From NCBI GenBank assembly GCA_029953675.1, contig JAMWBK010000006.1, forward strand, positions 1,116,001-1,180,000: a stretch of DNA of 64,000 nt, in the 5' to 3' direction. The position numbers were made by a program, and so were the translations under genes. Under the pieces are notes generated by a model that worked only from the letters and a program-made list of their open reading frames with translations, did not search any database and was not told the DNA's origin. Positions 1 through 64,000 of this stretch are shown here, piece after piece (within the stretch, counting starts at the first letter, position 1; each line of letters begins with the position of its first letter). The stretch comes from Rhodosorus marinus CCMP1338. Lineage: Eukaryota > Plantae > Rhodophyta.

Positions 1-244
1 ACCAACCCAAGGACGCATCCAAAGGCTCGCTCTTCGGGACTTTTGGGAAACCTTCATCCGGGTAAGTCTCTTTAGTGTCAAAGTTTAACACGTTTTCAGT
101 AGAGGGGATTATGTCGTCGTCTTTCTGTGTCGAACTATGACTGAGCGGAATAACTTGCCCCTCCTTTCAAATTGCGTTCAGCAGTGTGAGGCCTGTTCTT
201 ATTTCCGAGGACGGAAAAACGGTTGGCTTTCAGCCAAAGAATGA
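1..244 (+). CDS. 3' end of a spliced gene truncated by the window edge (hypothetical protein)
   Basis: Open frame ...PTQGRIQRLALRDFWETFIR ends at a strong GTAAGT donor (62). A ...GTTCAG acceptor (181) is followed by QCEACSYFRGRKNGWLSAKE-TGA (242-244). No family recognised. Confidence 0.3.
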
Positions 245-1935
245 GTAAGGTCTATTCCAATGAACACATCGCGAACAGACTTTGCCATACCGGCCCGTCA
301 TGATCTGCCGTTGGGTGCTTGTTTTGTTCCCCTGAAGAGGAGAACGGTTCTCCCTAGGCCAGCAAAGAGTTGAGTGTTTTGTCCCTCAATGGCGAGTGAC
401 CAAAGCGTTGTGCGCCTTGGTGGGTTGTGGGTTAGACGTATCTGACTCATCACTGCCCCTTTTGCGTTGTGTGGAAATACACAGTAGGCCGCCTAGGTAC
501 GGGCCACCAATTTAGGAAGCTTTCTCGGCTTGATTCGGGTTTTCGAATTATTGGGGACGGTTGGATTGTTCCCAGTTGGTAGGCATCCAGCAGAAAGGCG
601 TAACCTGGAGACGACGAGGACTGGCTTCAGACTGAATTGGTGATGGCGCTCTCGGCCGCGATGCTTCGCGGAAGGACAGGCCTGACAGCGCTCCGATCAT
701 GATTTTCAAGGCGGTTTGCGTTCTAATTGTCGTGCTTGGAGGTACCACATGCTACGCTTTGGCCATTGCTCTCGGTGGAGAGGGCCGAAATTCTCCGTTG
801 CGCAGCCTCTGGAGCCCCATAGTCGCGACTCTGCAGCTTTTGTGTAATCTATCCGGAACCAATACAGTACAATATTAAAGAAGCAGTTGCGATTCGTCTG
901 AGGCCGAAGAACAACACTACCGGCGTGTGAAGGCGGGGCTCGACATGGTCGATCATCCAATGCTAGTCTGAGTTGGCAGCATGCACGATACCCACATTGC
1001 AAGGCTACCCTGCAAACGCATAGATGCAAACCAAACCACGCGATATCAACTGCCGAGCCGCTCCACAACTTCTTTCTATCGACGTCGAAAGTTATAGAAT
1101 ACGGTTGCTTCCTGAGCTCAGGGAAAAAACCTTGCTCCACTCAGATCACGGTGGACAAGCACAAACCCAAACAAGACACCAGTGCGAAGCAAGCACCGGT
1201 CCCGTCCCGGCCGCAGGTGTGGTGTAGGTCAATACTCCCAGATCCTCATCAACGGCGCACCTAGCCTCAACCATCCATCACCCGCGCACAGGGAGCAAGT
1301 AGTTAGCCTCTGAATAAACGAATGATGATGAGCAACTCCAAAAAAAGAATTGACTCGTGTACCGCTTTTGTCCCAAACCAAATTGTCCCAACCATAACTC
1401 AGCCCTCCCGAAAATAAGAAATTGACAATAAAGTAAAAGCCAAGGACAAAAAAGAAAATCATGTGCAAAACGATTGAAGATCAATCATCCCCACCGTCAA
1501 TCATTTTCTTCCACCCAGTCACACCGCGGCCGGCGACGCCCTGATGATGTAACATGGGATCATCTTCTAACATAGGGGTTCCGAGTTTGTTCTTTCATTT
1601 CCGAAAAACTGTTTTTCGGTGTGATCATAGATGGGGTTGATTTATTGATGTCACCAGGTTGCTAATAGTCAAACTTTGCAGGGGGGTAGGCGATTGGATA
1701 TACCAAAAACGTGGAAGAAGGGGGGGGGGTAAAATGGTGTTTTTAGTAAATTTTGGAGGACGTGGAGGGGTTTTTTTGCTTGGGTTCGGTTTTTCGTTTT
1801 TTTTTGGTGGTCGCGGGGAGGATGATTGAAAGGGTCGAATTTGGTAGGGGAACGGAGACGGGGGAGGCCGCAGGGGAGGAGTGCGATAGGTAGGTTTGGG
1901 TGTGTGTTGTTGAGGTTTGTGGTGGAAACCTAAAA

Positions 1936-2925
1936 ATGGCGCGTGGGCAGAAGAAGCATATGAAGCGGCTTGCCGCACCGAATCATTGGATGCTTGACAA
2001 ATTGACGGGGATTTTCGCACCGAGACCTTCCCCGGGTCCGCACAAGTTGAGGGAGTGCCTGCCGTTGGTGATCATTCTTAGGAACAGGTTGAAGTATGCG
2101 TTGAATGGCTCTGAGGCTAATCAGATTGTGAAGCAGAGGTTGATTAAGGTTGATGGCAAGGTCCGCACGGATGCTACCTTCCCGTCCGGGTTTATGGGTG
2201 AGTAAAGTTTTTGTTCGATCATTTATTGGCTTCTATTTTCCCACTGCGTTGGTTTAATCTTATGTTGTTTTGCGAGTTTTATCTTAACCTTGGATCTGCG
2301 CTCGCTCTTTGTATACGAATAGACGTTATCAGTATTGAGAGGACCAACGAAACCTTCCGACTTCTGTACGACGTCAAGGGGCGATTCAAGCTGCACAGGA
2401 TTACGACAGAGGAAGCCAAGTACAAGCTTTGTAAAGTGAAGCGGGCTCAGCTTGGACCTAACTCAGTGCCTTACATTGCGACTCATGACGGAAGATATAT
2501 TAGGTATCCCGACCCGCTGATTAAGGTTGATGACACGGTGATGATCGATATTAACACTGGAAAGGTGAGTAAGGAGCAGCGCCGTTACGAACTGATCAGT
2601 ACAAGGAGCTCACGATGAGGGTTCTTTTTCGAAATGCTAGGTCATTGACTTTGCGAAGTACGATTTGGGAAATCTGGCCATGGTTACGGGTGGACACAAT
2701 ATTGGCCGAGTAGGAACTATTGTCACAAGAGAAAAGCATCCTGGATCAACTGAGATTGTCCGTATTCGTGACGCGAACGGTCATGATTTCGCCACCCGAA
2801 GGGGGAACGTGTTCATTATCGGAAAGGGGACAACCCCTCTCATCTCCCTTCCTAAGGAGAAGGGTATTAAGAAGACTATCATCGAAGAATTCGAAGCAAG
2901 GTCAGGAAAGAAAATTACAGCATAA
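1936..2925 (+). CDS. RPS4: 40S ribosomal protein S4 (eS4), 3 exons, 262 aa
   Basis: [25 protein letters not shown]...[16 protein letters not shown] is the canonical eS4 N-terminus. Exons 1936-2197, 2323-2564 and 2641-2925 join in frame through GTGAGT...AG introns (789 nt). Confidence 0.98.
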
Positions 2926-5274
2926 AAACAATAACGATGAAATAAACGAGTACTTTTTGAAGACTGCACTTGTGCGACGAGGAATACGAAGCGGTTTAAT
3001 TTGTATTCTTAAGATATGCTTTTGGTAGACGATGCACCACGGCGCGACCCGGCTTCGCAGATCTCCGTGCGGATAATGCTCGCTCCAGCACAAGTGGGGG
3101 TGTAACAGTATCAGAAGCCAGTGAAATAGGATCGTTGATGGCAGACCATAGAGCACGCAGACACCCTAAAGACAGAATTGCTATGCTCCAAGGACCCTGA
3201 GCGACTATAACCGGCATGGGTCCAGACACCTCGCCCACGTTGAAATAGTTTCATTCAATCATAGGTCCAAGGGCTGCCTGCGACATTCAGTGCGTCGTTT
3301 CAGTATCTAGATGAACGCGCGTACGGAGCAGTCAATGCTGGGGTCCTATAGCTTCGGGACGATCGACTTTGGGTAACGAATTACAGATCGCGTATTCAGC
3401 GCGAAGGAGTGCTCAATGGGAAGTGCTCTAGCTACTGTGAACAGCATTGCATCGAGAAAATCCCGGCTTCCCTCCTAAATCCTGCTGTGCAGAACATGCC
3501 GTCCTTGACTATCCTTTCCATGCTCTATCAAGTTTGTGATCTCAGTCTACATTTTCAAGAGTCGCAAAACTGAAACAAGAAAGGCGAAGAGAATTGAGCG
3601 GAACCTTTGGATAGGATTCTTGGCTCCGTTACCCAGCGTCCTGCTGAAAGCCTAACCGGTGAAACAGATGGGGCGTTCTCATCCAAGCTGTGCAAAGGGC
3701 CTTGTGTTTGGTGATCAACGCTCGCTCTTGAGCTTTCTGGGACCCATAATGACTGCATCAGTCAAGACCGCTATGAGCAGAGTCATATTTTTTATCCGGG
3801 TCGACTCCACCCCCGTAGAAGAGGCAACATACGGTTCTCGAAGTAGCCCCTCAGGCCGTTCTCCCAAGAAAAGGAAATTTGATAATCAAATATTTCAGAA
3901 TTAAAACAGGACCTTCATGATGCCCTTTGGAGGTTGAACAGACCCCCCAAATCCTCCACCCCAATTTGCAGAATGCGCGAGCGTCTCAGAGACGAAACCT
4001 AGGAGGGGGGTCGATTGCCCGCGTGTTTCGGGTGGGGGAGAGACTTCATCATTCATTTTTTTTTATTAAACTGTAAGACGAGACCTGTTGCAAGCGTGGA
4101 GAACAAGGGCTAATAGTTCCAATTATCTCTATTCACTGGCGAGTAGCCCATTTTACATGTACCACAATGCGATATCTTGTTCTAGAACTAGTTTTCGGTA
4201 CTATTAGAACTCCGGGGAGGAAGTTCCAACCCCCCCCCCCCTTTGTGGGTCTAGACCACAAAATTTCTTATCCTCAATCATTAACGAGACAAGAGATTGA
4301 TATCAATCAATATAATCCTGAAGTACCCAATTATTTCTTCTGCTGACTTTAATAGACTAGTATTAGTCAACATAAGTTCGGACAGGCTGCTTCGCGTGGG
4401 CTAAGCCATCCGCGAGTGACGGTTAGGAGCACTTTGAAGTCGATACATGTCAAAAAATAAGAAAACGCATGGATTTCTTGCACGGATAAGCTTACGGGTA
4501 CAAAACAAATCCGTAATATCATGTCCAGATGGAAATGAAGAAATAAGTTTCGCTAGTTTCGATAAGTAGACAGTTTCCAGTCAATCAAAGAGGAGGGGGG
4601 GAAACTTGAGCCCATAGCATCCTAAACCTTGAATATTTGTTAAATATCATATCGGAGATATTGACGCTTTACTGTCATCCCATTGTTTTCTTCAGGAAAA
4701 TAAGGAAAGGTCCCAGAGAATTGTTTTAGGAGGAGCGATGTTTCACCTGATGTGTAAAAACACCTTTGGGTGAAGGAGTTGGGGGTCTGTGTCTGGGGGC
4801 TTCCTGATACAGAACGCCAAGCACTTGAACTCATTTAATAGTTCTTTCTTTAATTGGCCAAGCTTTCGGGAGTGCTTTGAGAGAAAAATCAGGAACATTT
4901 GTCTGTAGCGGTATCCATATATCTCAGTTACCTTAGGGGGGTGTTTGGTGTTTGGTTTGTTCTGTTTGACCTGCTGCGGGGGTTGGATAAGATCTAGTTT
5001 CGAAGCGACTGGGATGGGTGTGAGGAGGGCTTGAAGAACAGTTGCATGGGTATGCTGGTTCTTCTTCGATAAGAGAAAAGGGCGAAGCATCGATGAGGAA
5101 GGTGGTGGATATTCTGGCGAGTCGAGTTGTGGTGGCTGGGTGCTCTGGGGAAAGGAGAAGGGGTGGCTGTTGAAGGGTTTCGGGGAAAGGGGTTTTTGGG
5201 GAGGGGGGAGCTTGAGTGTTTGAGTGTCCGCTTTTTGTTGTTGTTTTTGCTCTCCCTGAGCATAAAAATAGACG

Positions 5275-7577
5275 ATGCCGAACAATTTGGTGGTTGGGGG
5301 TGGACGGTCGTCGTCGGGGAATGGTGTCTCAGGAACCGGATCTGCGTTTCTGCTGTTTGCTCTCGGGAAGACGTTCAGGGCATTGGCGGCGTTTGCGGCG
5401 TTTCATGCGTTAAGATCGCATCATTTGCCTGCCCTACTGTTCCTGTTCATTGCGACTGCAGGCGCGGCTCTCTCCGTGGTTGGGGTGCAGCGGCCCTGGA
5501 ACGGGAAACCCATTTCTAGCCAAAAAGTATCCAAGGTATTGACGACTGCAAAAGCTGAACTAGCAATGGTTGATTGAGCTAGAAATTAGCGATCCTAACG
5601 CTTGGGCCCGTCCGCTTACTGACTTGCTTAGTTGGTCGTTGGAGGGATGATTCTTGCGGTGACGCTTGCCCTGTGGACGCTAGGCTTGAGAGAATGCGGA
5701 CCTCTTCGGACGCTGGTGATGGATGGAGCAGAGATGCCGTTGTACTATCTCTTTTCCGTCTATACGAACAGGGAGAAGGCCGATAAGCGAAGAACTAAGG
5801 GAACGGTTCTGGTGAGTTCTACACGGAATCCTAGGTGGAAAGCTCTCGTTGCAAGGAGGAGCTACTTTGCGGTTGTTTTGTTCGTTGGGCTAGGCCCTCT
5901 CTCAAAGATGCTTGTTTTTTCTCCTGCCAATCAAAGATCATTATTGCGTACCTGCTGCTGATGTTCGATGCTACCAATCGTGTACCTTCTGGCCAGGGTC
6001 TTCTGCAGAAGACCCGAATGGGTAGAGAATTGGACGAGAAAATCGTTCGTTTCAAAAACGGAACTCTTGCCAAGCTGTATGAGTTCAAGGACGTGGCCTT
6101 GAATAAAAGCACGAGTGACGTAGGTCACGGCTCCACGATTTGCGCCCCTAAAGCGTTTTTTTTTTGTTCAAGAGATTGAATGTTCTTCTTTCCGCTTGCT
6201 TGTAGCATGGTGATTCTAGGCGGCGATTGTTGTCATTTATTGAAGACCCAGAGAAGCTCGCGGAGGTTGAGAGCGCGAAGCTGCACGTTCGCCGTCTCCA
6301 AGCAACAGAGAAGAAGGCAGATGCAAATTCTGATGAAGATGAAATGGATGTTGCGGACGATGAAGCAGGAGAGATTCCTGCTAGAGGAAGAGCGCGGCGC
6401 ATTGTGAAGGATGAAAACGTGGACGACGAGGACGACGAAGACGACTCGCATGATGGTGACGACGGTGACGACGGTGACGACGGTGACGACGATATCGATG
6501 ACGAATACGTTCCTGATGAGGACTACGATGATGATATTCAGAGATGGGATGATGACCCAGAGGAAGAGGACTATGAGGATGGTACGCGGCCACAAGTGCG
6601 CACCTTCTCACGTCGCAAAACAGTACTGAAGCCTTCCGCTGTGCTGCTCATGTGGTTGTTCAGTTACGGACGAGTACTATGATTATGACTACGAGGATGA
6701 GTACGACTACCCGGCAGAGTATGATGCAGAGAAGGAACTGGACGGTAGGCAGCATCACCAACGCTTTAATTCGTTTCTGTACTCGTCGGTTGAGTCGTCT
6801 GTGTTTTCTTTTCTGTTCTGGAAACTTCCAACAGCTCCTCGGTTCAAGGATAAGGCCAAAGTCATGCGCACGATTAGCTCCGAGGAAATCGGGCAATTCA
6901 GGAAACCGCATCGAGTTATTGGCGTACTGCTGATTGTTGCTTCCTCGGTCATCACACAAGTAAGCGATCGCAACGCTAGATTTTTGTTTTTTCCGCATTC
7001 AATTTCTAACGCGTCTATTCTCGGTGACGCAGGCAAGCCGTGGTTATACCAGACACCTGGCTACGGAAATCGGCGGAGCGAAAAGATACTTCTCGTTGTC
7101 GCTCGCGACTGCTTCCGGCTCGCTCTTGATCCCAGGCGCATTGGCTTACTACTTCTCCAAAGTACCCGTACATCTCACGCCGATTTCGTTGGCACAGTTC
7201 TTGCTCGTCGGGTTCCTGTGGCTGGTGTTCCCGTATTATATCAGGTCGATTGTGAGCACGAAGTTGAACTCCAGAATACTGCTGCAGGTGAGGAAGTGAA
7301 GAGAACAAGGTACCCTCCTTGGCTTCCAAACATCTGACCTGACCGATTGTTACCTCATGGGTGTCTTCTCGCTGTATAGGCTGGAGTTTTGTTTCCATTC
7401 GTCATCGCCGCGATTGCCTCGTTTATTTTTGGATTTGGGGCTTCAGCTGGCGGTGTGAGCTTCCTTCTGTTAATATCTTTCGCGCTAAGTTCGGTTGGAT
7501 TCAAGCTCGTCATGGCGGACATGCGGCACGGACCAGAATTGCCAACGGCTGATAGCAAATCCTCTGACAAGGACTAA
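5275..7577 (+). CDS. ZnT5/SLC30A5 (plant MTP12) N-terminal-domain-like 10-TM protein lacking the CDF cation-efflux domain; 8 exons, ~552 aa; large acidic loop
   Basis: Exons 5275-5535, 5632-5811, 5937-6119, 6206-6581, 6664-6744, 6835-6959, 7033-7287 and 7380-7577 splice in frame with GT-AG. Motifs LWTLGLRECGPLRTL, TKGTVLIIIAYLLLMFD, RHLATEIGGAKRYFSLS and PYYIRSIVSTKL match the ZnT5 N-terminal region as I recall it (LWFFGLTLCGPLRTL, TRGAAFFIIAVICLLLFD, RKLSVDVGGAKRLQALS, FYVDSICSVKM). The stop follows TM10. Confidence 0.8.
6454..6490 (+). repeat. 9-bp coding tandem repeat (GGTGACGAC)x4 encoding GDD repeats
   Basis: Direct reading: gat-ggtgacgac-ggtgacgac-ggtgacgac-ggtgacgac, within the Asp-rich exon 4 of the ZnT5-like gene. 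Confidence 0.9.
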
Positions 7578-7843
7578 CCGAGGGACTTCTACACTTTTCC
7601 ACGATCTATGTTCATAGCGGAAAATGAGGTGTAGAACAAGAACTAGCAATGTTTGCAGCTTGTGAATGTCCTAGCCTAGACTACAAGTCGGGTTTCTCCT
7701 ACCGGATATTAGTCCCGTGCATAGTACTGCCGAGAAACTGCGAGCTTCTCCAAACTCAATAGCCTATGTTTTCACAAGTTTAGAACCGTAAATTTTACCC
7801 ATCAGGTTCTTTCATATCGCATGCTTGGTAGCCGGAACACAAA

Positions 7844-7909
7844 GGTAGCGGCTACATATCAAGCAGCCGAGCTGCACTCCCTTCACAGACGGGAGTGCAG
7901 CTCGCTACC
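7844..7909. other. Intergenic inverted repeat / candidate structured element (perfect 14-bp stem, possible three-way junction)
   Basis: cgagctgcactccc (7868-7881) is the exact reverse complement of gggagtgcagctcg (7891-7904), with a 9-nt loop. ggtag (7844-7848) can pair with ctacc (7905-7909), and cggct can pair with agccg (7849-7853/7865-7869). Confidence 0.75.
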
Positions 7910-9127
7910 AGAAGAATCTGAATGGAATCCTGCACCATGAAGAATCCCGACGGTCAGAGGACATGACAAACTTCGGTTCTCGCTGAAGACAAACAGATGC
8001 TGTCCAGTTTTCGCGAAACACTACAAGGGCGCAGTGCCCTACACAGTTCAACCAAAAAATAGAGGTGCTAATTGGGCACTTGACTTCAGCTTCCGTTCCG
8101 TTCGGATCGCAAGTACTAGGCTTGCAGCTGTATCCTCAGAGTGGAGGGGGTATTTCAGTTGTCTCCAGACAATTTTCGTACTGCCGTAAGGCATCATCAT
8201 ATCCTCACCACCCGAACTGACTGCAGCTGAGCTTTCTAGGTGCAGCCACCCGCACCTCCTTTCCTACTCCTCCCGAACCTACGGCTTAAAATGACGAACA
8301 AATATACATATAATTACCATATACGCAGTCTATTTCTAGCAATATTCACAGTTCACCGAACAGGTTATCGTATAAACTGCAGTCATTATGCGCTTACGGA
8401 TGGGCGTGGTTAATAGGAGAAAATTTTCTTGCATCGTTATTTTTTTGGTCAAAGATTTTTCGACGGTCAGCTGTAAACACTCTCCTTTTCTGTTCTCATT
8501 TGGTGTTACAGTGTTTCACGAGAGCATCCATTGGACAAGGGATAAACATACATCCAATTAAATCGTGATTTCTTCGTACAAGGACACTGGGCAGTAAATT
8601 ATTTGTAGTAGAGGGCAAAGTTTCTCGTAATACTACAAAACAAATTGGCGAAAAAGGCCCCCGGCTGAAGTTTCTAAATAAAAACGAAACTGAAAATTAA
8701 CACAATATAAAATTATGGAAATATTCCTCAGGCCAAGAATAAAGCTCATTGGCGAATGTTTGTCTGGTGCAGAATTTGCTCTGAAAATTCGGAATCCAGA
8801 GGAAAAAAGAATTGTGGAAGATTTTATGTGGCCAAAAAAAAAGCCCAATGATACACTTCGGTTCCAGTACTGTATTTTTTCGGGTATGTTGGAAAGGTCG
8901 GACGGAGCAGTTTTAAGTCCCCGATGAAAAAGTGATTCTAGGTTGGAGGGGGGGAGAGGTGGGGGTGGGGTGATGATATTGGAAGGGTGGGAATCCAGGA
9001 GAAGAAGCTCTGGTCTGACTGAACACAGCACTGTTTTAGTTTTCAACTGAAGCTTGTTCCCCTTGTGAACAAGTTAGTGAAACGGCTGGGGACGGGCGGG
9101 CGGGGCCGGAGGGTTGGGGGCATCGCA

Positions 9128-11692
9128 ATGAGAGTAGCGATAGTGGGTGGGAACTTGACAGGATGTGCAACAGCCTGGTTATTGGAGAAGTCGTACACGG
9201 ATCTTCGAAAAGAGTATGAACTGCAGGCTAGGTATCAGGAAGATGACAGTGATGTACTACCTCCACCGCCTGAGCACTTCAAGGTAGGGATTTATTGGAG
9301 AAGATCCTCTGTTGGGGGATCACAGGCTGGCTAACCACAACGTTGTGCTCCATGCTATGGCTCTGTTTTGCGTCTAGGTGACGATATTTGAGAAACGTCC
9401 AGTTTTAGGTGGGAATAAGATGCAAACGGAAGTAATTGAGGATGTCGCGGTTGAGGTATGCAGGCTAGAAGCAAGACGTTGCAGATGCAATACGACGAAA
9501 GCGGAATTCAGAGTGTTAAAGAACTACGGGTATCTTTGTGTTTCTTGTTTCTTTTCCGCATTGCGTGTATGCTTAGGCTGGTAGACACTCTACACTTCAT
9601 TCTGATGGTGTATACGTTGGGGAGGTCCTGGATCAAATGAGCTCCGAGATTGAGCTGGATCGGTTCTGGCTTGAAGGAACCGGCTACCATAGCGTTCGGA
9701 GTTTTGCGATCTACGACGCGGACAATTCTCAATATGCGTTCCGCCATGCTGGATACTGGGGTCTCGATATTCTGAAGGTCGTCGCAAGTTCAAGTAGGTT
9801 TTTGGATGATTAGATGTCGACTCGAATGCTTTTTGCAAGAAACTGAGAGGCCAGCTTCTCCTCCGATGTTCCTTCAGTTTTCACTCGGTTGCTTCTGCTT
9901 GTGGGTTGTGGATTCGCGCTGTACCACGGACGATTCGAAATGAGTGGACTTGCTCGGTTGAAAACGATTGCCGCAGCCCTCCTCATATTCTTCAGCTTGG
10001 TGCTTTTCCCTCAGCGTTTCCTATCGAGGGTAAACCGCTCATTTGCATTTTGGTCATCCGCTATCGTTGGTTTGATGACCTATGGGACTACTGCCGCTCT
10101 ATCTAGAGGAGCGTCAAAGGTGACATTAGAACCGCATTAGCCCAGTGCACCCCTGCAATGTGGTTTGCACTCAGTACAGTATCTTTGCTCATTCTGGGGG
10201 AGTAGGGTTTTACAGACCACTTCAAGGCAATGCTCAAGGCCAACGCCACGACAAAGAGCATCACACTGGGGCATTTATTCAATCGCTGTGGATTGGGGTC
10301 GTACTGCTCAACTGATGCCGAATCAGCTTTCCGGAGCTTCAAGTTTTTGCCTGCGTTTGTAAAGCACTACTCTGATACGCAACTTCAAGTGGACAATGCG
10401 AACTCGCAACTTGCAGCAAAAGATGTTTCAACTCTTGCGGCGATGCTGTGTCAACAGAGAGCGGACGTTAGCGAAGGGGACAAAGTGCTGAGGATAAGAG
10501 GTGAATAGGCTATTCGCTGACCTAAGGAGGGACGTTCGTAGGTGGCTTACAGACGGACTTTTTGTGTTGATGGCCATGTTTTGTCAGGCGGGAACGCCAA
10601 ACTATGCGAAGCTCTCGGGCGTGGGTCTCGACAGATGCTGAACGCAGAAGTGGTCAAGATCAAGAAGAGTAGTACGGAGGAGATCAAATCTGGCAAGCCG
10701 GTGTACACTCTTAGCTACAAAATTCCAGCTCAAACGGAACCTGTGGAGGAGGAATTTAATGGAATCGTCCTCGCCTGCTCGCCCAACATGGAGGAGCTCA
10801 CCTTTGAAACTCCTGGGATTGATAGCAGTGGCGACGTTTTCGGATACACCAAGGAGATCCTCACCACGCAGACTCTGGGAAATCGAAGCAGGTAAGCGAT
10901 CGCCATTGACCGTTACTCCTGACCCGCGGGTCACTGACAAAGATTGTGGTCACTTTTTGCTAATGTGGATATTCCTGTTGACCTGGCAGGTGGTTGGCGC
11001 TCGTTGGAGGTACATTAAATCACCGCTACCTCGGTCACTTGATTGCAGATACCGTCCCAGATATGATTCTTTCTACTTCCGGCAAAGACTGGCTGAAGGT
11101 ACTGTGTGCTTGCCTCCCTGGGAGCACCGTCACACTCACTTCCGACGCGTAGGGCATACTCTGGACTTCGTCTTACGAAGCGAAATCCTACTTCGTTCCT
11201 CTTTTGCAGATTGAATGTGTTGCAGAATCCAAAAAGGGCAAGATCTGGTCCGTAATATGTACAGAAGAACCGAAGGCAGGCAAAGGATTAATTGCTGAAC
11301 TCTTCACGGACGTTAGAGAGATGAAAGTCAGGGAACGCAGTCAGCCGAGGTATAAGCCTCGGGAGTTCATCAACGGTGTTGACGGAAACGATGTCCCCAG
11401 TTTAATTCTGGGCACTCGGTAAGTGTTTCACTCAGAGGGAGAGAGGTTGACCTCCAAATCAAAAAGAGCGAGAACATAACGCTTCTGGCCCGATGCCCGA
11501 TTGTTTCCGTCATACAGGTTTATCAACGCCGCTGGGATGGACCGGCTTTCCTGTGATCCCGAGACTGACATAATTTCCGCCTGGAACGCAGCAAGCCTAT
11601 TTTCTGTCGGGGTCAATTGGATGGAAGAGAGGGAAGAAGAGGGAGAGGAGGAGGAATTCTATAATGCTCCTGTGGACGAGCTCACCAGCTAG
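9128..11692 (+). CDS. Prenylcysteine oxidase / farnesylcysteine lyase-like flavoprotein, multi-exon
   Basis: Rossmann FAD motif MRVAIVGGNLTGCATAWLL followed by VTIFEKRPVLGG. Downstream segments LLNAEVVKIKK...YTLSY...EEEFNGIVLAC resemble the Prenylcys_lyase domain. Several GT-AG introns; TAG at 11690-11692. Not all internal exon boundaries were resolved. Confidence 0.65.
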
Positions 11693-12039
11693 TCTGCGAA
11701 CTCGTCGAACTCTATGTCCGAACTTTCACCTCATTCTCCCTCCTTAAATTTTGAAAAGTTCCGTCCATGTCGATACAATCTGGATTATGTCTACTAGTCC
11801 TTAGCTTTTTCACGGATTTCAACCTGCTTCCCATAAAGAAGAGTCTCACCACTGGTGGCGGGGTACGTCGTGCTCACAGCAGAGACAATACTGGGAAGTG
11901 ACCAGGGAGTTTGGACTTATGTGCTCGTAGGGGGCGAGTTTGAATCAGCTTGTTCAATAAATGGTTCTTTCTATTGTACATTATTACAATTTTTCTTATC
12001 CTTGCTACTTCGTGGCGGCTTTAGGCCCCGACCACCAAT

Positions 12040-15000
12040 CTACACAAGCTCGCAGTTGTCGACATAGGCAGAGCTACCACCCCGTGTCTGGAAGAAGACT
12101 CCGTATGGATTGACACTGTTCGAGGTTGTGAATTCCAGGCTCACTTGCCTCCAACCACGGGATGCAAGTGACTTGCTCACAAGCACTCTTTTCCGCTGCC
12201 CATGCACACGCGAGTCGACACCGATTCTGAGCTCACCGGCCGTTGTTCGCACAAAGCATGTCAAGGTGTAGTTGCGATTCGCTCTCAGTACAATGACCTG
12301 AACTGCAAACCCTCCCCTGCTAGTCAAATCCATACTATAGCCATCCTTATCCTGAGATATATATTTCTCGAACTGCGCCCCGCCGAAAGTGCTCCAACCA
12401 CGCTCTCCATTGCTAAAGGATGGGTTGCGGAGGAACTGTCCGTCGCTGAGGGCGGTAGCAGGAGTCACGTCTGGCAAATTGGAGCTGGAGCGCTGCCTCT
12501 TCGGTCTTAAGCTATCCGTTCGTAGTGAGCAATAATCCGCGTACCCGGACACACCCGCCGCTGCCTTAATCAACAAATCGAATTCCCCGCTCACCTTAGG
12601 AGTAAACCTTAGGATTTTCTCGCCCCACGTCCTATTAAGCTCTTCATTAGGAGGATCATCGTTCCTGGCAACAACGGCTCCGTTTCTCGTGATCATGAGC
12701 AGAACAGTACTCATCTTCGTTACTGCGCACGCGAACCTGTACGTTCTGCCCTTTACCAGTTCAACAGTCTGAACAGCGGTGGACTTGTCGTTTTCTAGGT
12801 GCAATCCAATCTTTCCGCTGTACGCAACGTTTTCGAAGTTGGCTCCTGCGGAAAGATCCCAAGCCCTGCTCTCCTTCTCAAAGTCCCCATCAATCATACC
12901 GTCTCCGGAGCTACCACCGGGCTTCGGCGTCGGTGTTGGTTTGGGCGTCGGCCTGGGCGTCGGTTTCTTGGTTGGCTTGGGCGTCGGCTTGGGCGTCGGT
13001 TTCTTGGTCGGCTTGGGCGTCGGCTTGGGCGTCGGTTTCTTGGTCGGCTTGGGCGTCGGCTTGGGCGTCGGTTTCTTGGTCGGCTTGGGCGTCGGCTTGG
13101 GCGTCGGTTTCTTGGTCGGCTTGGGCGTCGGCTTGGGCGTCGGCTTCTTGGTTGGCTTGGGCGTCGGCTTCGGCGTTGGCTTCTTGGTTGGCTTGGGCGT
13201 TGGCTTCGGCGTTGGCTTCTTGGTTGGCTTGGGCGTCGGCTTAGGCGTTGGCTTCTTTGTCGGCTTGGGCGTCGGCTTCGGCTTGCCTGTGGCCTCGGGA
13301 GGATTGCCGGAACTGAAGAATGATTTCCCATCACTCGTCCACCCAGAGGGAGCCCTTGGTCGCGGTGTCACACGAGGTGCCCCAGAGGGCCTCGATGTCG
13401 AGGTCCTGTACAGCGAGCAATCGTCGATTGCTGCGCGACCATCAGCTGCGAGCAGTCTGAGAAAATAGTTGCCGTTCCTTGGGACGTCGAAGTCCATCTG
13501 CTTCTCCCCAAAGTACTTGTTTCCAGCGTAGTGAGCAAGAGCATAATTCTTCGCGAAGGGAACAGGCGTCCTTTCTCCAAATACCAAAAACCGCACCATA
13601 TCTCCAACGACATCGCACGTAAGCCTGTAAGTTTTTCCTCTCTCCAGCTTCACCGCTTGTTGTACAAAGCCGCCTTGACGAAGATAGGCCGCTCTGCCTT
13701 TCTTTGCGTACTTGCTCTGGTAATACGCGCCTCCAGCCATGAGCCAACTTCCCCTTGCTTCGAAGTCGCCGTGTCGCAGGATCTCTTTACCCACTGGGTA
13801 TTGCTCCTTATCCGGAAGTGGTTGAGGTCGATTCCCGCCAGAGAACAAGGTTGCGCAGAAGTCCGGCTTTTCCCCGGTCACACCATCCACGCCGCCCATG
13901 AAGCAGCAGGCCTGTCCAGAACACTGATCAACCTGCATTGTAACAGTGCTGATCGTGCCTCCCCCATAACCGTCAGTATATTTGACGCCAATGGTCGGGT
14001 TCCTTCCCAGCAGATCCAAATCTACAGCGACAATAAAGACTCCAAACCAGAGGAAATGGTAAGTTCTCGGTCCTCCAGCAACGTCCGGATTGTAGAAGAC
14101 TGGAACACCGTTCACAGTGATCTTCGGGAAGTCCCCCCTCTGCCATCCTCGGGAGTGCGCAATTCGGATGAATCCCATCCCTTTGCCCGTCGGAATGTTG
14201 CGGAATCTAAAGAACTGCTCCTCGTCCTCAATCGGTACGAGCACTTTGCTGTTGTAGTGCCTGGATCGCTTGATCACGCTGCCGCTTGTCTGAGAGACTT
14301 TCTTCGCGAACGTCAGCTCGTAGGTAACCATCTCATCATGTCTGATGCTAATAGTATCCGGGGCTCTGGCAGGACCTCTGCTGGAAGCCTGTGAAACGAC
14401 CCTGTCTTCGTACATGATCTTGCCTCCTCTGTCCAGAGAGAGATTCTTATCTGCTCTTGTTAGAGCCCTGTCCGCGAGCCAAAGTCTCTTCCTCTTCACG
14501 GTTTGCAACGGAGCCGGTAGGTTCTTCGGAAACTTGAAGTCGACCTCGACAGTCGCATTCCTGAGGTTCTGCATGATCATCCAAGCCTTGTCTCCATCCA
14601 GGAACGCGTGGACATAAACGTCCGGGTGCGACGAGTACGAATATGCAAAATCTCCATCAACTCCCTGGAGCATTTGGAAATACCTAACGAGGTTCGTCAT
14701 CTTGTATTGCCCGTTATTCTGTTTCACAACCATGGACCATGGATACTTGGGTTCTCCCTTTCTGGTCCTCTGTGCTGGGTCGACCGTGATGAATGAGACA
14801 GCTTTCAGCATCTTATCAGGGATCCTCAAAAGACCATGCAACACCTTCATCGCTTCAGCCATAATCTTGAAGTCCTGACCGTCAGTCGCCGGTTGCGCCT
14901 TCTCCTTCTCCTTGTCGTACCATCCGATTGTGTACGATCCCATTTCAGATACAACGTAGTCATAGACCTTTCCTCTCTCCTTCTTCGTATAGCTCTCGAT

Positions 15001-15840
15001 GAGATCGATATTTCCCTCAGCGACAGCGCCTCCTACATCGTATAAATGCTCGGAAATGAAGTCCTGGCACCCATCCATATTGTCCATCCAGATCTGCATC
15101 CTTCTCCGGAAGTAGTCGAACTTCTGGAAATACGGTCGGGTAAAAGCCGCTGCAGGTCCGCCAACCTTTATTTCTGGGTGCATTTTCTTCACAGCCTTGC
15201 AAATTTTGTTGCATTTGGAGGCAAACCTTCTAATCATCTCCTTCTCCGATTGGTTTCCAGGGCGGATCCTGCTCCATTTCACCATCGGCTCGTTCATACA
15301 CTCGTAAATGCGTGGTCTGAAGAAGCCCCTGCTGTCATCGAAGAAGTACTTGAAGTACTGACCAAGGTACCAATAGTCCTGCGCCCTCTCCCGATTGATA
15401 AAAGCCTTCATCTTGTTCGCGGGATCAGATAGAATTCGATCCGCAGGAATGTATTTCCTTGTGACTTCAGTGCATCCGGTGCAGAAGCGTGGCCTCATGA
15501 TCTTCTCGCCCTCGGCCTTCATTGCGCTGACAGAGATCTTGTCCTTCTTCCATAGGTCAGAGCCAGAGAATGGCCCATCACCAGTAGTTCTCGCGAACGT
15601 GATGCCTAGAGTGTCCGCAAAGTATCGCATGGTCTTCTTGGGTAACTTCCCCTCGCTGTACCTCCCCTGAGCGACAACGAAGTCATCTCTCTTGAACTTC
15701 TTGACTCCCCCTGTGTTGAGGTTCGTTTGGAAGTCACATGTTATAGTCGTCCTCTTGGTACGCAATCCATCCACCTCGTTGAGAGTGATCGTCAACAGTG
15801 ACAGAATCACCATCAACGCAGAAACCTTGTACATCGCCAT
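12040..15840 (-). CDS. Secreted GH86 beta-porphyranase/beta-agarase-like glycoside hydrolase with three CBM4/9-like modules and a Pro-Thr-Lys linker (1266 aa, intronless)
   Basis: Signal peptide [28 protein letters not shown] clan acid/base motif [10 protein letters not shown], then GGPAAA, HLYD and the nucleophile motif VVSEMG. The beta-sandwich ending [13 protein letters not shown]...[16 protein letters not shown] resembles the beta-porphyranase A C-terminal domain. Three repeats start with a GDFE/NPSF-type motif ([38 protein letters not shown]). Confidence 0.9.
12921..13285 (-). repeat. 36-bp coding tandem repeat, ~9.5 units, encoding ([12 protein letters not shown])n
   Basis: The plus strand reads (cggcttgggcgtcggcttgggcgtcggtttcttggt)n. 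There are nine KK-containing units; the central ones are identical and the flanking ones carry mostly synonymous changes. Confidence 0.95.
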
Positions 15841-18800
15841 ATCTAATCTCCCGTTATTAGCAAGAGTAAGTTATTTTCCTCAAAATCTAGCCCCCCGAGA
15901 GCGTTCCAGAAAGTACACTACTGTCTCTCCTATTGTACAAGCCCAGCCATTTCTCCGTCCGTCCTGTCTACCAACCTCGCACTGTCCGATTTTCTGATTC
16001 TCGTTTCGAAGAACCTTCCCTGACTGGACGAACGTGCGGCACAACTTACGCACATCTTCTACTCTGCCTGCCGAGCCGACCTTCTGCGAACTTTACCAGG
16101 GTGACTAATCCTTCTTATATGAAATCCAACTCACAACTGTCTAAGCTAAAACTCTGGTGCAAATTCTCTTGTCAAGAGCTTGTGACCTTCCACAAGGAGC
16201 TAGTCCAGAAAAATCCAGAAAATAATACAGAAAACGAGCGAGGCACCGCAGATTTTTTTGCTTGAACGAGGTCGAGTTTTGTTTTTGCTTTTTTTTCGCT
16301 TGAGAGGGACAAGACAAAATTAAAAATTCTGTCGGTGATCGACACAAAGAGCAAATGTGCCGGGCTTTCGATACCATCCAAAAGCTTACCAATCCACAGA
16401 AAAGGGGGGAGAGAGCGGGAACCAAAAAAAGGAAGAAATTGATGAAACCCGAAGCGCAACATGATCCGGAAAGGGGCCTCGCGACGGCTTTCATAATTTC
16501 CCCGGGGCCTCCGTTGAAAACAAATTATAGCATGAATTATTGTTCCGGCGAAAAGAACAAGCCAGGAAAAAGAGAGAGGAAGTGCGACACCCAAGGTTGA
16601 ACAGACACCCACCAAACAAAAAACCCCTTCCCCTCCCTCTTCTTCCCACTATTCCGTAATTATTTCTTCCTCAATTCATACAAAAGACGAAAAATTGTCC
16701 TCAAGTCCCGTCCCCATGATGCTCGAAACAGAAATTCGAACACACATCCATTCCCACCCACCCAAATGCTTCTGTACCGATGAAATCTAAGGGAAATCAA
16801 ATGCCAATCGCGTCCCATCCATTTGCTACTCAAGTCCCATTTTTCATAAACAATTTCTTATCTCAATTCATGTTTTTCAATTTTTGCTTAGGAGCTTGAG
16901 TTTGCCACCCCAAGAATGTTGACCCTCTCCTTTCCTTAATTATACTACAAATATTACTTGCTTCATTCCCATCGGATATGATTGGTCGTTTGCAAAAGCC
17001 GTTCAGTATTGGAACCAAGTTGAGAATTGAAGTCCTTATATATAATCTTTATAATGGTAAGAAAATACACTGTTCGGACCACCGAGCCACTTTTGTCTAT
17101 CCCCAAGATTTACAAGGTTTCGAGGCAGGGGGGTATCGACCCGTGATTTGCTTCCGAGCTTTGGGAAGGCGAATTTCAAAATAGGGGTTGGATATATTGC
17201 CCCGCTGATCTAGCTTTCTTCGATTTTTTGGTGAAATATGGGATTTCTAGGTTTACAGGTCACCCATGGACATTGTCCTTGTAGGGGGGGGAGAGGGTTG
17301 AGCACCAACGGAAATTGGATGGACCCATGCCAGGGTGAAATTCAAGTTCGGAAATTCGTTTTCGGGATGAAGCACTGTTCCGTGTTTGAGACATTTTAGA
17401 TCCTTGTAGAGAATTTATTTCGATAATACAGAATATATCTAGGAGGATTGCTCAAAACGGGGGAGCCGGGGCTAGAAGTTTTCTGGAATTTCTTCATTCC
17501 AAGAGTGACTCGTCTTTATTCTGAACAAGAATTTAAATCTAGCTCAAAATGGTCTGCTTTAAGGATTAATGTTGGAAGTTTTAGAACTTTCTCAAGCCTA
17601 AAACGGTGCACAAATATGTGAAATCTTACGTTCCATGTTCCCAAGGACCCTTTTTGAAACCTACACGCTCATGGAAGTATCCAACCGCAATCTTCAGCAA
17701 TGGACTCAGGAAACAGTGTATTGTGAAAGCAATATAAGCGATATATCATCTCTTATTCATTATTTCTGAAAGAAAAGCGTCTTCCGGCCTAGACCCGGAG
17801 GGGTCCTGGTATCTCCATGCAGTTGTGCCAACAATACCAGACACCTTGAATTTTTGAAGAACTCATGATCGCCGACGAGCATCAGGGCAACCCGAGCAAC
17901 TCTTTTACGCAAAAATAGTGTAATGTATTCCAATCTACTCCTATCTTTTGGTAATATTTACTATTTACATGGCTAAAACCGACCAATTTCCTTTGGAGTC
18001 TCTGTAAAGTTCAGAAAGGAACCTAAAATGGAGGAGCCTCCGAGATTGGGGCATGGGATGGGTAATGTGTGCAAACACAAGCATGGAAAAATTGATCATG
18101 CAAAAACGAAAAAGGGGGGAATGCGAGAAGGGTTGTTGTGGGTGCCATCTGCCATCTTTGGTACTTCAACAAGGATTATCTCTATATTCTGAAGCGTTGG
18201 GCGAATTTTGCTTGGAAGTGGTAATGCTTGACAAACCGGATCGAATAGGATTCCGTTTGCTGTTTTTGAAAGGTCGGAAACTGTACATCGTTCCTCGCAA
18301 TAGATACACATTCACTCCTCTCACATGTTTCTGCGGTCCGGTTGGACAATAAACTGCAAAGGTCAAGGTTCCGTGTTCGCCGCGGGTTTTTTCCATTCTA
18401 AGGACTATTTTAGACCGTTTTTGGTCTTAATCATCACAGACGTTGCCGATGTTGATTGGCTGATTCTTCAAACTAATGGATTAATATGAGTTATGAGCTG
18501 TACTCTCCTTGGAAATAGACCCAAAGTGAGCTAAAATGACTTCATTTTTGCCTTAGCTTCTTTTTTTGGGGTGGGACATGGAATCGGGTGTGCGGGGATT
18601 GAGTCGCCTGCCAAGTGTGTATATATAAACGGACCCGATTCAATTCCACAAGAGGATTAGAATTTTTCACTTTTAATCGATTCTGTCGCTTCATAAAGGA
18701 ATGGACACGGCGGTTCGACACAGTGGATAAAAATTATATGATTTTGAGGACTGTGGCTTGAAGGGTTTTTGACCATAGGAAGGGTAGGATTTTAAAAAAA

Positions 18801-21800
18801 GGGTGTGTGGGTGGACAAACTAATTAATTCACCTGGATCACGGTAGGAGTCTGAATACGTGGAGCTATCTCCGGGTCAAAGGGGCTCAGAGGAATTGCAC
18901 GGGAACGAGGGGGGACACATCTCTCCCGGTCCAAGCTTCGTGAACCTGTCTCTTTCCCACGAACCTTGTTTCTGTTGGAAACCTACCGAACAGGCATAGG
19001 CGAAGTTTGTTTCTCGATCCTTGAGTACTGGTGTCCTTATGACTGACCACTTTACAGTTCTGTTGCGAGTCGTTTTGCGTTGAGGACTCTCCGGCTCCAG
19101 CGGCCTTTTTCTCTGGCTCGACTGAGCGCATCCTGTCTTTAATCCGAGTCACGCTCTGTGGGGCCGTCCTTCGCCCGGGGAATATTTCGAATCGAGGTCA
19201 CGACGAACGCATTATGCCATGGACCTTTCTTCGTACTATCGATCGCATCATCCGAGCATGTTCATCGTGGATGGACTGAGTTTAGACGACCTCAGCGGTG
19301 TGCTCCGCCTGATTCGGATACCGGCTAGTGTAGGTAGATAGCTATTATAGCGCACAGCTGTAAAAGTAGGTCGAGGACCACTTCCACCAAGCATGCCTAC
19401 GTTGGAACCATATCCGTGTGGGGACAAGGGTATCGTCGATTCGTAGGCTTTGGTTGCCTATTGTTGGGAACTTGGCCATGTTCTTCTCGGTTTGTGTGTC
19501 TCTGTATTCCCCCGTTTGAACTCGAAAATGAGTGCTTGCCGGTATGGCAAGTTATAACCGGTGATGACCCAAAATGCCATTTTTTTCTTCCACCTATTCG
19601 AAGTACAAGTATCCATCCAGTCGTACCAACTTTATCCGTCCGTACTCACCGTGTCAATCAAAATCCATTTAACGTTAAACCGCAAACACTAACTTTGGTC
19701 ATTGGCAACTAACTTCCCAGTGCGCTCTTCCCGCATCTAGGGAGTGTATCAGGCGCTTCCACGCTCGATCCATTAGACTGGCTCCCCTGCTCGCTGGTCC
19801 CATGGCGAGGAACCGCTTGTGGCAGCAAGTTCCCCTTACCTCGCCGGCAAAGTCAAGAATTGAGCGTTTAAGACCCTTTTCAAATCAAAAAAAAGCTAAG
19901 GAAGTCCCCCAATCGGGATAAATAGGAAAGATAACACTCAAAACACCGAGCTTGGTGACAGAAGATTCTTCTGCTTCAAAAAAAAAGAGCCCGGATCGCT
20001 CAAGTCATAATTAAGGCGGTCCTACGGAGAACCAAGTTGGCGGTCGATCCCGTCGTTTTCTTCCAAACTAAACATATTAGGGGTTTCAAGTATGGACTCT
20101 TTTCTGGAAGGGGTAGGTCTTGGATCGACTCTCACCGTAGAGTTTGGGACGGATCTTCACCTTGTACACAGTTTTGGGAAGCGTCTCATAAAATTCTTGC
20201 GGGTTCTTGATACTCGGAAAACGTTTGTGAGATGGTTTGGAAGTGTGTCATCTGCGAGTCCCCAGGGGGGGGGCTTGAGGCAATTCTGTAAATGAATAGC
20301 ACCTCTTGGGTCCAAATAGGGAGACTTTTCATCCACGGGAACCCTTGGTTTTTTGCGTTTCACAACCTTTTTTTAGATCGGTTTATGCTTCAGAGGGGGG
20401 CAGGGGAGAGCCCGCCAATAGCTCTTTTTTGTCTCCCCATTGCATCGTGGTTTGTCTGCTTTTTGTTCCGTCCTTGGAGCATATAGACTAGCGTTTCCAA
20501 AGTTCAGTTCTCAGTTCATGCATATGCGAGTTTGTCTCTGGAAGTGGCGTTTGCCGCGCAATTGGAGAAATTTACCTGAAAGAAGAAGTCCAAATCGGGG
20601 AATGTGCAGTAGTTTTTGTCGTTCGTGTTCAACATCATATGGAAAAGATGGATGCCTGGGTTTTCCAAGCAGATCATATTCCGTTCTTCTCCCGTGCTTC
20701 CCCCCGGTGGCCAAGCTTTCAAGCAGAGTTTCCGCTTTGGGTTCATGTTGCTTGATTCTGTCCCACTAGTCAAGGGACGCGTTGAGAGGAAGGTGATACT
20801 CTTTACACATCGGCGTGTCTGCCATGACCCGTCCAGGCCATCCCTCCGACACAATCATCGCGCTTATGACGTCGCGAGTATCAGCAACGAACGATCCGTT
20901 TATGATCTCAGAGTATCTTCATGCCTTGGACGAGACACGGGTTTAGACCATCGAAGAGCATGGAGGAGAAATATCGCGGTACAAGCGATATTTCGCCCGC
21001 CGAAAGCTTTTGGGCCTGGCAGCTATGCACTTGCAGCACAGAGGGAGAGCTTGTTGTTGTTGGGGGGAGCTCGAAGCCGGATCAATCGGCAACTTTCACC
21101 ATCCGTGGGGAGGATGTTCAGCTGAGGTTCATCCTAAGCGGAAGCAGGGCTGCTGGTTTCCTTAAACGCAGTTACAACGGCCTCAAGTCGTTCACAGTAT
21201 CGGTCCATGCACGGCTAAACGACCGAATGAGCTTGACCACCTCAACCCGACCGGATTTTTCTTGACTGAACCATAGTCAATATAGATTGAATAACATAAA
21301 CCCAATCTCAAATCTAGACCCTGTGTCTCAAGCTAATTATAAAAAACAAAGGGAAAAATTGGTGCTCAATTTCAGCTAACTTACGTTAACTAAAATTGAA
21401 CAACATTTTTGTTTACGCAACAACTCAAAACATAGAAATTCGTCCTTTTCATTTGTCCTACAAAATAATCATGGCATTCTAGGGAAGCCACTTGCCACGC
21501 CGGACCATCTACAACAGTTTCATAATTTAGAAAGGAAATATAATGAATCCTGTTTACTTTTCAGATACTATTCCATAATAACAGGTACAATAACTTAAAT
21601 ATATCTAACTCTGTCAATTCAATCATTTTATAAGAAAGCTTCAGTTAGAATCCCTATATTTAGACCGCGCAAAACCGTGCTTCCCTATTCTTGAAATGAA
21701 CTTACGAATCTGGAATTTGCTGACACTGTCCTAGTGAATGGCATCGTTTTCGATGTATTTCTTCAGCAATATTGTTAGGAACAAGTGTTTTTTTATATCC

Positions 21801-22518
21801 CCTCTGAGTGGGCTGAGGTGGGAATTGAAATGGTTCAGCAATGGTTTGTACAATCGACGACAGCGACTTTCTGAAGTACCAGACTGGTAATTGTGGTGTT
21901 TCTGACATGGTCGTTGCTGTGAATTAGCATCAACATCAATGGACTGATTGTTATGGAAGACTTTGGTTACGCATTTGTCCAAGTAGAACCGGGCTGGTTC
22001 TTCCCGCCAACACATATTTCCTGTCAGTTCTTCCTGCTGAATTGAACTATGTGCGTCCCTTGTGGACGATGGGCCTTGCTGAGTTGAACGCTGCAAGAAT
22101 TGAAGGGGTAGGAATCCTAAAGAAAAAAGAGGTAGATGCTACGGAACTAAGCAAAACCAGTTGCAAATGAGGCTGGTTGATAGATCTAGCCTCCCAAACG
22201 CAGGGGCCAGTGGAGCATGAGGATGGTGCTGGACGTTCCTTCCCGGTGCTCCACGTTATAGCTCACTCACGTGCTGGTTTCTCATGCAGTTCTTGGAACC
22301 GACACAGAATTTGATGAATCGACTGGTTCTCTCCATTCCAGCACGCCTATGTCAAGTTAACTTGTTGACCCGCTCACGAGCTGGACGTCAAAGCACTAGA
22401 AGAGTAGGTGCTAAGCTTTCGAGGAGAAACGAGCAACGCGAAGGTGGAGTCGAGGGGTACGCTGCTTAGAGCGAAGAGTTTTGCTTGAGTTTATGGGCGC
22501 CGCGTGGATGTAAGAAAC

Positions 22519-25137
22519 ATGACTACCGTCCGACGGATTTTGATGTGTAGCCTGCTCTCTCTGCTCTGGTTTTACGTGGAAGCAGCGGTAGTAGATGTGG
22601 ACTTCAAGGCGGATCTATGCATGAACGACGACTGCTCTTTCGAGCGGGACAAGTTTGTGAACATGCACTACAACGTTTTCAACTCCGAGCTCGACGACGA
22701 GCAGCTTGCATTCTTGATGGATGAGCTAGATGTTGGAGTAGGTCGAAACCTCCAGGGTCCGCTCTCAACCACACCTGGTTTCTCTGCCAGACCTTCCTTC
22801 TCGGAGCTGAGGGACGCCGGGAGGCAGAAGATCGAGCGGCTGAAGCGGATGGAATCAAGAAGGATCTACGACACGAGATTTAAGATCGTAGGAGACAACT
22901 ACCGAGCTTTCGAGGAAGGCAGAAAGGATGTCAGGTCGTTTATTCGGCACGCCTCTTGGTTCTTTGAAACTCATTTTGATGATTCCCAGGGTGTCATGAT
23001 GCCGAGGTATTATGAAGTTGCCAATGAGGTTATGGTAAAGTGGAACATGTTTGGGAACAATGAGAGGGAGACTCTGCACGAGATCGCAGAGTTCATGGGG
23101 GGGGTGTGCTGCGGGATCAAGGAAACACTCGGGAAGCGGGTCATGTGCGGTGGCCCCGCAGCAGCATTTCCTCACTATCAGCGACGCGACTTCGAAATGT
23201 GGAAATTGCGTGTGCACGATTTTTACATGCGCGCAGGTCGCTGCATCGATTTCTGGTCGCAACACTTTTACGACCTAGACGGAGGCATCCTAGAGGCGAT
23301 CATGGATTCCGTCAACTCCTTCACGGTACACCATTACGGGAAGATCTATCCGCAGGTAGTTTCCGAGTTTGGCGCATTCTCAAAGGCCTGGTTCGACAAG
23401 GAAGGAAATGGTGCAGCTCCTCCAACCGCCTCCCGGGACTGGGCAATCATTCACAAAACAATAGGAATCATGATGCAGCTAATGAAGCGTCCAGACCAGA
23501 TCCTCAAGACAGTAGCATTCGTTACCGGGAAATCGAGCTGGACCAGTGGGGAGCACCCTTATCCATGGGCCATGCTTAAGCCGGCAAAGAACGGAAGCTA
23601 CCAATGGACACCGCTCCTGGACATCTTTAAGGCCTTCAAAGACGTCAAAGGAGAATACAGGAGGTCCCATACTGACGACTGCAACCTCGTCATCAACGCA
23701 ATTGCTGACGACACCCATGGCTACCTTCTGATCAAGAACTCCGTGAACCGCACTATCAACGTCAAGCTCAGGCACATAAACGGAGCTCCAAGATCAAAAA
23801 ACCTCTTGATGCGGAGGCTCTACCTCAATGAAGTCCCACTGAATCCATCAGATCGAGAACAGGAGCTTACTCGTTCTGGAACTCCCGTCTTCAAGACGAC
23901 GGTGGAGTCGCCAACCTTAGCAGCTATCTCCATGAAGCCAGAGGAGATGGTGGTTCTCATCTATGAGTTTGAGTCGCCGCCGAAGATCCAGAGGCGTGTC
24001 ACAGTAACTGAGCACTTCACGAGGCAAGCTGATCTGATGCCCTTCCGCGGCCGGGAAACGCTCCGATATCGCATAGCCAACGTCCCTAACGCCGAGGCAT
24101 CTGGCAGTGCTTGGTTGAAGCTTGGCATCTCCAGAAGAAACGGGCTGTCTTTCCAAGCAAACGTCGTCTTCAACGGCGAGAGCATTGCCTACGAAGCAAA
24201 GTCTGCTCCTTACTATGACGGAGAGTGGATGCCGTACTGGGCCATGGTCAAGGTGCCTATTCGTCGAGATCTGGTAGCGATTGAAAATCGTATAACGATC
24301 TCCTTTAACGATGATGAACCGGGATGGATATCTTCAGTGATCCTGGAGCTGGAGACCATTGAAGCCACCGATGGACCGGCGGAAGATGAGTCGAGTGAAC
24401 ATGTATCGTCGTCGGTGGGGACGAGAAATCTCGTGACCAACGGAGGATTTGAGCACGATCTGGCAAACTGGGAGCACGTCGGAAGGGTCTGGCTCGCGAA
24501 TGCTGACAGCAATGTTCGTTCCGGCGGATCTGCTGTTGCCTTGAGGGAACATGCTCGAATCGAGCAGCAATTCAATGTTAAGCCCGGGAAATCATACATT
24601 GCAACAGTCATGGGAAAGGCAGCTGAGGACGGAGCAAGGCTCGAGGTTGAACTTCAACTTCGGGGGGCGGCGGTTCGAAGGAGAGCGATTGAGAGCACCG
24701 TCTTCAGCGCCTCTAGGACTGTCTTTCCAGTGAAGGTCAACTCGACAACAGGAACAATCGTTCTCCGTGTACCCCAAGACGGCGTTGGGGGTTACTTCGA
24801 CGCCGTTAGAGTAGAGGAAGTCCTACCGATAGACACCCTAGAGCTAAGCTCCCCCGTGCCAACCAGTCTCTCACCTAGAGGCACGATCTCCGTAACCATC
24901 GACTACCACGTCAGGGCAACCCTTGACGTTGTTGTGTTCATCAGACGCGGTTCAAATTACATCGCTGGAGTCAGACGAACGGTGAACGCAGGGGCTTCAA
25001 CCATCACGCTCCCCATCAACCTGGGAAGAGTTACACTACGTCGAGGCATGTACGATCTAGTTGCTTGCCTCAGACAAGCTGGCGGAAACTATACATCTAA
25101 CGTCTTCAGACTTCAAGAGACTCTACCAGTGGTCTAA
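22519..25137 (+). CDS. Second secreted GH86 beta-porphyranase/agarase-like enzyme with one CBM4/9-like module and a C-terminal Ig-like beta-sandwich (872 aa from the ATG, intronless)
   Basis: First in-frame ATG at 22519 (the ORF track starts at a GTG at 22504). Signal peptide MTTVRRILMCSLLSLLWFYVEA. Catalytic motifs YYEVANEVMVK, GGPAAAFP, HFYD and VVSEFG. MKRPDQILKTVAF aligns with [13 protein letters not shown] of the first copy. CBM start NLVTNGGFEHDLANW. Confidence 0.9.
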   Translation: MTTVRRILMCSLLSLLWFYVEAAVVDVDFKADLCMNDDCSFERDKFVNMHYNVFNSELDDEQLAFLMDELDVGVGRNLQGPLSTTPGFSARPSFSELRDAGRQKIERLKRMESRRIYDTRFKIVGDNYRAFEEGRKDVRSFIRHASWFFETHFDDSQGVMMPRYYEVANEVMVKWNMFGNNERETLHEIAEFMGGVCCGIKETLGKRVMCGGPAAAFPHYQRRDFEMWKLRVHDFYMRAGRCIDFWSQHFYDLDGGILEAIMDSVNSFTVHHYGKIYPQVVSEFGAFSKAWFDKEGNGAAPPTASRDWAIIHKTIGIMMQLMKRPDQILKTVAFVTGKSSWTSGEHPYPWAMLKPAKNGSYQWTPLLDIFKAFKDVKGEYRRSHTDDCNLVINAIADDTHGYLLIKNSVNRTINVKLRHINGAPRSKNLLMRRLYLNEVPLNPSDREQELTRSGTPVFKTTVESPTLAAISMKPEEMVVLIYEFESPPKIQRRVTVTEHFTRQADLMPFRGRETLRYRIANVPNAEASGSAWLKLGISRRNGLSFQANVVFNGESIAYEAKSAPYYDGEWMPYWAMVKVPIRRDLVAIENRITISFNDDEPGWISSVILELETIEATDGPAEDESSEHVSSSVGTRNLVTNGGFEHDLANWEHVGRVWLANADSNVRSGGSAVALREHARIEQQFNVKPGKSYIATVMGKAAEDGARLEVELQLRGAAVRRRAIESTVFSASRTVFPVKVNSTTGTIVLRVPQDGVGGYFDAVRVEEVLPIDTLELSSPVPTSLSPRGTISVTIDYHVRATLDVVVFIRRGSNYIAGVRRTVNAGASTITLPINLGRVTLRRGMYDLVACLRQAGGNYTSNVFRLQETLPVV

Positions 25138-25800
25138 TGAGCACGGGTTACTTGCCCGCAGTTCATCGTCGTTTGCTCTCTGCCCTAGTCTTCTCTCTTC
25201 TTCTTCCTTGTACAAAATAAAACGTGTTCCGTAGAGCAGACGTTGAAGAAGAAACACAAACACAAACGGCCAGAACATGAGACACATCCGCGAGTCCTCG
25301 GGGATTACAACAATGTCCGCAGCGGGAGTGACCACGTATACAAGCGTTCCCCCCCTCAGCGAGAAAATCAAACCGCGTCGCGATTGAAAACGTAGCGATC
25401 TACTGAGGACGACGAAAACCAAAGTGCGGCAGTTAGACGCAGCCTTCAGCCCGCACCACAAAGAGGACCGCTGAGCAGGATGGGCGCTTCATCACCACAA
25501 CTGAGAGAAATCGATCCGTCTTGCCATTGACAATTAAGTGATCTACTGACAATGACGAGAACGAAAGGCTGCGGTGGGATGGCCTCCAGTCCCTAAACCA
25601 AAGGTGCATCTGCATGGAGCAGGATCAACGCATAGAAGTTTTTCACTCAATCTTTGCCCTCCCGCCGCGAATCGATCCGTGCCGCGATAATGGTTTAAGA
25701 AGTGGAAAGTGATAAATTGTTTCGAGGGTTTTTTCCTGAGGAGATGATTTTCAAGGATTTGGCGGAGGTCCTCTTCTGGATGACGGACTCCTCTTGACAA
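25123..25800 (-). CDS. Possible small spliced membrane-protein gene (hypothetical)
   Basis: ATG at 25800 opens MSRGVRHPEEDLRQILENHLLRKK. A branch/polypyrimidine acceptor (ctaactgcc...gtcgtcctcag) precedes a last exon with a hydrophobic stretch (MCLMFWPFVFVFLLQ) and a charged tail. Internal splicing is unresolved. Confidence 0.3.
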
Positions 25801-25899
25801 TTTCGTAGGCCCGTCAGGATTCGTCAGGATGCGTCACTGAGGTTTTTCTTTCTTTCGTTATATAGAGTTGTGCATATCGAATTGGAGTCAGATGAAGTG

Positions 25900-27910
25900 A
25901 TGGCTGGACAAGCCCACTCCAGGCGTGGAGAGAAAAAGTCACGGCTTTCTTTTCCGAAATTCGTACGTCAGTCTCTTCTGCTTCGTATAACCGGAGTCAT
26001 CTTGGCCCTACTGGTTGTTGGGTCGTGGTTTGGCAACGGCAATCGCGAGACCTGGCCGGCGGAGCTTGATAACCTTGAGAACGTCAAACTCAGGGTCAGT
26101 GAGGACGGCACGTATCCGACGGTTGCGCATCTCATTCAGGATATTGTTCCGGGCGAGAAAGGACTGTTAGGTACCCCATATCATTCCCGAAATGCTCCTT
26201 ACTCCGCAAAAAGGTGGCATACTGTTTCCTGAACAAGTTTTCCACCCCCGGCGGGCTTCACATGGGTATAGATGATGAGAACCAGATCATAACCGCGAAG
26301 AACATCGCGCATGGCCTCAAAATATGGGTAGCGCCGATCAACAACCAGACGCTTATGTGCCTCAAGAGTCCATCAGGGTGCGGCAACAACCACGCCGCGT
26401 GGGATAAACGCGTATACCTTTTCCTCCTGGAGTTGATGGCCGACGTGAAGCCTGAAGAAGCGGATTTCGTGTTCATTCCGAACTTTCATTTCTGTTTCCG
26501 CAACAATCGAGGGTAAAGACAGATACAGATCACAACCTCCTTAGTCCGATGATGACTTTGCAAGGAATCTAACGAGCGTGATGCCTTTGGTCATTCGATC
26601 CCTTTATATGAAGGTGCTACGGAACCATCGGAAGGAGACCGGCGGACGAAGCAGATTCACTGTATTTAATATACAAAGAAACTCTGGAGACTTTAGAACG
26701 CCTAGCGCCTGGAAGGGACTGGACGAATCGCTTTGTCGTTCCTATGAGTCATGAACGCGGGGGATGCGGAAAATTCGACGACAGTTACGAACACGGTTCA
26801 CGTGAGCGAAAAATCCGCGTTTTGAATGCCGTTTGATGGTCATTCTCAAGCCCGTTAATATCGTAACCCCTCCTGACGCTAATTTCGTCATTGTAGAACG
26901 TCACCCGGTGCTGAAGGACCAGATTGCGATTAGTACCTTCGGAAATGTCGATGGCAACTGCTATCTGCCACAACTGGACGTTGTGATTCCTCCATTTATG
27001 GACTACGAAGCAGTGAAATGGGCTGAAAAGCCTCCCGCCAGCGAGCATAGGGAGTACCTAGTAAGTTGTTGCCTCATTTCTTCCTAGTTCCGACTCGTTT
27101 TATCTCTCCATATTCTCGCCACCAGATTTTTTCTTGGTCGTCGTCGTCGATGCGGGATTCGTTCCGACAGGCTGTGCCTTGATTACTGCTGGTTCACTCA
27201 GCCTTCGGCCCAAGCTAGCCGGTTGACAGAAGCTGCTCTCCCTGCTGCTTATGAAGCACTTACGCTGGTTTGTGTCCTTTTACTTGTAGTTAATCAACTT
27301 GTCAACCCAGTCGAGTGGCCACGTCGACAAGGTAGTGAACCTCATGGACAGATTCGCTCAGCAAGGCTGCCCTGGACATCCGGATAAGTGTATCTTCAAG
27401 CCGATCGGAGACCTAAATTCGCAGGAGTACGTCGATTATCTACGTAAGAGTCGTTTCTGTCTGTTGGCAGGTGGACGTAACGGATTTAGTTACCGCATCT
27501 GGGCAGCACTATTCACTGGTATGCTATGTGAAGCAGCCGAACAAGACCTGTTCTGCATCTTGAGGACATTTGCGACGTGTGGAGTTGGTACTGACAGCTG
27601 AAAACATGTTTCTTCTCCGTCAGGTTGTATTCCTGTGCTTTTGATGGATGATGGTCAACTGCCTTTTCAAGATTTCTTGGACTATCGGAAGTTTGCAATT
27701 ACCCTGAACACCAGAGGAGTGTTTATCGACAACCTCGACCTCGAAGCACTCTTGACAAGCATCGACCGGATCGGCGCCAAAGCGCTTCAGGTCAACGGCG
27801 GGAGGGTCAGGCGGAGCTTTGACTATCGCGCCCCGTTCGCAAGAGCCATGGGACCCTACGGCCTCCTTCTGGAGACCCTGAAGAAAAGGAAGCAGCAGCT
27901 AGGTTTCTAA
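25900..27910 (+). CDS. GT47 exostosin-family glycosyltransferase, type II Golgi membrane protein, multi-exon
   Basis: Basic N-tail plus one TM segment (LLLRITGVILALLVVGSWF). GT47 motifs PEEADFVFIP, LDVVIPP and YVDYLRKSRFCLLAGG...SYRIWAALFTG/CIPVLLMDDGQLPFQDFLDY. TAA at 27908-27910. Confidence 0.88.
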
Positions 27911-28585
27911 CTCTACAATATGTTCAACATGAAGATGAAGGCGTCACTTCTGCTCTTCCCAAGGTGAAAGCTGGGGAGGACTGGTTCACGTAGAAGATGT
28001 CCATTGAAAGGCGTTTTCACAAAAAAAGCGAGTTTTTCGAATCAGGACTTTCCAGTCACAGGGCTTGCATAGGACCACATGGTAACGTATTGTCTAAACA
28101 AAACGTTGTAAGATGGACCGCTCTCTTGGAGAAGAGTTCCTTCCATAAAACGCACTTTCTCCTTGGCAAGTAACCTTTGGCTCGGTGTTGAGACCACAGC
28201 TGGTCTATTAATTCGATCGACCTCCGTCAGTCTCACTGAGCACACCACCTGCGTAAGGCAAACCGAGCCCGCTAGAGAAGCATCAGCGTTGATCGGGTTA
28301 CTCTTGGCTACCAGTGACCTATGGCAATGCCTCAAATCCCACTTATCCATCCTTTCAGCTGCGCTATCATCCAGTTCGATGATCCTGTTGCAGCTTCCAC
28401 CATCAGAAGCCCCGCAAATGCATGAGCATTGGGCATGCCACAGCCTCCATCGTCGTTCAGTTCGGTCTTGACAACAACCAGGTTTTCTTCTTTGCGGGGT
28501 ATATCATGGCCAGGCCCAAGCCTCCCGCTCAGTCGTTGACCTCCCACGGGCTTGCCGCTTACGGAAGCCGATCCAAACCCTCCCG

Positions 28586-29156
28586 GTCGTACGTCATCTT
28601 AGCGTCGTACATCATCTGTGCGTCGTACATCATGAGAGGGTCGTACATCCTCCGAGCGTCGTACATCATCCTGGCGTCCTACATCAGCGCACTGGCCATA
28701 CGTCAACGTATCGTCGTACGTCAGTCCTATGGTTCTAAGTCATAGGAGCGCCATACATCACCGTAGAGTCATACGTCATCAACGTGCTAATTGTCATCAC
28801 CGTAACATCTGTCATACTAGAGTCGTACGTCGCTGCACAGTCATACGTCATCCAACGTGCCAACTGTCATCACTGCGTCCTCTGTCATCCTAGATTCGGA
28901 GGCCGCAGAGTCATACGTCTCGCAGTGTTATACGTCATCGTATGGTTACATTTCATCATATTATCGGCCGTCATCGTTGAGTCGTACGCGACGGTAGTGT
29001 CACACATCACTGAACGTTTTACGTCATCCAAAGAGTCCTAGGTCATCGTAGTGTCACATGTCAACATCCTGTTTTATGTCATCGTAGTGTCATATATCAT
29101 CCGTGCTGTCAAACGTCACGTTCGTGTTCTACGTCTTCCAAAAGCACGTCTCGCGT
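28586..29156. repeat. Degenerate ~18-bp minisatellite, ~30 units, consensus near TC(G/A)TAC(G/A)TCATCnnnGnG
   Basis: Units such as tcgtacatcatctgtgcg, tcgtacatcatcctggcg, tcatacgtcatcaacgtg and tcctaggtcatcgtagtg recur with 17-19 nt spacing. ACGTCA occurs at 28591, 28700, 28718, 28773, 28845, 28932, 29021 and 29113. Confidence 0.85.
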
Positions 29157-29358
29157 CAAAGAAGGTTCGTCCGTCTTGGCAACAGATTTTGACAAAATCG
29201 TCCAGAAGGCCGCGACCTGCCGCCATTGGGTATCGGGGCGTTTGGGTGGGAGGGGTTGTCCTTTCGGGGGATTAGCGGAAGACCAGAGGTATGGAAACGA
29301 AAGTCAATAGGTGAAAGCTAGAGCGAGGGAGGAAAGAGAGAGACCCCCCCCGAGTGGA

Positions 29359-32300
29359 ATGGCTGCTGGAGAATCACTCGTTAGGAGTGATGCGATCAGT
29401 AGGATTCGCGTGAAACGCCCTCTTCTCCACCGCGCATTGGACGCGGGGAAGATCGATGTGGGGGTGAAGGTCTCCGTTGAGATTGCGGCAGAGCTGAAGT
29501 ATGGCTGCCTGCATACGCTCTTTTTTTCTTATACCAAGGAAGCAAGGGCTCAAAAAGTTGCCCCCCTCACGGATGATAGCATACTAAGCAAAACGCGCTT
29601 CGGGTGGTTTGTTCCGTGTTTCATAGTGCTCCGAAGCTGCAAGTTTTGTCACCAAAGGACTACTACGAAGTCTACCTGGCAGTATCTGAGGAGCTTCAGA
29701 TTTTTGGTAACGTCGTCGTTGCATCTGCAAGAGCTGGAGGAACTTCAGTTGTCGATCTTTATGAAAAGGTGAGAAGATCTACCCGCAGATTCGACAATAG
29801 ATACCCTCCGATAGAGGCCCCTTCCGAGTCCTCTCTAGTTCATTACACCCCGAAAACGGCTTGTGCACTTCTGGCCATGATATAGAGGGTTTTGAAGAAA
29901 GCGTCTTTGTAGGAAAGCCACCATGACTGATCTGTCAAGAGTATGGATTTGCAACTTACTTGCGATGATTCCGGAGAGGCTTAGACACCCCATCGTTTCC
30001 ATAGTTGCCGCAGTTGCCACCTTGCAGATGGCGTTTGTGAGTTTCCCAACCCTGAAACCTCTTGTGTTCACATGGATTTCTAGGTTCAGTACACTGAACA
30101 TGTTACTCCAAGACTCTATCTGCTGATTACGATTGGAAGTGCACTGGTGACGACCAAGCAGACCTTAGTTGAGGAGGTCATGTCGGATCTTCTTACCATG
30201 TGCTCTGCAGTTCAGAATCCAATACGGGGATTGTTTCTGAGGAACTACTACGCCCAGGTGTGTTGAGATCCCGCTTTCTTCCAGAGGACATGGTGGAGTG
30301 CTTTTTCTCGGCTCCTATCGAAAGGGACGAATCTGATCTGTGATCTCTACACGAGAGACGGATGTGGCACTGCTCAGTTTGTTCTCCCGCTCTTTCGAGA
30401 GAGAGAGAGGGAGAACTTCACTATGGGCTCTGTGCTCCTCTCGGGCCGACCGCGCATGAATTGTCGTGATGTGCGTACGCTGATCGACAGGATTGTCTTG
30501 TTTTCTTTTCATCTTGAAAAGTGCATGAAGGACAAGCTACCCGATGGAGAAAGGTCGAGGGAGCAGCTTGAGAGGACGATCGGATTTGTTCTGGAGAATT
30601 TTACAGCGATGAACCGACTTTGGGTGAGACTTCAGTACGATTGTCCTCCAGAAATGAACAAGTTGAGGACAAAACAGAGAAGGGAGCTGAGTCTTCTCGT
30701 AGGGTCAAGCATCATGACGATCTCGAAGCTGCGGGGAGTCGATTTGAGCTTGTACAAGACGGTAATCGCTGTGATAGAGATCTGTAGTGGATCTTTAGGA
30801 AGTTTCTCAATAGATGCTCTTTCTTTCGCACTGACTCCTTTTCTCGCGCACGTGTTCCCTAGCTCATTCTTCCGCAGCTATTGGATCAGATCGTTAGCTG
30901 CAAAGAATCGCTAGCTCAAGAATACCTCATGGAGTGCATCGTTCAGGTATCGATTCAAGTTACATATCTTCTGACGGGGGTTTCCGTGCGCGGCGTAGGT
31001 GTCGTTCTCATCAATATTCCGGCTGAATAGGTGTTTCCGGACGAGCACCACATCGGGACTTTGGAGGAGTTGCTGACAGCGTTTTCCAAGTTCGAGAAAG
31101 GCGTAGACCTCAGGCTTGTCATCGCTGCACTGACAGATCGTTTGTCGCGATTTGCATCGAACTCCCCAGAGAACTGCGAGGCAGTGAGAAACGCAAGGAC
31201 TTTCGACGTCTTCGCAGCTTACCTTCCGGAGGTCGTCAAGAAGTTTGCTCCCTTCATCCAGAGAACGGAATTGTTGAGAGCATATGCGTCACTCCTGAGA
31301 CTTGTTCTCGCGGTAAGTTGTTTCGTCAGGTCCGAGCGACAACCGCAGTCCACCTTTGCCGTCTCTGGAGCAGGCAGATGATGTCTCCTCAGGTTTTGAA
31401 GTTAATCTTGCTGCCTCACAATCGTATCACAGGCGTATCCGGATCGAATGGACTTTGTTGATCAAGTCCTGTGCTTCTGCGTCACTACTCTTCAAGCCAC
31501 CGAAGGCTCATCAATTACTACTGGAGCAGAAGACATGTAAGGGGGGCAGAGAACAAAGCCCAAGCGTGACACTCTAGCTGCGGTTGCTTAGACTTTTGTG
31601 ACTAGAGCTGTGCTTTCAAGAAGCTGAATTGTCCCTTCATGTTTTCCAACACCTGACCAGGATCACCACTATTACCTCAGACGAGTTCTTCGAAGGCGTA
31701 CGCCTGTGCAAAACCGATGCGATCCCTCGACTGCTCAGCCCGTTTGAACATGCTTTGGCTATGTTTACTTTGCGTTTAGGACGATGGTGAGATTGCTGAA
31801 AATGCGAGCGCGTCCACTACAGCGAAGGCTCCAGGCAGCGGGGGCGACGCCTCGAGTGAGGCTGTTCAAGAGCTCGCAGAGTGCTCTGCAGAAGAAAACG
31901 TTCTCGTGCAGGTGATCAGCATGGTTTTTGAGGCGCACAAGGACATCTCGGACCGCCTCAAGCTCCGCCATTTCATGGCTTTTATTCGCGTCCTTTCGTC
32001 TCCAACGCGGCGGAAAGTGGCTGCCATGTTGCTAGAGTCGATTTCTGAATACAAGTACGTCCGGCACGAGCGCGCAAATTTATTCAACCGGCTTTAGGGT
32101 ACACGTGTGGTGAACTGGTTCCTACATGCAAATCTTGGCTGACTCTGTCGTGAAATCTTGACTTACGAACCCTTTGCAGGCAATGTATCCAAGATGAAAC
32201 AACGCTTGAAAAGCTTTTCGTGTATGTTGATCCACTCATTTCAGATGGATCCATACGAAAGAAGCAGCCACTCGTCCATCCATTGCTGGAAAAATTGGTC

Positions 32301-33722
32301 GACAACGGTGCCCTCGATCGGGAGAGTCCTATGACAATCGGTCAGGCCGTGCCTAGAGAAGCGCACGATATGGAAGGGCCTTCGTCTTCAGCACAACCCT
32401 CAGTTCTCAGCTTTGGGCAAACTCAAGAGCAGGCTGAAGAACTAGAGATGGATGCCGGTCAACAGCAAGTTGGAAGAATTGTGCATCTGCTTGACTCGTC
32501 AAGCCCAGAGCGGCTGTTCGTGTTCCACAGAATGTGCTTTGACCGCTTCCGGAAGGCTGGGGAAAAGAATCTTAGAGTAAGCAACCTCGTTCTGGCTAGA
32601 CCCCGCAAGCAAGATTCCGGTCAACCCTGTTTCTAGCTCACCCTTTCAACCCCCCTGCAAAACAGTTGACCCTCCCGTCACTGGTGTTTGCATCGCTGAG
32701 GCTGGCGTTCACGTGGATGAGTCCGAAAGCACTCGAGCAGGCGCTGGAGATGATCAACTGCTTGGAAGAGTTCAACCCCGAAAAGGCTCTAAGATTTTAT
32801 TTAGAGACGACGAAAACTGCAAAATCCATAGGCGGATCAGCTAGAGCGTACATCCTCCATTGTATCGAAAGGGCTCTCGTAAGTGCATTGTGGCAAAGAA
32901 ACGGACAGTCTCGTATTCCTGGAGAGTGTCGCTTCGTGAAGGAGAAGTTTGAGAGCACTGATCTGATATCGATGATATAATTTAGCTTAAACTGTGAACC
33001 AAAAACGTCTTCGTTCAGGTTGTTTTGGAGACGCGGATAGTAAATTCGAGAGAACAGCTCAGATCTTTGACCCTGATTACGTCAACCACGACGGCAGTGG
33101 GTGGCAGCATGGCGGCCGTAGATTATGAAAGCCTCTGCCAGTCGGTTGTCAAAGCAGGGTCACAACTCTTGACTCGCCGGGATCAGTGCACCGCGCTTTG
33201 CGACGCTACAGAGCTTTTCTGGAATGACGGTGAGGAGCGGTGCTAATTTAGCCGTTTGCAATTGCAGCCGAGCTCTCAGCTCTGTTTGGCTCATTTAGTG
33301 TTTTAATTCATTCCAGAGACGGGCAATGACGCAATCCGTGTTGTTCAGTGCCTGGGCATGGCACTTGATTCGGCCAATGCGGTGGTCTCTGGTTTTGAGA
33401 GAACTTTTCTCTACTGCGACATCTTCAATCGCACTACGACATTGTTCGAGCTAGGATGCAACGAGGTAGGGATTGATCACAGGCCTAAATTACCAAATGC
33501 GTGGAACCGAGAACAGGCCTTAGAGCGTTCGCCATTTCTCGGTCCTGTTAGGTCGCAAGAAAGGAGGTTGGTCAGCTCCTTGCAATTAGTAAGAACCTAC
33601 TCGACGAGATGGGACCTACGTCTAAGGTACATGCGACTAGAAAGCGGTTGGCGAGAGCAGAGAAATATGCGTTGAATAATCCCGAGCTCTGCAGGAGTTT
33701 TGCGCTCATTGCTCCTCAATGA
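29359..33722 (+). CDS. VPS35: Retromer subunit VPS35, many exons
   Basis: N-terminus RALDAGKIDVGVKVSVEIAAEL...LSPKDYYEVYLAVSEEL, then DLYEK/VQYTEHVTPRLYLLITIG containing the diagnostic PRLYL motif. Also NFTAMNRLWVRLQ, ELSLLVGS, AQEYLMECIVQ/VFPDEHH and RDQCTALCDATELFW. TGA at 33720-33722. Confidence 0.95.
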
Positions 33723-34628
33723 GCGCCGACCAGGAGCCATGCACAGCGATGATGAAGCAAAGATTTCGTAGATGAGATCGCTACGATCGACCCGAAAGGG
33801 GTCGGAATGGACATAGTCACAAGCGTATAGGATGGTCTGGACATCTTATGGAATGCGTGTTCCCTGCGTTCCCCTCCATCAGTATTCGGGAATTGTAGCT
33901 GGATATTAATGTAAATAGTTTGCGAGACAGCATCCACGGGTTATGGTCCTACAGCTGAAACCCGAACGGGACTGTCTGCGGTAAGACGTTGATAAAAAAA
34001 ATAATTCAAACGTGGTGAGCAGATCTTTGGTATCCGCTCCCAAAGTTCTTCGCCTTTGGTGCCCGTTGTCGGCGACGCATATTGCATCTCTGATCACTAG
34101 CATCGCAAAGTGGTGTCTGCAAGGTTCTAGCGACATATTTTTACCCCCAGCACTAACCCCTTCGAGCCCACTGATCGTGCGCTCACTTGTGAGTCCTGCC
34201 GACATTTGGAGAACTTCGCTTCTCGAACTTTGCTTCTCGGTTTTTTCAAGGAGGTTCAGGGTCCAACTAAGTGAGCGGTTGATTTGGGGTTGATTGGGAG
34301 AATTCCTCTTTGACGACCTGGGTCAAGGCTCTCATCCTATAGACGTTAACGTCTCTCATCTATGGAATTCCTCCGGAATCGTTAAAAAGAAATAGAGCGG
34401 TTGCAGAGCTGTTGTGACCTAGTCCACAAAAAAAGGAGTTTCACTACGGAAGGGGTTAACACCTTAGATACCGGATAAGGTCAGCATCTTACTCTGCTAC
34501 GAGATAGGGGTCATAACAACTACCCTAGGTTCCATTTCTACGCGAATGCCCAGCGATACGTTCCCCGCGCGTAAACGTATCTACTAAACATTAAATTATA
34601 TTCTTTACTAAAACGCGAAATTCTTGAC

Positions 34629-34701
34629 GCTCGCTTGGCCCAATGGATAAGGCGTCTGCCTCCGGAGCAGAAGATTCCAGGTTCGAGTCCTGGGGTGAGC
34701 G
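34629..34701 (+). tRNA. trnR-CCG: tRNA-Arg (anticodon CCG), 73 nt, no intron
   Basis: GCTCGCT acceptor pairs with GGTGAGC. Anticodon arm TCTGC-CTCCGGA-GCAGA; T-loop GGTTCGAGTCC. Confidence 0.97.
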
Positions 34702-34718
34702 CGACAATAGTTTGAAAC

Positions 34719-34727
34719 TTTTTTTTT
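34719..34727 (+). terminator. RNA polymerase III terminator (T9) of tRNA-Arg
   Basis: Run of nine T starting 18 nt after the tRNA 3' end. Confidence 0.8.
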
Positions 34728-35210
34728 GGCAATCTGTCTCATACATAGTGTCCGATATCTTCAGATATTCGCAGCTTTTCATCGTTCAAGTAGAAGCCAA
34801 TCCACCAGGAGTTTTGGTTTTGAGCAAAATGCATGCCGCTTATCCTCGTCCAGTCGAGACATGGTTTGGGCATCATTGGACGCATCTGTTTCCAAGCAAG
34901 AATACCAGGTCGTAAACTAATATACGCGTCATACTTTTGCGCCCTCGGCGTTGCTTTGGTCGACCAGCTTGCGCTGGGCGGGGATCAATGACAGTGAGCA
35001 AGTTGAAGTATCCGCTGGACATCCCTCCGTGACTTGCCATGTGTTTACCGACTTCGAAGGACGCTTCCGTCGTAGAACATGTCGACCACCTCCCCGCGCC
35101 CCCAAAAGTAGGAATCTCTTGAGAAGGTGGATAAGTCAAAGCTCTGTTAAAACCTACTAATAAATAAATCTGCAACTTCTTCAAAAGTAAGTTAGTCACG
35201 GGAGCATCTC

Positions 35211-38200
35211 TCATGCTCTCTTTGCGATAAGCGCAAACTCTTCTTCGTCCAAGTTGAAGCTCTCCTTATCGCCTGCTCGATCCCCGCTGTCCTCATCGAA
35301 AGCCACAACATGTCGAAGCTTCTCGTAGTTAACAATTGTGCCAAAGTACCATCGTTTCGTATCGGACTGCAGCTCCTTCCGTGGTAAAGAGATCTAAAAA
35401 GAATAACCACAAACAACAGATCAGATCAGATTGCAACAGCTGCGGCCGCTCAGACCCGCCCTACAACTTGTGCCCTACCTTAACACGTATTCCGATGAGC
35501 TTCTTCCCGGCTTTCTTCAGAGCAGAAGACATGGAAGTGCCACTCGGAGGTGACGGAGTAGCCTTTAAACTAGCCTCTGGCGCGGTCACCCCTTTCTTGT
35601 CATGCAAGATTCGCTTCTTCGGCGTTTTGCTCCCTTTGCCTTGGTAGCCGATATCATTCAATTTTATGGACACCGTGCGCTCCCTTCCAGAACGCCTCTT
35701 CGCACTGTCTGGCTCGCTCTGCGGAGTGCTAGTGTTTGTCGGAGAAGCTAGCGTGAACTCCTTCTGCGAGTGTTTTCGAAAACAGAAAAGCCCACATTAG
35801 AAGATCTATGCAAATAGCTCAGGCCTTGAGGACACCATCTCCTACCATTGAAGATGTCCTCGCCTCTGGTCCAAGCTCTAGAGTTGGCAGCCTTAATTCT
35901 GTGGTTCTCGGGGTTTCCTTGTCCTCCGACGCCGACTTCTTATCTTCCCTGGTTGGCGCCTTCTTCACATTCTTGGAATTCAACGCGAGCTCTACCTTGA
36001 CCACGACCTTGGACGGCGTGCTCTTCGCTTCCCTAGTAGGAGTCCTCCTCGTGCTCATGACAGGCGCGTGTGAATCCAGATTTTCCTTTTTTTTCGACGG
36101 TGTCTCCCTGGGTTCTTCAGACGCAGCAACCTTGGAATGGCTTGGCTTTGTGGACGAGGCTTTCGTTGGCCTCTGGGATGGTTTTTTCTTCGCTTCCATA
36201 TCAGGGCCTGCAAGCTTGTCATCGCTCGCATCCTTTGAAACCGCCTTCAGTGGCCCCGTAATTGTCTTCTTCCTCACATTCCTCTCACGCGTAGCATCGT
36301 TCGACACGTCCAGGTTTCTTTTGTGCGGGTTCCTTAACTCTCTGGATGGTGTAGTCTTCGGCTGCTTCTCATACTCAACACGCTCGGAGTTGCTTACATC
36401 CTTGCCGGGCGTGCTCCTCAACTCCCTCGTCGGCGCCCTCTTCACATCATTCTCAACAACCGCAGAATCGGAAGCCTTCAGATCCTTTCCTGCAACACCG
36501 CGATCCGACGTCCTCAAATCCCTGGAGCGGGCGTTCCGTAGTTCTCGCGTATCAGTCTTCTTCTCTTGATTGTCTTCGACGGTCGAGTCCGAGAGGTTCA
36601 TATCCTTCGCAAGAACATTCCGTCGTTCCCTCGTTAAGGTCTTTTCCAATTTCTTTTCAAAAGCTTTGATGTTCGACTTCTTCAGCTCCTTGGCGGGTTC
36701 CTGCTCTCGTTCGGTGGGCATGGTCGTGTTCGCGTCCTGTCGTACGACAACAGCCGAATGCCCAGGTTCCTGAGCGGTTCTCGCATTCTCTTCTTCGGTG
36801 AGCACTTTCGGTAGCTGAGTCGTTGGCGTGTCCTTCTCTGCAAGAGGCGGAAGATTTTTGGTCTGCGACCGACTCCTATGCCTGAGCTCCCTCGTCGGGG
36901 GGTCCTGCGACGGAGGAGCAGTACACCCTTTCGACTGCGTAGCTGTGGCGCTCTGGGTCCTGCTACCTCTGAGTTCGGCGTCAACCGCTAGGTTCTCAAC
37001 CTCTTCTTTGCTAGCTGATTTCGGCTGGTTGAGCTTTTCATTCCCTTTCGCAGCGTCATCAAGCTTGATTTCCTTCCCGTTCAGCTTCTCACCAACCGGC
37101 TCCGCCCTGTCCTCAGGTTTCGACTTGTTGCTCACTTTCTGGAGTTTTTCACTATTCTTGGAATTCAGTTCAACCGCGGGAGCTGCAGTCAGGGATTTCT
37201 CAACACTGGTAGTACTCCTCGGTCGCAGCAGTTTATCTAGATCAGATTCCCACTCGTCACCACCAAACTTGGAGCTCCTTCTCCTTTCTCGCGGGGGACG
37301 CTTAGAAGCAGCAGGCTTCGGGCAGACAGCTTCGATGTTCTTCACGTTCTTAACCTTCCTGGTGCCACCTGTGTCTGTTTTCTCTGGAACAGGTTTAGTG
37401 TTCCTTACTCCCGCAGCCTGGGTGTGAGGACGGACCAAATAAAAGCTCAGATGGTCTCGTTCGCGAACTATCAAATAACTCGTGATCGTTTACGCTAGCT
37501 CTGTGTGCCCTGTGCGGGCAGTCCATACCTTTGCAGGCGGTTCAGAATTCGGCGATTGCGGCTCTGCAACAAGTCGAGTATCATCTTTCTCCCACTTCTG
37601 CAATGACGCAATCCAGAGATCGACGATTCGAAAAGAAGTTAAGATTGGCGGAGCTTGACGTCGATTTACGTAAATTGAGCAAAACCTCACCTGCGTGGCA
37701 TTCTTGCGTTTTCCGGTTGAACTACCCGCCCTCTCGGCTGTGTTACCGGACTCCGATTCCTGCTGTCACCACGTTTCCTCAGGTCAGAGCGAGGCAGTTC
37801 TTATAAACCGACGAGTAAATCAGAAAGGGTGATTCGCGAGTTCACCTTCGAAGGGGCAGCCGCCTCAGGCTCAGAGGGCTGTTCCTGTTCTAGTGAACCC
37901 TCTGCCGGTTGTTCTGGTTGGATCCTCTTCGGCTTGCATTCTTCCGCAGCCTGCCATTGAGGTTTCTGATAGCGAGGCAAACGTCCATTGGGCACTTAGT
38001 TCTGTGAAAACGCAACACCCGAACAGCAAAGGCGCCTGCAAGGACTCTTTGGATACCTCTTCAAGCAACATCTCCTCCTTGGCCGAATTGCCCTTTTCTC
38101 TAGACCCGGAAACGGGGGTTTCCAACTGCTCGGGTTCAGCTTTCGCGGCAAGGTCTTGAACCTGTTTCGAATTCATGTTTCGTTCAGATGCAGCTGCTGG

Positions 38201-39093
38201 TCCTTGCGTTCCAAAGAGTCTAAAGGATTGCATTGGAGTAGTAACATCGTACCTCTTTTGAGAGAACAACCCAATCATCCTGTATTCGAGAAGAACCCTC
38301 AAGTGCGCTGCTGCTTTGTACGTCTTCTCTACCAGTGGCATCCACTCTCTCATCTAGAGCTGTTTTCCGTGGTGAGTGCTTATCAACGTCTTTCTTGTTG
38401 ACCTCGATAGGGGTATCCTTCCGTATGGCAAAAGCGGAAGGATCTTGCTTAACCAAACTCGGCTTCTCCTAATCAAGTCAACACTTCAGCGCACGGGTTC
38501 TGTTCTCCAATAACGATATGTTGCGCTCCATCCTACCTCCTCCTTGTGGTCGATTTTGATATCTGGTTCAGCAGTAGAAGCACTTCCGTTGATCTCAGCC
38601 TTAACAGTAGGACGTGTGTCAATAACGGGTTTTGGAACATCTGGGTTGGTCCCTTTGCTGGTGGTAGCCGCTTTCTTAGCAATACCCTCAATCATGTCCG
38701 CTGCATTCTTCTTGATCACATTTTCTACTTGATCCAGAGCACGTTCCACGCTCTCACCAACGTTTAGGTACACCTTGCTCTGTGCTAGCCGCCGTCTGAC
38801 CTCTCTCAGAGCCGTCGGGCGATCTGCCCCAACGCAGAATCTCTCAAGCACCTCCTTCGCCTATGAAACCCAAAACAAAGAAAGGGTTTGCATCGTTTAA
38901 ACCGTCTAATCAACCCAAAACAGAATGGAAAAGACCCAAAAGCTTTCATCCTCACTCGTTTTCGGGACTGTCTCTTGAGCTCATCCTCCTCCTCACGGAG
39001 AACGCTCTCAATCACTTGACGACGAAGCAAATCGACACTTCCCTCTCTCAACATAGCGTCAAGTACAAGTCGACTTGAAGGGAGCTTGTCCAT
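35211..39093 (-). CDS. BOD1/Shg1 (COMPASS-associated)-like N-terminal domain, long low-complexity region and C-terminal Tudor-like domain; multi-exon
   Basis: N-terminus LVLDAMLREGSVDLLRRQVIESV...LREVRRRLAQS resembles the BOD1/Shg1 helical domain. In-frame GT-AG exons connect it to the ~550-codon ORF (37474-35819). The last exons give KKLIGIRVK/ISLPRKELQSDTKRWYFGTIVNYEKLRHVVAFDED...KESFNLDEEEF, a PDS5-type Tudor pattern. TGA at 35213-35211. Confidence 0.6.
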
Positions 39094-39166
39094 GTTTGTT
39101 TTCTCCGCCTTTACCGACTCGATTCGTGACTCAAGAGCAACCTAAAAAAGCAAACTGTTTCATTCA

Positions 39167-40760
39167 CTAGATGGACCCTCCCAGGTTCTTAAGAGCACTG
39201 CCTTTGGTAGCCGGTAAAATGCTAGCGAGCAATAGTTCTCTCGACGATAACGTTGCGACCTTTTTCATCCAGCAAACCAGGTTACATTCCGTTACGTTGC
39301 CAAGGCGCTCCACCGTTAACCTAGCTCGACCTTGACATTGTTGAGCACCTCCTCGTAATTCAATTCTATCCTCTGACGTCTGTTTGGCCGGTAGAAGGGC
39401 TTCCCAACGCTGTAGATTCTCCGATGCAGTCAACCTGTCCCAACCCGCCTCTCCAATCGTCTTCGCGAGTAGGACACAGCCCAAGGCTCTTGGAGAAAAC
39501 TGTATGGGGCAGCCATCAAGAGGATTCGGTTAGACGAGCTTTGCTTTAGGGGTTTCCAGAGTATGAAATGAAAACTTCCTGCCGCTCCGTACCATGCTGG
39601 TCGTTTGCAAGTCTGCAGGCTTCCTTCTTGGGCAATGAAATCTCGAGGTGACTGAGGGTATTTGACGCTCTGAGAAGGGCAATGGAGTGTGAAGGTCTGA
39701 GCAGAATAGCAGGGCTTTTGTCGGATAGGAGTGGTCCTTGGGACGAATGTGACTATTATTCATCAAGACTCCTACTCAAGACTCCTCCTCAGACCTTCGG
39801 ATCTTGTGGAGTATGTCTTGAGCATCGAAGGTATTCAGGCATATGGAAAAATGCGGATCGTCGGTTCGCTGACTTGGCTTTGGAAAGCGCAAGTAGAGCT
39901 GCGAAGTTAAGCGAGGTTGATACGCCAGGCGATTATGCATGTCCCAATGCGTGTTAGCCCTGATATCGCCACACGGTCTCAGAGGTCGGTTGCGTTGGGA
40001 TGGATTCAATCGAACCATTTTCAGCCACCCGAGGAGTGCTTGCACATCGAATAAAAACAAGCAGTGTCGGTAGATTCCTGAGACCTTTACGTCCCCTCAG
40101 TAAAAAGTTTTGTTTGGTATGGCGCTGAGTTGTATCCCAATAAACGCATGATCGGCACAACGTTATATACAGTATTAGGCGAGAAGCGCCGATAGATACC
40201 AGCCACCGGCCGGCGAAAGATTTCAGCTTCTTGCATTCTGGTGGCATTCTGCTCAAAGGAGTCCGCGTAAGACATACTACAGTGGCTTGATGCTCGTCAT
40301 GCGGAGCTACTCCCAATACGCATACCGAGCCTCAGCCACGGGAATATGTCGTATAGGGATTCCCCCCCAATCAGAGGATCGAGGCCGTCGTTTGAGTCTC
40401 AAAGCATCACCAGCATTCCTCTCTCAACCTATACGATATAGCGAATCTTCTTTTCACGCAAGTGTTCTAATACAGAGGCGACGGGAGAAAGCCAGATAGG
40501 ATGCCATGAGCGTTCTGAACTCGTTTGCGACCAGCAGCACAAGGGAATTTCCTCGAACAACCACGATCCCCTGGGGAACGAGAACGAATCTTGGTCATCC
40601 CCCTTCTTCTGTGAAGCGAAGGAGCTAATGACTGCCCCCTCCTCCTCTCCCAAACGAGCAAACGAATCATCTTTCGGCCCTAACATAGCAAATCCCAAAC
40701 CGGACCAAAGAGAGCAGGACAGCTCCAACGTCGAGAGGATGTCGGACCAGCATTAACCGC
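39167..40760 (-). CDS. Probable multi-exon hypothetical gene, family not recognised
   Basis: Several protein-like frames are bounded by GT/AG signals, e.g. HPIWLSPVASVLEHLREKKIR, MQEAEIFRRPVAGIYRRFSPNTVYNVVPIMRLLGY, HWDMHNRLAYQPRLTSQLYLRFPKP and TFTLHCPSQSVKYPQSPRDFIAQEG. A C-rich plus-strand tract at ~40945-41005 matches the upstream signature of other minus-strand genes. No complete model was built. Confidence 0.3.
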
Positions 40761-43700
40761 ATCAGTCGACATGCAAATAGAAGAAAGACCATCTCACAAT
40801 GCCATTGCCAAAGTACTTGCGCCCATCCAGCACGAGTACGACATGCGCAATACACACCCTGAACATGCATCAAATTTTTTATTGCTCTGAGAACAGATGA
40901 CCATTGGATCGTTATCTAATCCAAAATCTAAATGTTAAAGATTCCGCCTCCGTCTCCCTCTCTTTCACCATCCTCCCAGTCTAATCCCCCCTCATTCCCG
41001 TCTTTCCACATACCATTGGTAAATATCTTTGTCTGACATATTCAATTAAATTTCGAATTTTACACCGAAAGCAACATCGGATCCAAGAGAGATAAAAAAA
41101 GGTGGGGAAGTTGGGTTGGGGGGGGGTAGTGGGGGGGGGGTGGCAGAAACGTTTTTAGTGGGGTAAAACTTGTATTTTGTATTCGAGCAGAAAACGTTTT
41201 GTGGGTCGAGTGGACAATTCTTTACAGAAATCCAAAAAGGAAAATTGAATGTTTTGGCGTCACTTCCGATTGTCCCAAATGTTTAGGGGTTGTCATAAAA
41301 GGTCTGATTAAAGTTAATGGACACGTCCTGCTGAACGAAGGAAATACTATCTATCTGGAATAAACGAAGAAACTTCTAAGCATTTCAACGAAAATCTTCT
41401 TAAAAAACTGTCAAGTCTTTTATCGGACACATTTTTAAGGATTTTCATCCTAGATTCTTCGATTTTTCTTTTTTATTCAATATTATTTCCGTACTAATTG
41501 TGTACTATGGTTCTTTACTGGACGCAACATGACAACCCCACAAGTATCCCTTGCCTACCTTCCAAGGAAGACCCTGCGCTTGATGGGCATCATTGTGCGT
41601 GGGAGATGAAATGATGGCACTGAACTGAGATGCTCTGTGTTCCCTTGGGGACTCTTTAGATCGCGAAGATTGTTCCCCTTTTGGAGCTTGAGGCGTAGAG
41701 AAAGCACTTGCATATCCTGACAGGGGCTTAGGGAAACGGATGTCAGCTATAATCCGAATGCTCGATTTGAAGGCATCATCAGGACGGCGTCAGGTCGTTT
41801 GTAAAGTTCAGAGTGGCTATTTGCAAAGGTCGCGTTCCTCGCTATTGGGCTGTTTAAGGGGGTGGATATGTAGCATGGCTAAATGCTTTCGCCGGCACAG
41901 TGGAGTGTGGTGGTGGTACTGGGACGTTTAGACGCAAGGCCTCACCAGTACAAAATGAACAGAAAAGCACACTGGGAGTACACAGGCGGAAGTGCTCCGG
42001 CTCCCCAACAACGCGGCAGTCGAAGGAAAAGCGCTGTGTCGCAAAATGGAGGACAAAAGAAAGAAAATCCAAAGTGGCCAGAGCACACAGACAACCTCTG
42101 AAGCCGAAGCCTCTCGGAATTCGGACAGAGTTGGGACAGAGAACTGGTCTTCCACTATTTCGGATGTTTTCATCTGGTAGCACGCAGCCTATTTTCAACT
42201 CATGGCGCTTACAATTATTTTTTGCCAGGTGCGGTACGCAATAGATATCTACAAAGAGGCCCCTTCAGCATCACCCCTACCAACGCGGTGGACGACGTTT
42301 GCTGTTAGTTGGAGACGTAGAGACGTACTCAACTAGTACCCGGCCCCAATTTTAATCTTTTGTTAATGCCCTTCGAAAAATAGCAATCAACAACGAAAAC
42401 ACCAAAAAAAAATTTGGGATCCATGGAAGCCATAAAATATTTTCAAATTATATGTCTCTTTTTTTGTCGATTTGCAATCCGGATCTATTGAATTCAAAAT
42501 AAAAAAACCGGAGGTTGTCCCAACGAAAACGCATATGTGGGAGGGGTGGGGGAAAAGGTTTCATTTGGAGCTAAGGTCTTTCTTGCTTTCCAAAAACGAG
42601 CATAATCTAGAAGAGGGCTTGACAGTTTCCAACCCCTCGGTCAAGCGTTCTGAAAAGAAACCAAACGTATCTCGCAAAACTCTTATCAATATGAGCTCTC
42701 CACACGACATCGAGAGCATTTGGTTTGAATGATTGCGAAGAAAAATTCGGACCGAATATCTACAGATTCTGAGCTTGGGAAGCGGAATGAGCGTCAAAAA
42801 AGGCGAAAGAATGATTTTTCCTTTAAAATAGATGAGTTGTTTTCTGTCCAAAGAGAGACTGGCTTTCGACGGCCATTGGAGAGCTTTTGCAGATTGAGGT
42901 TGCATCTCACAAAAAGTCGCTAAAATATTCTGATTATGAATATATCCGACGATTTGTGCAAGCTTATTCTCCACATTCAGACAAGAACACGTGAGCGAAT
43001 TGCTAATATCTTCAATACTATTGGTGAATTAGAAAGTATACATTGCAGAAATTTCTCCCTCGGTAACCCCCACGACAGATCAAACGAGGCCGTCCGCTGG
43101 AGCTGCCGCTTGAGATTTTTCAACAATTCAAGGTGATCATGAAGGTGGCGGAAATCAACGCCTCCAATGAAAAAACTCCAACGAACATTCTTACGCCTCC
43201 CCTTGTATTCTACAAAAAAGGAATTTTTTGGTCGAAATTTCCTAAAAGTAAACCAAATCAATAATCTCTTGGCATGGCAATCTGCCCCAGCCATTCGGAA
43301 AGGGGATTTTTCTATTCAGCGCTTTGTTCTCTCAGGAAAAATATAAGAAATATATGAAATTCATTTCATCGGGAGGACCGTAGTCTAAAAAAGTTTACCC
43401 TATCAGTTTTCAAAATATTCCTGAAATTTTTCATATTTCTTGACTTTTTTTTCTCCTTGTCACCCGTTTAGAAAATCCTTCAAACGTCGCGATCGGCCAA
43501 AAAGTTATTGCTACCATCGAAAAATCATGGATCGATTGGTGACACTAGACTGCGGTTCATTAACTAGGGGATTGGACGTGATTATTGTTTTGTTGAAGAG
43601 AATATACAGGCGGCGAGTTTGGGAGGGAGACGCGGGGAAGGGCAGAGGACCTGACGAGCTTTATACCTGAGGAGCTTTTTATTCCCAAGGAGTTTCAGCC

Positions 43701-44891
43701 GAATTCAGGACGGTTTTTTTGTTTTTTTTCTCTCTGTTGGTGTTTCCCATCAAGTCCGGATTGCAGTCACAGGCAGCAATTTGTGTCCATAACAAAATGT
43801 TTTGATCATTCAATATTTGCGAGTGTTTGTTTTTGGATCAATTGAGGGGGAGGAGGAGGAAGAGAAGTGCGTTGGTCTTGTCCCATACAAAAAAAGAAGA
43901 AATTTTCCCTCCTTTTTTTGCAAATCTACAAAATCCGCACTCCAATCCTCTCACAAGCAGCCAACGAGAGAGAGTGTAGAAAGAGAGGGACACATAAGCT
44001 AACAAAGGGGGCGTGCTGATGTCTGAACAGGACAAAAACTGCAGGAAGTTTGCAGTTTTGTATCATGACGGAAAACGACTCCCTCTCGAGGGAAACGGAT
44101 TACTTTCGTCAAAAAACGGCTTCATAAAATTTTGACAGTCATGAATTACATTTCTCTCTACCCCCCAGGAGTAGATATTCTTGTCCCAGAAACGAAATGT
44201 ACAATTCCCCCCCCCTTCCCTCGCTCTCATAGGAAACGAGGAAACGTCATATTTATTTAAATAAGGAAATAAAATATCAAATAGATAGTTCAAAGGGCTC
44301 AGTCTATTGCTCAGATATTCTTCGTTTTTGATTGGAGACGACTATGGGGGGGGGGGGAGGGGATGGATATTTGATCAATATGATGTTACCCAGAAAACTG
44401 TCTTACGTCGATTGCGGCTCGAAATGGTTAAGCGTTGTTGAGGACGTCATGTCGATCTGATCGGGTGCAGACGGGGGAAGGGATGCAGCAGGGAGGAGAA
44501 GCGGTTGGACTGGAGTTGGATCTCAATGTGGATGGTTGGATAGAATTTCGGTCTTAAAGCCCACTCGCTCTCAAAACCTCCGGAAGGGCAGCTGAGTTTA
44601 GCAGGCCGTGTAGATCGCGATTGTGACCTGTAGGTCTTCATCCGCGGTTTGGTTTTTCTTGTGGGTGGCTTTTGTTGCAGGCGGATTATAACAGGCAAAG
44701 GACAGGTTAAGGAGGAGCGGAAAAGGGAAAAGGACTGTACCCATACAGGTCGCTGGAAGAAGAGTTGAGGTGGTTGCACTGGTGATAGACCTGTGTGTGA
44801 GTTTTAAGCTGTTATTTGCAGGAGCTCGGTTTTTTCTGGAACCTGAGAGGGTGGAGTGTACATGATTGTGGCTATTGAAATTTGACTAGAA

Positions 44892-46059
44892 ATGACTTCA
44901 ACAAGAAGAGGAGTGCGTCAAGGGAGTGCTGTAACAAGCACAGGAAGGTGGGCGTTCCTAATTGAAAATTCAGGTGGCTGAGTTTTCAGACTGGTTCAGG
45001 ATTACTGAATTTTTCCTTCCTGTTTTTCAGCCGATTTGACTCATCTCTAAATCTGTTGACAAAGAAGTTTGAAAAGTTGGTGCAGGAATCTAATGGCGAA
45101 CTTGATTTGAACCAAGCGGCGGAACAGCTGAATGTGAAAAAGCGTAGAATCTACGACATTACAAATGGTATGAGCTTGAGCATCCTGAACAGCAAGAACT
45201 TTCTTTGTATCGTTGTCTGACTTTTTTTGTCCGCTGTCGTCAATCCATTTCGAAAATTGAATAGTTTTGGAAGGTATTGGTGTTATTGAGAAGAAGAGCA
45301 AGAACGTAATCATCTGGAAACGGAGCAAGGGTGCCGGGGTTAACAGTCAGGATGCTGGTGACCTTGCGAGGGCGCGAGAAGAGCTCGCTGACCTGACTGC
45401 GGAGGATCAAAAGCTTGATGATCAGATTCGGTCTTTGCAGGACTCGCTGCAATCGGTCGGGATGGACGATGGCGTTAACTATTCTTACATTTCGCATGAC
45501 GACATCAAGCGAATTCCGGAGCTGCAAAATGAGACTCTCATTGGCGTCCGAGCGCCTGCAGGAACCGAATTGAAGATTCCGGAGGCACAAGGAGACGGGA
45601 GAGCAGGTAGCCAAGAGTATGTTGAGGAGTCGGCGCCCGCCTGTGAACTATGGTTTACGAAGTTGTACCTTTCGACTAACGTTTCGTGCGTGAATGACCC
45701 CTTTGCAGAACGTATCAAATATTCCTGAAGTCTCCGGGAGGCGCTATAGACTGCTTTCTTGTCAGTTCAGGCGATTCAAGCTTCATGGCTGAATCCGAGG
45801 CTTCAATTGATAACAATCTTGACTGGCTATTGGAAGATACACCCTCCATGGGTTTTCCAAGGTGAGACGCCAAGGCAAGGACAAGACGTCGGAGCGCAAT
45901 ACTTATTTCGAATATTTCCTTTGCAACCGTTGCCGAGACAGGTTGACTACAGACGAAGGCCCAAACGCATACTTGTCGAACAACCCTGGCGACTGTTTGG
46001 ACGTTGACCGAGGTGTCGCCGACTTGTTCACGGAGGTTATCAGTGAGGGCCCTTCATGA
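44892..46059 (+). CDS. E2F: E2F transcription factor, multi-exon
   Basis: DNA-binding domain [13 protein letters not shown]...[40 protein letters not shown]. Coiled coil plus marked box ([39 protein letters not shown]). C-terminal Rb-binding-like DRGVADLF. The start ATG at 44892 is likely, but an upstream exon cannot be excluded. Confidence 0.96.
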
Positions 46060-49000
46060 AGCCGGGAGATGCTTTTCACGCCCAGAAGCGAGAATCACAC
46101 TATCGAGTGATCCGGTCGCGGCTCGGCAAGATATGTTGAGAATAGGGTTGTATTTTTGAAAAGGGTGAGGAGGCGGCTGGGTTGGGGTTTTAGGAGGGGG
46201 GAAGCAAAACTTAACCCATGATTTGAAACCTGGTGGCGAAAGGATTGTCAAGCGTTGCTGCGCAAGAACTGCCCAGACACTGGTGAACGTCGCCGAAGGT
46301 TGCCCAGCAAGAGATGGGTGAAGTATGTATAATAAAAATATGTATTTTTTTCAGCACGTGTTTTTCGCGGCTATTCCAGTTTCTCGGAGAGCAGTTGGAC
46401 ATAAAATCAGGCATCCCCAGGCAGGAGGAGAAAAATACATATAACCCTCAGCTCACCATCACCGAACGTGTGTACGCGGCTGCACGTCCGTATGTGACCA
46501 AAATTCTGATATCTGTCACCTCACTCCGATCCGCATCGTCGTCGATCGGCGGATTGATGTTTCCTCTTGCAGGATTACTCTTGTTCACCCACCAACTTTT
46601 TACGGGAGTTCATCCGTGGGGTGCGATACGATCTAAAATCACTAGGATGCACATGGACCCCGTACATGCACTCGCGGTCGAGAGCTAGGAAAGTACATCC
46701 CTGCAGACAAAAAAAACCGATTGTTTCTAAGCAAGATGACAAGACTCGACATCATTGGACTCACAAGTTTGAAGTCTCGACCTTTTCAAAGCGATACTGT
46801 TGTCCCTGCATCCCAAAACTCCGTGTGGCAAACAAAAAACTTGTTTCTTTTCTCCCCAGATATCACTGGCGTCCGCTCTTTCGAGCTATTTTGCATTTTT
46901 CGTACGCACAATTGGCAACGGCCACGGCCCTCACTCCTTTCAAGCAATGACAATCCCTTGTCAACGGACTACAGAAACATCCACTGCTGGTCAGACATTC
47001 GCAACCGTGACGGGATAGGTTATTTTTCGATGTGTACCGCGCCCACGCTTCACCCAAATTTCCAATGCTCACTTTCGTAGTCGTGTGTTGTAGTGCATAC
47101 AACTTTTCCCGATGTGACCACGCCAACAGCATGAAGCCGTTGGCATGTCTACTGAATAGGTTCCGTAGACTCTATCTGTAAACCGAAAATCTGCGGAAAG
47201 AATTCGGGAAAGAATTCGCGAAAAATGCGGACTATCACAAATGGGCACGAAATTCTTGGGACAAAGCGGATTATGTCCCAAAGCTCCATGGGTCAAAACT
47301 TTTCAGCCGTGTCCCAAATTTGTCCCGAGTTCGATTTTTTTTCCCCGAACTTCGAATAGCACAAAAAAAAAGAATACCGCGTGAGCTGATTGAGGGGAAA
47401 GCGCTCTCTTTTTCATAGACGAACGATCATGATCCCTGCGATTGGAAATTGCAGCTGATCGATGGGGTGGTTTTGGTTTGTAGCTATTCTACAGCCTCGA
47501 AAAAGAAAACGGAAACCTGAGAGACAGGACACCCATCGGTTGACGATGCCTCTGTCCAAAAGGGCTCCGGTTAAAGCCAAAACTCGTCCCACGCCAGGGT
47601 AAAGGTAATTGGGCACTGGGGATTGCGTAGCTTGAGGCCTGGGAAAAGTCCGGCGCTGTCCCGGATCATGTTCAATGCTGCACTGAAACTGGTACTCGCC
47701 ATCTACATTGCGGGCGATGCAAACGTGTGTGCGCGTAGGACAATCCATCGTCGTTTGGTTCTCCGGGCGCAGAAACTATCTGTGAGGTTGCAAAAGGACT
47801 TCGGCTACGCCATTGATTTCTCCGGGCGAGTTCATGAAACCTGATCTTCGACCGAAGTGACCTCGATCTTCGGAGTCAGGAAGACGACAAGGAAGGGGCT
47901 TTTACGCATAGCCATCTGCCTCGGACTGGCACGACTCACCAACAGAGACTAGTGAAGATGGAAAAAAACATCCCATGCCATTTTGCTAGCATCGGTCAAT
48001 CAACGGGCACGCCGCTCTCGATTGATCGAATCCTAGGGAAGCACCAAAATAGTACAAATTGTTTACTGAACAACGAGAGTACTTACTATGATATATCCAT
48101 TTATTTAACTCCACGTGTCCTTCCCAGCAACTCTCCAAGTCAATCAAAATCTTGCCTCGCCTTCGAGCCGACGTCTCAATCAAAATCAGATTCCTCATAC
48201 CGCTTCAACCAATCATATTTAGATTGCTTCCTAATTACGAATTAAAAATACCTACGTGTCCAGAAGATATCTTCCTGACCCCTACGAACGGACCACAGGC
48301 TAGCTGATACTGGTGGAAAAAAAAGAAGAGGTGAAAACACTCAAAAAAAAGGAATCAGCACCTTCCTCAGCTGTGTACGTGCACGGCGAATATCGATCGA
48401 CATTTGATGCTCCTTAATTTGGCCTTTCGAATTGCTGCGGCTGTTTGAACGTTGGGGAAAATATGTAGAAGATGAGTAGATCATAAATTCATTGTTATTC
48501 AATATTGAATCAAAAAATATCAGACGATTTTGATCGTAGCGTGCGGGTGGAGGGCGATGGGGACTCATTCTATTTGTAGATCCGTCAAGGTACGAAGAAA
48601 GAAAGAAAAACCATTAGGGCCTTAAAAATAGAAAAACTGAAGGGCATTACAAAGCGAAAAAGCCGTTGCGTGTCAGAAGTGAGAAATTTCTTATCTAAAA
48701 AAAGGCATGGGCATATTTAAACGGATGTCTATTCCGATCTAAAAAAAGGGAATGTGATGTTTATTATTTATAATTCATACACTTTTTATACCAATGAAAT
48801 GTATCCAACAAGCTGATATTTTGTGTAAAATCGAGGAAACTAGTTCTTTCCTTCATTAAATTTAATCTATAAAGGGTTTTAGGGGCATCGTAAGCATGTG
48901 TATAATGATCATTTTATTGGGAAGAACCCCGGAAACTACGTTCTTTCAGGATAAATATTCTCTGATATTCTACAGATCGATGTGCTAGATATACGCCTAA

Positions 49001-49802
49001 GCACTCCGAGCCATTCAGCTCACAAAAAGAAAAAAAGTTTTCTCGAATTTGGACGGTTACAAATCAACGCCAATGATTCTTCGCGATTCAACAGATCCCC
49101 TCCCCTTTCACGGGTCCTTAGGGGTAGGGGAGAAGGAGAGGGAGTGGGGGAGGGGGAGGATTAATTTCCCATCTCCAAAAATGGAAAAAAACAAACTTTT
49201 TGCCAGGATCGAGTTTCCCTGGCCCCCCCCCCTCCTCCCCACCCAAAAGATGAAGTTCCTCTATTGGAAACGCGAGATCTTGACGTGTTACTTGTCACCA
49301 TCAATTCAGTCAAGGTTTAGACAAATAGTGCTATTTTGAATCAAATCAAGCGCTACACAGTATTAAATGACTGAAATACAATCATTTTAGGTGACAGTTT
49401 TAATGCTAACTAAGCTTTTTGTTCAGTTCAATGGGAGTAACGGGGATGGGTTGTCGAGGAGTTGGGGCATTCCAAAAGGTGTGGCCGGTTGAGGTCTGGG
49501 AAGGGATGTCGTGTGGGGCGAGGTAGGGCTCGGTATCAGGCGGCTTTGGCGACTCCTGGAGTTAGAAAACCTGGAGAATATTGGTTTGGGGGTGGTAGGT
49601 AGACGAGTATACTCTGAGGGACAAGTGGGTGCGTTGTTTTGTAGGGAAGTCGCGTGTGCTGTTGATGGACGTCGAGAAGCAATGGATGTCTAAAAGTCTT
49701 GGTGAGGGATTGGTTGCGCTTTCTAGACGAGTAGGTGGGTAAGGTTGAGAGGCTAGGAAGGGGTTTTGGGTTTCGTTGAGGGCTAACTTTGAGGGTGAAA
49801 AC

Positions 49803-51223
49803 ATGACGGGTGCCATGGAGGATTGGCAGAATTGGAGGAAATTGAAGAACGTGCTTGTGGAGCCGTTGGGTATGGGTGAGAGGAGTTACACATCAGATGG
49901 TTTGCTTTGCTTTCTGCTAGACGAGCTCATTTTGGGGTTTTGTTCTCCTCTTCTCGACCAGGACCAATAGGAGTGAAGCTTCATCGGAGGACGACCGCTT
50001 TCGTATCTGCAGCGAAGAGTTCAATGGACGCGGCGAAAAGCTCCGTGGACGCAGCGTTAAGCTCGATGGAACAGAGAATGGACAGTGTGTTGGAAAATGC
50101 CTTAAGCACAGGGATGAATGGTTTGGGAAAACCCGTGGTATCAAACTTGATCAATATTGATTCTTTAGAGGAGACAACGGACTCCCTGCACTCCCAGTTC
50201 GAGCAGATTGAAGGTGGTGAAGGGTGGGCAGAGGTGAGGCAGTGCTAGTCAGAACACGATGTGATAATGTCAATACGGCATCCCCGTGCACAAGTGGACA
50301 AAGTACTCATAAGCATGTACTCCTTTCAGGTACGGTCGTCTTACGGAATCACGGTTTGGAAGAAGAAAGGTGACCGAAGGGCCAAAAGAGGTCGATCGGC
50401 GGTGGAGGATCGACTGTACATTGTCAAGGCGCAGGGCACGATTGGCGCACCCCCGAAGCAGGTGAGGTTGGCAACAAACTGCGTTTGCACTGTGGTTGAT
50501 TAAAGATAGATCACAAACGATTGTTCGCTCATGCACCGTGCGACGTATTTGAACCAAACAAAACATGTAGGTGTATGACATTTTTATGGACAACAATCGC
50601 ATTCACGAGTACAACAAACTTTGCAACGGCGTGCAGGACCTGGAGGTTGTCAATGGGGAGACGAAGATCACCTGGTCCTGCAGTCGAAGTATCGGACCAT
50701 TTAAACCTAGAGATTTTGTAACTCTTATCCATACAAAGTAGGTGAAGAATATCCCATTTGAGTGTAGCTACGGGAGTACTTATGCGACATTGCCTTCTAT
50801 TTTTTTTTTGCGACTGCTCTTTACTTAGGAGAAAACGGTGTGGATCTTATTTGGTCTTAAATCGCGCAGTCAGGAGTAAGGGTGCACGTCCACGGCGTGG
50901 GTTCGTACGAGGAGAGATACTTCTCGCTGGGCATCTCTTTGGGACCGTACGTATCTTTTGCTCATTGAAGGTAGTAAGTAGCTTAGTCGCTTTTGCAAAG
51001 CTGACGTAGTCCCTCTTCATATCGAATTTGCCACTAATAGGTTCCTGGTGACCCGAACAGCACGAGCTTTATGACGTTGATGCAGGTCAACCCGGGAGGA
51101 GTTGCGGAAATGCCGCTTGGAACTCGGATTATAAATCGACTCTGCACTAATGGACCCCTGAACTTCATTCGAAACCTCGAGCGACTCGCTCAAGGAAAGC
51201 CTGCCTTGGCAAGGACGATGTAG
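49803..51223 (+). CDS. START (StAR-related lipid transfer) domain protein, multi-exon
   Basis: Spliced segments GEGWAE, YGITVWKK, KAQGTIGAPP, HEYNKLCNGVQDLEVV...ITWSCSRSIGPFKPRDFVTL, GFVRGEILLAG and TSFMTLMQVNPGG...IINRL are typical START motifs. TAG at 51221-51223. Confidence 0.85.
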
Positions 51224-52216
51224 GGTTGCGGCAACTCTACAAACGCTGAGAGGTTTTGCACAGCAACCTGTGCAAAACCTCGCAACCATGGAGGCCCTCG
51301 TGGGGGCGTTTGATCTTTTTGTACCAGTCCTATATCATTTGAACGACGGCTGTTTTCGAAACTGTGAATCTGATTCGTTTGGCGAGGATCGTTTGACCGA
51401 TTCTATTTTTTGGCTGCCGCGTCTCTGTGAAGGAGCGTCACAGATTTCCCTTTTCGGCCTCCGTGGAGGATCGTTCGCCCTGATGAGGGAATCGATGAGG
51501 GAATAATGTTTATTAGTTGTACCAAATAAGGACGTTCTAGGCTGGTTTTTTTTGTTTTAACTATACTAGGATTTCCTAGCTCATTATGGTATCGGAGTCC
51601 GGAGAATCAGCTTTCTGGTTTCGCCCTCTATCGATGATTCTCATTGATCTGTCCATGGACAAAAGGTCTAAGCAGGCATGCTTCGATTATTTGACCGTAT
51701 CGAAGCAACAGCCATCCAATTCGCTTTTCTTTCCTAAACTGGATGCGCAAAACGAACAACATCAGGCCAAACGAGCAGGCAGGCAGTGCTCCGCTAAGGT
51801 CAACAACGACAAGATTTTGTTTGATCTAGACTAATATCGCGACCCTCAATGCTCCACGGACAACCCAGTAGTGAGCAACTGTAAAAGATCAGACTACGCC
51901 TGCAGCTGCGGACGGGAAACGGCAATGATACTAACCACGTAAACAGTTGCATTTCACGGCGCCTATATGAGGCGGTCCTAAACAAACCACATCTACCAAT
52001 TGGCAAGAACCATAAAGGCGCCTTATGGATCCAGCCTTCCCTTTTCCGCACTTCCTGCGAGAGGACTAGAATAGTACCACCACCTGATACAAACTCTATT
52101 CACTGTACCCACAGCGGAATCCAACACCGCCTTCATATAGTATCAGTACCCTCTCACTAACAAATAGTACAATAGCAACAAAATAAGAAACAAATTCACT
52201 TGGGTCCAATTCTATA

Positions 52217-52282
52217 GCTCTTTTCATTAATATACAAATATTAAAAAACGGCTCTTTTCATTAATATATAAATGTTAAAAAC
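52217..52282 (+). repeat. Tandem duplication of a ~33-34 bp AT-rich unit upstream of tRNA-Tyr
   Basis: gctcttttcattaatatacaaatattaaaaaacg (52217-52250) is followed by gctcttttcattaatatataaatgttaaaaac (52251-52282). Confidence 0.85.
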
Positions 52283-52299
52283 TATGGAGGCTAATACCA

Positions 52300-52383
52300 C
52301 TCATCTTAGCTCAGTTGGCAGAGCATGGGACTGTAGTTGTGGCAGATATCCTAGGGTCGCTGGTTCGATTCCGGCAGATGAGA
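52300..52383 (+). tRNA. trnY-GTA: tRNA-Tyr (anticodon GTA) with an 11-nt intron (52337-52347)
   Basis: Acceptor CTCATCT/AGATGAG (C1-G72, typical of eukaryotic Tyr). D-arm TAGCTCAGTTGGCAGAGC. Anticodon arm TGGGA-CTGTAG[TTGTGGCAGAT]A-TCCTA with the intron at the canonical 37/38 position. T-loop GGTTCGATTCC. Confidence 0.96.
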
Positions 52384-52386
52384 TGG

Positions 52387-52395
52387 TTTTTTTTT
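52387..52395 (+). terminator. RNA polymerase III terminator (T9) of tRNA-Tyr
   Basis: Run of nine T immediately after the tRNA. Confidence 0.8.
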
Positions 52396-52821
52396 CTTTC
52401 TCATACTATCTTCCTGGATGTCGAAGGTTACGTGTGCTGAATAATAGAGACACTGGTTGAAAGAAGCGGTTGGGAATCCTTATGTCCCCCCCACCCCCAA
52501 ACCTCACTCTGTTTTGAGCTGAACGGGATTCAACTTTGCCCTTTCAATCGTTCTCCTTCTGTTTTTTTGGCATTTTTAGCAGCCGTGTGACTCGTGTGGA
52601 CATACACACAGATCTATGGAGTTTCAGTGACCTTCTGAAACCGTTAAGGAGGAAGACGCCACTTGCTGGAGTCAAGCAGAGGAGGGACAAGGAAGAAGAG
52701 CATGGCTCATAAACAGGAAAAGTCGCCGTTTATGTAATTCCTTCGTTTGTCGTTCGCCTGGACGCTTCCCATCCATATCCATTTTTGCATTGTACACGCA
52801 GTTCTGGTGCTGTACTACATG

Positions 52822-54596
52822 TTACGCATACTCTTTTTCGATTAGCTTCCATATAGTCTGGAGATGGATGTTCGTGGTCCCCTCGTAGATTTGACCAATT
52901 TTCGAGTCTCGGAAGTACTTTTCGACTGCGTAGTCAGTGGTGAACCCAACTCCCCCCATCCATTCAACGCACCTTTTTCATTTTAGAGTAGATACACGGC
53001 GAACATTGAGGTTCAGATGGGATGATTGCGCTCTCATCTAAGTCAACTGCACTGCATGGTGGGCAATTCTAGTTTATGCGCTCTTTGTCCTTTTGATGCC
53101 TGGCAATCGCTCAAGCAACACCCGACAAAGGCAGGCAGATGACAGTCCTTAAACTAGAATTGTCCACTGTGCAGCAGCTTTCCTTGCTTCACAAAAAAAA
53201 ATAATGGGAATCGGGTGAGCCTACTTTGAAGCAACCTTCTCCGAAGTCTTTGAGCTGATTAGTTTAGCGATCGCCGCCTCTTTCACAAAAGGAGCTCCAG
53301 AGTCCTTCAACCGCGCGGCGTTGTAGACAAGAACCTTGGCTGCTTCCAATTCCGCGCAGACTTCAGCGACTTGAAACTGGAGACCTTGAAACTCAGAGAT
53401 GGGCTTCCCGAACTGTTCTCCGTGAAGACATAGGGAATCAGAGGCTTGATCAGAAAAACTAAAAAAGCTGCTACAGAGAAGCTGGCTATCGCGCATTGAA
53501 AGAAACATGCCTGCTTCCGCTCCTTCAAGAAAGGCAGAGCGACATCAAGCGCTCCCTGGGCTAGGCCGATCATCTGGGCACCAATACCAATTCTTCCTTC
53601 GTTGAGAGCTTGAATGGCAATGCGATAACCCTCGCCGGGGCTACCAAGCACAGCATCCTTGGCGACTTTGACATCATCGAAACGAACTTCACAAGTAGAC
53701 GATGCTCGAATGCCGAGCTTGTCCTCTTTCTTCCCGACGTGTACGCCAGGCTGCTTAGCATCCAAAATGAACGCTGTTATGCCTTTGTGTCTAAGGATCA
53801 GAGAGGAGGCACCGTTCTCGGTTAGATGCCAAGTGTATTTGGAAGTGGCTAATCTTGCTGACGATTGGCGATCTTTTGAAGCTCTTCAACCTTAGTGACT
53901 CGTCCACGGTAGCAAAGAGGATGAATACATCAGCTTCAGCGGCGTTTGAGATCCACATCTTGCTCCCATTTAGGACGTAGTGGTCTCCCTGCTGTTTCGC
54001 AGTGGTCTTCAGGGCGAAAGCGTCGGATCCAGAGGATGCCTCACTGAGGCAGAAGGAGGATAAGGAGGTGGTCGCCATCTGAGAAAGCCATTTGGACTTT
54101 TGAGAATCAGTGCCCCATCTCTCAACCACCCGGTTGTTGAGGGTGTTGTGGATATCAACAACGAGAGACACAGAGGCGTCCACTTTGGAGAGCTCTTCGA
54201 CGACAATACAGGTTTGGGTGAAGCTCATTTCACCACCACCATATTTATCTTCTACCTCAACTCCCATAAACCCAGCCTCGAAGAGCTGCTTGAGCATACT
54301 TCCATCCATCTTTCCTTCCTTGTCCATTTTTGAAACCAACGGGGCCACTTCCTTTGCAGCGAATCGCTTGACCATGTCCTGACAGGAGATCCAGAGCTGA
54401 GAATTCTCACTGAATCATTAATAACGCCCATAGATAATCTGCTTACCCTGAGCATAACTTCATCATCGCTCCACTCAGTAGCAGCCGGTCGAACCGACTC
54501 CGACATCCACCTCCTACCGACTGCGGTCGACCATCGAGGTTTCAATGCGTAGATACCTGCGGACGTCCTTGATAATCGCGATACACAACTAATCAT
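52822..54596 (-). CDS. ACADSB: Mitochondrial short/branched-chain acyl-CoA dehydrogenase, multi-exon
   Basis: Arg/Ser-rich transit-like N-terminus. Motifs [70 protein letters not shown] and [38 protein letters not shown] at 52824-52822. Confidence 0.93.
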
Positions 54597-55211
54597 CTTG
54601 GCCTTCTGTTCGTGCAGATCAACATAAGCTTCCCAAACCTACCCAGCCAACGTACCCAGAAGCTCAGCCATGCCTGAAATGCTGACACCTTAATAAGACT
54701 TCCACATCGCCAGCAGATATCCTCATGAACGTCTAATACATACTTTTTATTTCTACGAAACCTATAATATTGATAGAATACAAATGATTGATGGCCATGA
54801 ATAATTTGAATACACCATCGTGACGTTTATATTGATTACTCAAGGTGATTTATAGAATTATTTATATGTCATTTATGACTGTACGGACGCGGCCGCCTCT
54901 TGGTGGGGGCTGGAGGTATGGAAGTATGTTCGTCGAAAGTAATGAGTGAGGTCCGCTCTCAAAGGTATGCCGTGTGTGCCAGGGTGTTCTTTTCTTGTCA
55001 TCGTCAGGGTTGGGCTTTTCGCTTTTGAAACACAAAGAATTGTATTTGATAGAGAAAAGGTTCCAAAGGTGGGTTTCTCAGTACTGACGGCCAAACTTTC
55101 AGTTTTGGGCCTTGCTCCGTTGATTTTGAGGTCGTCATCGGGTCTTATTTGCATATGTGAACAAGCGATAGAAAGGAGGAGCAGGTTTTCGGAGACGTTC
55201 TGGAGAAGAAG

Positions 55212-55733
55212 TCAGAATGTGCCCCGTCCCTCAAGCGCCTTTTGATATCGGCGATCGTCATCGTAAGAATTTGTCGCGACGGATCGCAGGGCCTCAATGT
55301 ATTCGTGTGGGAGTTGAACGTCAATTGCTCCTTGGATAATCACCCGCATGTACAATGCGGAGGGTACAAGTCCAGACTGAGGATTCAAGACCTTGTAGGT
55401 GTAGCAGTTGATCTGGTCTCCGGATGGCGTTTTAACGCCAATCTCTAAACGGTAGTAATGACCAATTGATACTCCCTCTTGCACGTCCAGCTTATCAAGC
55501 TGGTCAGTACGAATACTCCAAATTGCACCGTGAACGGTTCCCCTTTCGTGCACTCTAATATCCGCCGCCGCACCGCCCCATCGTTCGGTATGAAGCGTGA
55601 AGTCCAACTCGTACCCGTCCAAACTTCCACTCGATATTAACTTCGCACTGGGACAATTAATCTGCAGTCGATTCTTATTCAAGTTCGATCCAAACGAAAA
55701 ATACAGAAATCGATCCTCATCCGCAGAATTCAT
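55212..55733 (-). CDS. GGCT: Gamma-glutamylcyclotransferase (GGCT/C7orf24-like), cytosolic form, intronless
   Basis: FLYFSFGSNL, WGGAAADI, VHGAIW, catalytic LDVQEGV and PSALYMRVIIQGA...LPHEY align with human GGCT as I recall it. ATG at 55733 (the ORF track starts at an upstream TTG). Confidence 0.9.
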   Translation of the reverse strand: MNSADEDRFLYFSFGSNLNKNRLQINCPSAKLISSGSLDGYELDFTLHTERWGGAAADIRVHERGTVHGAIWSIRTDQLDKLDVQEGVSIGHYYRLEIGVKTPSGDQINCYTYKVLNPQSGLVPSALYMRVIIQGAIDVQLPHEYIEALRSVATNSYDDDRRYQKALEGRGTF

Positions 55734-57056
55734 CCCTCCCCGAAACCCACCAACCCCCCCGCTATACAACCCAACACAAAGACAACACCTGCCTCCTAAT
55801 TCCTCAAATATTTCCTCTCATAGCTCCAACGTTCTCTCAGGGACTGAAAGCTAATCCCAAGACATCCAAAAAGCGAAACTCTGTACCCAAACCGTCCGCC
55901 GTGGACATCTGCTCCATACACTCCACACAACTTCCTCAGCATAAGATGAAGTCCTGAAACTCCAAATCTTCGATTTCAGCTCAAAAATAACTGTTCCAGT
56001 AAAATGGGACGAAGTCGATCGGGGGACAATTTTTAGAACAATTATTTCCAAAATTCAAAATATTGGTTGGAGGGGGGAATGCAAATTGAAGAAAACCACA
56101 TAAGTCTCGGATACTGCGTCATCTGTACCGGTCAAAAAATATTCCCATCAAGTGGTTACCGACCCCGCGCTGGAGGAGGAATTGGGGCAGGCCCGGTTCG
56201 AGTGAAGGGGTGGGCTGTGTTGACCCTGAGTCGTACTTCGCGCGCTAGGAGAGAGGTTGCATCTGCAGATTGATGATGTGCTCTCCTGCGGATCTCCAAT
56301 GGACGCCGACCAGGTTTACTCAAAATATAGAAAGTGAGTGAGAAAGGGGTGGATTCGGTGAACTGTTTAGCCCCGAGCATTAACCCTCTCAGCGTTCTCC
56401 ATTGGAACTTTTGCCCAATAATTCACACATTCACTTCGGCAGCATCAAGATCTGTTCACACATAGTACTCTTTGATCAGAACGAGTCGAACAGTGCTACA
56501 TCAGGAGCGGAAAGTAAGAAAACTAGCTACACCCCCGCGGGCCCGGTCGCATCTAGTCGCTCCTCTCACGTGGGATGATGTCTATCCTAAAAGTGAAAAG
56601 TATATCTAGCAAGATCCTAGACGAGCCGCTTCAGACGGCTTTGGAGGAACTACCTCGATCTACCAAGATCCTAGCTTGTACCTCACAAGCGACATCAAGC
56701 TATGCACTTCCTCAGGCGATCCGTTTGGAAGACCTAGCGATCTCAGTGACACTGCTCGCGAGCGCTGTGGTGAAAAGTAATTAATCTCGAGCTTCCGCTC
56801 TCGAGAGAGGAGGCTCGCATGAGACGACTTCGGGAGGTTTACAAATGTGATGAACGAGGGGAGATATTGGACGCGGAGCCGAGCAAAGATTCTTAATCTC
56901 CTGAGGGGAAGCGGTGGGAAAGGAGATTCTGTTGTAGAGTTCAACTGGATGATTAAGAGTGAGCGTTAGTCGAGCTTATGTAGTTGCCGTCTTAGGAAGA
57001 GAGGAAGGTAAAAGAACTTGTTCTGAAGGGGGGTTTTGCGAGCCATTCTGTGAAGG

Positions 57057-57689
57057 ATGGGTAGGTGGAGTGTATCTATCCTTTCCGCGATTTTGGGGAT
57101 TTCGGCATTGACGTTCGTATGCGGGTTCTGGGGCTGGGATGATGGAAAAAGGGTGGTGAAGGTGATGAGTCAGCCTGAGAGGTTAGTCTATTTCGGCTAC
57201 GGATCAAACTTGAAGGGGACTAGGTTGCAGGTTAGTGCGCCATCTGCCAAGTTTGAAGGTATTGCGCGTTTGGACGGGTTTAAGTTAGCCTTCACCACTC
57301 CGTCTCGGAGGTGGGGTGGGGCGGCGGCGGACGTGCTTGAGGCACACGGTGGCATCGTTTACGGTGCAATGTGGTCGATCGCAAGGTCAGAGCTGCTGGC
57401 AGTGGATGATCAAGAGAGCGTTAATCAGGGACAGTACTTCCGCGATTTCCAATATGTAGATGAGCTCGATTCGGGGTTCCGAAGTACTGGCAGAAAAATC
57501 AAGGTCTTGCTCTACAGAGTAAGGGAACCACAGCCCACTCTCATACCCTCCAAAGTGTACCTTCGAGTTATCCTCGCCGGTGCGAAGGAAATCGGACTAC
57601 CACCGGACTACGTCCATACGATTTCACTTATTAAGACGACACCCTATGACAACGAAACGCTCTACGAGCTCTTCATGGGACGCGCATAG
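57057..57689 (+). CDS. GGCT: Gamma-glutamylcyclotransferase paralog with an N-terminal signal peptide/anchor, intronless
   Basis: Hydrophobic N-terminus MGRWSVSILSAILGISALTFVCG, then LVYFGYGSNL, WGGAAADV, VYGAMW, VDDQESV (catalytic Glu retained) and PSKVYLRVILAGAKEIGLPPDY. Confidence 0.9.
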   Translation: MGRWSVSILSAILGISALTFVCGFWGWDDGKRVVKVMSQPERLVYFGYGSNLKGTRLQVSAPSAKFEGIARLDGFKLAFTTPSRRWGGAAADVLEAHGGIVYGAMWSIARSELLAVDDQESVNQGQYFRDFQYVDELDSGFRSTGRKIKVLLYRVREPQPTLIPSKVYLRVILAGAKEIGLPPDYVHTISLIKTTPYDNETLYELFMGRA

Positions 57690-58018
57690 AGTTCAGCTCA
57701 CATTCTCTCGCAGAATAAACTGCTCCCGGAATCAATACTTTCGCACAAATTACGCTTTGAAATATAGCACTCTCTAAGTGCTGCCGGAAGCTATCTGAAC
57801 TCATTCGACAGATTAGCATACGAGGGCCATTTGTCTCCATCCCGACTTTCGCAACTGATGGACGGAGCGCCTCCAGTAGCAACATTTCTTTGACAGACCT
57901 TCAACCTGTTTGAACAGCCAGCACCAACGTCGAAGCGACTGCGAACTGGATCATCCGAGTCATCCAAGTCGGGCAGCCCTAAGTCCATTGGTGTGGCAAC
58001 GCTCAAGATGTTCGCCAC

Positions 58019-58684
58019 TTAAGAGCTGAGAGCGGCTTGTATATTCTTCCTCAGCACGTCCGTGCTGTGTTTGGAAGCGCCTATGAGATCGTTTAAGAGT
58101 CTTTCCATGCTCCGCTCAGCAGCCACTATCACACTACCGAAAATCTGAAGATCCGCTTTTAGAGACTGGACGTCGCATACATCAATGCGAAACCCACTGC
58201 GGTGTCGTTCATGTTCACGGATCGTTTTTCGGGGTACAAAAATAAAAGGAAGAGTGTGGATTGTAAAATGCCGGCTATCCTGGGGGGAGACATCGCTGCA
58301 GAATTTTCTACCCTAGAAGTCTCACAGAATTGTGAACGTAACTGTTATTCATAAATCGATGTATTGTGTGTTCGGTCAAGTAGCATATACGCTACAGTCT
58401 GGAACGGTGTAGATACCAAGCATGTAGTCAACAGCACTCACTCCCACCTCTCATCTAAGCGGATGAAACGGACTACCCAGATCTAGAGGAAGAGGCGGAT
58501 GTCTCCTTATGGGGAAAACGAGCTTTGAAAAGAGTGAGCTGCTCATACCAAGCGCGATACCAAGCTCGTCGCGCTGAAACTTGCGGGTCGTTTCAAGAAA
58601 ATCCTGTCTGTCGACTGGAAAACTGGTTTGTCAACGCCTGGGGGGGACTGATGGTGTCAGAGTGAGGTCCTCTTGAAGGAACAT
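58019..58684 (-). CDS. Possible small spliced hypothetical gene, head-to-head with Gemin7
   Basis: ATG at 58684 opens MFLQEDLTLTPSVPP, ending at a GTATGA donor. Further GT-AG-bounded frames (IWVVRFIRLDERW; IFGSVIVAAERSMERLLNDLIGASKH...AALSS-TAA) can be joined in phase. No family recognised. Confidence 0.3.
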
Positions 58685-58746
58685 TAGCGAGTCGAGTCGC
58701 AGCGTCGAACGCAAAAGCTAAGGTCTAATCTTTTTTGTGGGTGCTG

Positions 58747-59125
58747 ATGGAGGACGATGAGCGGGTAAGAGCAGCGAAAATGCGGCTTCGATTTCTCAAC
58801 GCTCTTCGAGCCGTTGAAGGTATGCATGCTTCTTGTTTTGAGCTTATCTGGATTTTGGAAGTTGAAGGTTCTCGGCTTACGATATTCGTCTTCTGAACAA
58901 GCACTTTCAATAACTCTTGCAGGTAGAACGGCATCCGTAGAGATGGTAGATGGTACGATGTTCAAAGACGTTAAGCTAGTTGCAGTCGGTGGAGATTCCT
59001 CGCCTCCAGTACTGGTAGATAATCTTGATACAGTGCTGGGTGTCCTGCCTCATGCAATACTCCGATGGACGGACATAGCAACGGTGACTGTATCAGTCAG
59101 GGAAAGGGAGGATCTAAACTCCTGA
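58747..59125 (+). CDS. GEMIN7: Gemin7 (SMN complex Sm-like subunit), 2 exons, 91 aa
   Basis: Exons 58747-58819 and 58923-59125 (GTATGC...TTGCAG intron) give MEDDERVRAAKMRLRFLNALRAVEGRTASVEMVDG...VLVDNLDTVLGVLPHAILRWTDI. This matches human Gemin7 as I recall it (ARAALRERYLRSLLAMVG...YVSQLQTPIGVQAEALLRCSDI). Confidence 0.8.
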
Positions 59126-60296
59126 ACAATTTCGCGAGCTTCGGGAAGAGCAGTGCTGGGAATAACACGTTCAAATAGAAACGTTGGTGGAGGGCACGGG
59201 ATGAGATCCAGATCGATAACAAGAAACCAACCCATCGAGGAGCAGTGGTATTTCCATCGATTCATCTCAGCTTAATAGGAGGAGACGCGCATGAAACGCT
59301 TGCCGTAGAGAGAGTGAGATGAACAAGACAGAGGCGGTATCGAGATTCTTTAAGGTCGAGAGGAAGAGGCTAACCCCAACTAGCAAAGGAGCTCAGAGCA
59401 ATACCCCACATCACTCACCCTCCTTCCCCAAAAAACTCCGTTTGGCCTAAATTATTCCCTCAATCTACCCAGAATTCCGCAAGACATTCTAAAAACACGA
59501 ACTCCACACTTTCGAGCAGAAAAATAAACAGTATTCAATAAGTCAACCACACAAACCTTTTAGTTACTACAAAAAAAAAATACCAATTCTCCCTCTAAAA
59601 AATACTAAAAACCCCATTCTAACATCATAACGTCAAAAATAACCTACAACAGACCAAAACTCCCAAAGAATTATATAAAACTTATCCCTCGTTTCGTCTA
59701 ATTTATGAACATCCCTCCCCCACCCTGTCCCAACGAGCCCCCTCAAAAAAGTGGGAAAAGGAAGGTTCCAGAAGTGATAGCTTTTTTTCTTCTTTTTTTC
59801 CGGGCACCGATTTATTAGCAAACGCCCTCAAAAAGGGCGCCCAAAAATAAAAAAGACATACCGACGAGACTTATTCATTTATAAGTATTAAGGATTTTCT
59901 AGTGTGGATTAGACGCCATTTTGGATTTGATAAATACTGTTTTTAATGCATTTTTGGTGGGGTTTTAAAGTGTATTTTTGGAGGGGGAGGGAGTTGGGAG
60001 GGAAGTGGAGCAAACGATCGTCTGCCGAGGGGGGGGGTAGAGAGGGGGAAGGCTGGTGACAGAGAGGGATCAAGTGGTCTATGGAGTACTGGTTTGGTAT
60101 CTTAGGAAATTTTTGGAGTCGATAGAGAGTTGGAGTGTAGGAGTGGGAAGGGAAAAGACGGGGACGGGGAAGGTCTTTTGGGAAAAATTTGTTTTGATGA
60201 GGTTAGGGGAAGAGTGGAAGGTTGGGTGTGGTTTTAGTTTTCTTGTTTGTGGGGGTTGGGGGGGGGGGGGAGGAGGTGTTTTTTTTTTTTTGAGTA

Positions 60297-62451
60297 ATGT
60301 CTCGGTTAATCTCTGAAGTCGTTGAGGAGTTTCAGAAGATCACTGGGTCTGACGATGAGTATGCTCGGTGGATAGTGGAGAAGAACGGAAGTGTTCTGCA
60401 GGATTCTCTGACTGAGCATTTTGGTTTGATGGATTCGCTGGGGATGAATTCGGTGACGATGAACCCGCCGGCGGCGGCTGCTGCTGCTGCTGCTGCTGAG
60501 AAGGAGGAGGCGGAAGCGGCTGGAACAGGACAGAGTTCAGCCGCTGGGCAGGTTGACGCAGCTGAAACAAGAGAGGAAAACGTGGCTATGGATGAGGATG
60601 ATGACGAGGTGGAGGTTGTAAGTGAGCATATAAACAGTAGCTCGCATAGTTCGATGGAGGAAAAGCGGTCGTCGAGATCTGCATTGATGGATAGTATTGC
60701 CTCAGGCGCCGCTCGCGCACCTACTAGGGCTTTTCAGGAACAAGTTCGCCGACCGTTCCCAATTTCTGAGAATGCGGCGAATGGATCGTCAGAGGGCGGG
60801 GGATTGGATGAGCTGTTTCGTGCCCCCGTTGAGATTACTTTCACTGGAGAATTCGACAGGGCTATGAGCTACGCGGAAGAACGAAAGAGATTACTACTTG
60901 TAAATATACAGTCCCCGGAGGAATTCAAATGCCAAGTTCTGAACAGGTACGAGAGGTCGCTGGAGACTCACAGCGAGACCAGAGTCCTGGATTGCTTGGA
61001 TGGCGTTTGTTTTAACCCAGCTCATCCGGTCGCCTTTTTTCTATTCTACAATCCGAAAAGGGACCTGTGGAAGAACGATGCCGTGTCCTCAGTAATCCAA
61101 GGACAACTAGTTTTCTGGCAGAGAAATCGAGAGACAGAAGACGGCCGGTTGTTTGCGGCTCGGTATCCGGTTTCGTCAGTGCCCTATGTAGTTATAATTG
61201 ATCCGCGTTCTGGAGAAATGTGAGTTGGCAATCCGCAAGCTACGAACCTATTTTGTCGATCGGTATCCAGTCCCGGAAAGACGGGCCGCTTGGAGAATGC
61301 GCTCTCTTGCCTTTATCTCTGTGAGTTTGTGCTTTTCTGATCCCAGGCTGTTTTTGGATTTGCAGACTCATGGAATTGGCAGATGGCACTCGGGAGCTGG
61401 TTGTCGACGAGTTCTTAACCAAGGTCCTTGATTTTCTGTCAAGTGCCGATTTGTGGAGCCAAAGTCGACCTCCGGCAACTCAGGCATCTTTACGAGAAGT
61501 TGTGCCCTTACACTCGTCTCAAGAGCATCCAACCGGTGCCACAGCGGTAACCTCAGGGGAAGTACTCGCGGAGTCAGCAGAGACAGACTTCAGGCCCCAA
61601 ATGGACTTGGATGAGGACCTCGCGCGGGCGATTGAGGCCTCACTGGACGCCGACGGCACTTCTGCGGACACTAGTACTCCGAGAATGATTTCGAGGTGAG
61701 GACTAGGTCGAACCACGGTGGATATGTCTACGGAACGATGGAATCAGAACTGATCTTCATTTCTTGATCCTATTATATCTTCACAGGCAGCAATCAGCAG
61801 CCAACCCAGAGCTCCAGAATCAGCGTAGTGTTCGCGAAACACAGGACCTTGAATACGAGATGTCACTCGCCGAAGACCGCGCTAGAGAGGAGTCCCTGCG
61901 TCAGGAACAACTCCGTGAAACTCGCGAGATAGAGGTGAGGATTGATCAAGATGAACTGGACCATGTTGGAGGATTGTTGCTTATCACCGTCCTTCTTCTG
62001 TTAACAGGAGCGAGAGCGTAAGGCAAAGGAGGTACAGGAGGACCAAGAACGGAGGGTACGGGAAGCCAAGGAGCGACGGGAGAGGAGATTGAGCCTGCTT
62101 CCGGAAGAGCCCGCAGCGAAAGCACCTAATTCTACGGCGCTCGCGATCAGAATCCCTGACGGAGATCGAATTAGTCGACGGTTCAATGCCACGGATACAC
62201 TGGACCACGTGTTTGAGTTTGTAGAGGCCACAACTGGTAATGCTCTGGGCTGACTTTGCATTCCGCCTTTCGCGTGACAACCGCTCGGACCTGACTCTCC
62301 GTGCTCTCATTGTTTGGTGTTCACAGGTCTTGACCTGAGCGGTTACGAGGTCATGGCGCAGTTTCCGAGAAAGGTTTTCCGAAGATCCTCAGAAACCCTT
62401 CGGGAAGCGGGTCTCACTCCGAACGGAAGCCTGATTGTTCATCTCCCGTGA
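60297..62451 (+). CDS. UBX-domain p97/Cdc48 adaptor (UBA-like, UAS, UIM, coiled coil, UBX); UBXN7/PUX7-like
   Basis: N-terminal VVEEFQKITGSDDEYARWIVE (UBA-like). UAS domain LFRAP...LLVNIQSPEEFKCQVLNR/DLW...PYVVIIDPRSGE; UIM DEDLARAIEASL; RETQDLEYEMSLAEDR. UBX IRIPDGDRISRRFNATDTL...FPRKVF...TLREAGLTP. TGA at 62449-62451. Confidence 0.92.
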
Positions 62452-63385
62452 TATCCTATGGCTGCCATTAATATGCTGTGCTTCAAATCTCCATGGGCTT
62501 GCACCCACTGATGAGGCAGAGTTCAGGAACGATGAGTTTCTTGCCTCGGGGGTGCTTTTTCATGTGTATTTGATTGAAAGATGTCTCCGAATGTAACTAT
62601 CTCGAATGCTTGTATTGCTAATCAGAGGGCGACGTGATATATTAACCAAGATTGGTCGCAGAGTAAAAACCAAGTGTGTTTTTCAGTGTCGACGGGTTAG
62701 CTTCGCAAGTTTTGAACATCTCGATTCGGGTTGGGACTGACATAGAACTAGTGCGGGAACAGAGTCCCGCGCGTGGCTGCTCTTTCAGCTGAAGCTTCAG
62801 GTAGCTGTTTTCTGGCTTACTTGTGGCATTGAGTCAGCTTGTGGACTCGCCTCCCCCTTTTCTCACAAACTGTGATCGATTCGTCGGTCACGTTCCTCAC
62901 AACAAGGTGGAAATGGAGCGAGATGCGTTGACAATGAGAATATTGGAAAGGACTCGCGGTTGCACCCTAGACGAGCGACTTGACAAAAGCAAGGACCCCT
63001 CTACACACAAGCGACTATCGTGCTCATTTTGTGGCGCTCCAGCTAGCTATCGCTCAACGTTAATTTGGGTATCATATTCGGACAGGTTGGGGGAGGGTCT
63101 CTCGTTGCACGAATATCCATACATAAGTTTCACTTCGCTTGCTAATTGCTTTCAACAGAATGTGCTTTCTTCTGCATTATCTTGAATCTAGAAATTTTGC
63201 ACCGGACTCCGTTCGAAAGAGGCCTGTTCACAGAGTGCACCGTTGCACGCAATTCGTTTTTTGCACCTTCTGAAAGCCTGGCAGTTGCTTCCCCCTTATT
63301 GTGGTAATAACTTCAAAGTGAACCTTGCACATGTGCAAGTCGAGATTGGGAAGGGGAGCAAGCGTAGAACACGCGACGCGTCGAA

Positions 63386-63431
63386 GAGCGCGAATATTGG
63401 GGGCCCCGCATGGCCCCCCATATTCGCGCTC
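63386..63431. other. Intergenic inverted repeat: 20-bp arms (1 mismatch), 6-nt loop
   Basis: gagcgcgaatattgggggcc (63386-63405) versus ggccccccatattcgcgctc (63412-63431), whose reverse complement is gagcgcgaatatggggggcc. Confidence 0.85.
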
Positions 63432-64000
63432 GACTCCTATATCCGCTGCTGAAGCTCTTCAACTGCGAGCCGCGCTGGAGTAACTTGCAATGCTCGGGAT
63501 TCTTGTCTCGTTCTGATCATCAGATCGGGCTGAGACAAAAAATCCGCACTCGGCTGAGAGACAAGCTCTGCCTATATGACGAAGGATCCTCATAAACCCA
63601 GCCGAGGCAGTTTCCCAAATCAGCGCGAGCTTCCAAGAAAATTGAGCAAAATGTCACCAGGAAAATTAATTCCTATTCAGTGAAAAATGTCTAGATTAAG
63701 AACTAACAGCCACGTTCTGGCTCTCCTGAAGATACCTGCCCGCAAAATTAAAACAGATAATCCTTGATCTGGCTTTCAAAAACTCGGCGTGGTATCGGGA
63801 TCCATTGGGCTGGCCAATGTGGGTTTTTACCAAACACGCGGTTCACAGAGCAGACGAGAACATAAGATTTTTCCTCTAGATGGAACCAATGCTGGCTTCG
63901 TGAACATGGGGATGTGTTTCTTGCCTGTGGATGAGCTTGCGGATCCGCTATTGATGCTCAATTGACGGATAGGCGGGATTCCTTCTGTAACCATCGTGTC

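Follow-up and report, generated by a model that had tools for sequence, protein, structure and literature searches.

Glycoside hydrolase family 86 (GH86) is the textbook case of seaweed-degrading enzymes that moved from bacteria of the sea into those of the human gut. GH86 papers in the literature searched treat the family as bacterial, and no paper describing a eukaryotic GH86 was found there. What, then, is an intact GH86 gene doing in a red alga, on which polysaccharide would its product act, and how did it get there? The question is raised by a stretch of 64,000 nucleotides (the window) of Rhodosorus marinus CCMP1338, a unicellular member of the Stylonematophyceae, the early-diverging and mostly microscopic red-algal class. 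The window lies on contig JAMWBK010000006.1 (2.47 Mb) of assembly GCA_029953675.1, in which the gene (copy 1) is annotated with a single product of 1266 aa. It is by far the longest open reading frame of the window, followed by an 877-aa frame that belongs to a second GH86 gene (copy 2). The features discussed below are these:

12040..15840, minus strand: GH86 copy 1, complete single-exon coding sequence (1266 aa plus stop; ATG start, the end coordinate takes in the stop)
15766..15840, minus strand: signal-peptide-like N-terminus, aa 1-25 (by inspection)
14641..15765, minus strand: GH86 (beta/alpha)8 catalytic barrel, aa ~26-400 (phmmer, AF2 model, Foldseek)
15289..15291, minus strand: codon of E184, predicted acid/base (N183-E184-P185, end of strand beta-4), invariant in a 63-sequence alignment
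14944..14946, minus strand: codon of E299, predicted nucleophile (S-E-M-G, strand beta-7), invariant in the same alignment
13924..14640, minus strand: two GH86-type beta-sandwich (Ig-like) domains, aa 401-639 (Pfam; all-beta in the AF2 model)
13816..13923, minus strand: Cys-rich linker, aa 640-675, 97% conserved between strains
13399..13815, minus strand: CBM16-like module 1, aa 676-814 (family profile E 4e-41; AF2 pLDDT 91.5)
12934..13398, minus strand: Pro/Thr/Lys-rich linker between modules 1 and 2, in part a tandem repeat of a 12-residue unit
12511..12933, minus strand: CBM16-like module 2, aa 970-1110 (family profile E 1e-39; 28% identical to module 1)
12043..12468, minus strand: CBM16-like module 3, aa 1125-1266 (Pfam CBM_4_9; family profile E 1.6e-39)
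22519..25137, plus strand: GH86 copy 2 (P0012, 872 aa), divergent paralog, head-to-head with copy 1 at about 6.7 kb
24403-24822, plus strand: single CBM16-like module of copy 2 (family module profile)

Copy 1 belongs to GH86, clan GH-A, by family, fold and catalytic residues alike. The PDB entries matched by phmmer are GH86 enzymes (5ta1 at 6.5e-22, 4aw7 at 1.7e-20, 8h97 at 2.2e-20), and the 324 matches of the HMMER search, of which the best 150 were listed, fall into a single family, in which the members with names are agarases or porphyranases. With the AF2 model (pLDDT 91.2, pTM 0.91) as query, the top seven Foldseek matches in the PDB are all GH86, and the next families follow at a TM of about 0.4. 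The sandwich region carries the Pfam domains Porphyrn_cat_1 (PF18206, aa 407-463, 33.1 bits against a cut-off of 27) and BPA_C (PF18040, aa 544-637, 40.8 bits against a cut-off of 26.2), while no NCBIfam model matches copy 1 or copy 2. In the model, E184 stands directly after strand 178-183 and E299 within strand 294-301. The latter aligns with the sole residue that differs between 5ta1 and 5ta0, which is the BuGH86 nucleophile E322, mutated in 5ta0 (E322Q) (PMC5849685). Besides these two glutamates, R84, Y267 and D279 are invariant in the 63 homologs, and N183 and H265 are nearly so. The sequence of copy 1 predicts an endo-acting, retaining enzyme that hydrolyses agarose or porphyran at beta-1,4 bonds. 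Preference between these two polymers is separated by residues of the -2 subsite, T82/M396 in BuGH86 and F77/S326 in BpGH86A (PMC5849685); the N-terminal one of these positions falls outside the range that phmmer aligns between copy 1 and the GH86 structures.

The structurally known bacterial enzymes (BuGH86 5ta1/5ta0, BpGH86A 4aw7 and Aga86A_Wa 8h97) thus share with copy 1 the barrel and the two Ig-like sandwiches (TM 0.73-0.83), the catalytic glutamate pair and the conserved clan GH-A residues, and in bacteria, too, carbohydrate-binding modules (CBMs) often follow the core. The differences are nevertheless considerable: identity is 18-20% in structural alignments and at most 29% to any bacterial sequence among the best 150 of the 324 matches, and the red-algal sequences form a separate deep clade. 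Copy 1, the substrate of which is so far a prediction, sits in a eukaryotic chromosome and has a eukaryote-style signal peptide; it carries neither a lipoprotein signal nor the T9SS tail of many bacterial homologs. A Cys-rich linker, a PT repeat and three CBM16-like modules in a row also set it apart.

Export and tethering can be read from the parts outside the core. Residues 1-25 hold one hydrophobic core, no further TM-like segment is present in the copy 1 protein, and the protein is accordingly predicted, from an N-terminus judged by inspection, to be secreted. The Cys-rich linker has cysteines at C640, C645, C646 and C662, and its CxxxxCC motif is found again in paralogs. In the linker between modules 1 and 2, a tandem repeat (36 bp x 9.5, at 12941-13282) encodes a PT-type sequence; this linker is 40 residues shorter in P0002, the ortholog of another strain.

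By sequence, and in module 1 also by predicted fold, modules 1 to 3 are members of the CBM_4_9 superfamily and CBM16-like. They are about 30% identical pairwise, and each matches the profile built from the family's own module at about 1e-40. Module 3 is recognized by Pfam CBM_4_9 (PF02018; 35.2 bits, or 28.6 when alone, against a cut-off of 25.9) and by phmmer as related to 8xmz (6e-5), whereas modules 1 and 2 in isolation have no Pfam match. The AF2 model of module 1 is all-beta and has the CBM beta-sandwich fold. Its best Foldseek match is the porphyran-binding CBM 8xmz (TM 0.76, rmsd 2.8 A), followed by CBM16 2zey (0.71), CBM22 (0.69) and CBM61 (0.63-0.67); identity between 8xmz and module 1 is about 18%. 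The module profile matches solved CBMs in the range of 1e-9 to 1e-12, among them 8xmz (5e-12), the galactan-binding 2xom and 9fli (1e-11 to 1e-12) and CBM16 structures including 2zex. Because CBM61 (2xom), CBM16 (2zex) and CBM22 also match, the assignment of the modules to one CAZy family is not settled. Title and date make it probable that 8xmz is the CBM16 described by Mei et al. 2024 (Int J Biol Macromol 265:131041; reference in PMC11678492). Across the family the CBM arrays vary from one to five modules.

Most of this architecture had been anticipated in the original prediction, made from the bare sequence. The 3.8-kb intronless frame is one uninterrupted gene of 1266 codons; the GH86 call, both clan GH-A glutamates (NEP, SEMG) and the porphyranase-type beta-sandwich agree with phmmer, Foldseek and the two accessory Pfam domains; the signal peptide and the short Cys-rich linker are where they were said to be. 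The HMM searches that it proposed found BPA_C and, in the third module only, CBM_4_9, while the family profile recovers all three of its CBM4/9-like modules. A T9SS sorting domain, of which it had seen no obvious sign, is absent from copy 1 at E<=1. Its "extensin-like linker" holds in so far as a proline-rich repeat linker exists; the wording was loose, as the PT-type linker contains no Ser-Pro4 motifs.

What would such a protein do in an alga? After entering the secretory pathway by its signal peptide, it would place a clan GH-A retaining machinery outside the cell: a (beta/alpha)8 barrel in which E184 is the predicted acid/base and E299 the predicted nucleophile. The disulfide-capable Cys linker and the flexible linkers, including the PT repeat, would tether the three CBM16-like modules, and these may anchor the enzyme on galactan while the catalytic domain makes endo-cuts in a sulfated galactan resembling agar or porphyran, at its beta-1,4-galactosidic bonds. 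The target would most likely be the alga's own cell-bound, galactose-rich matrix, loosened at growth, division or the release of daughter cells. With the host being a red alga, this becomes the leading functional reading of the two that the original prediction had offered, and we favour remodelling of the own matrix because the bound polysaccharide of stylonematophytes is galactose-rich: their polysaccharide is solely cell-bound, and galactose makes up 58-87% of it in three of five analysed species, one of them Bangiopsis (PMC9031348). The literature found contains no analysis of R. marinus matrix polysaccharide, nor does it document an agar- or porphyran-type linkage in the Stylonematophyceae.

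The same enzyme could also be directed at the walls of other algae, agar or porphyran being softened or digested for attachment or carbon scavenging, and to this we give a lesser though real chance. Many stylonematophytes are epiphytes on seaweeds. The solved CBM that comes closest to these modules in structure has a bangialean polysaccharide, porphyran, as its ligand; the characterised GH86 enzymes work on agarose or porphyran; the many paralogs with their arrays of one to five modules recall the degradative repertoires of bacteria; and the missing record of an agar-type polymer in the class itself points the same way. Against it, R. marinus is unicellular, lives by photosynthesis and is kept in simple culture, several stylonematophytes have a bound polysaccharide that is itself dominated by galactose, no downstream agarolytic genes occur within the 64-kb window, and the sole characterised precedent of a red-algal galactanase (GH16) was read as an enzyme of the endogenous matrix. 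Remodelling of the own matrix can be extended, tentatively, to the proposal that a sulfated galactan resembling agar or porphyran is produced by Stylonematophyceae and remodelled with their own expanded toolkit of GH86 and CBM16. If this were true, agarocolloid-type galactans and endogenous hydrolases for them would be older and more widespread among red algae than Bangiophyceae and Florideophyceae, and GH86 would follow GH16 as an independent bacterial hydrolase family, the second one to be recruited to red-algal wall biology. In either case the GH86 genes offer an experimental handle on the almost unstudied wall chemistry of stylonematophytes, and as eukaryotic sequences for GH86 and CBM16-like modules, joined by unusual linkers, they may serve enzyme and probe development.

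Copy 1 is not alone. Together with at least six other old paralogs, it belongs to a clade that is specific, among named sources, to Stylonematophyceae. Copy 2, which equals the annotated protein P0012, is 25% identical to copy 1 and retains both glutamates (NEV, E170; SEFG, E283). The R. marinus paralogs, either named or traced by sample, are P0003, P0004, P0005, P0007, P0154, P0009, P0012 and P0135; paralogs of the family are 25-55% identical and spread over at least two contigs, P0003 lying about 200 kb from copy 1 on the same contig amid eukaryotic genes and P0009 on a different one. The other stylonematophyte, Bangiopsis, has a family member as well (P0010), and Rhodosorus and Bangiopsis are the only named eukaryotic sources among the best 150 of the 324 HMMER matches. 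Four clade members come from run SRR22824290, and their low coding density and composition point to a eukaryotic origin; the codon usage of the SRR22824290/282 sequences is compatible with a single organism, though not decisive. A profile search with the clade alignment in the named 90%-cluster database (with word prefilter) returned Bangiopsis and bacteria and no further eukaryotes, and P0011 as query found bacterial beta-agarases only. The genes are already deposited and automatically annotated as "Beta-porphyranase A C-terminal domain-containing protein". An intact, transcribed and multi-copy GH86 in a red alga means that a producer of the substrate class can own the enzyme family too.

In a maximum-likelihood tree, which is unrooted, 15 sequences of the red-algal side are separated from 40 bacterial ones with a support of 100/100, and the split persisted when more bacteria were added. 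The red-algal sequences are nested in no sampled bacterial subclade of this tree, so that a donor lineage is not identifiable. The family is broad in prokaryotes (more than 300 clusters in Bacteroidota, Verrucomicrobiota, Kiritimatiellota and Lentisphaerota) and, among the best 150 of the 324 matches, patchy in eukaryotes, where the algal side amounts to 16 clusters from one class. A single ancient transfer from a bacterium to a red alga, followed by duplication, is the most likely origin; since the tree is unrooted we infer its direction, from bacteria to alga, from the breadth of the family in bacteria and its narrowness in eukaryotes. Taken together, copy 1 is a functional nuclear gene of R. 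marinus, the product of which rather probably acts on galactan of the own matrix and which rather probably goes back to one ancient transfer with subsequent duplication.

A close parallel is known from Chondrus crispus, which has an endogenous GH16 beta-porphyranase (CcGH16-3): here, too, a red alga encodes a galactan hydrolase of a bacterial-type family, for which a single ancient transfer into a red-algal ancestor, later duplications and a role in the own matrix were proposed (PMC9771727). GH16 is a beta-jelly roll, whereas GH86 is a TIM barrel, and GH16 is reported from Florideophyceae and Bangiophyceae, whereas the GH86 clade has so far been found in Stylonematophyceae only. GH86 goes unmentioned in that work (PMC9771727), and it adds a second, probable case of horizontal transfer to the account of how red algae gained wall-remodelling hydrolases. 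With this precedent and with genes that were already auto-annotated, the finding is notable rather than revolutionary.

The opposite course, in which GH86 was ancestrally red-algal, was lost in the other classes and was acquired later by alga-feeding bacteria, is improbable in our view. The unrooted tree would allow it, with the red-algal sequences as one side of a single split instead of a branch within bacteria, and their clade, in which paths reach about 3 substitutions per site, has a depth similar to that found among the bacteria. It is at odds with a distribution of more than 300 bacterial clusters in four phyla against 16 clusters in one algal class, and no named match comes from Bangiophyceae, Florideophyceae, Porphyridiophyceae or Cyanidiophyceae in public proteomes (best 150 of 324). 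Moreover, the genes are intronless in a genome with a mean of about 3 introns per gene, and bacterial GH86 proteins, such as one from Marinoscillum, contain this CBM16-like module as well.

The ancient transfer also departs from the picture drawn originally, a gene picked up from a marine bacterium and then domesticated. Acquisition from bacteria stands as most likely, while its recent date is contradicted by an old multigene clade. The intronless frame and the bacterial type of domain architecture could be read in favour of a recent, lineage-specific event, which we reject as very improbable on low identity, paralogy and tree topology: the closest bacterial identity to copy 1 is about 29% (best 150 of 324), the paralogs, 25-55% identical, are scattered across 200 kb and onto a second contig, Bangiopsis has the family too, the red-algal clade is monophyletic, and the composition of copy 1 is host-like (GC3 of 0.61-0.64, near the 0.51-0.59 of neighbouring genes). 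A broad, ancient and already described eukaryotic clade had been named as evidence that would count against the original view; the clade is indeed ancient, yet it is narrow and undescribed in the searchable literature.

The genomic setting leaves contamination or a chimeric assembly, for which nothing speaks except the bacterial affinity of the family, with next to no credibility: copy 1 lies between intron-containing eukaryotic genes on a long-read contig, the second paralog on that contig is likewise flanked by eukaryotic genes, T9SS and other bacterial export signals are missing, and transcriptomes of independent cultures, of Bangiopsis and of other strains, contain orthologs and paralogs. 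The assembly is based on Nanopore reads and has 13 large contigs, with 98.6% of RNA-seq mapping. Several of the neighbours of copy 1 (RPS4e, VPS35, E2F, ACAD and a GT47-like gene) are interrupted by introns; VPS35, RPS4e and the acyl-CoA dehydrogenase are visible in the window as ORF fragments only, and the annotated VPS35 spreads 872 aa over 4.4 kb. The nuclear location among multi-intron genes had been foreseen correctly, and the host that was to be placed by RPS4 and VPS35 is the red alga R. marinus. GH86 transcripts exist, and copy 1 is integrated in a eukaryotic chromosome.

P0002, the copy 1 ortholog in the MMETSP0011 culture transcriptome of another strain, is 91% identical, of full length and with its frame intact, which excludes contamination. 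Its DNA was found neither in scans of metagenome contigs nor by exact look-up, and the two orthologs were compared by amino-acid conservation per domain. Conservation falls along the protein, from 93% in the barrel to 87% in CBM-1, 78% in CBM-2 and 72% in CBM-3.

The GH86 gene at 12040-15840 (copy 1) is a single ATG-to-stop open reading frame of 1266 codons on the minus strand. In an ORF scan it was the longest frame of the 64-kb window, the runner-up being one of 877 aa at 22504-25137. The catalytic motifs named in the original prediction, N183-E184-P185 and S298-E299-M300-G301, were both found on checking the sequence. The only strongly hydrophobic segment of the protein is its N-terminus, which looks like a signal peptide, and a Pfam search down to E<=1 gave no T9SS sorting domain. 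Its domains and modules are as follows (residues of the copy 1 protein, encoded on the minus strand):

Residues 407-463, Porphyrn_cat_1 (Pfam, above the curated cut-off)
Residues 544-637, BPA_C (Pfam, above the curated cut-off)
Residues 676-814, C-terminal module 1 (family profile, ~1e-40)
Residues 970-1110, C-terminal module 2 (family profile, ~1e-40)
Residues 1125-1266, C-terminal module 3 (family profile, ~1e-40, and Pfam CBM_4_9)
Residues 1137-1244, CBM_4_9 (Pfam, above the curated cut-off)

A sequence search with copy 1 against all PDB chains retrieved the three structurally characterised GH86 enzymes: BuGH86 (5ta1 and 5ta0), BpGH86A (4aw7), and an agarase (8h97), at E-values of about 1e-20 to 1e-22. 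The single aligned difference between 5ta1 and 5ta0 is E versus Q and falls in the same column as E299 of copy 1; 5TA0 is the E322Q nucleophile mutant of BuGH86 (PMC5849685). In an alignment of 63 algal and bacterial homologs, R84, E184, Y267, D279 and E299 are invariant and N183 and H265 nearly so, which at the level of the alignment is the clan GH-A pattern. From these 63 sequences AlphaFold2 produced a model of residues 1-650 with a mean pLDDT of 91.2 and a pTM of 0.91, in which E184 comes directly after strand 178-183 and E299 lies within strand 294-301. The top seven Foldseek matches to this model in the PDB are all GH86 (TM 0.73-0.83), with a wide drop to the next families, GH30, GH39 and GH44, at only ~0.4. 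The matches in sequence and fold make copy 1 a GH86 member to the extent that such evidence can, with catalysis predicted. In the characterised enzymes two residues at subsite -2 set the agarase apart from the porphyranase, and copy 1 may be of either subtype.

Only the last of the three C-terminal modules is picked up by Pfam. Nevertheless, the three CBM4/9-like modules originally proposed are borne out by their mutual identity (~30% pairwise), by the ~1e-40 scores of a profile iterated over the GH86 family proteins, and by the fold modelled for module 1. One to five such modules per protein occur in most members of the red-algal clade; outside that clade only five of the collected proteins carry one, among them a protein of Marinoscillum. 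Compared with solved CBMs, a profile of 16 module sequences matched 8xmz at 5e-12, the galactan-binding modules of GH53 galactanases (2xom, 9fli) at 1e-11 to 1e-12, and CBM16 structures such as 2zex at 7e-9. The AlphaFold2 model of module 1 (pLDDT 91.5) likewise has as its top fold match 8xmz, "a novel porphyran-binding carbohydrate binding module" (TM 0.76, rmsd 2.8 A), probably the CBM16 of Mei et al. 2024, to judge from an entry in the reference list of PMC11678492. The modules can thus be named more sharply as CBM16-like, with a nearest solved relative that binds porphyran. Four cysteines (C640, C645, C646, C662) lie in the linker that joins the catalytic core to module 1. Modules 1 and 2 are joined by a 12-residue unit repeated in tandem, encoded by a 36-bp x 9.5 repeat at 12941-13282. 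Its sequence is a PT-type repeat with no extensin motif, so that "extensin-like" is a loose description. In its other reading frames, and on the complementary strand, this repeat also gives rise to long ORFs that are spurious.

The nearest database protein to copy 1 is its R. marinus ortholog of 1226 aa in the MMETSP0011 transcriptome (91% identical). Between the two strains more than 1,200 codons have stayed in an intact frame at ~9% amino-acid divergence, with conservation of 93% in the barrel, 87% in CBM-1, 78% in CBM-2, and 72% in CBM-3. The intact frame and this gradient are the pattern of purifying selection, as read from the two sequences. The PT repeat, a potential strain marker, varies in copy number between the strains (the MMETSP0011 protein is 40 residues shorter there than that of CCMP1338).

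A second GH86 gene (copy 2) occupies the 877-aa frame at 22504-25137. It starts at an ATG at 22519, encodes 872 aa identical to an annotated protein, and corresponds by exact match to 1,138,519-1,141,137 of JAMWBK010000006.1 (GCA_029953675.1), which puts the window at about 1,116,001-1,180,000 of that contig. It stands head-to-head with copy 1, at 25% identity, and keeps both catalytic glutamates, E170 (NEV) and E283 (SEFG). It has one CBM16-like module (24403-24822), and precomputed annotation matches it weakly to PF27624 'Porph_assoc', a more recent Pfam family. The ~6.7 kb separating the divergently oriented copies (16000-22500) carry no annotated gene, and none of the ORFs there that reach 120 aa has a Pfam match; GC falls to 0.43 at 16-18 kb. 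This stretch is possibly regulatory sequence that both genes share, or a repeat region. The genes around the two copies include:

In the window, RPS4e
In the window, VPS35, 872 aa spread across 4.4 kb
In the window, E2F
In the window, a thioredoxin-like gene
~25900-27910, plus strand, annotated intron-containing gene of 434 aa, next downstream of copy 2, that gives a weak Exostosin/GT47 signal
53307-53765 and 53791-54375, acyl-CoA dehydrogenase, split over two ORFs
55212-55769 (minus) and 57057-57689 (plus), two divergent AIG2-like gamma-glutamyl-cyclotransferase-type genes beside the acyl-CoA dehydrogenase

The CCMP1338 assembly was built from Nanopore reads and is described as comprising 13 large contigs with 8,392 genes and 24,821 introns, at an RNA-seq mapping of 98.6% (PMC10250338). 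Another of the closest database proteins to copy 1, the R. marinus paralog NDN08_000651 (55% identical), is encoded on the same 2,472,615-bp contig, JAMWBK010000006.1. At third codon positions the two GH86 genes have a GC content (GC3) of 0.61-0.64, near the 0.51-0.59 of the coding sequence around them. Contamination or a chimeric assembly is excluded for practical purposes by the eukaryotic neighbours, the contig, the strain ortholog, and the host-like GC3.

When 1.84 billion cluster representatives were searched exhaustively with HMMER, only 324 relatives emerged. What follows covers the best 150 of the 324, and further eukaryotic members may lie among the others. Cluster look-up names P0005, P0007, P0154 and P0009 as additional R. 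marinus paralogs and places one protein in Bangiopsis sp. CCMP1999, another stylonematophyte. P0004 and P0135 share JGI sample 3300017118 with P0005 and hence also come from an R. marinus culture. Four more members (P0006, P0011, P0014, P0018) derive from sequencing runs SRR22824290/282, on contigs whose low coding density and similar composition suggest a eukaryote. P0009 (NDN08_000131, on a separate 1.1-Mb R. marinus contig) has 586 aa and no CBM. Relative to P0004, to which it is 50% identical, it lacks ~100 residues right after the nucleophile motif, either through coding sequence modelled as an intron or as a decaying copy. At ~200 kb from the window is the paralog P0003, whose neighbours are XPG, Cpn10, HAD and cyclin genes. 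About 9 kb from P0003 (L011 21829-22517, near 1.33 Mb of JAMWBK010000006.1) is a protein of 1253 aa whose GSDH, Big_5 and NPCBM domains form another bacterial-looking glycan-binding architecture; it is a possible further candidate for horizontal transfer.

Three unrooted trees (FastTree, n=146; a careful IQ-TREE, n=55, LG+C20+F+G4 PMSF; and a quick IQ-TREE with extra named bacteria) agree: a single branch, supported at 100/100 in the careful tree, sets all red-algal and red-algal-side sequences apart. On the other side are all the bacteria sampled: Bacteroidota (Marinoscillum, Saccharicrinis, Lutibacter, Polaribacter, Flavicella), Verrucomicrobiota (Lentimonas), Kiritimatiellota (Pontiella), and Lentisphaerota MAGs. 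Within the algal clade the two copies belong to separate deep sub-lineages, and the top bacterial identity to copy 1 among the best 150 of the 324 matches is ~29%. A single supported split, low bacterial identity and deep paralogs are as expected if the gene entered the stylonematophyte lineage once, long ago, and then duplicated repeatedly. The deep algal clade, the ~29% identity and the divergent paralogs contradict a recent capture from a bacterium, and the single bacterial gene, acquired and then domesticated, that had been envisaged gives way to a multigene family. Because the trees are unrooted, the algal clade is properly "sister" to the bacteria and not "nested" among them. Transfer from alga to bacteria would agree with such a topology; we consider it quite improbable. 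We infer the direction bacterium to alga since GH86 is broad in bacteria and narrow in eukaryotes, since these genes are without introns in an intron-rich genome, and since the GH86-CBM architecture is common to both sides.

In the literature searched, no paper treats GH86 together with Rhodosorus, Porphyridium, Rhodella, Stylonematophyceae or Chondrus, and the GH86-focused papers found are all on bacteria. The R. marinus genome paper, whose subject is mitochondrial minicircles, gave no discussion of these genes in the passages reached by targeted terms (PMC10250338), and a paper on red-algal GH16 makes no mention of GH86 (PMC9771727). The R. marinus proteins themselves are already deposited, auto-named "Beta-porphyranase A C-terminal domain-containing protein". 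They are a new eukaryotic lineage of a known enzyme family, the concept having a GH16 precedent. Chondrus GH16-3, the only characterised red-algal galactanase, is a beta-porphyranase thought to act on its own matrix and, according to its authors, arose by ancient horizontal transfer followed by duplications (PMC9771727).

With a secretory-type N-terminus, intact retaining machinery and three CBMs that, among solved structures, come closest to a porphyran binder, the copy 1 enzyme would be secreted and would cut a beta-galactan of the agar/porphyran type. Stylonematophyte polysaccharide is only cell-bound, with galactose dominant at 78% in Bangiopsis, 87% in Rhodaphanes, and 58% in Chroothece, in a survey of five species other than R. 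marinus (PMC9031348). By analogy with Chondrus GH16-3, and provided that the enzyme is active, we lean, with slightly better than even confidence, towards remodelling of the alga's own matrix. Attack on the walls of other algae, in epiphytic life or carbon scavenging, is the main rival and seems rather unlikely. In the gene directly downstream of copy 2, two consecutive exon-like ORFs match GT47 profile positions 205-251 and 258-280. This may be a wall-polysaccharide synthesis gene beside a wall hydrolase; it is compatible with a wall-related neighbourhood and proves nothing. The remaining features of the window are:

34629-34702, plus strand, tRNA-Arg(CCG)
35819-37474, minus strand, low-complexity ORF of 551 aa, high in K/E/R/S/T, in which '...TRELR...' motifs recur; unmatched in Pfam
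52300-52383, plus strand, tRNA-like call with an abnormal two-base anticodon

The last of these could be a tRNA with an intron or simply a false call, and the stretch at 35819-37474 has the strongest AT skew of the window.

Follow-up and report, generated by a model that had tools for sequence, protein, structure and literature searches.

Two intron-free GH86 genes next to a GT47 gene in the nuclear genome of the red alga Rhodosorus marinus

Red seaweeds are known to carry GH16 genes which were transferred from bacteria and then duplicated, and one of the encoded enzymes, CcGH16-3 of Chondrus crispus, is a beta-porphyranase for which a role in wall remodelling has been proposed (PMC9771727). 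The characterised enzymes of a second family, GH86, are likewise agarases or porphyranases, as the original prediction for the DNA analysed here had stated and as the PDB entries matched below bear out; their catalytic nucleophile was assigned with the E322Q mutant of BuGH86 (PMC5849685). On the biosynthetic side, GT47, a family with many activities, has been proposed to elongate the sulfated galactans of red algae, GT7 being the other proposed galactan synthase family (PMC7359372). Here, we analysed a 64-kb window of nuclear DNA of Rhodosorus marinus CCMP1338 (GCA_029953675.1, contig JAMWBK010000006.1), in which two intact, intron-free GH86 genes of bacterial type lie beside an intron-bearing GT47 gene. 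We think it probable that these GH86 genes encode horizontally acquired, secreted galactanases of the wall or mucilage, in parallel to the GH16 porphyranases of red seaweeds, while their link to GT47 may or may not be functional.

Gene arrangement and chromosomal setting

Public gene calls place only three genes within positions 12040-27910, namely GH86-A, GH86-B and GT47, and confirm the arrangement originally described: GH86 (-), a 6.7-kb spacer, GH86 (+) and GT47 (+) (Table 1). The annotated start of GH86-B is the ATG at 22519 instead of the GTG at 22504 assumed before. GH86-A and GH86-B are the two longest uninterrupted ORFs of the window, and GT47 begins 763 bp downstream of GH86-B. The proposed eukaryotic setting was confirmed as well, since the contig is a chromosome-level R. 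marinus sequence of 2.47 Mb and the locus is flanked by genes for ribosomal protein S4e, a prenylcysteine-lyase-like protein and Vps35; the remaining part of the window contains unrelated housekeeping genes. The genome is compact (8392 genes, approximately 3.7 kb per gene) and contains 24,821 introns, i.e. approximately 3 per gene. GC3 values are 0.61-0.64 in the GH86 genes and 0.59 in GT47. In the spacer we found no called gene, no repeats and no credible Rfam match; all of its ORFs are shorter than 170 aa, none has a Pfam match above cut-off, and its GC content is 0.43-0.47 compared to 0.50-0.56 in the genes.

Table 1 Features of the GH86/GT47 locus (positions within the window).
Feature	Position	Strand	Description or basis
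GH86-A gene	12040..15840	-	Single-exon ORF, no intron, 1266 aa, stop codon included
GH86-A residues 1-645: signal-peptide-like N-terminus, catalytic barrel, two beta-sandwich domains	13906..15840	-	PDB, Pfam, hydropathy
GH86-A CBM-like module 1, residues 655-830	13351..13878	-	Similarity to modules 2 and 3
GH86-A Pro/Thr/Lys-rich linker	12916..13350	-	Tandem repeat and translation
GH86-A CBM-like module 2, residues 975-1115	12496..12918	-	Similarity to modules 1 and 3
GH86-A CBM_4_9 module 3, residues 1115-1266	12043..12498	-	Pfam, PDB
Spacer, 6.7 kb, from which GH86-A and GH86-B diverge	15841..22518	.	No feature recognised
GH86-B gene	22519..25137	+	Single exon, no intron, 872 aa
GH86-B linker and CBM-like beta-sandwich, residues ~615-770	24361..24828	+	Weak Pfam match, model
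GH86-B C-terminal domain, residues 772-863	24832..25107	+	PDB 8wae_A, PF27624
GT47 (exostosin-type) glycosyltransferase	25900..27910	+	6 exons, 459 aa, transcript-guided model

The GH86 enzymes and their red-algal family

Pfam and PDB matches corroborated the identities proposed for both GH86 genes and for GT47. GH86-A scores above the cut-offs for Porphyrn_cat_1 (33.1 bits, residues 407-463), BPA_C (40.8 bits, residues 544-637) and CBM_4_9 (35.2 bits), and matches the GH86 structures 5ta1, 4aw7 and 8h97 with E values of 6.5e-22 to 2e-20, the matches to 4aw7 and 8h97 spanning residues 158-642. GH86-B scores 39.5 bits for BPA_C and matches 8h97 (1.7e-34), 5ta1 (5e-33) and 4aw7 (3e-23). Its AlphaFold model (pLDDT 82) retrieved GH86 structures as all of its top 7 Foldseek matches (TM on target 0.82-0.86, E down to 2e-43), followed by a large gap before the next family. 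In GH86-B, E283 (23365-23367) falls on the glutamate of the ISEY motif, the counterpart of the nucleophile E322 of BuGH86, and E170 (23026-23028) is the putative acid/base; in an alignment of 142 sequences E283 never varies, and at least 90% of them retain E170. In GH86-A, the motifs NEP and SE line up with E170 and E283, respectively, which points to E184 (15289-15291) as acid/base and E299 (14944-14946) as nucleophile.

Outside the catalytic core, both proteins carry additional modules. Module 1 of GH86-A is 31% identical to module 2 (E 2e-11) and 27% to module 3 (E 7e-6), and module 3 is recognised as CBM_4_9 at residues 1137-1244 (cut-off 25.9) and matches PDB 8xmz_A (E 6e-5). The linker contains a 36-nt tandem repeat (12941-13282, 9.5 copies, 96% matches in Tandem Repeats Finder), translated into repeated units of 12 residues. 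In GH86-B, residues ~615-770 match DUF642 weakly and below cut-off (22.1 vs 27 bits), residues 652-768 are all-beta in the AlphaFold model, and this region is weakly similar to module 1 of GH86-A. The C-terminal domain of GH86-B is of a kind found alongside the agarases and porphyranases of bacteria: it matches PDB 8wae_A (E 4.5e-8), a 118-residue chain deposited as 'Beta-agarase', and has a precomputed Pfam match to PF27624 (Porph_assoc).

GH86-A and GH86-B are only 25% identical and are thus old paralogues. R. marinus harbours at least six deep GH86 lineages, with transcript-derived counterparts for GH86-A (P0011, 91-92% identity) and four other paralogues, and GH86 sequences also occur in independent transcriptomes of R. 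marinus and Bangiopsis. A counterpart of GH86-B was not found in the transcriptomes searched, in which those of GH86-A and GT47 are present, so that GH86-B may be silent or strain-specific. In the phylogenetic tree, the 13 sequences of known or inferred red-algal origin fall on one side of a branch with an SH-aLRT of 100, and a FastTree run returned a clade of 14 rows with a support of 100. The other 128 rows form bacterial-type clades; of five that were looked up, four belong to Bacteroidota or Verrucomicrobiota and one is a choanoflagellate transcriptome sequence. The tree is unrooted, the red clade is not nested in any named bacterial group, and its members share 25-35% identity with any bacterial sequence. 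A foreign, bacterial ancestry of the red-algal family is most likely, the direction of transfer being judged solely by where the genes occur and by their missing introns. The family would then have passed from a marine bacterium to an ancestor of the Stylonematophyceae and multiplied there, and an inverted duplication of long ago is the best explanation for the adjacency of GH86-A and GH86-B.

What might such enzymes do in a red alga? All three proteins of the locus have their most hydrophobic segment at the N-terminus, in agreement with the secretory-type N-termini originally proposed: this segment covers residues 7-20 in both GH86 proteins, resembling a signal peptide, and residues 26-44 after a basic tail in GT47, resembling a type II anchor, as judged by inspection and a hydropathy scan rather than by a trained predictor. 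With their catalytic glutamates intact, GH86-A and GH86-B would be secreted, retaining endo-beta-galactanases of the agarase/porphyranase type, the former carrying three carbohydrate-binding-like modules towards its C-terminus, modules 2 and 3 behind a Pro/Thr-rich linker, the latter one such module plus an agarase-associated domain. In Stylonematophyceae, polysaccharide was found in bound form only, with galactose dominant in most species measured and accounting for 58-87% of the bound polysaccharide in three of five species (PMC9031348). Since this material is galactose-rich, a galactan is a plausible substrate for GH86, although one review lists Glc, Gal, Xyl and GalA for a sulfated polysaccharide of Rhodosorus, which need not be agar-like. 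We suggest that the enzymes are released into the alga's own bound, galactose-rich coat, where they would hydrolyse beta-1,4 bonds in a galactan resembling agar or porphyran and so serve wall loosening, turnover or the release of daughter cells, as has been proposed for the GH16 porphyranase of Chondrus.

The GT47 gene and the meaning of its proximity

The GT47 splice model was guided by the transcript protein P0157, to which the product is 83% identical; its exons (25900-26170, 26272-26512, 26614-26801, 26897-27060, 27290-27518 and 27624-27910) are separated by five GT..AG introns. The spliced product scores 86.8 bits on PF03016 (cut-off 33.4), single exons scoring weakly, and its sole PDB match is a weak one to human EXT1/EXT2 (E 1.7e-5, 65 residues). 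It is probably a native, Golgi-type glycosyltransferase.

We see about an even prospect that GT47 is a coincidental neighbour of the GH86 genes, with functional GH86 enzymes, a GT47 acting on an unrelated glycan (e.g. xylan, a glucuronic acid/xylose side chain or protein O-glycans) and a meaningless linkage. The compact genome, the unrelated housekeeping genes in the rest of the window and the many activities of the GT47 family all agree with this reading. In addition, the one further GH86 copy located in the genome, NDN08_000651, lies 200 kb off without a GT47 gene within 10 kb. Against mere coincidence stand the low nominal chance of such a pairing if GT47 genes are few, and the plausible extracellular-matrix function of both families.

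The original prediction went further and proposed a physically linked synthesis-and-hydrolysis module; as a co-regulated, selectively kept cluster, it would have GT47 build extracellular sulfated galactan inside the Golgi, for the GH86 enzymes to trim outside the cell. The gene identities, setting, N-termini and plausible galactan substrate of the prediction stood, but the linked module comparable to a polysaccharide utilisation locus (PUL) did not, and we regard such a module as unlikely. It is favoured by the direct adjacency of the three genes, the secretory-type N-termini, the proposed part of GT47 in galactan elongation and the estimated chance of adjacency, approximately 2 × 6 × 3/8392 = 0.4% for GH86 and GT47 (with ~6 and ~3 genes, respectively) and approximately 6 × 5/8392 = 0.4% for two GH86 genes. 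However, the adjacency was noticed post hoc, and if any of ~150 wall-related genes could have served as partner, the chance rises to ~20%. The upstream regions of GH86-A, GH86-B and GT47 share no motif beyond shuffled controls, GH86-B lacks the transcriptome counterpart found for the other two genes, and the copy NDN08_000651 without a GT47 neighbour and the rival synthase family GT7 weigh against the module as well. The neighbours also differ in history, as the GH86 genes look foreign and have no introns, in contrast to the native GT47 gene with its five; being ancient paralogues, GH86-A and GH86-B are not a tailored pair either.

The GH86 enzymes might instead attack foreign polysaccharide, either to gain carbon from the agar or porphyran of nearby seaweeds or of detritus, or to remove epiphytes that compete with the alga. 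All characterised members of the family are catabolic bacterial enzymes, and several CBM-like modules in one protein typically indicate binding to an insoluble substrate of foreign origin. Yet we consider this improbable for a free-living phototroph whose 64-kb window showed none of the genes for the later steps of catabolism (GH117, GH2, anhydrogalactose pathway), given that related algae possess a galactose-rich bound polysaccharide of their own (PMC9031348) and that the GH16 case of Chondrus speaks for remodelling of the alga's own matrix (PMC9771727). Bacterial contamination or an assembly artefact, suggested by the missing introns and the bacterial-type relatives outside the red clade, is effectively refuted by the position of the genes between eukaryotic genes on a 2.47-Mb contig, 763 bp from an intron-bearing gene, by their host-like GC3, by the independent transcriptomes and by the low identity of the red clade to any bacterial sequence.

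The red-algal GH86 family itself is a more solid finding than the module. The adjacency of GH86-B and GT47 may reflect a shared biology of matrix polysaccharides.

Comparison with known systems

The locus shares with the PULs of Bacteroidota a clustering of carbohydrate-active enzyme genes that possibly act on one glycan. PULs, however, are catabolic operons transcribed as one unit that include genes for transport, binding and sensing, whereas each of the three R. marinus genes is transcribed on its own, two of them diverging from the 6.7-kb spacer, and the locus combines one biosynthetic with two hydrolytic functions.

The GT47 protein has the exostosin domain and a type II anchor-like N-terminus in common with MUR3, IRX10, ARAD1 and XGD1 of plants, EXT1/EXT2 of animals and three Chondrus GT47 genes, and a conserved C-terminal motif region in common with EXT1, but is very distant from all characterised members. 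In its FCL.P.G motif the proline is replaced by alanine (FCLLAGG), whereas it is kept in the MMETSP counterpart (FCLMPAG), in an R. marinus paralogue and at the aligned EXT1 position.

With the bacterial enzymes BuGH86 (5TA1), BpGH86A (4AW7) and Aga86A_Wa (8H97), the R. marinus GH86 proteins share the fold, the catalytic glutamate pair, the three-domain core and the habit of appending CBM-like modules and an agarase-associated domain. They differ in being only 20-30% identical, in their eukaryotic chromosome, eukaryotic-type signal peptides (by hydropathy) and Pro/Thr linker, and in not belonging to a catabolic PUL equipped with SusC/D, GH117 or GH2.

Compared to the GH16 enzymes of red seaweeds, both fold and CAZy family differ, with a (beta/alpha)8 barrel plus two beta-sandwiches in GH86 and a beta-jelly roll in GH16, and so do the hosts, unicellular or filamentous Stylonematophyceae on the one hand and Florideophyceae or Bangiophyceae on the other. 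The family is larger in R. marinus, with at least six lineages compared to three in Chondrus. Nevertheless, both are nuclear red-algal genes with galactan-degrading relatives in marine bacteria, and for both, transfer from bacteria followed by duplication and a remodelling of the alga's own sulfated galactan matrix (PMC9771727 for CcGH16-3) are the proposed history and role.

Identity and setting of the GH86 and GT47 genes

Agar, porphyran and carrageenan are obtained from red algae. To our knowledge, the enzymes that build or remodel galactans within these algae are almost unknown, and biochemistry has touched only the GH16 enzymes of seaweeds. We see the main value of the locus analysed here in a red-algal family of GH86 enzymes, not in the module proposed for it, in which GT47 would build a galactan and two GH86 enzymes would hydrolyse the same polymer.

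The chromosome-level nuclear genome of R. marinus CCMP1338 (class Stylonematophyceae) comprises 31.19 Mb with 8392 genes, 24,821 introns and 15% repeats (PMC10250338). The exact GH86-B protein is on record once, in assembly GCA_029953675.1 on contig JAMWBK010000006.1 (2,472,615 bp; range about 1,128,519-1,151,137). Judged by the gene content of its neighbourhood, the locus DNA is eukaryotic nuclear and not bacterial contamination, which we rejected on this genomic context. The chromosome-scale contig, the eukaryotic neighbours and a host-like GC3 (0.61-0.64 for the GH86 genes, 0.59 for GT47) support true integration into the host. The original prediction had placed two GH86 genes and a GT47 gene here as the only confidently identifiable genes, with a 6.7-kb spacer, and the public gene calls agree: GH86-A, GH86-B and GT47 are the sole called genes in 12040-27910, and GT47 starts 763 bp past the GH86-B stop on the same strand. 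No further carbohydrate-active enzymes were found among the larger ORFs of the remaining window.

The spacer itself holds no called gene, Pfam match above threshold, repeat or credible RNA family match, and no hidden gene, transposon or RNA came to light in it. Its GC content of 0.43-0.47 lies below that of the flanking genes, in a genome that averages one gene per 3.7 kb. Elsewhere in the window, a tRNA gene was recognised with 53.7 bits in Rfam, to which ARAGORN assigns no anticodon; since it is 84 nt long, it may be interrupted by an intron or have a long variable arm. Two divergent ORFs with common motifs in their translations (FGYGSNL..., RWGGAAADI..., GAIWSI) resemble, as judged by eye, paralogous gamma-glutamylcyclotransferase/AIG2-like genes.

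Features of the locus and domains of its proteins (window coordinates unless stated otherwise)
Feature	Position	Strand	Remarks
Ribosomal protein S4e	2040-2925		public gene call, first in order around the locus
552-aa protein of no known identity	5275-7577		public gene call
Prenylcysteine-lyase-like gene	9128-11692		public gene call, adjoins GH86-A
GH86-A	12040-15840	-	uninterrupted ORF, 1266 aa
GH86-A, core	residues 1-645
GH86-A, CBM-like module 1	residues 655-830
GH86-A, Pro/Thr/Lys linker	12941-13282		36-nt repeat, 9.5 copies, 96% identical, encoding units of 12 protein letters (not shown)
GH86-A, CBM-like module 2	residues 975-1115		26-31% identical to modules 1 and 3
GH86-A, module 3	residues 1115-1266		reaches CBM_4_9 cut-off
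Spacer	15841-22518		6.7-kb gap in public gene calls
GH86-B	22519-25137	+	one ORF, 872 aa
GH86-B, core	residues 1-615
GH86-B, disordered linker and beta-sandwich			weak DUF642-type match
GH86-B, C-terminal domain	residues 772-863		118-residue PDB chain 8WAE ("Beta-agarase"), E 4.5e-8; precomputed Pfam Porph_assoc
GT47	25900-27910	+	459 aa, 6 exons; follows GH86-B in public gene calls
GT47, exons	25900-26170, 26272-26512, 26614-26801, 26897-27060, 27290-27518, 27624-27910	+	five GT..AG introns
152-aa ORF		-	public gene call, between GT47 and Vps35
Vps35	29359-33722		public gene call, last in order
tRNA gene	52300-52383	+
AIG2-like ORF	55212-55769	-
AIG2-like ORF	57057-57689	+
Third GH86 copy, NDN08_000651	contig 1,341,497-1,344,013		838 aa, single exon

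Both GH86 proteins are members of CAZy family GH86 by sequence and catalytic residues, and GH86-B also by the fold of its model. Compared with the solved bacterial agarases and porphyranases BuGH86 (5TA1), BpGH86A (4AW7) and Aga86A_Wa (8H97), GH86-A gave E values from 6.5e-22 to 2e-20 and GH86-B from 1.7e-34 to 3e-23. BPA_C exceeds the Pfam cut-off in both proteins, Porphyrn_cat_1 in GH86-A only, where CBM_4_9 does so as well. The annotated start of GH86-B is an ATG at 22519; position 22504, originally taken as the start, is an in-frame GTG upstream. An AlphaFold2 model of GH86-B from an alignment of 11 sequences (mean pLDDT 82.4) is predicted to fold as a (beta/alpha)8 barrel followed by two Ig-like beta-sandwich domains, as described for GH86 in CAZy. 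The best seven Foldseek matches of the model belonged without exception to GH86 structures (TM on target 0.82-0.86, E down to 2e-43), the next family being GH30 (E 4e-13).

The catalytic pair of clan GH-A corresponds to N169-E170 and E283 in GH86-B and to N183-E184 and E299 in GH86-A; among 142 aligned homologues E283 is invariant and the acid/base E170 of the NE motif is kept in at least 90%. In BuGH86 the nucleophile is E322, as demonstrated with an E322Q mutant (PMC5849685). E283 of GH86-B aligns with the glutamate of the ISEY motif, and we take the latter to be E322; because the numbering of the paper and of the PDB chain mapped uncleanly, this assignment relies on conservation and on the pattern typical of clan GH-A.

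Beyond the catalytic cores, the domain matches indicate that accessory domains accompanying bacterial agarases also occur in the algal GH86 proteins. In MMETSP0011 transcripts, the counterpart of GH86-A is present as isoforms of 1202, 1226 and 1250 aa; the steps of 24 aa equal two repeat units, which suggests either repeat-length polymorphism or collapsed assembly. UniProt names of the Rhodosorus GH86 proteins are automatic only, and full-text searches for GH86 and related enzyme names yielded no paper on a eukaryotic GH86.

The GT47 product was reconstructed with guidance from P0157, a protein derived from transcripts of another R. marinus strain; the two are 83% identical. Once the gene structure was aligned to P0157, two earlier splice models, one that lost the reading frame between exons 3 and 4 and one with an implausible 32-nt intron, were rejected, and a frameshift or pseudogene was a needless assumption. 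The spliced protein reaches 86.8 bits against PF03016 (Exostosin_GT47; cut-off 33.4), and EXT1 and EXT2 are its sole PDB relatives, so that its sequence places it in CAZy family GT47 (exostosin). The public model NDN08_000605 (434 aa) omits 25 residues, KSRFCLLAGGRNGFSYRIWAALFTG, at 27290-27518 in exon 5. They are present in P0157, form the region of the conserved FCL..G..R motif of GT47, and are recovered by the 459-aa model with GT..AG introns; the usual proline of the motif is alanine in CCMP1338. For the GT47 paralogue P0158, an exact look-up in assemblies returned no record.

All three proteins had been claimed to enter the secretory route or reach the cell surface, and a hydropathy scan agrees with this as far as their N-termini are concerned. 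The most hydrophobic stretch of the GH86 proteins is N-terminal and signal-peptide-like. In GT47 a basic 25-residue tail precedes the most hydrophobic 19-mer of the protein (residues 26-44); it resembles a signal anchor and would be compatible with type II Golgi membrane topology.

A red-algal GH86 clade and its probable origin

When 1.84 billion representative proteins were searched exhaustively and without a profile, 444 relatives were returned at E <= 0.001. The best non-self matches came from Bangiopsis sp. CCMP1999 (Stylonematophyceae), from several R. marinus transcriptome proteins, from the third genomic copy NDN08_000651 and from four proteins of the sequencing runs SRR22824290/SRR22824282. 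A word-indexed search yielded only two non-self matches with GH86-B alone and none further with the 11-sequence alignment, probably owing to interference from low-complexity words. In a FastTree phylogeny of 142 sequences, these best matches and both GH86 proteins of the window form one clade of 14 with a support of 100. With IQ-TREE (LG+C20 PMSF, 53 sequences), all 13 red sequences, five of which (P0005-P0008, P0028) were called red solely by their tree position, fall on one side of a branch with an SH-aLRT of 100, a grouping equalled in 0 of 500 label shuffles. The sequences outside belong to bacterial-type clades; four of the five we looked up come from the Bacteroidota genera Marinoscillum and Saccharicrinis and the Verrucomicrobiota genera Lentimonas and Haloferula. 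Taken together, the trees indicate that the eukaryotic GH86 proteins of red algae form one clade in a family that is otherwise mainly bacterial. The fifth outsider, P0003, is a complete 669-aa GH86 ORF in EukProt from the transcriptome of the choanoflagellate Stephanoeca diplocostata; it sits in a bacterial-type clade and could stem from bacterial prey, contamination or a separate transfer.

Within the red clade, R. marinus is represented by at least six lineages (GH86-A with its transcript protein P0011, NDN08_000651, P0010, P0155, P0032 and GH86-B). Transcripts cover up to five of the six; there is none for GH86-B, and NDN08_000651 is known from the genome only. The runs SRR22824290/SRR22824282 contain four distinct paralogues of the red clade on transcript-sized intronless contigs (L002, L003, L006, L007, L008), and the expansion of GH86 is thus not confined to Rhodosorus and Bangiopsis.

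How did two GH86 genes come to lie side by side? GH86-A and P0011 share 91-92% identity, and the paralogue closest to GH86-A, NDN08_000651, is located 200 kb from the locus; GH86-B forms a deep lineage of its own, with a Bangiopsis protein as its closest relative at 34% identity. Since GH86-A and GH86-B are only 25% identical and belong to separate lineages, the adjacent pair is not a recent tandem duplication, and this origin was rejected. We estimate the chance adjacency of two GH86 copies at ~0.4% (~six copies among 8392 genes), and a single contig carries three copies within 215 kb. The simplest account is an old local inverted duplication kept in place.

As to the ultimate source, GH86-A and GH86-B are the two longest uninterrupted ORFs of the window; the genome average is three introns per gene. 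The lack of introns, seen in the third copy as well, the GC3 values and the taxonomic distribution fit an old bacterial transfer, after which the genes would have adapted to host composition and duplicated. Because the tree is unrooted, we infer rather than demonstrate the direction of this transfer.

Coupling of GH86 and GT47

But, do the GH86 enzymes and GT47 act together? The original prediction read the locus as a linked module, a reading that is supported in part: the observation on which it built is correct in all details, identities and adjacency included, and the linkage did not recur at the one other copy located. Functional coupling is nevertheless a reading with arguments of its own: GH86-B and GT47 are strictly adjacent, the GH86 proteins and GT47 appear to have the secretory route in common, and the nominal chance of one GH86-GT47 adjacency is ~0.4% by our estimate (~six GH86 and ~three GT47 genes). 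The GT47 family covers transfer of Gal, GlcA, Xyl and Ara; red-algal GT47, of which Chondrus has three, was proposed to elongate sulfated galactans, as a hypothesis only (PMC7359372). Against this stands that the pairing was noticed post hoc: with ~150 wall-related genes as acceptable partners, the chance of such a neighbour rises to ~20%. GT47 is also a native five-intron gene with a history different from that of GH86. In transcriptome collections GT47 and GH86-A have counterparts (P0157 and P0011), whereas none was found for GH86-B by a search that readily detects 80-90% identity.

Clustering at other GH86 loci could be checked at NDN08_000651, the sole other copy located, and there the predicted linkage failed: neither gene calls nor tblastn revealed a GT47 up to 10 kb away. 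The genes around this copy encode XPG, Cpn10, a HAD hydrolase, a zinc-finger protein, a cyclin and a large GSDH/Big_5/NPCBM protein. No GT47 was found in the flanks of the transcript-sized contig L002 (Logan contigs of 3.6-5.6 kb), and scanning metagenomes with one profile for each family, GT47 and GH86, returned pattern matches and no true relatives. The three upstream regions have no k-mers in common beyond shuffled controls (no 9-mers or 10-mers common to all three; 8-mer sharing inside the shuffle range). Overall, we regard functional coupling as unlikely.

Around the third copy, three observations are recorded in their own right. The GSDH/Big_5/NPCBM protein (1253 aa), ~9 kb away in locus L005 (JAMWBK010000006.1, 1,331,497-1,354,013), is possibly another secreted carbohydrate-binding protein. 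A gene-free stretch of ~3.7 kb also lies upstream of this copy (L005 6292-10000). In the upstream 800 bp, NDN08_000651 and GH86-A have 90 8-mers in common, above the shuffle maximum of 74.

In its strongest form, the module would be a conserved co-expressed cluster of GH86-B and GT47, possibly with GH86-A, in which a Golgi glycosyltransferase builds the bound galactan of Stylonematophyceae and hydrolases of bacterial descent tailor it. We think it improbable. The GH86-GT47 linkage did not recur at the third copy, and the locus does not merit the name of a eukaryotic PUL. If it were true, a glycan cluster that combines synthesis with remodelling would be described for the first time from an alga, and there would be a genetic handle on the red-algal galactan synthase. 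Likewise, coupling of GT47 would nominate a candidate galactan-related glycosyltransferase, at present a lead and not a finding.

Probable role of red-algal GH86 and its precedent

We therefore return to the GH86 family as such. The GH86 enzymes of the window are intact and carry secretory-type N-termini and carbohydrate-binding-like modules. The exopolysaccharide of Stylonematophyceae is bound and not released, and galactose is the main sugar in three of the five species measured (Bangiopsis 78%, Rhodaphanes 87%, Chroothece 58%; PMC9031348); a sulfated polysaccharide of Rhodosorus contains Glc, Gal, Xyl and GalA. We suggest that the Rhodosorus GH86 proteins are putative secreted endo-galactanases, which would loosen or turn over the galactan coat of the cell that makes them. 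The family predicts agar-like or porphyran-like linkages in the bound galactan of Stylonematophyceae, and R. marinus, a culturable unicell with a small genome, is an organism in which this prediction is testable.

The closest precedent is GH16 of Chondrus crispus. Its genes were attributed to transfer from a marine bacterium and subsequent duplication, and one of the enzymes, the beta-porphyranase CcGH16-3, is proposed to act on the matrix of Chondrus itself (PMC9771727). An expanded and expressed GH86 family in an early-branching class suggests that a bacterial galactanase family was recruited for the algal wall a second time and independently. In kind, the finding is a further instance of red algae using bacterial-type galactanases; it differs from those already known in the CAZy family, in the algal class and in the larger size of the gene family.

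Follow-up and report, generated by a model that had tools for sequence, protein, structure and literature searches.

A nuclear gene for a secreted-type modular GH86 protein in the red alga Rhodosorus marinus, with a likely bacterial ancestry and a possible role on the alga's own galactan

What is an intact gene for a GH86 enzyme with accessory modules doing in a red alga, where did it come from, and on which polysaccharide would its product act? The question is raised by a 64,000-nucleotide stretch of Rhodosorus marinus DNA, here called the window, in which two GH86 genes, copy 1 and copy 2, are found; tblastn detected no third GH86 copy or fragment in the window. Copy 2, the subject of this study, lies on the 2.47-Mb contig JAMWBK010000006.1 of GCA_029953675.1, the nuclear assembly of R. 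marinus CCMP1338 (PMC10250338).

In the list of open reading frames, copy 2 appears as a forward frame of 877 amino acids with a GTG start (22504..25137). Its first in-frame ATG is at 22519, giving 872 amino acids, and the public gene model at this locus (Rhodosorus marinus, same contig) is a single exon of likewise 872 amino acids (Table 1). By eye, the N-terminus shows a basic n-region, a hydrophobic core of 14 residues, and a V-E-A cleavage-type motif; the protein is predicted to be secreted, and neither a T9SS nor a lipoprotein signal was found in the translation. The motifs quoted in a preliminary description of this DNA, NEV (aa 169–171) and SEFG (aa 282–285), are all present, as are the short acidic linker TIEATDGPAEDESSEHVSSS and the single CBM_4_9-type module with its GGFE...W pattern; the open reading frame, core, linker, and modules are thus confirmed as first noted. 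At the position of the acidic linker, the alignment shows either gaps or unrelated P/T-rich linkers in the relatives.

Table 1. Features of copy 2, its downstream neighbor, and copy 1, with positions in the window.
Feature	Position	Strand	Basis
Copy 2, complete intronless CDS, 872 aa + stop	22519..25137	+	ORF list and translation; public gene model
Predicted N-terminal secretion signal, about aa 1–22 (MTTVRRILMCSLLSLLWFYVEA, followed by A)	22519..22584	+	Read from sequence
GH86 catalytic region, aa 24–612: (beta/alpha)8 core, then two beta-sandwich domains	22588..24354	+	phmmer against PDB
E170, putative acid/base, N-E-V motif	23026..23028	+	Aligned with NEP glutamate of 8h97 and 5ta1
E283, putative nucleophile, S-E-F-G motif	23365..23367	+	Aligned with SEYG/SEYS glutamate of 8h97 and 5ta1
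First beta-sandwich of GH86 region, aa 446–501	23854..24021	+	Pfam Porphyrn_cat_1, 22.6 bits, below 27-bit cut-off
C-terminal beta-sandwich of GH86 region, aa 517–610	24067..24348	+	Pfam BPA_C
Acidic linker TIEATDGPAEDESSEHVSSS, aa 613–632	24355..24414	+	Composition: 6 D/E, 0 K/R
Middle module, about aa 633–764, CBM_4_9 superfamily (CBM16-like), putative carbohydrate-binding	24415..24810	+	Pfam, profile, model
C-terminal module, aa 765–872, beta-sandwich, homolog of porphyran-binding CBM 8WAE (Pfam PF27624, Porph_assoc)	24811..25134	+	phmmer, profile, Foldseek
Multi-exon neighbor with exostosin/GT47 glycosyltransferase signature	25900..27598 (end approximate)	+	Called 434-aa gene, PF03016 (weak)
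Copy 1, paralogous intronless GH86 gene, 1266 aa, three CBM_4_9-like modules	12040..15840	-	Sequence comparison, module search
36-bp tandem repeat, 9.5 copies, coding for the basic linker of copy 1	12941..13282	-	Tandem Repeats Finder and translation

Copy 2 belongs to the nuclear genome of R. marinus, a unicellular red alga. The genes around it are eukaryotic, including those for ribosomal protein S4e, a prenylcysteine-lyase-like protein, GT47, Vps35, and E2F and the split exons of an acyl-CoA dehydrogenase, and multi-exon eukaryotic genes flank the GH86 genes on both sides within a few kb. The GT47-type neighbor starts 763 bp downstream of copy 2, and an exon-sized frame at 27290–27598 matches Exostosin_GT47 with an E-value of 0.003. 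The combination of GH86 with both accessory modules is otherwise typical of marine bacteria, and the GH86 genes are free of introns, both of which speak for a bacterial gene, whether on a contaminant contig or in a Bacteroidota polysaccharide-utilization locus. The contig is, however, 2.47 Mb long in a telomere-scale assembly, the multi-exon neighbors stand close by on either side, and three open reading frames above 500 amino acids in 64 kb make a very low density for a bacterium; the protein has no T9SS or lipoprotein signal, and relatives occur in MMETSP transcriptomes from R. marinus and Bangiopsis, which were polyA-selected. A bacterial origin of the contig is close to refuted and is hardly credible. 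Since copy 2 resides in a red-algal nucleus, the biology at issue is that of the alga's own wall enzymes, not that of a bacterial degradation locus. The R. marinus genome contains 24,821 introns in 8392 genes, about three per gene, and both GH86 genes are single-exon; their GC3 (0.61–0.64) is slightly raised compared with that of the neighboring genes (0.47–0.60). Base composition and intronless structure are consistent with an old transfer and are not diagnostic of it.

The catalytic core had been assigned to GH86, which is borne out by the PDB matches, the Pfam BPA_C domain, and both catalytic glutamates. With phmmer, copy 2 matches 8h97 at 1.7e-34 (aa 148–612), 5ta1 at 5.3e-33, and 4aw7 at 3e-23 (aa 27–613), a similarity that by this measure is far above chance. 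The three-domain catalytic region, aligned over aa 27–613, is common to copy 2 and the bacterial GH86 beta-agarases and beta-porphyranases of known structure (Aga86A-type 8H97, BuGH86 5TA0/5TA1, and BpGH86A 4AW7), and the catalytic glutamates in NE... and SE.G are the same, but the identity is only about 25–30%, and copy 2 has NEV, not NEP. Copy 2 also differs from these enzymes in its eukaryotic host and its eukaryote-type signal peptide in place of any T9SS or lipoprotein signal, and it belongs to a clade separated from them with 100% bootstrap. The first beta-sandwich was assigned because the alignment to the GH86 structures runs unbroken through it, and the second is matched by BPA_C (beta-porphyranase A C-terminal) with an E-value of 6e-10 (39.5 bits, cut-off 26.2). 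The division of the two glutamates into acid/base and nucleophile is that known for the family, which belongs to clan GH-A and is retaining. The E170 column is 99% conserved in bacterial sequences, and E stands there in each of the 11 algal-clade sequences compared; the E283 column is invariant across 148 GH86 sequences. As a GH86 member, copy 2 would be predicted to cut agarose or porphyran internally, at beta-1,4 linkages.

A further concern is whether the gene is a silent or non-catalytic relic, either unexpressed or reduced to a lectin-like glycan binder without cleavage. Copy 1 has an ortholog in the R. marinus MMETSP0011 transcriptomes (92% identical in the catalytic region), whereas the protein collections yielded no near-identical transcript for copy 2, which forms a cluster of one there, although the search was lossy and its outcome is weak evidence. 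The relic reading also gains from the N-E-V motif, which replaces the N-E-P of most relatives, and from the 17 of 56 positions conserved in bacterial GH86 that are changed in copy 2. On the other hand, the frame of 872 codons is intact, both catalytic glutamates are retained together with the core signature (R43, H50, R76, E166, N169, H249, Y251, D263, G285, and N552), and the residue after NE varies in relatives as well, with F in the Bangiopsis protein and G in P0033. At the positions with at least 85% conservation in bacterial GH86, copy 2 keeps 39 of 56, equal to the transcribed algal paralogs (38–43 of 56). Loss of function is considered improbable, and copy 2 is treated below as a candidate active enzyme.

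Behind the catalytic region, the preliminary description had placed one CBM and a beta-rich, Ig-like terminal domain resembling an accessory module of marine Bacteroidota agarases. The terminal domain is indeed present and beta-rich, with a length of 108 amino acids, and its many bacterial homologs agree with the resemblance and set aside a eukaryote-only distribution; the Ig-like label beside a single CBM calls for revision, as the domain is a homolog of 8WAE, itself deposited as a CBM. PDB 8WAE was deposited as a "novel porphyran-binding carbohydrate binding module" with its chain named Beta-agarase, and the C-terminal 108 amino acids of copy 2 align across the whole of it. The phmmer match to 8wae is 6e-8 over 92 amino acids; a profile of 22 modules of this type reaches 4.2e-32 against the same entry with no second significant match in the PDB, and a precomputed match of Pfam PF27624 to copy 2 is marked weak. 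The single-sequence AF2 model of the module has seven strands, with a mean pLDDT per 10-residue block of mostly 70–83 (range, 58–83), and its best PDB match in Foldseek, a search suggested for this domain at the outset, is 8wae_B (E 2.7e-4, TM 0.68 on the target, rmsd 3.0 over 102 columns).

In common with 8WAE, copy 2 retains all four near-invariant residues (Y796, G825, Y845, and R852) and the tail motif [IL]R..GG[DN][WY].[ST]N, but the identity is about 26–30%, and the Trp positions common in bacterial members of this type are I/R and Y in copy 2; these replacements could alter or abolish binding. According to a local HMM, at least 33 of about 155 GH86 relatives have between one and four modules of the 8WAE type, for the most part right behind the catalytic region, and the bacterial protein P0111 carries a near-identical 8WAE sequence directly after its GH86 region. 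Conceivably, 8WAE may be a CBM99. The CBM99 family is described as porphyran-binding in a 2024 review. Judged by sequence and predicted fold, the terminal module is homologous to the 8WAE CBM and is more than an Ig-like spacer. Since its homolog is a crystallized porphyran-binding module, copy 2 most likely has two binding modules instead of one CBM and an Ig-like domain.

The middle module is a putative polysaccharide binder. On its own, it scores 20.7 bits with Pfam CBM_4_9 (cut-off 25.9) and 26.3 bits with DUF642 (cut-off 27), both below cut-off, but 11 of 16 homologous middle modules match CBM_4_9 at E <= 0.01 (best, 3.2e-16). A profile built from these 16 modules finds 8xmz at 9.6e-20, CBM16 structures (2zez and others) at about 1e-12, and CBM61 (2xom) at 1.5e-12. 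The best solved relative is 8XMZ, whose deposition title, "novel porphyran-binding carbohydrate binding module", is the same as that of 8WAE. Compared with 8XMZ and the CBM16 of Caldanaerobius ManA (2ZEX and others), copy 2 keeps the G-x-F-E...W start and the Q/Y/G/D positions, although its own CBM_4_9 score falls short and its model is of low confidence. That AF2 model, from a four-sequence alignment, is all-beta with 12 strands at a pLDDT of 54, and with it Foldseek ranks CBM16, 8xmz, CBM61, and CBM4 on top (E about 6e-5 to 2e-4, TM about 0.5). Taken together, the identity, modules, and host of copy 2 can be regarded as very probably correct.

An exhaustive search yielded 444 relatives of copy 2, and taxonomy was read from the best 150 of them, 23 of which carry organism names. 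In a neighbor-joining (NJ) tree with midpoint rooting and no outgroup, 15 sequences form an algal clade with bootstraps of 100/100, consisting of the R. marinus paralogs (at least six), Bangiopsis sp. CCMP1999, and four SRA assemblies. Within the best 150 of 444, the named members of this clade come only from Stylonematophyceae (R. marinus and Bangiopsis), a red-algal class that branches early and is mostly microscopic. The two genes in the window had been regarded as an old, diverged pair with both copies intact. Their age and integrity stand (25% identity over 751 amino acids, E 1e-60, both frames open), but they are not a simple pair, as R. marinus has at least six paralogs and copies 1 and 2 fall in different sub-clades. 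The commonest layout in the algal clade is GH86-CBM-terminal module, common to copy 2, the Bangiopsis protein, and four SRA-assembly proteins. Because this layout prevails, that of copy 2 is probably ancestral and that of copy 1, in which no 8WAE-type module was found, derived.

The bacterial relatives among the best 150 of 444 belong to agarolytic or marine Bacteroidota, Planctomycetota, Verrucomicrobiota, and Gammaproteobacteria, and the named ones are at most 28–29% identical to copy 2. The best named bacterial relative is WP_115869188 of Marinoscillum furvescens (P0010; 28–29% identity, E 1.4e-63), which has the three module types of copy 2 in one protein (GH86, two 8WAE-type, and one CBM_4_9-type); it is unlike copy 2 in being bacterial, with the order GH86-PA-PA-CBM and then a T9SS sorting domain. 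The only other eukaryotic GH86 among the relatives inspected are from Stephanoeca and Haptolina, in a separate, planctomycete-like clade. Two expectations of gene transfer are seen, namely, a patchy eukaryotic against a broad bacterial distribution (best 150 of 444 relatives, 23 named) and the integration of the GH86 genes among host genes on the 2.47-Mb contig.

It could still be argued that no transfer from a bacterium to the alga took place and that GH86 was inherited vertically in eukaryotes or red algae, or passed from an alga to bacteria. The host-like base composition would suit this, and so would the midpoint-rooted NJ tree, in which the algal clade sits on a long branch as sister to all other sequences and is not nested among them; since it is sister to all others under midpoint rooting, the topology gives no direction of transfer. 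Against vertical descent or export, the named algal-clade members are all from one red-algal class, GH86 in bacteria is far more diverse and reaches across at least four phyla, the genes lack introns in a genome with about three per gene, the accessory modules are common to bacterial enzymes, and the Stephanoeca and Haptolina sequences sit in a different clade. Descent without import from bacteria is accordingly given little credence. Under the preferred reading of an import, the algal clade would go back to a single, ancient transfer in which the bacterial enzyme already came with its modules (GH86 with CBM_4_9-type and 8WAE-type modules), duplication and loss or gain of modules would have followed, and copy 2 would retain the ancestral design of GH86, CBM, and terminal module.

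The enzyme may then be secreted into the cell coat, where its two modules would tether it to a sulfated agaran- or porphyran-like galactan, and its core would cut internal beta-1,4 galactosidic bonds with retention, in the manner of clan GH-A GH86 enzymes. The purpose may be to remodel the galactose-rich polysaccharide bound to the alga's own cells, for instance, when cells expand or daughter cells are set free. Stylonematophyceae have cell-bound polysaccharides rich in galactose, which makes up 78% in Bangiopsis, 87% in Rhodaphanes, and 58% in Chroothece (PMC9031348). The polysaccharide of R. marinus is described in the literature as a sulfated heteropolymer with glucose, galactose, and xylose, and no porphyran-like structure is described there. 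A comparable system is known from Chondrus crispus, whose GH16 beta-porphyranase belongs to a family that red algae are considered to have received from bacteria (PMC9771727). Like copy 2, CcGH16-3 is a bacterial-type galactan-cleaving hydrolase encoded by a red-algal nuclear gene; the transfer is placed in a red-algal ancestor, duplication followed, and the enzyme's target is interpreted as the matrix of the alga itself (PMC9771727). It differs from copy 2 in its fold (GH16 beta-jelly-roll against GH86 TIM barrel) and its host (a florideophycean macroalga against a unicellular member of Stylonematophyceae). GH86 is not mentioned in PMC9771727, and no paper linking GH86 to a eukaryotic genome was found in the literature searched.

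A real and secreted copy 2 might instead target foreign polysaccharide, feeding on or clearing the agar or porphyran of other red algae or of biofilms. In line with this, all three modules have their nearest relatives of known structure among proteins that act on macroalgal agarose or porphyran, and no agaran has been demonstrated in Rhodosorus. It fits less well with a class that itself makes galactose-rich bound polysaccharide, with at least six paralogs and their retention in another genus of the class, and with the Chondrus precedent, which is interpreted as action on the own matrix. Red algae are, moreover, phototrophs, and we know of no route by which they take up agar or porphyran oligosaccharides. 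A foreign substrate is unlikely on balance. A role of copy 2 on the alga's own coat has about an even chance of being right, and the explanation as a whole, in which an intronless nuclear gene encodes a secreted modular GH86 enzyme that derives from an ancient bacterial transfer and acts on the alga's own galactan, is moderately probable.

A wider proposal can be offered tentatively, as possible and rather short of probable. Stylonematophyceae would have a porphyran- or agaran-like sulfated galactan coat, which they would remodel with a domesticated bacterial enzyme. Its core and its two porphyran-type binding modules would have arrived in a single capture, and the gene would since have multiplied to at least six, by a route independent of the GH16 of red seaweeds; the ancestral three-part design would survive in R. 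marinus as copy 2.

The loosening and rebuilding of red algae's own galactan walls is a poorly known process, of which the Chondrus GH16 porphyranase is the one characterized case, reported as unexpected (PMC9771727). GH86 in R. marinus would be a second bacterial-type hydrolase family, with relatives of the only crystallized porphyran-binding modules. If so, the GH86 paralogs would be testable candidates for wall or mucilage turnover, the modules would be ready-made protein probes for the still undefined galactans of Stylonematophyceae, and the clade would provide another dated case of a modular bacterial enzyme adopted by a substrate-making lineage. For annotation, GH86 and CBMs in marine sequence data cannot safely be assumed to be bacterial.

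The linkers of the two proteins in the window contrast in charge, as previously remarked. That of copy 2 is acidic (6 D/E, 0 K/R), and that of copy 1 is basic and K/P/T-rich, with 45 K/R against 2 D/E. Together with the differing modules, subfunctionalization of copies 1 and 2 is plausible, and the basic linker of copy 1 is encoded by a tandem repeat.

The terminal module of copy 2 (aa 765-872), one of two GH86 genes in the window, is the centre of the finding. As a single sequence it matched PDB 8wae, titled 'Crystal structure of a novel porphyran-binding carbohydrate binding module', at 6e-8, and a profile of 22 such modules matched the same entry at 4.2e-32, with no second significant PDB match. 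Its single-sequence AF2 model, in which the mean pLDDT of 10-residue blocks is mostly 70-83, has 8wae as its top Foldseek match (TM 0.68 on target), and the precomputed annotation of copy 2 carries a weak match to Pfam PF27624 'Porph_assoc'. Four near-invariant positions of the module (Y796, G825, Y845, and R852) are all retained in copy 2, which has I/R and Y where bacterial terminal modules commonly have Trp. The preliminary description had proposed one CBM plus an Ig-like module; the layout stands, but the match to 8wae makes the terminal module a probable second CBM rather than a merely Ig-like domain. Its likeness to an accessory module of marine Bacteroidota agarases, proposed there, is borne out by bacterial GH86 homologs, including one in Marinoscillum furvescens. 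With a local HMM, a terminal-type module was found in one to four copies in at least 33 of ~155 GH86 relatives, and in the relative P0111, a near-8wae-identical sequence lies immediately C-terminal of the GH86 region; the module is a common appendage of GH86. In the literature searched, no primary publication was found for the 8WAE module.

The middle module (aa ~633-764) taken by itself falls under the Pfam thresholds (CBM_4_9, 20.7 bits vs 25.9; DUF642, 26.3 vs 27), while CBM_4_9 is matched by 11 of 16 such modules from the protein family of copy 2. A profile of these 16 homologous modules matched PDB 8xmz at 9.6e-20, described in the Foldseek output as a 'novel porphyran-binding carbohydrate binding module', followed by CBM16 structures at ~1e-12 and then by CBM61 and CBM22. 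The AF2 model is all-beta and of low confidence: its pLDDT is 23-53 when no alignment is supplied and 54 when four window sequences are aligned. Copy 2 is a modular GH86 that carries already known CBM types.

Copy 2 is one uninterrupted ORF, and the public gene model is a single exon with a product identical to that read from the first in-frame ATG. The strings quoted for it in the preliminary description are all present in the translation, namely NEV (aa 169-171), SEFG (aa 282-285), the acidic linker TIEATDGPAEDESSEHVSSS (aa 613-632; six D/E, no K/R), and, after the GH86 region, a single GGFE...W module followed by a C-terminal domain of ~108 aa. Residues 1-22 form a predicted secretion signal, read by eye from the sequence, with a basic RR, a 14-residue hydrophobic core, and V-E-A|A. 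The catalytic region (aa 24-612) matched the beta-agarase 8h97 at 1.7e-34, 5ta1/5ta0 at ~1e-32, and the GH86A beta-porphyranase 4aw7 at 3e-23 over aa 27-613 in phmmer searches of the PDB; among Pfam models, BPA_C exceeds the cut-off and Porphyrn_cat_1 is slightly under it, and neither copy has an NCBIfam match. E170 and E283 fall at the positions of the glutamates in the NEP and SEYG motifs of solved GH86 enzymes, in columns that are 99-100% conserved across 148 aligned GH86 catalytic regions. Of the 56 positions with a conservation of at least 85% in bacteria, copy 2 retains 39, in the same range as the 38-43 of other algal paralogs, and no decay is apparent. A word-indexed search was run with copy 2 alone, with a four-sequence catalytic alignment, and with an eight-row full-length alignment that had bacterial module fragments as seeds; with each of the three inputs, the matches were limited to the query itself, a single planctomycete-like protein, and a single choanoflagellate transcript. 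A near-identical copy 2 transcript was not found, and the search also missed copy 1 and its 92%-identical ortholog; since it is too lossy, the absence of a copy 2 transcript is weak evidence.

The assembly GCA_029953675.1 is that of Rhodosorus marinus CCMP1338, a unicellular red alga of the Stylonematophyceae, whose nuclear genome has 31.2 Mb, 8392 genes, and 24,821 introns (PMC10250338), and the contig that carries copy 2, JAMWBK010000006.1, is 2,472,615 bp long. The neighbours in the window are ordinary eukaryotic ones, including ribosomal protein S4e, a prenylcysteine-lyase-like gene, Vps35 exons, an E2F domain, and split acyl-CoA dehydrogenase exons, together with the exostosin/GT47-like, AIG2-like, and tRNA genes listed in the table; therefore, both GH86 genes are bona fide nuclear genes, and the setting of copy 2 is a red-algal nucleus. 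Only three ORFs in the 64-kb window exceed 500 aa, far below the bacterial expectation. Both copies are intronless, against a host average of ~3 introns per gene, and their GC3 is 0.61-0.64 vs 0.47-0.60 in the neighbours, which is nearly host-like. A bacterial contaminant as the source of the GH86 genes was rejected.

Features of the window, with positions and strands
Feature	Position	Strand	Remarks
Copy 1 (GH86)	12040-15840	-	1266 aa
36-bp tandem repeat inside copy 1	12941-13282	-	9.5 copies, 96% match; encodes the basic linker
Interval between copies 1 and 2	15841-22518		6.7 kb; no annotated gene
Exon-sized frame in the interval	16175-16648	-	no Pfam match
Exon-sized frame in the interval	20613-21122	+	no Pfam match
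Copy 2 (GH86), ORF listing	22504-25137	+	GTG start, 877 aa
Copy 2 (GH86), first in-frame ATG	22519-25137	+	872 aa
Exostosin/GT47-like glycosyltransferase gene	~25900-27598	+	starts 763 bp 3' of copy 2
Two tRNA genes	52300-52383; 34629-34702	+	one of 84 nt; the other tRNA-Arg(CCG)
551-aa open frame	35819-37474	-	K/E/R/S/T-rich, recurring 'TRELR', no Pfam match
Two AIG2/gamma-glutamyl-cyclotransferase-like genes	55215-55817; 57054-57686	-; +	head to head, ~1.2 kb between

Copies 1 and 2 are divergently oriented, and the ground between them has a lower GC (0.43-0.47); no mobile-element remnants or repeats of at least 25 bp were found in it, and tblastn gave no third GH86 copy or fragment within the 64-kb window. 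The two proteins share 25% identity across 751 aa (E 1e-60) and lie in separate sub-clades, in agreement with the old duplication proposed in the preliminary description; a recent tandem duplication is rejected on the same grounds and is further contradicted by the position of the closest paralog of copy 1 (56%) elsewhere on the contig. Copy 1 has three CBM-like modules, and its linker of 163 aa is basic (K/R 45, P 59, T 35). Its ortholog in R. marinus MMETSP0011 has transcript isoforms of 1202, 1226, and 1250 aa, and since these step by 24 aa, equal to two repeat units, the length of the linker is polymorphic.

When 1.84 billion representatives were searched exhaustively with HMMER, 444 relatives were found, of which 64 had E <= 1e-30, and among the best 150, the closest relatives of copy 2 are not bacterial. 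The relatives include a transcript of Bangiopsis sp. CCMP1999 (P0005; 33% identity), further R. marinus transcripts (P0011, P0013/P0156, and P0033), the MMETSP0011 ortholog of copy 1 (P0012/P0154/P0155; catalytic region 92% identical), and sequences of four SRA (Logan) assemblies (P0006-P0009). In an NJ tree of the 148 catalytic regions with 100 bootstraps, the two copies, these relatives, and the further GH86 gene P0019 form one clade of 15 sequences, the algal clade, in 100/100 replicates. The two copies are not the simple pair of paralogs first described but members of a larger family, and relatives from R. marinus are already in UniProt under an automatic name. A third GH86 gene, KAJ8904124.1 (NDN08_000651; P0019), of 838 aa, lies outside the window on the same 2.47 Mb contig, and its catalytic region is 56% identical to that of copy 1.

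The layout GH86-CBM-terminal module is found in copy 2, Bangiopsis P0005, P0006, P0008, and P0009, and P0007 has GH86-CBM-CBM-terminal module; copy 1 has GH86-CBM-linker-CBM-CBM, P0011 GH86-CBM-CBM, P0019 and P0033 GH86-CBM, and P0156 GH86 alone. P0008 belongs to the copy 1 lineage (100% bootstrap) and nevertheless carries the terminal module. On the simplest reading, therefore, GH86-CBM-terminal module would be the ancestral layout, and the copy 1 lineage would have lost the module. Copy 2, the only R. marinus paralog with the terminal module among those listed, is probably the conservative copy of the two, and it is reasonable to regard copies 1 and 2 as candidates for subfunctionalisation.

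Among the matches listed, the best named bacterial relative is WP_115869188 of M. furvescens, which likewise combines GH86 with one CBM_4_9-type and two terminal-type modules and ends in a T9SS tail. Others are from Saccharicrinis, Flavicella, Lentimonas ('beta-agarase'), Aquimarina agarilytica, A. agarivorans, Microbulbifer agarilyticus, and Planctomycetota, and the named bacterial relatives listed are at most 28-29% identical to copy 2. We infer that a bacterial gene, by then modular, entered an ancestor of the Stylonematophyceae in an ancient transfer and was later duplicated, because the family is broadly distributed in bacteria, the algal genes are intronless, the module set is shared, and the named algal members among the best 150 of the 444 relatives are limited to one class. 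The direction from bacterium to alga is probable rather than proven, since the tree is NJ only, midpoint rooting places the algal clade on a long branch as sister to all other sequences, and the composition is nearly host-like.

Two other eukaryotic GH86 transcripts, from Stephanoeca diplocostata (a choanoflagellate) and Haptolina brevifila (a haptophyte) (P0003 and P0146), pair at 100% NJ bootstrap inside a planctomycete-like clade distant from that of the red algae; they reflect either a separate transfer or bacterial contaminants in the two transcriptomes. The planctomycete-like relative P0002 (locus L002; ENA ctg12149, 4.5 Mb) is clustered with a second GH86-type gene, GH16, an alpha-L-fucosidase, an ECF sigma factor, and PSCyt/PSD1 proteins, in what looks like a planctomycete locus for red-algal-glycan degradation.

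To date, characterised GH86 enzymes are endo-acting beta-agarases or beta-porphyranases that belong to clan GH-A and act by a retaining mechanism, and the top solved relatives of both accessory modules of copy 2 were deposited as porphyran-binding modules. The extracellular polysaccharide of Stylonematophyceae is cell-bound and rich in galactose (Bangiopsis 78%, Rhodaphanes 87%, and Chroothece 58% molar; PMC9031348), and that of Rhodosorus is reported in the literature only as a sulfated heteropolymer with glucose, galactose, and xylose. The closest precedent is CcGH16-3 of Chondrus crispus, a red-algal beta-porphyranase of a family attributed to bacterial transfer, with the alga's own matrix as the presumed target (PMC9771727). 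Copy 2 would be secreted, its two modules would dock on an agaran- or porphyran-like sulfated galactan of the cell coat, and the enzyme would cut this galactan internally, leading to remodelling of the coat; remodelling of the alga's own coat is proposed because of the GH86 activity, the porphyran-type modules, the galactose-rich coats, and the Chondrus precedent. GH86 is absent from the text of the Chondrus paper (PMC9771727), and the literature searched yielded no publication that treats GH86 in red algae or links the family to any eukaryotic genome. Copy 2 is of interest for its host and for what its modules suggest about the coat polymer of Stylonematophyceae, and an own-coat function, if true, would raise that interest.

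Next to the two polysaccharide-cutting GH86 genes lies a polysaccharide-building enzyme, the GT47-like gene, an adjacency that may be functional or due to chance. The 84-nt tRNA gene (Rfam, 53.7 bits) has no amino-acid assignment by ARAGORN, which is probably explained by an intron, and the 551-aa frame may represent one exon of a gene for a nuclear protein of low complexity. The AIG2-like genes form a second divergent pair of paralogs within the window.
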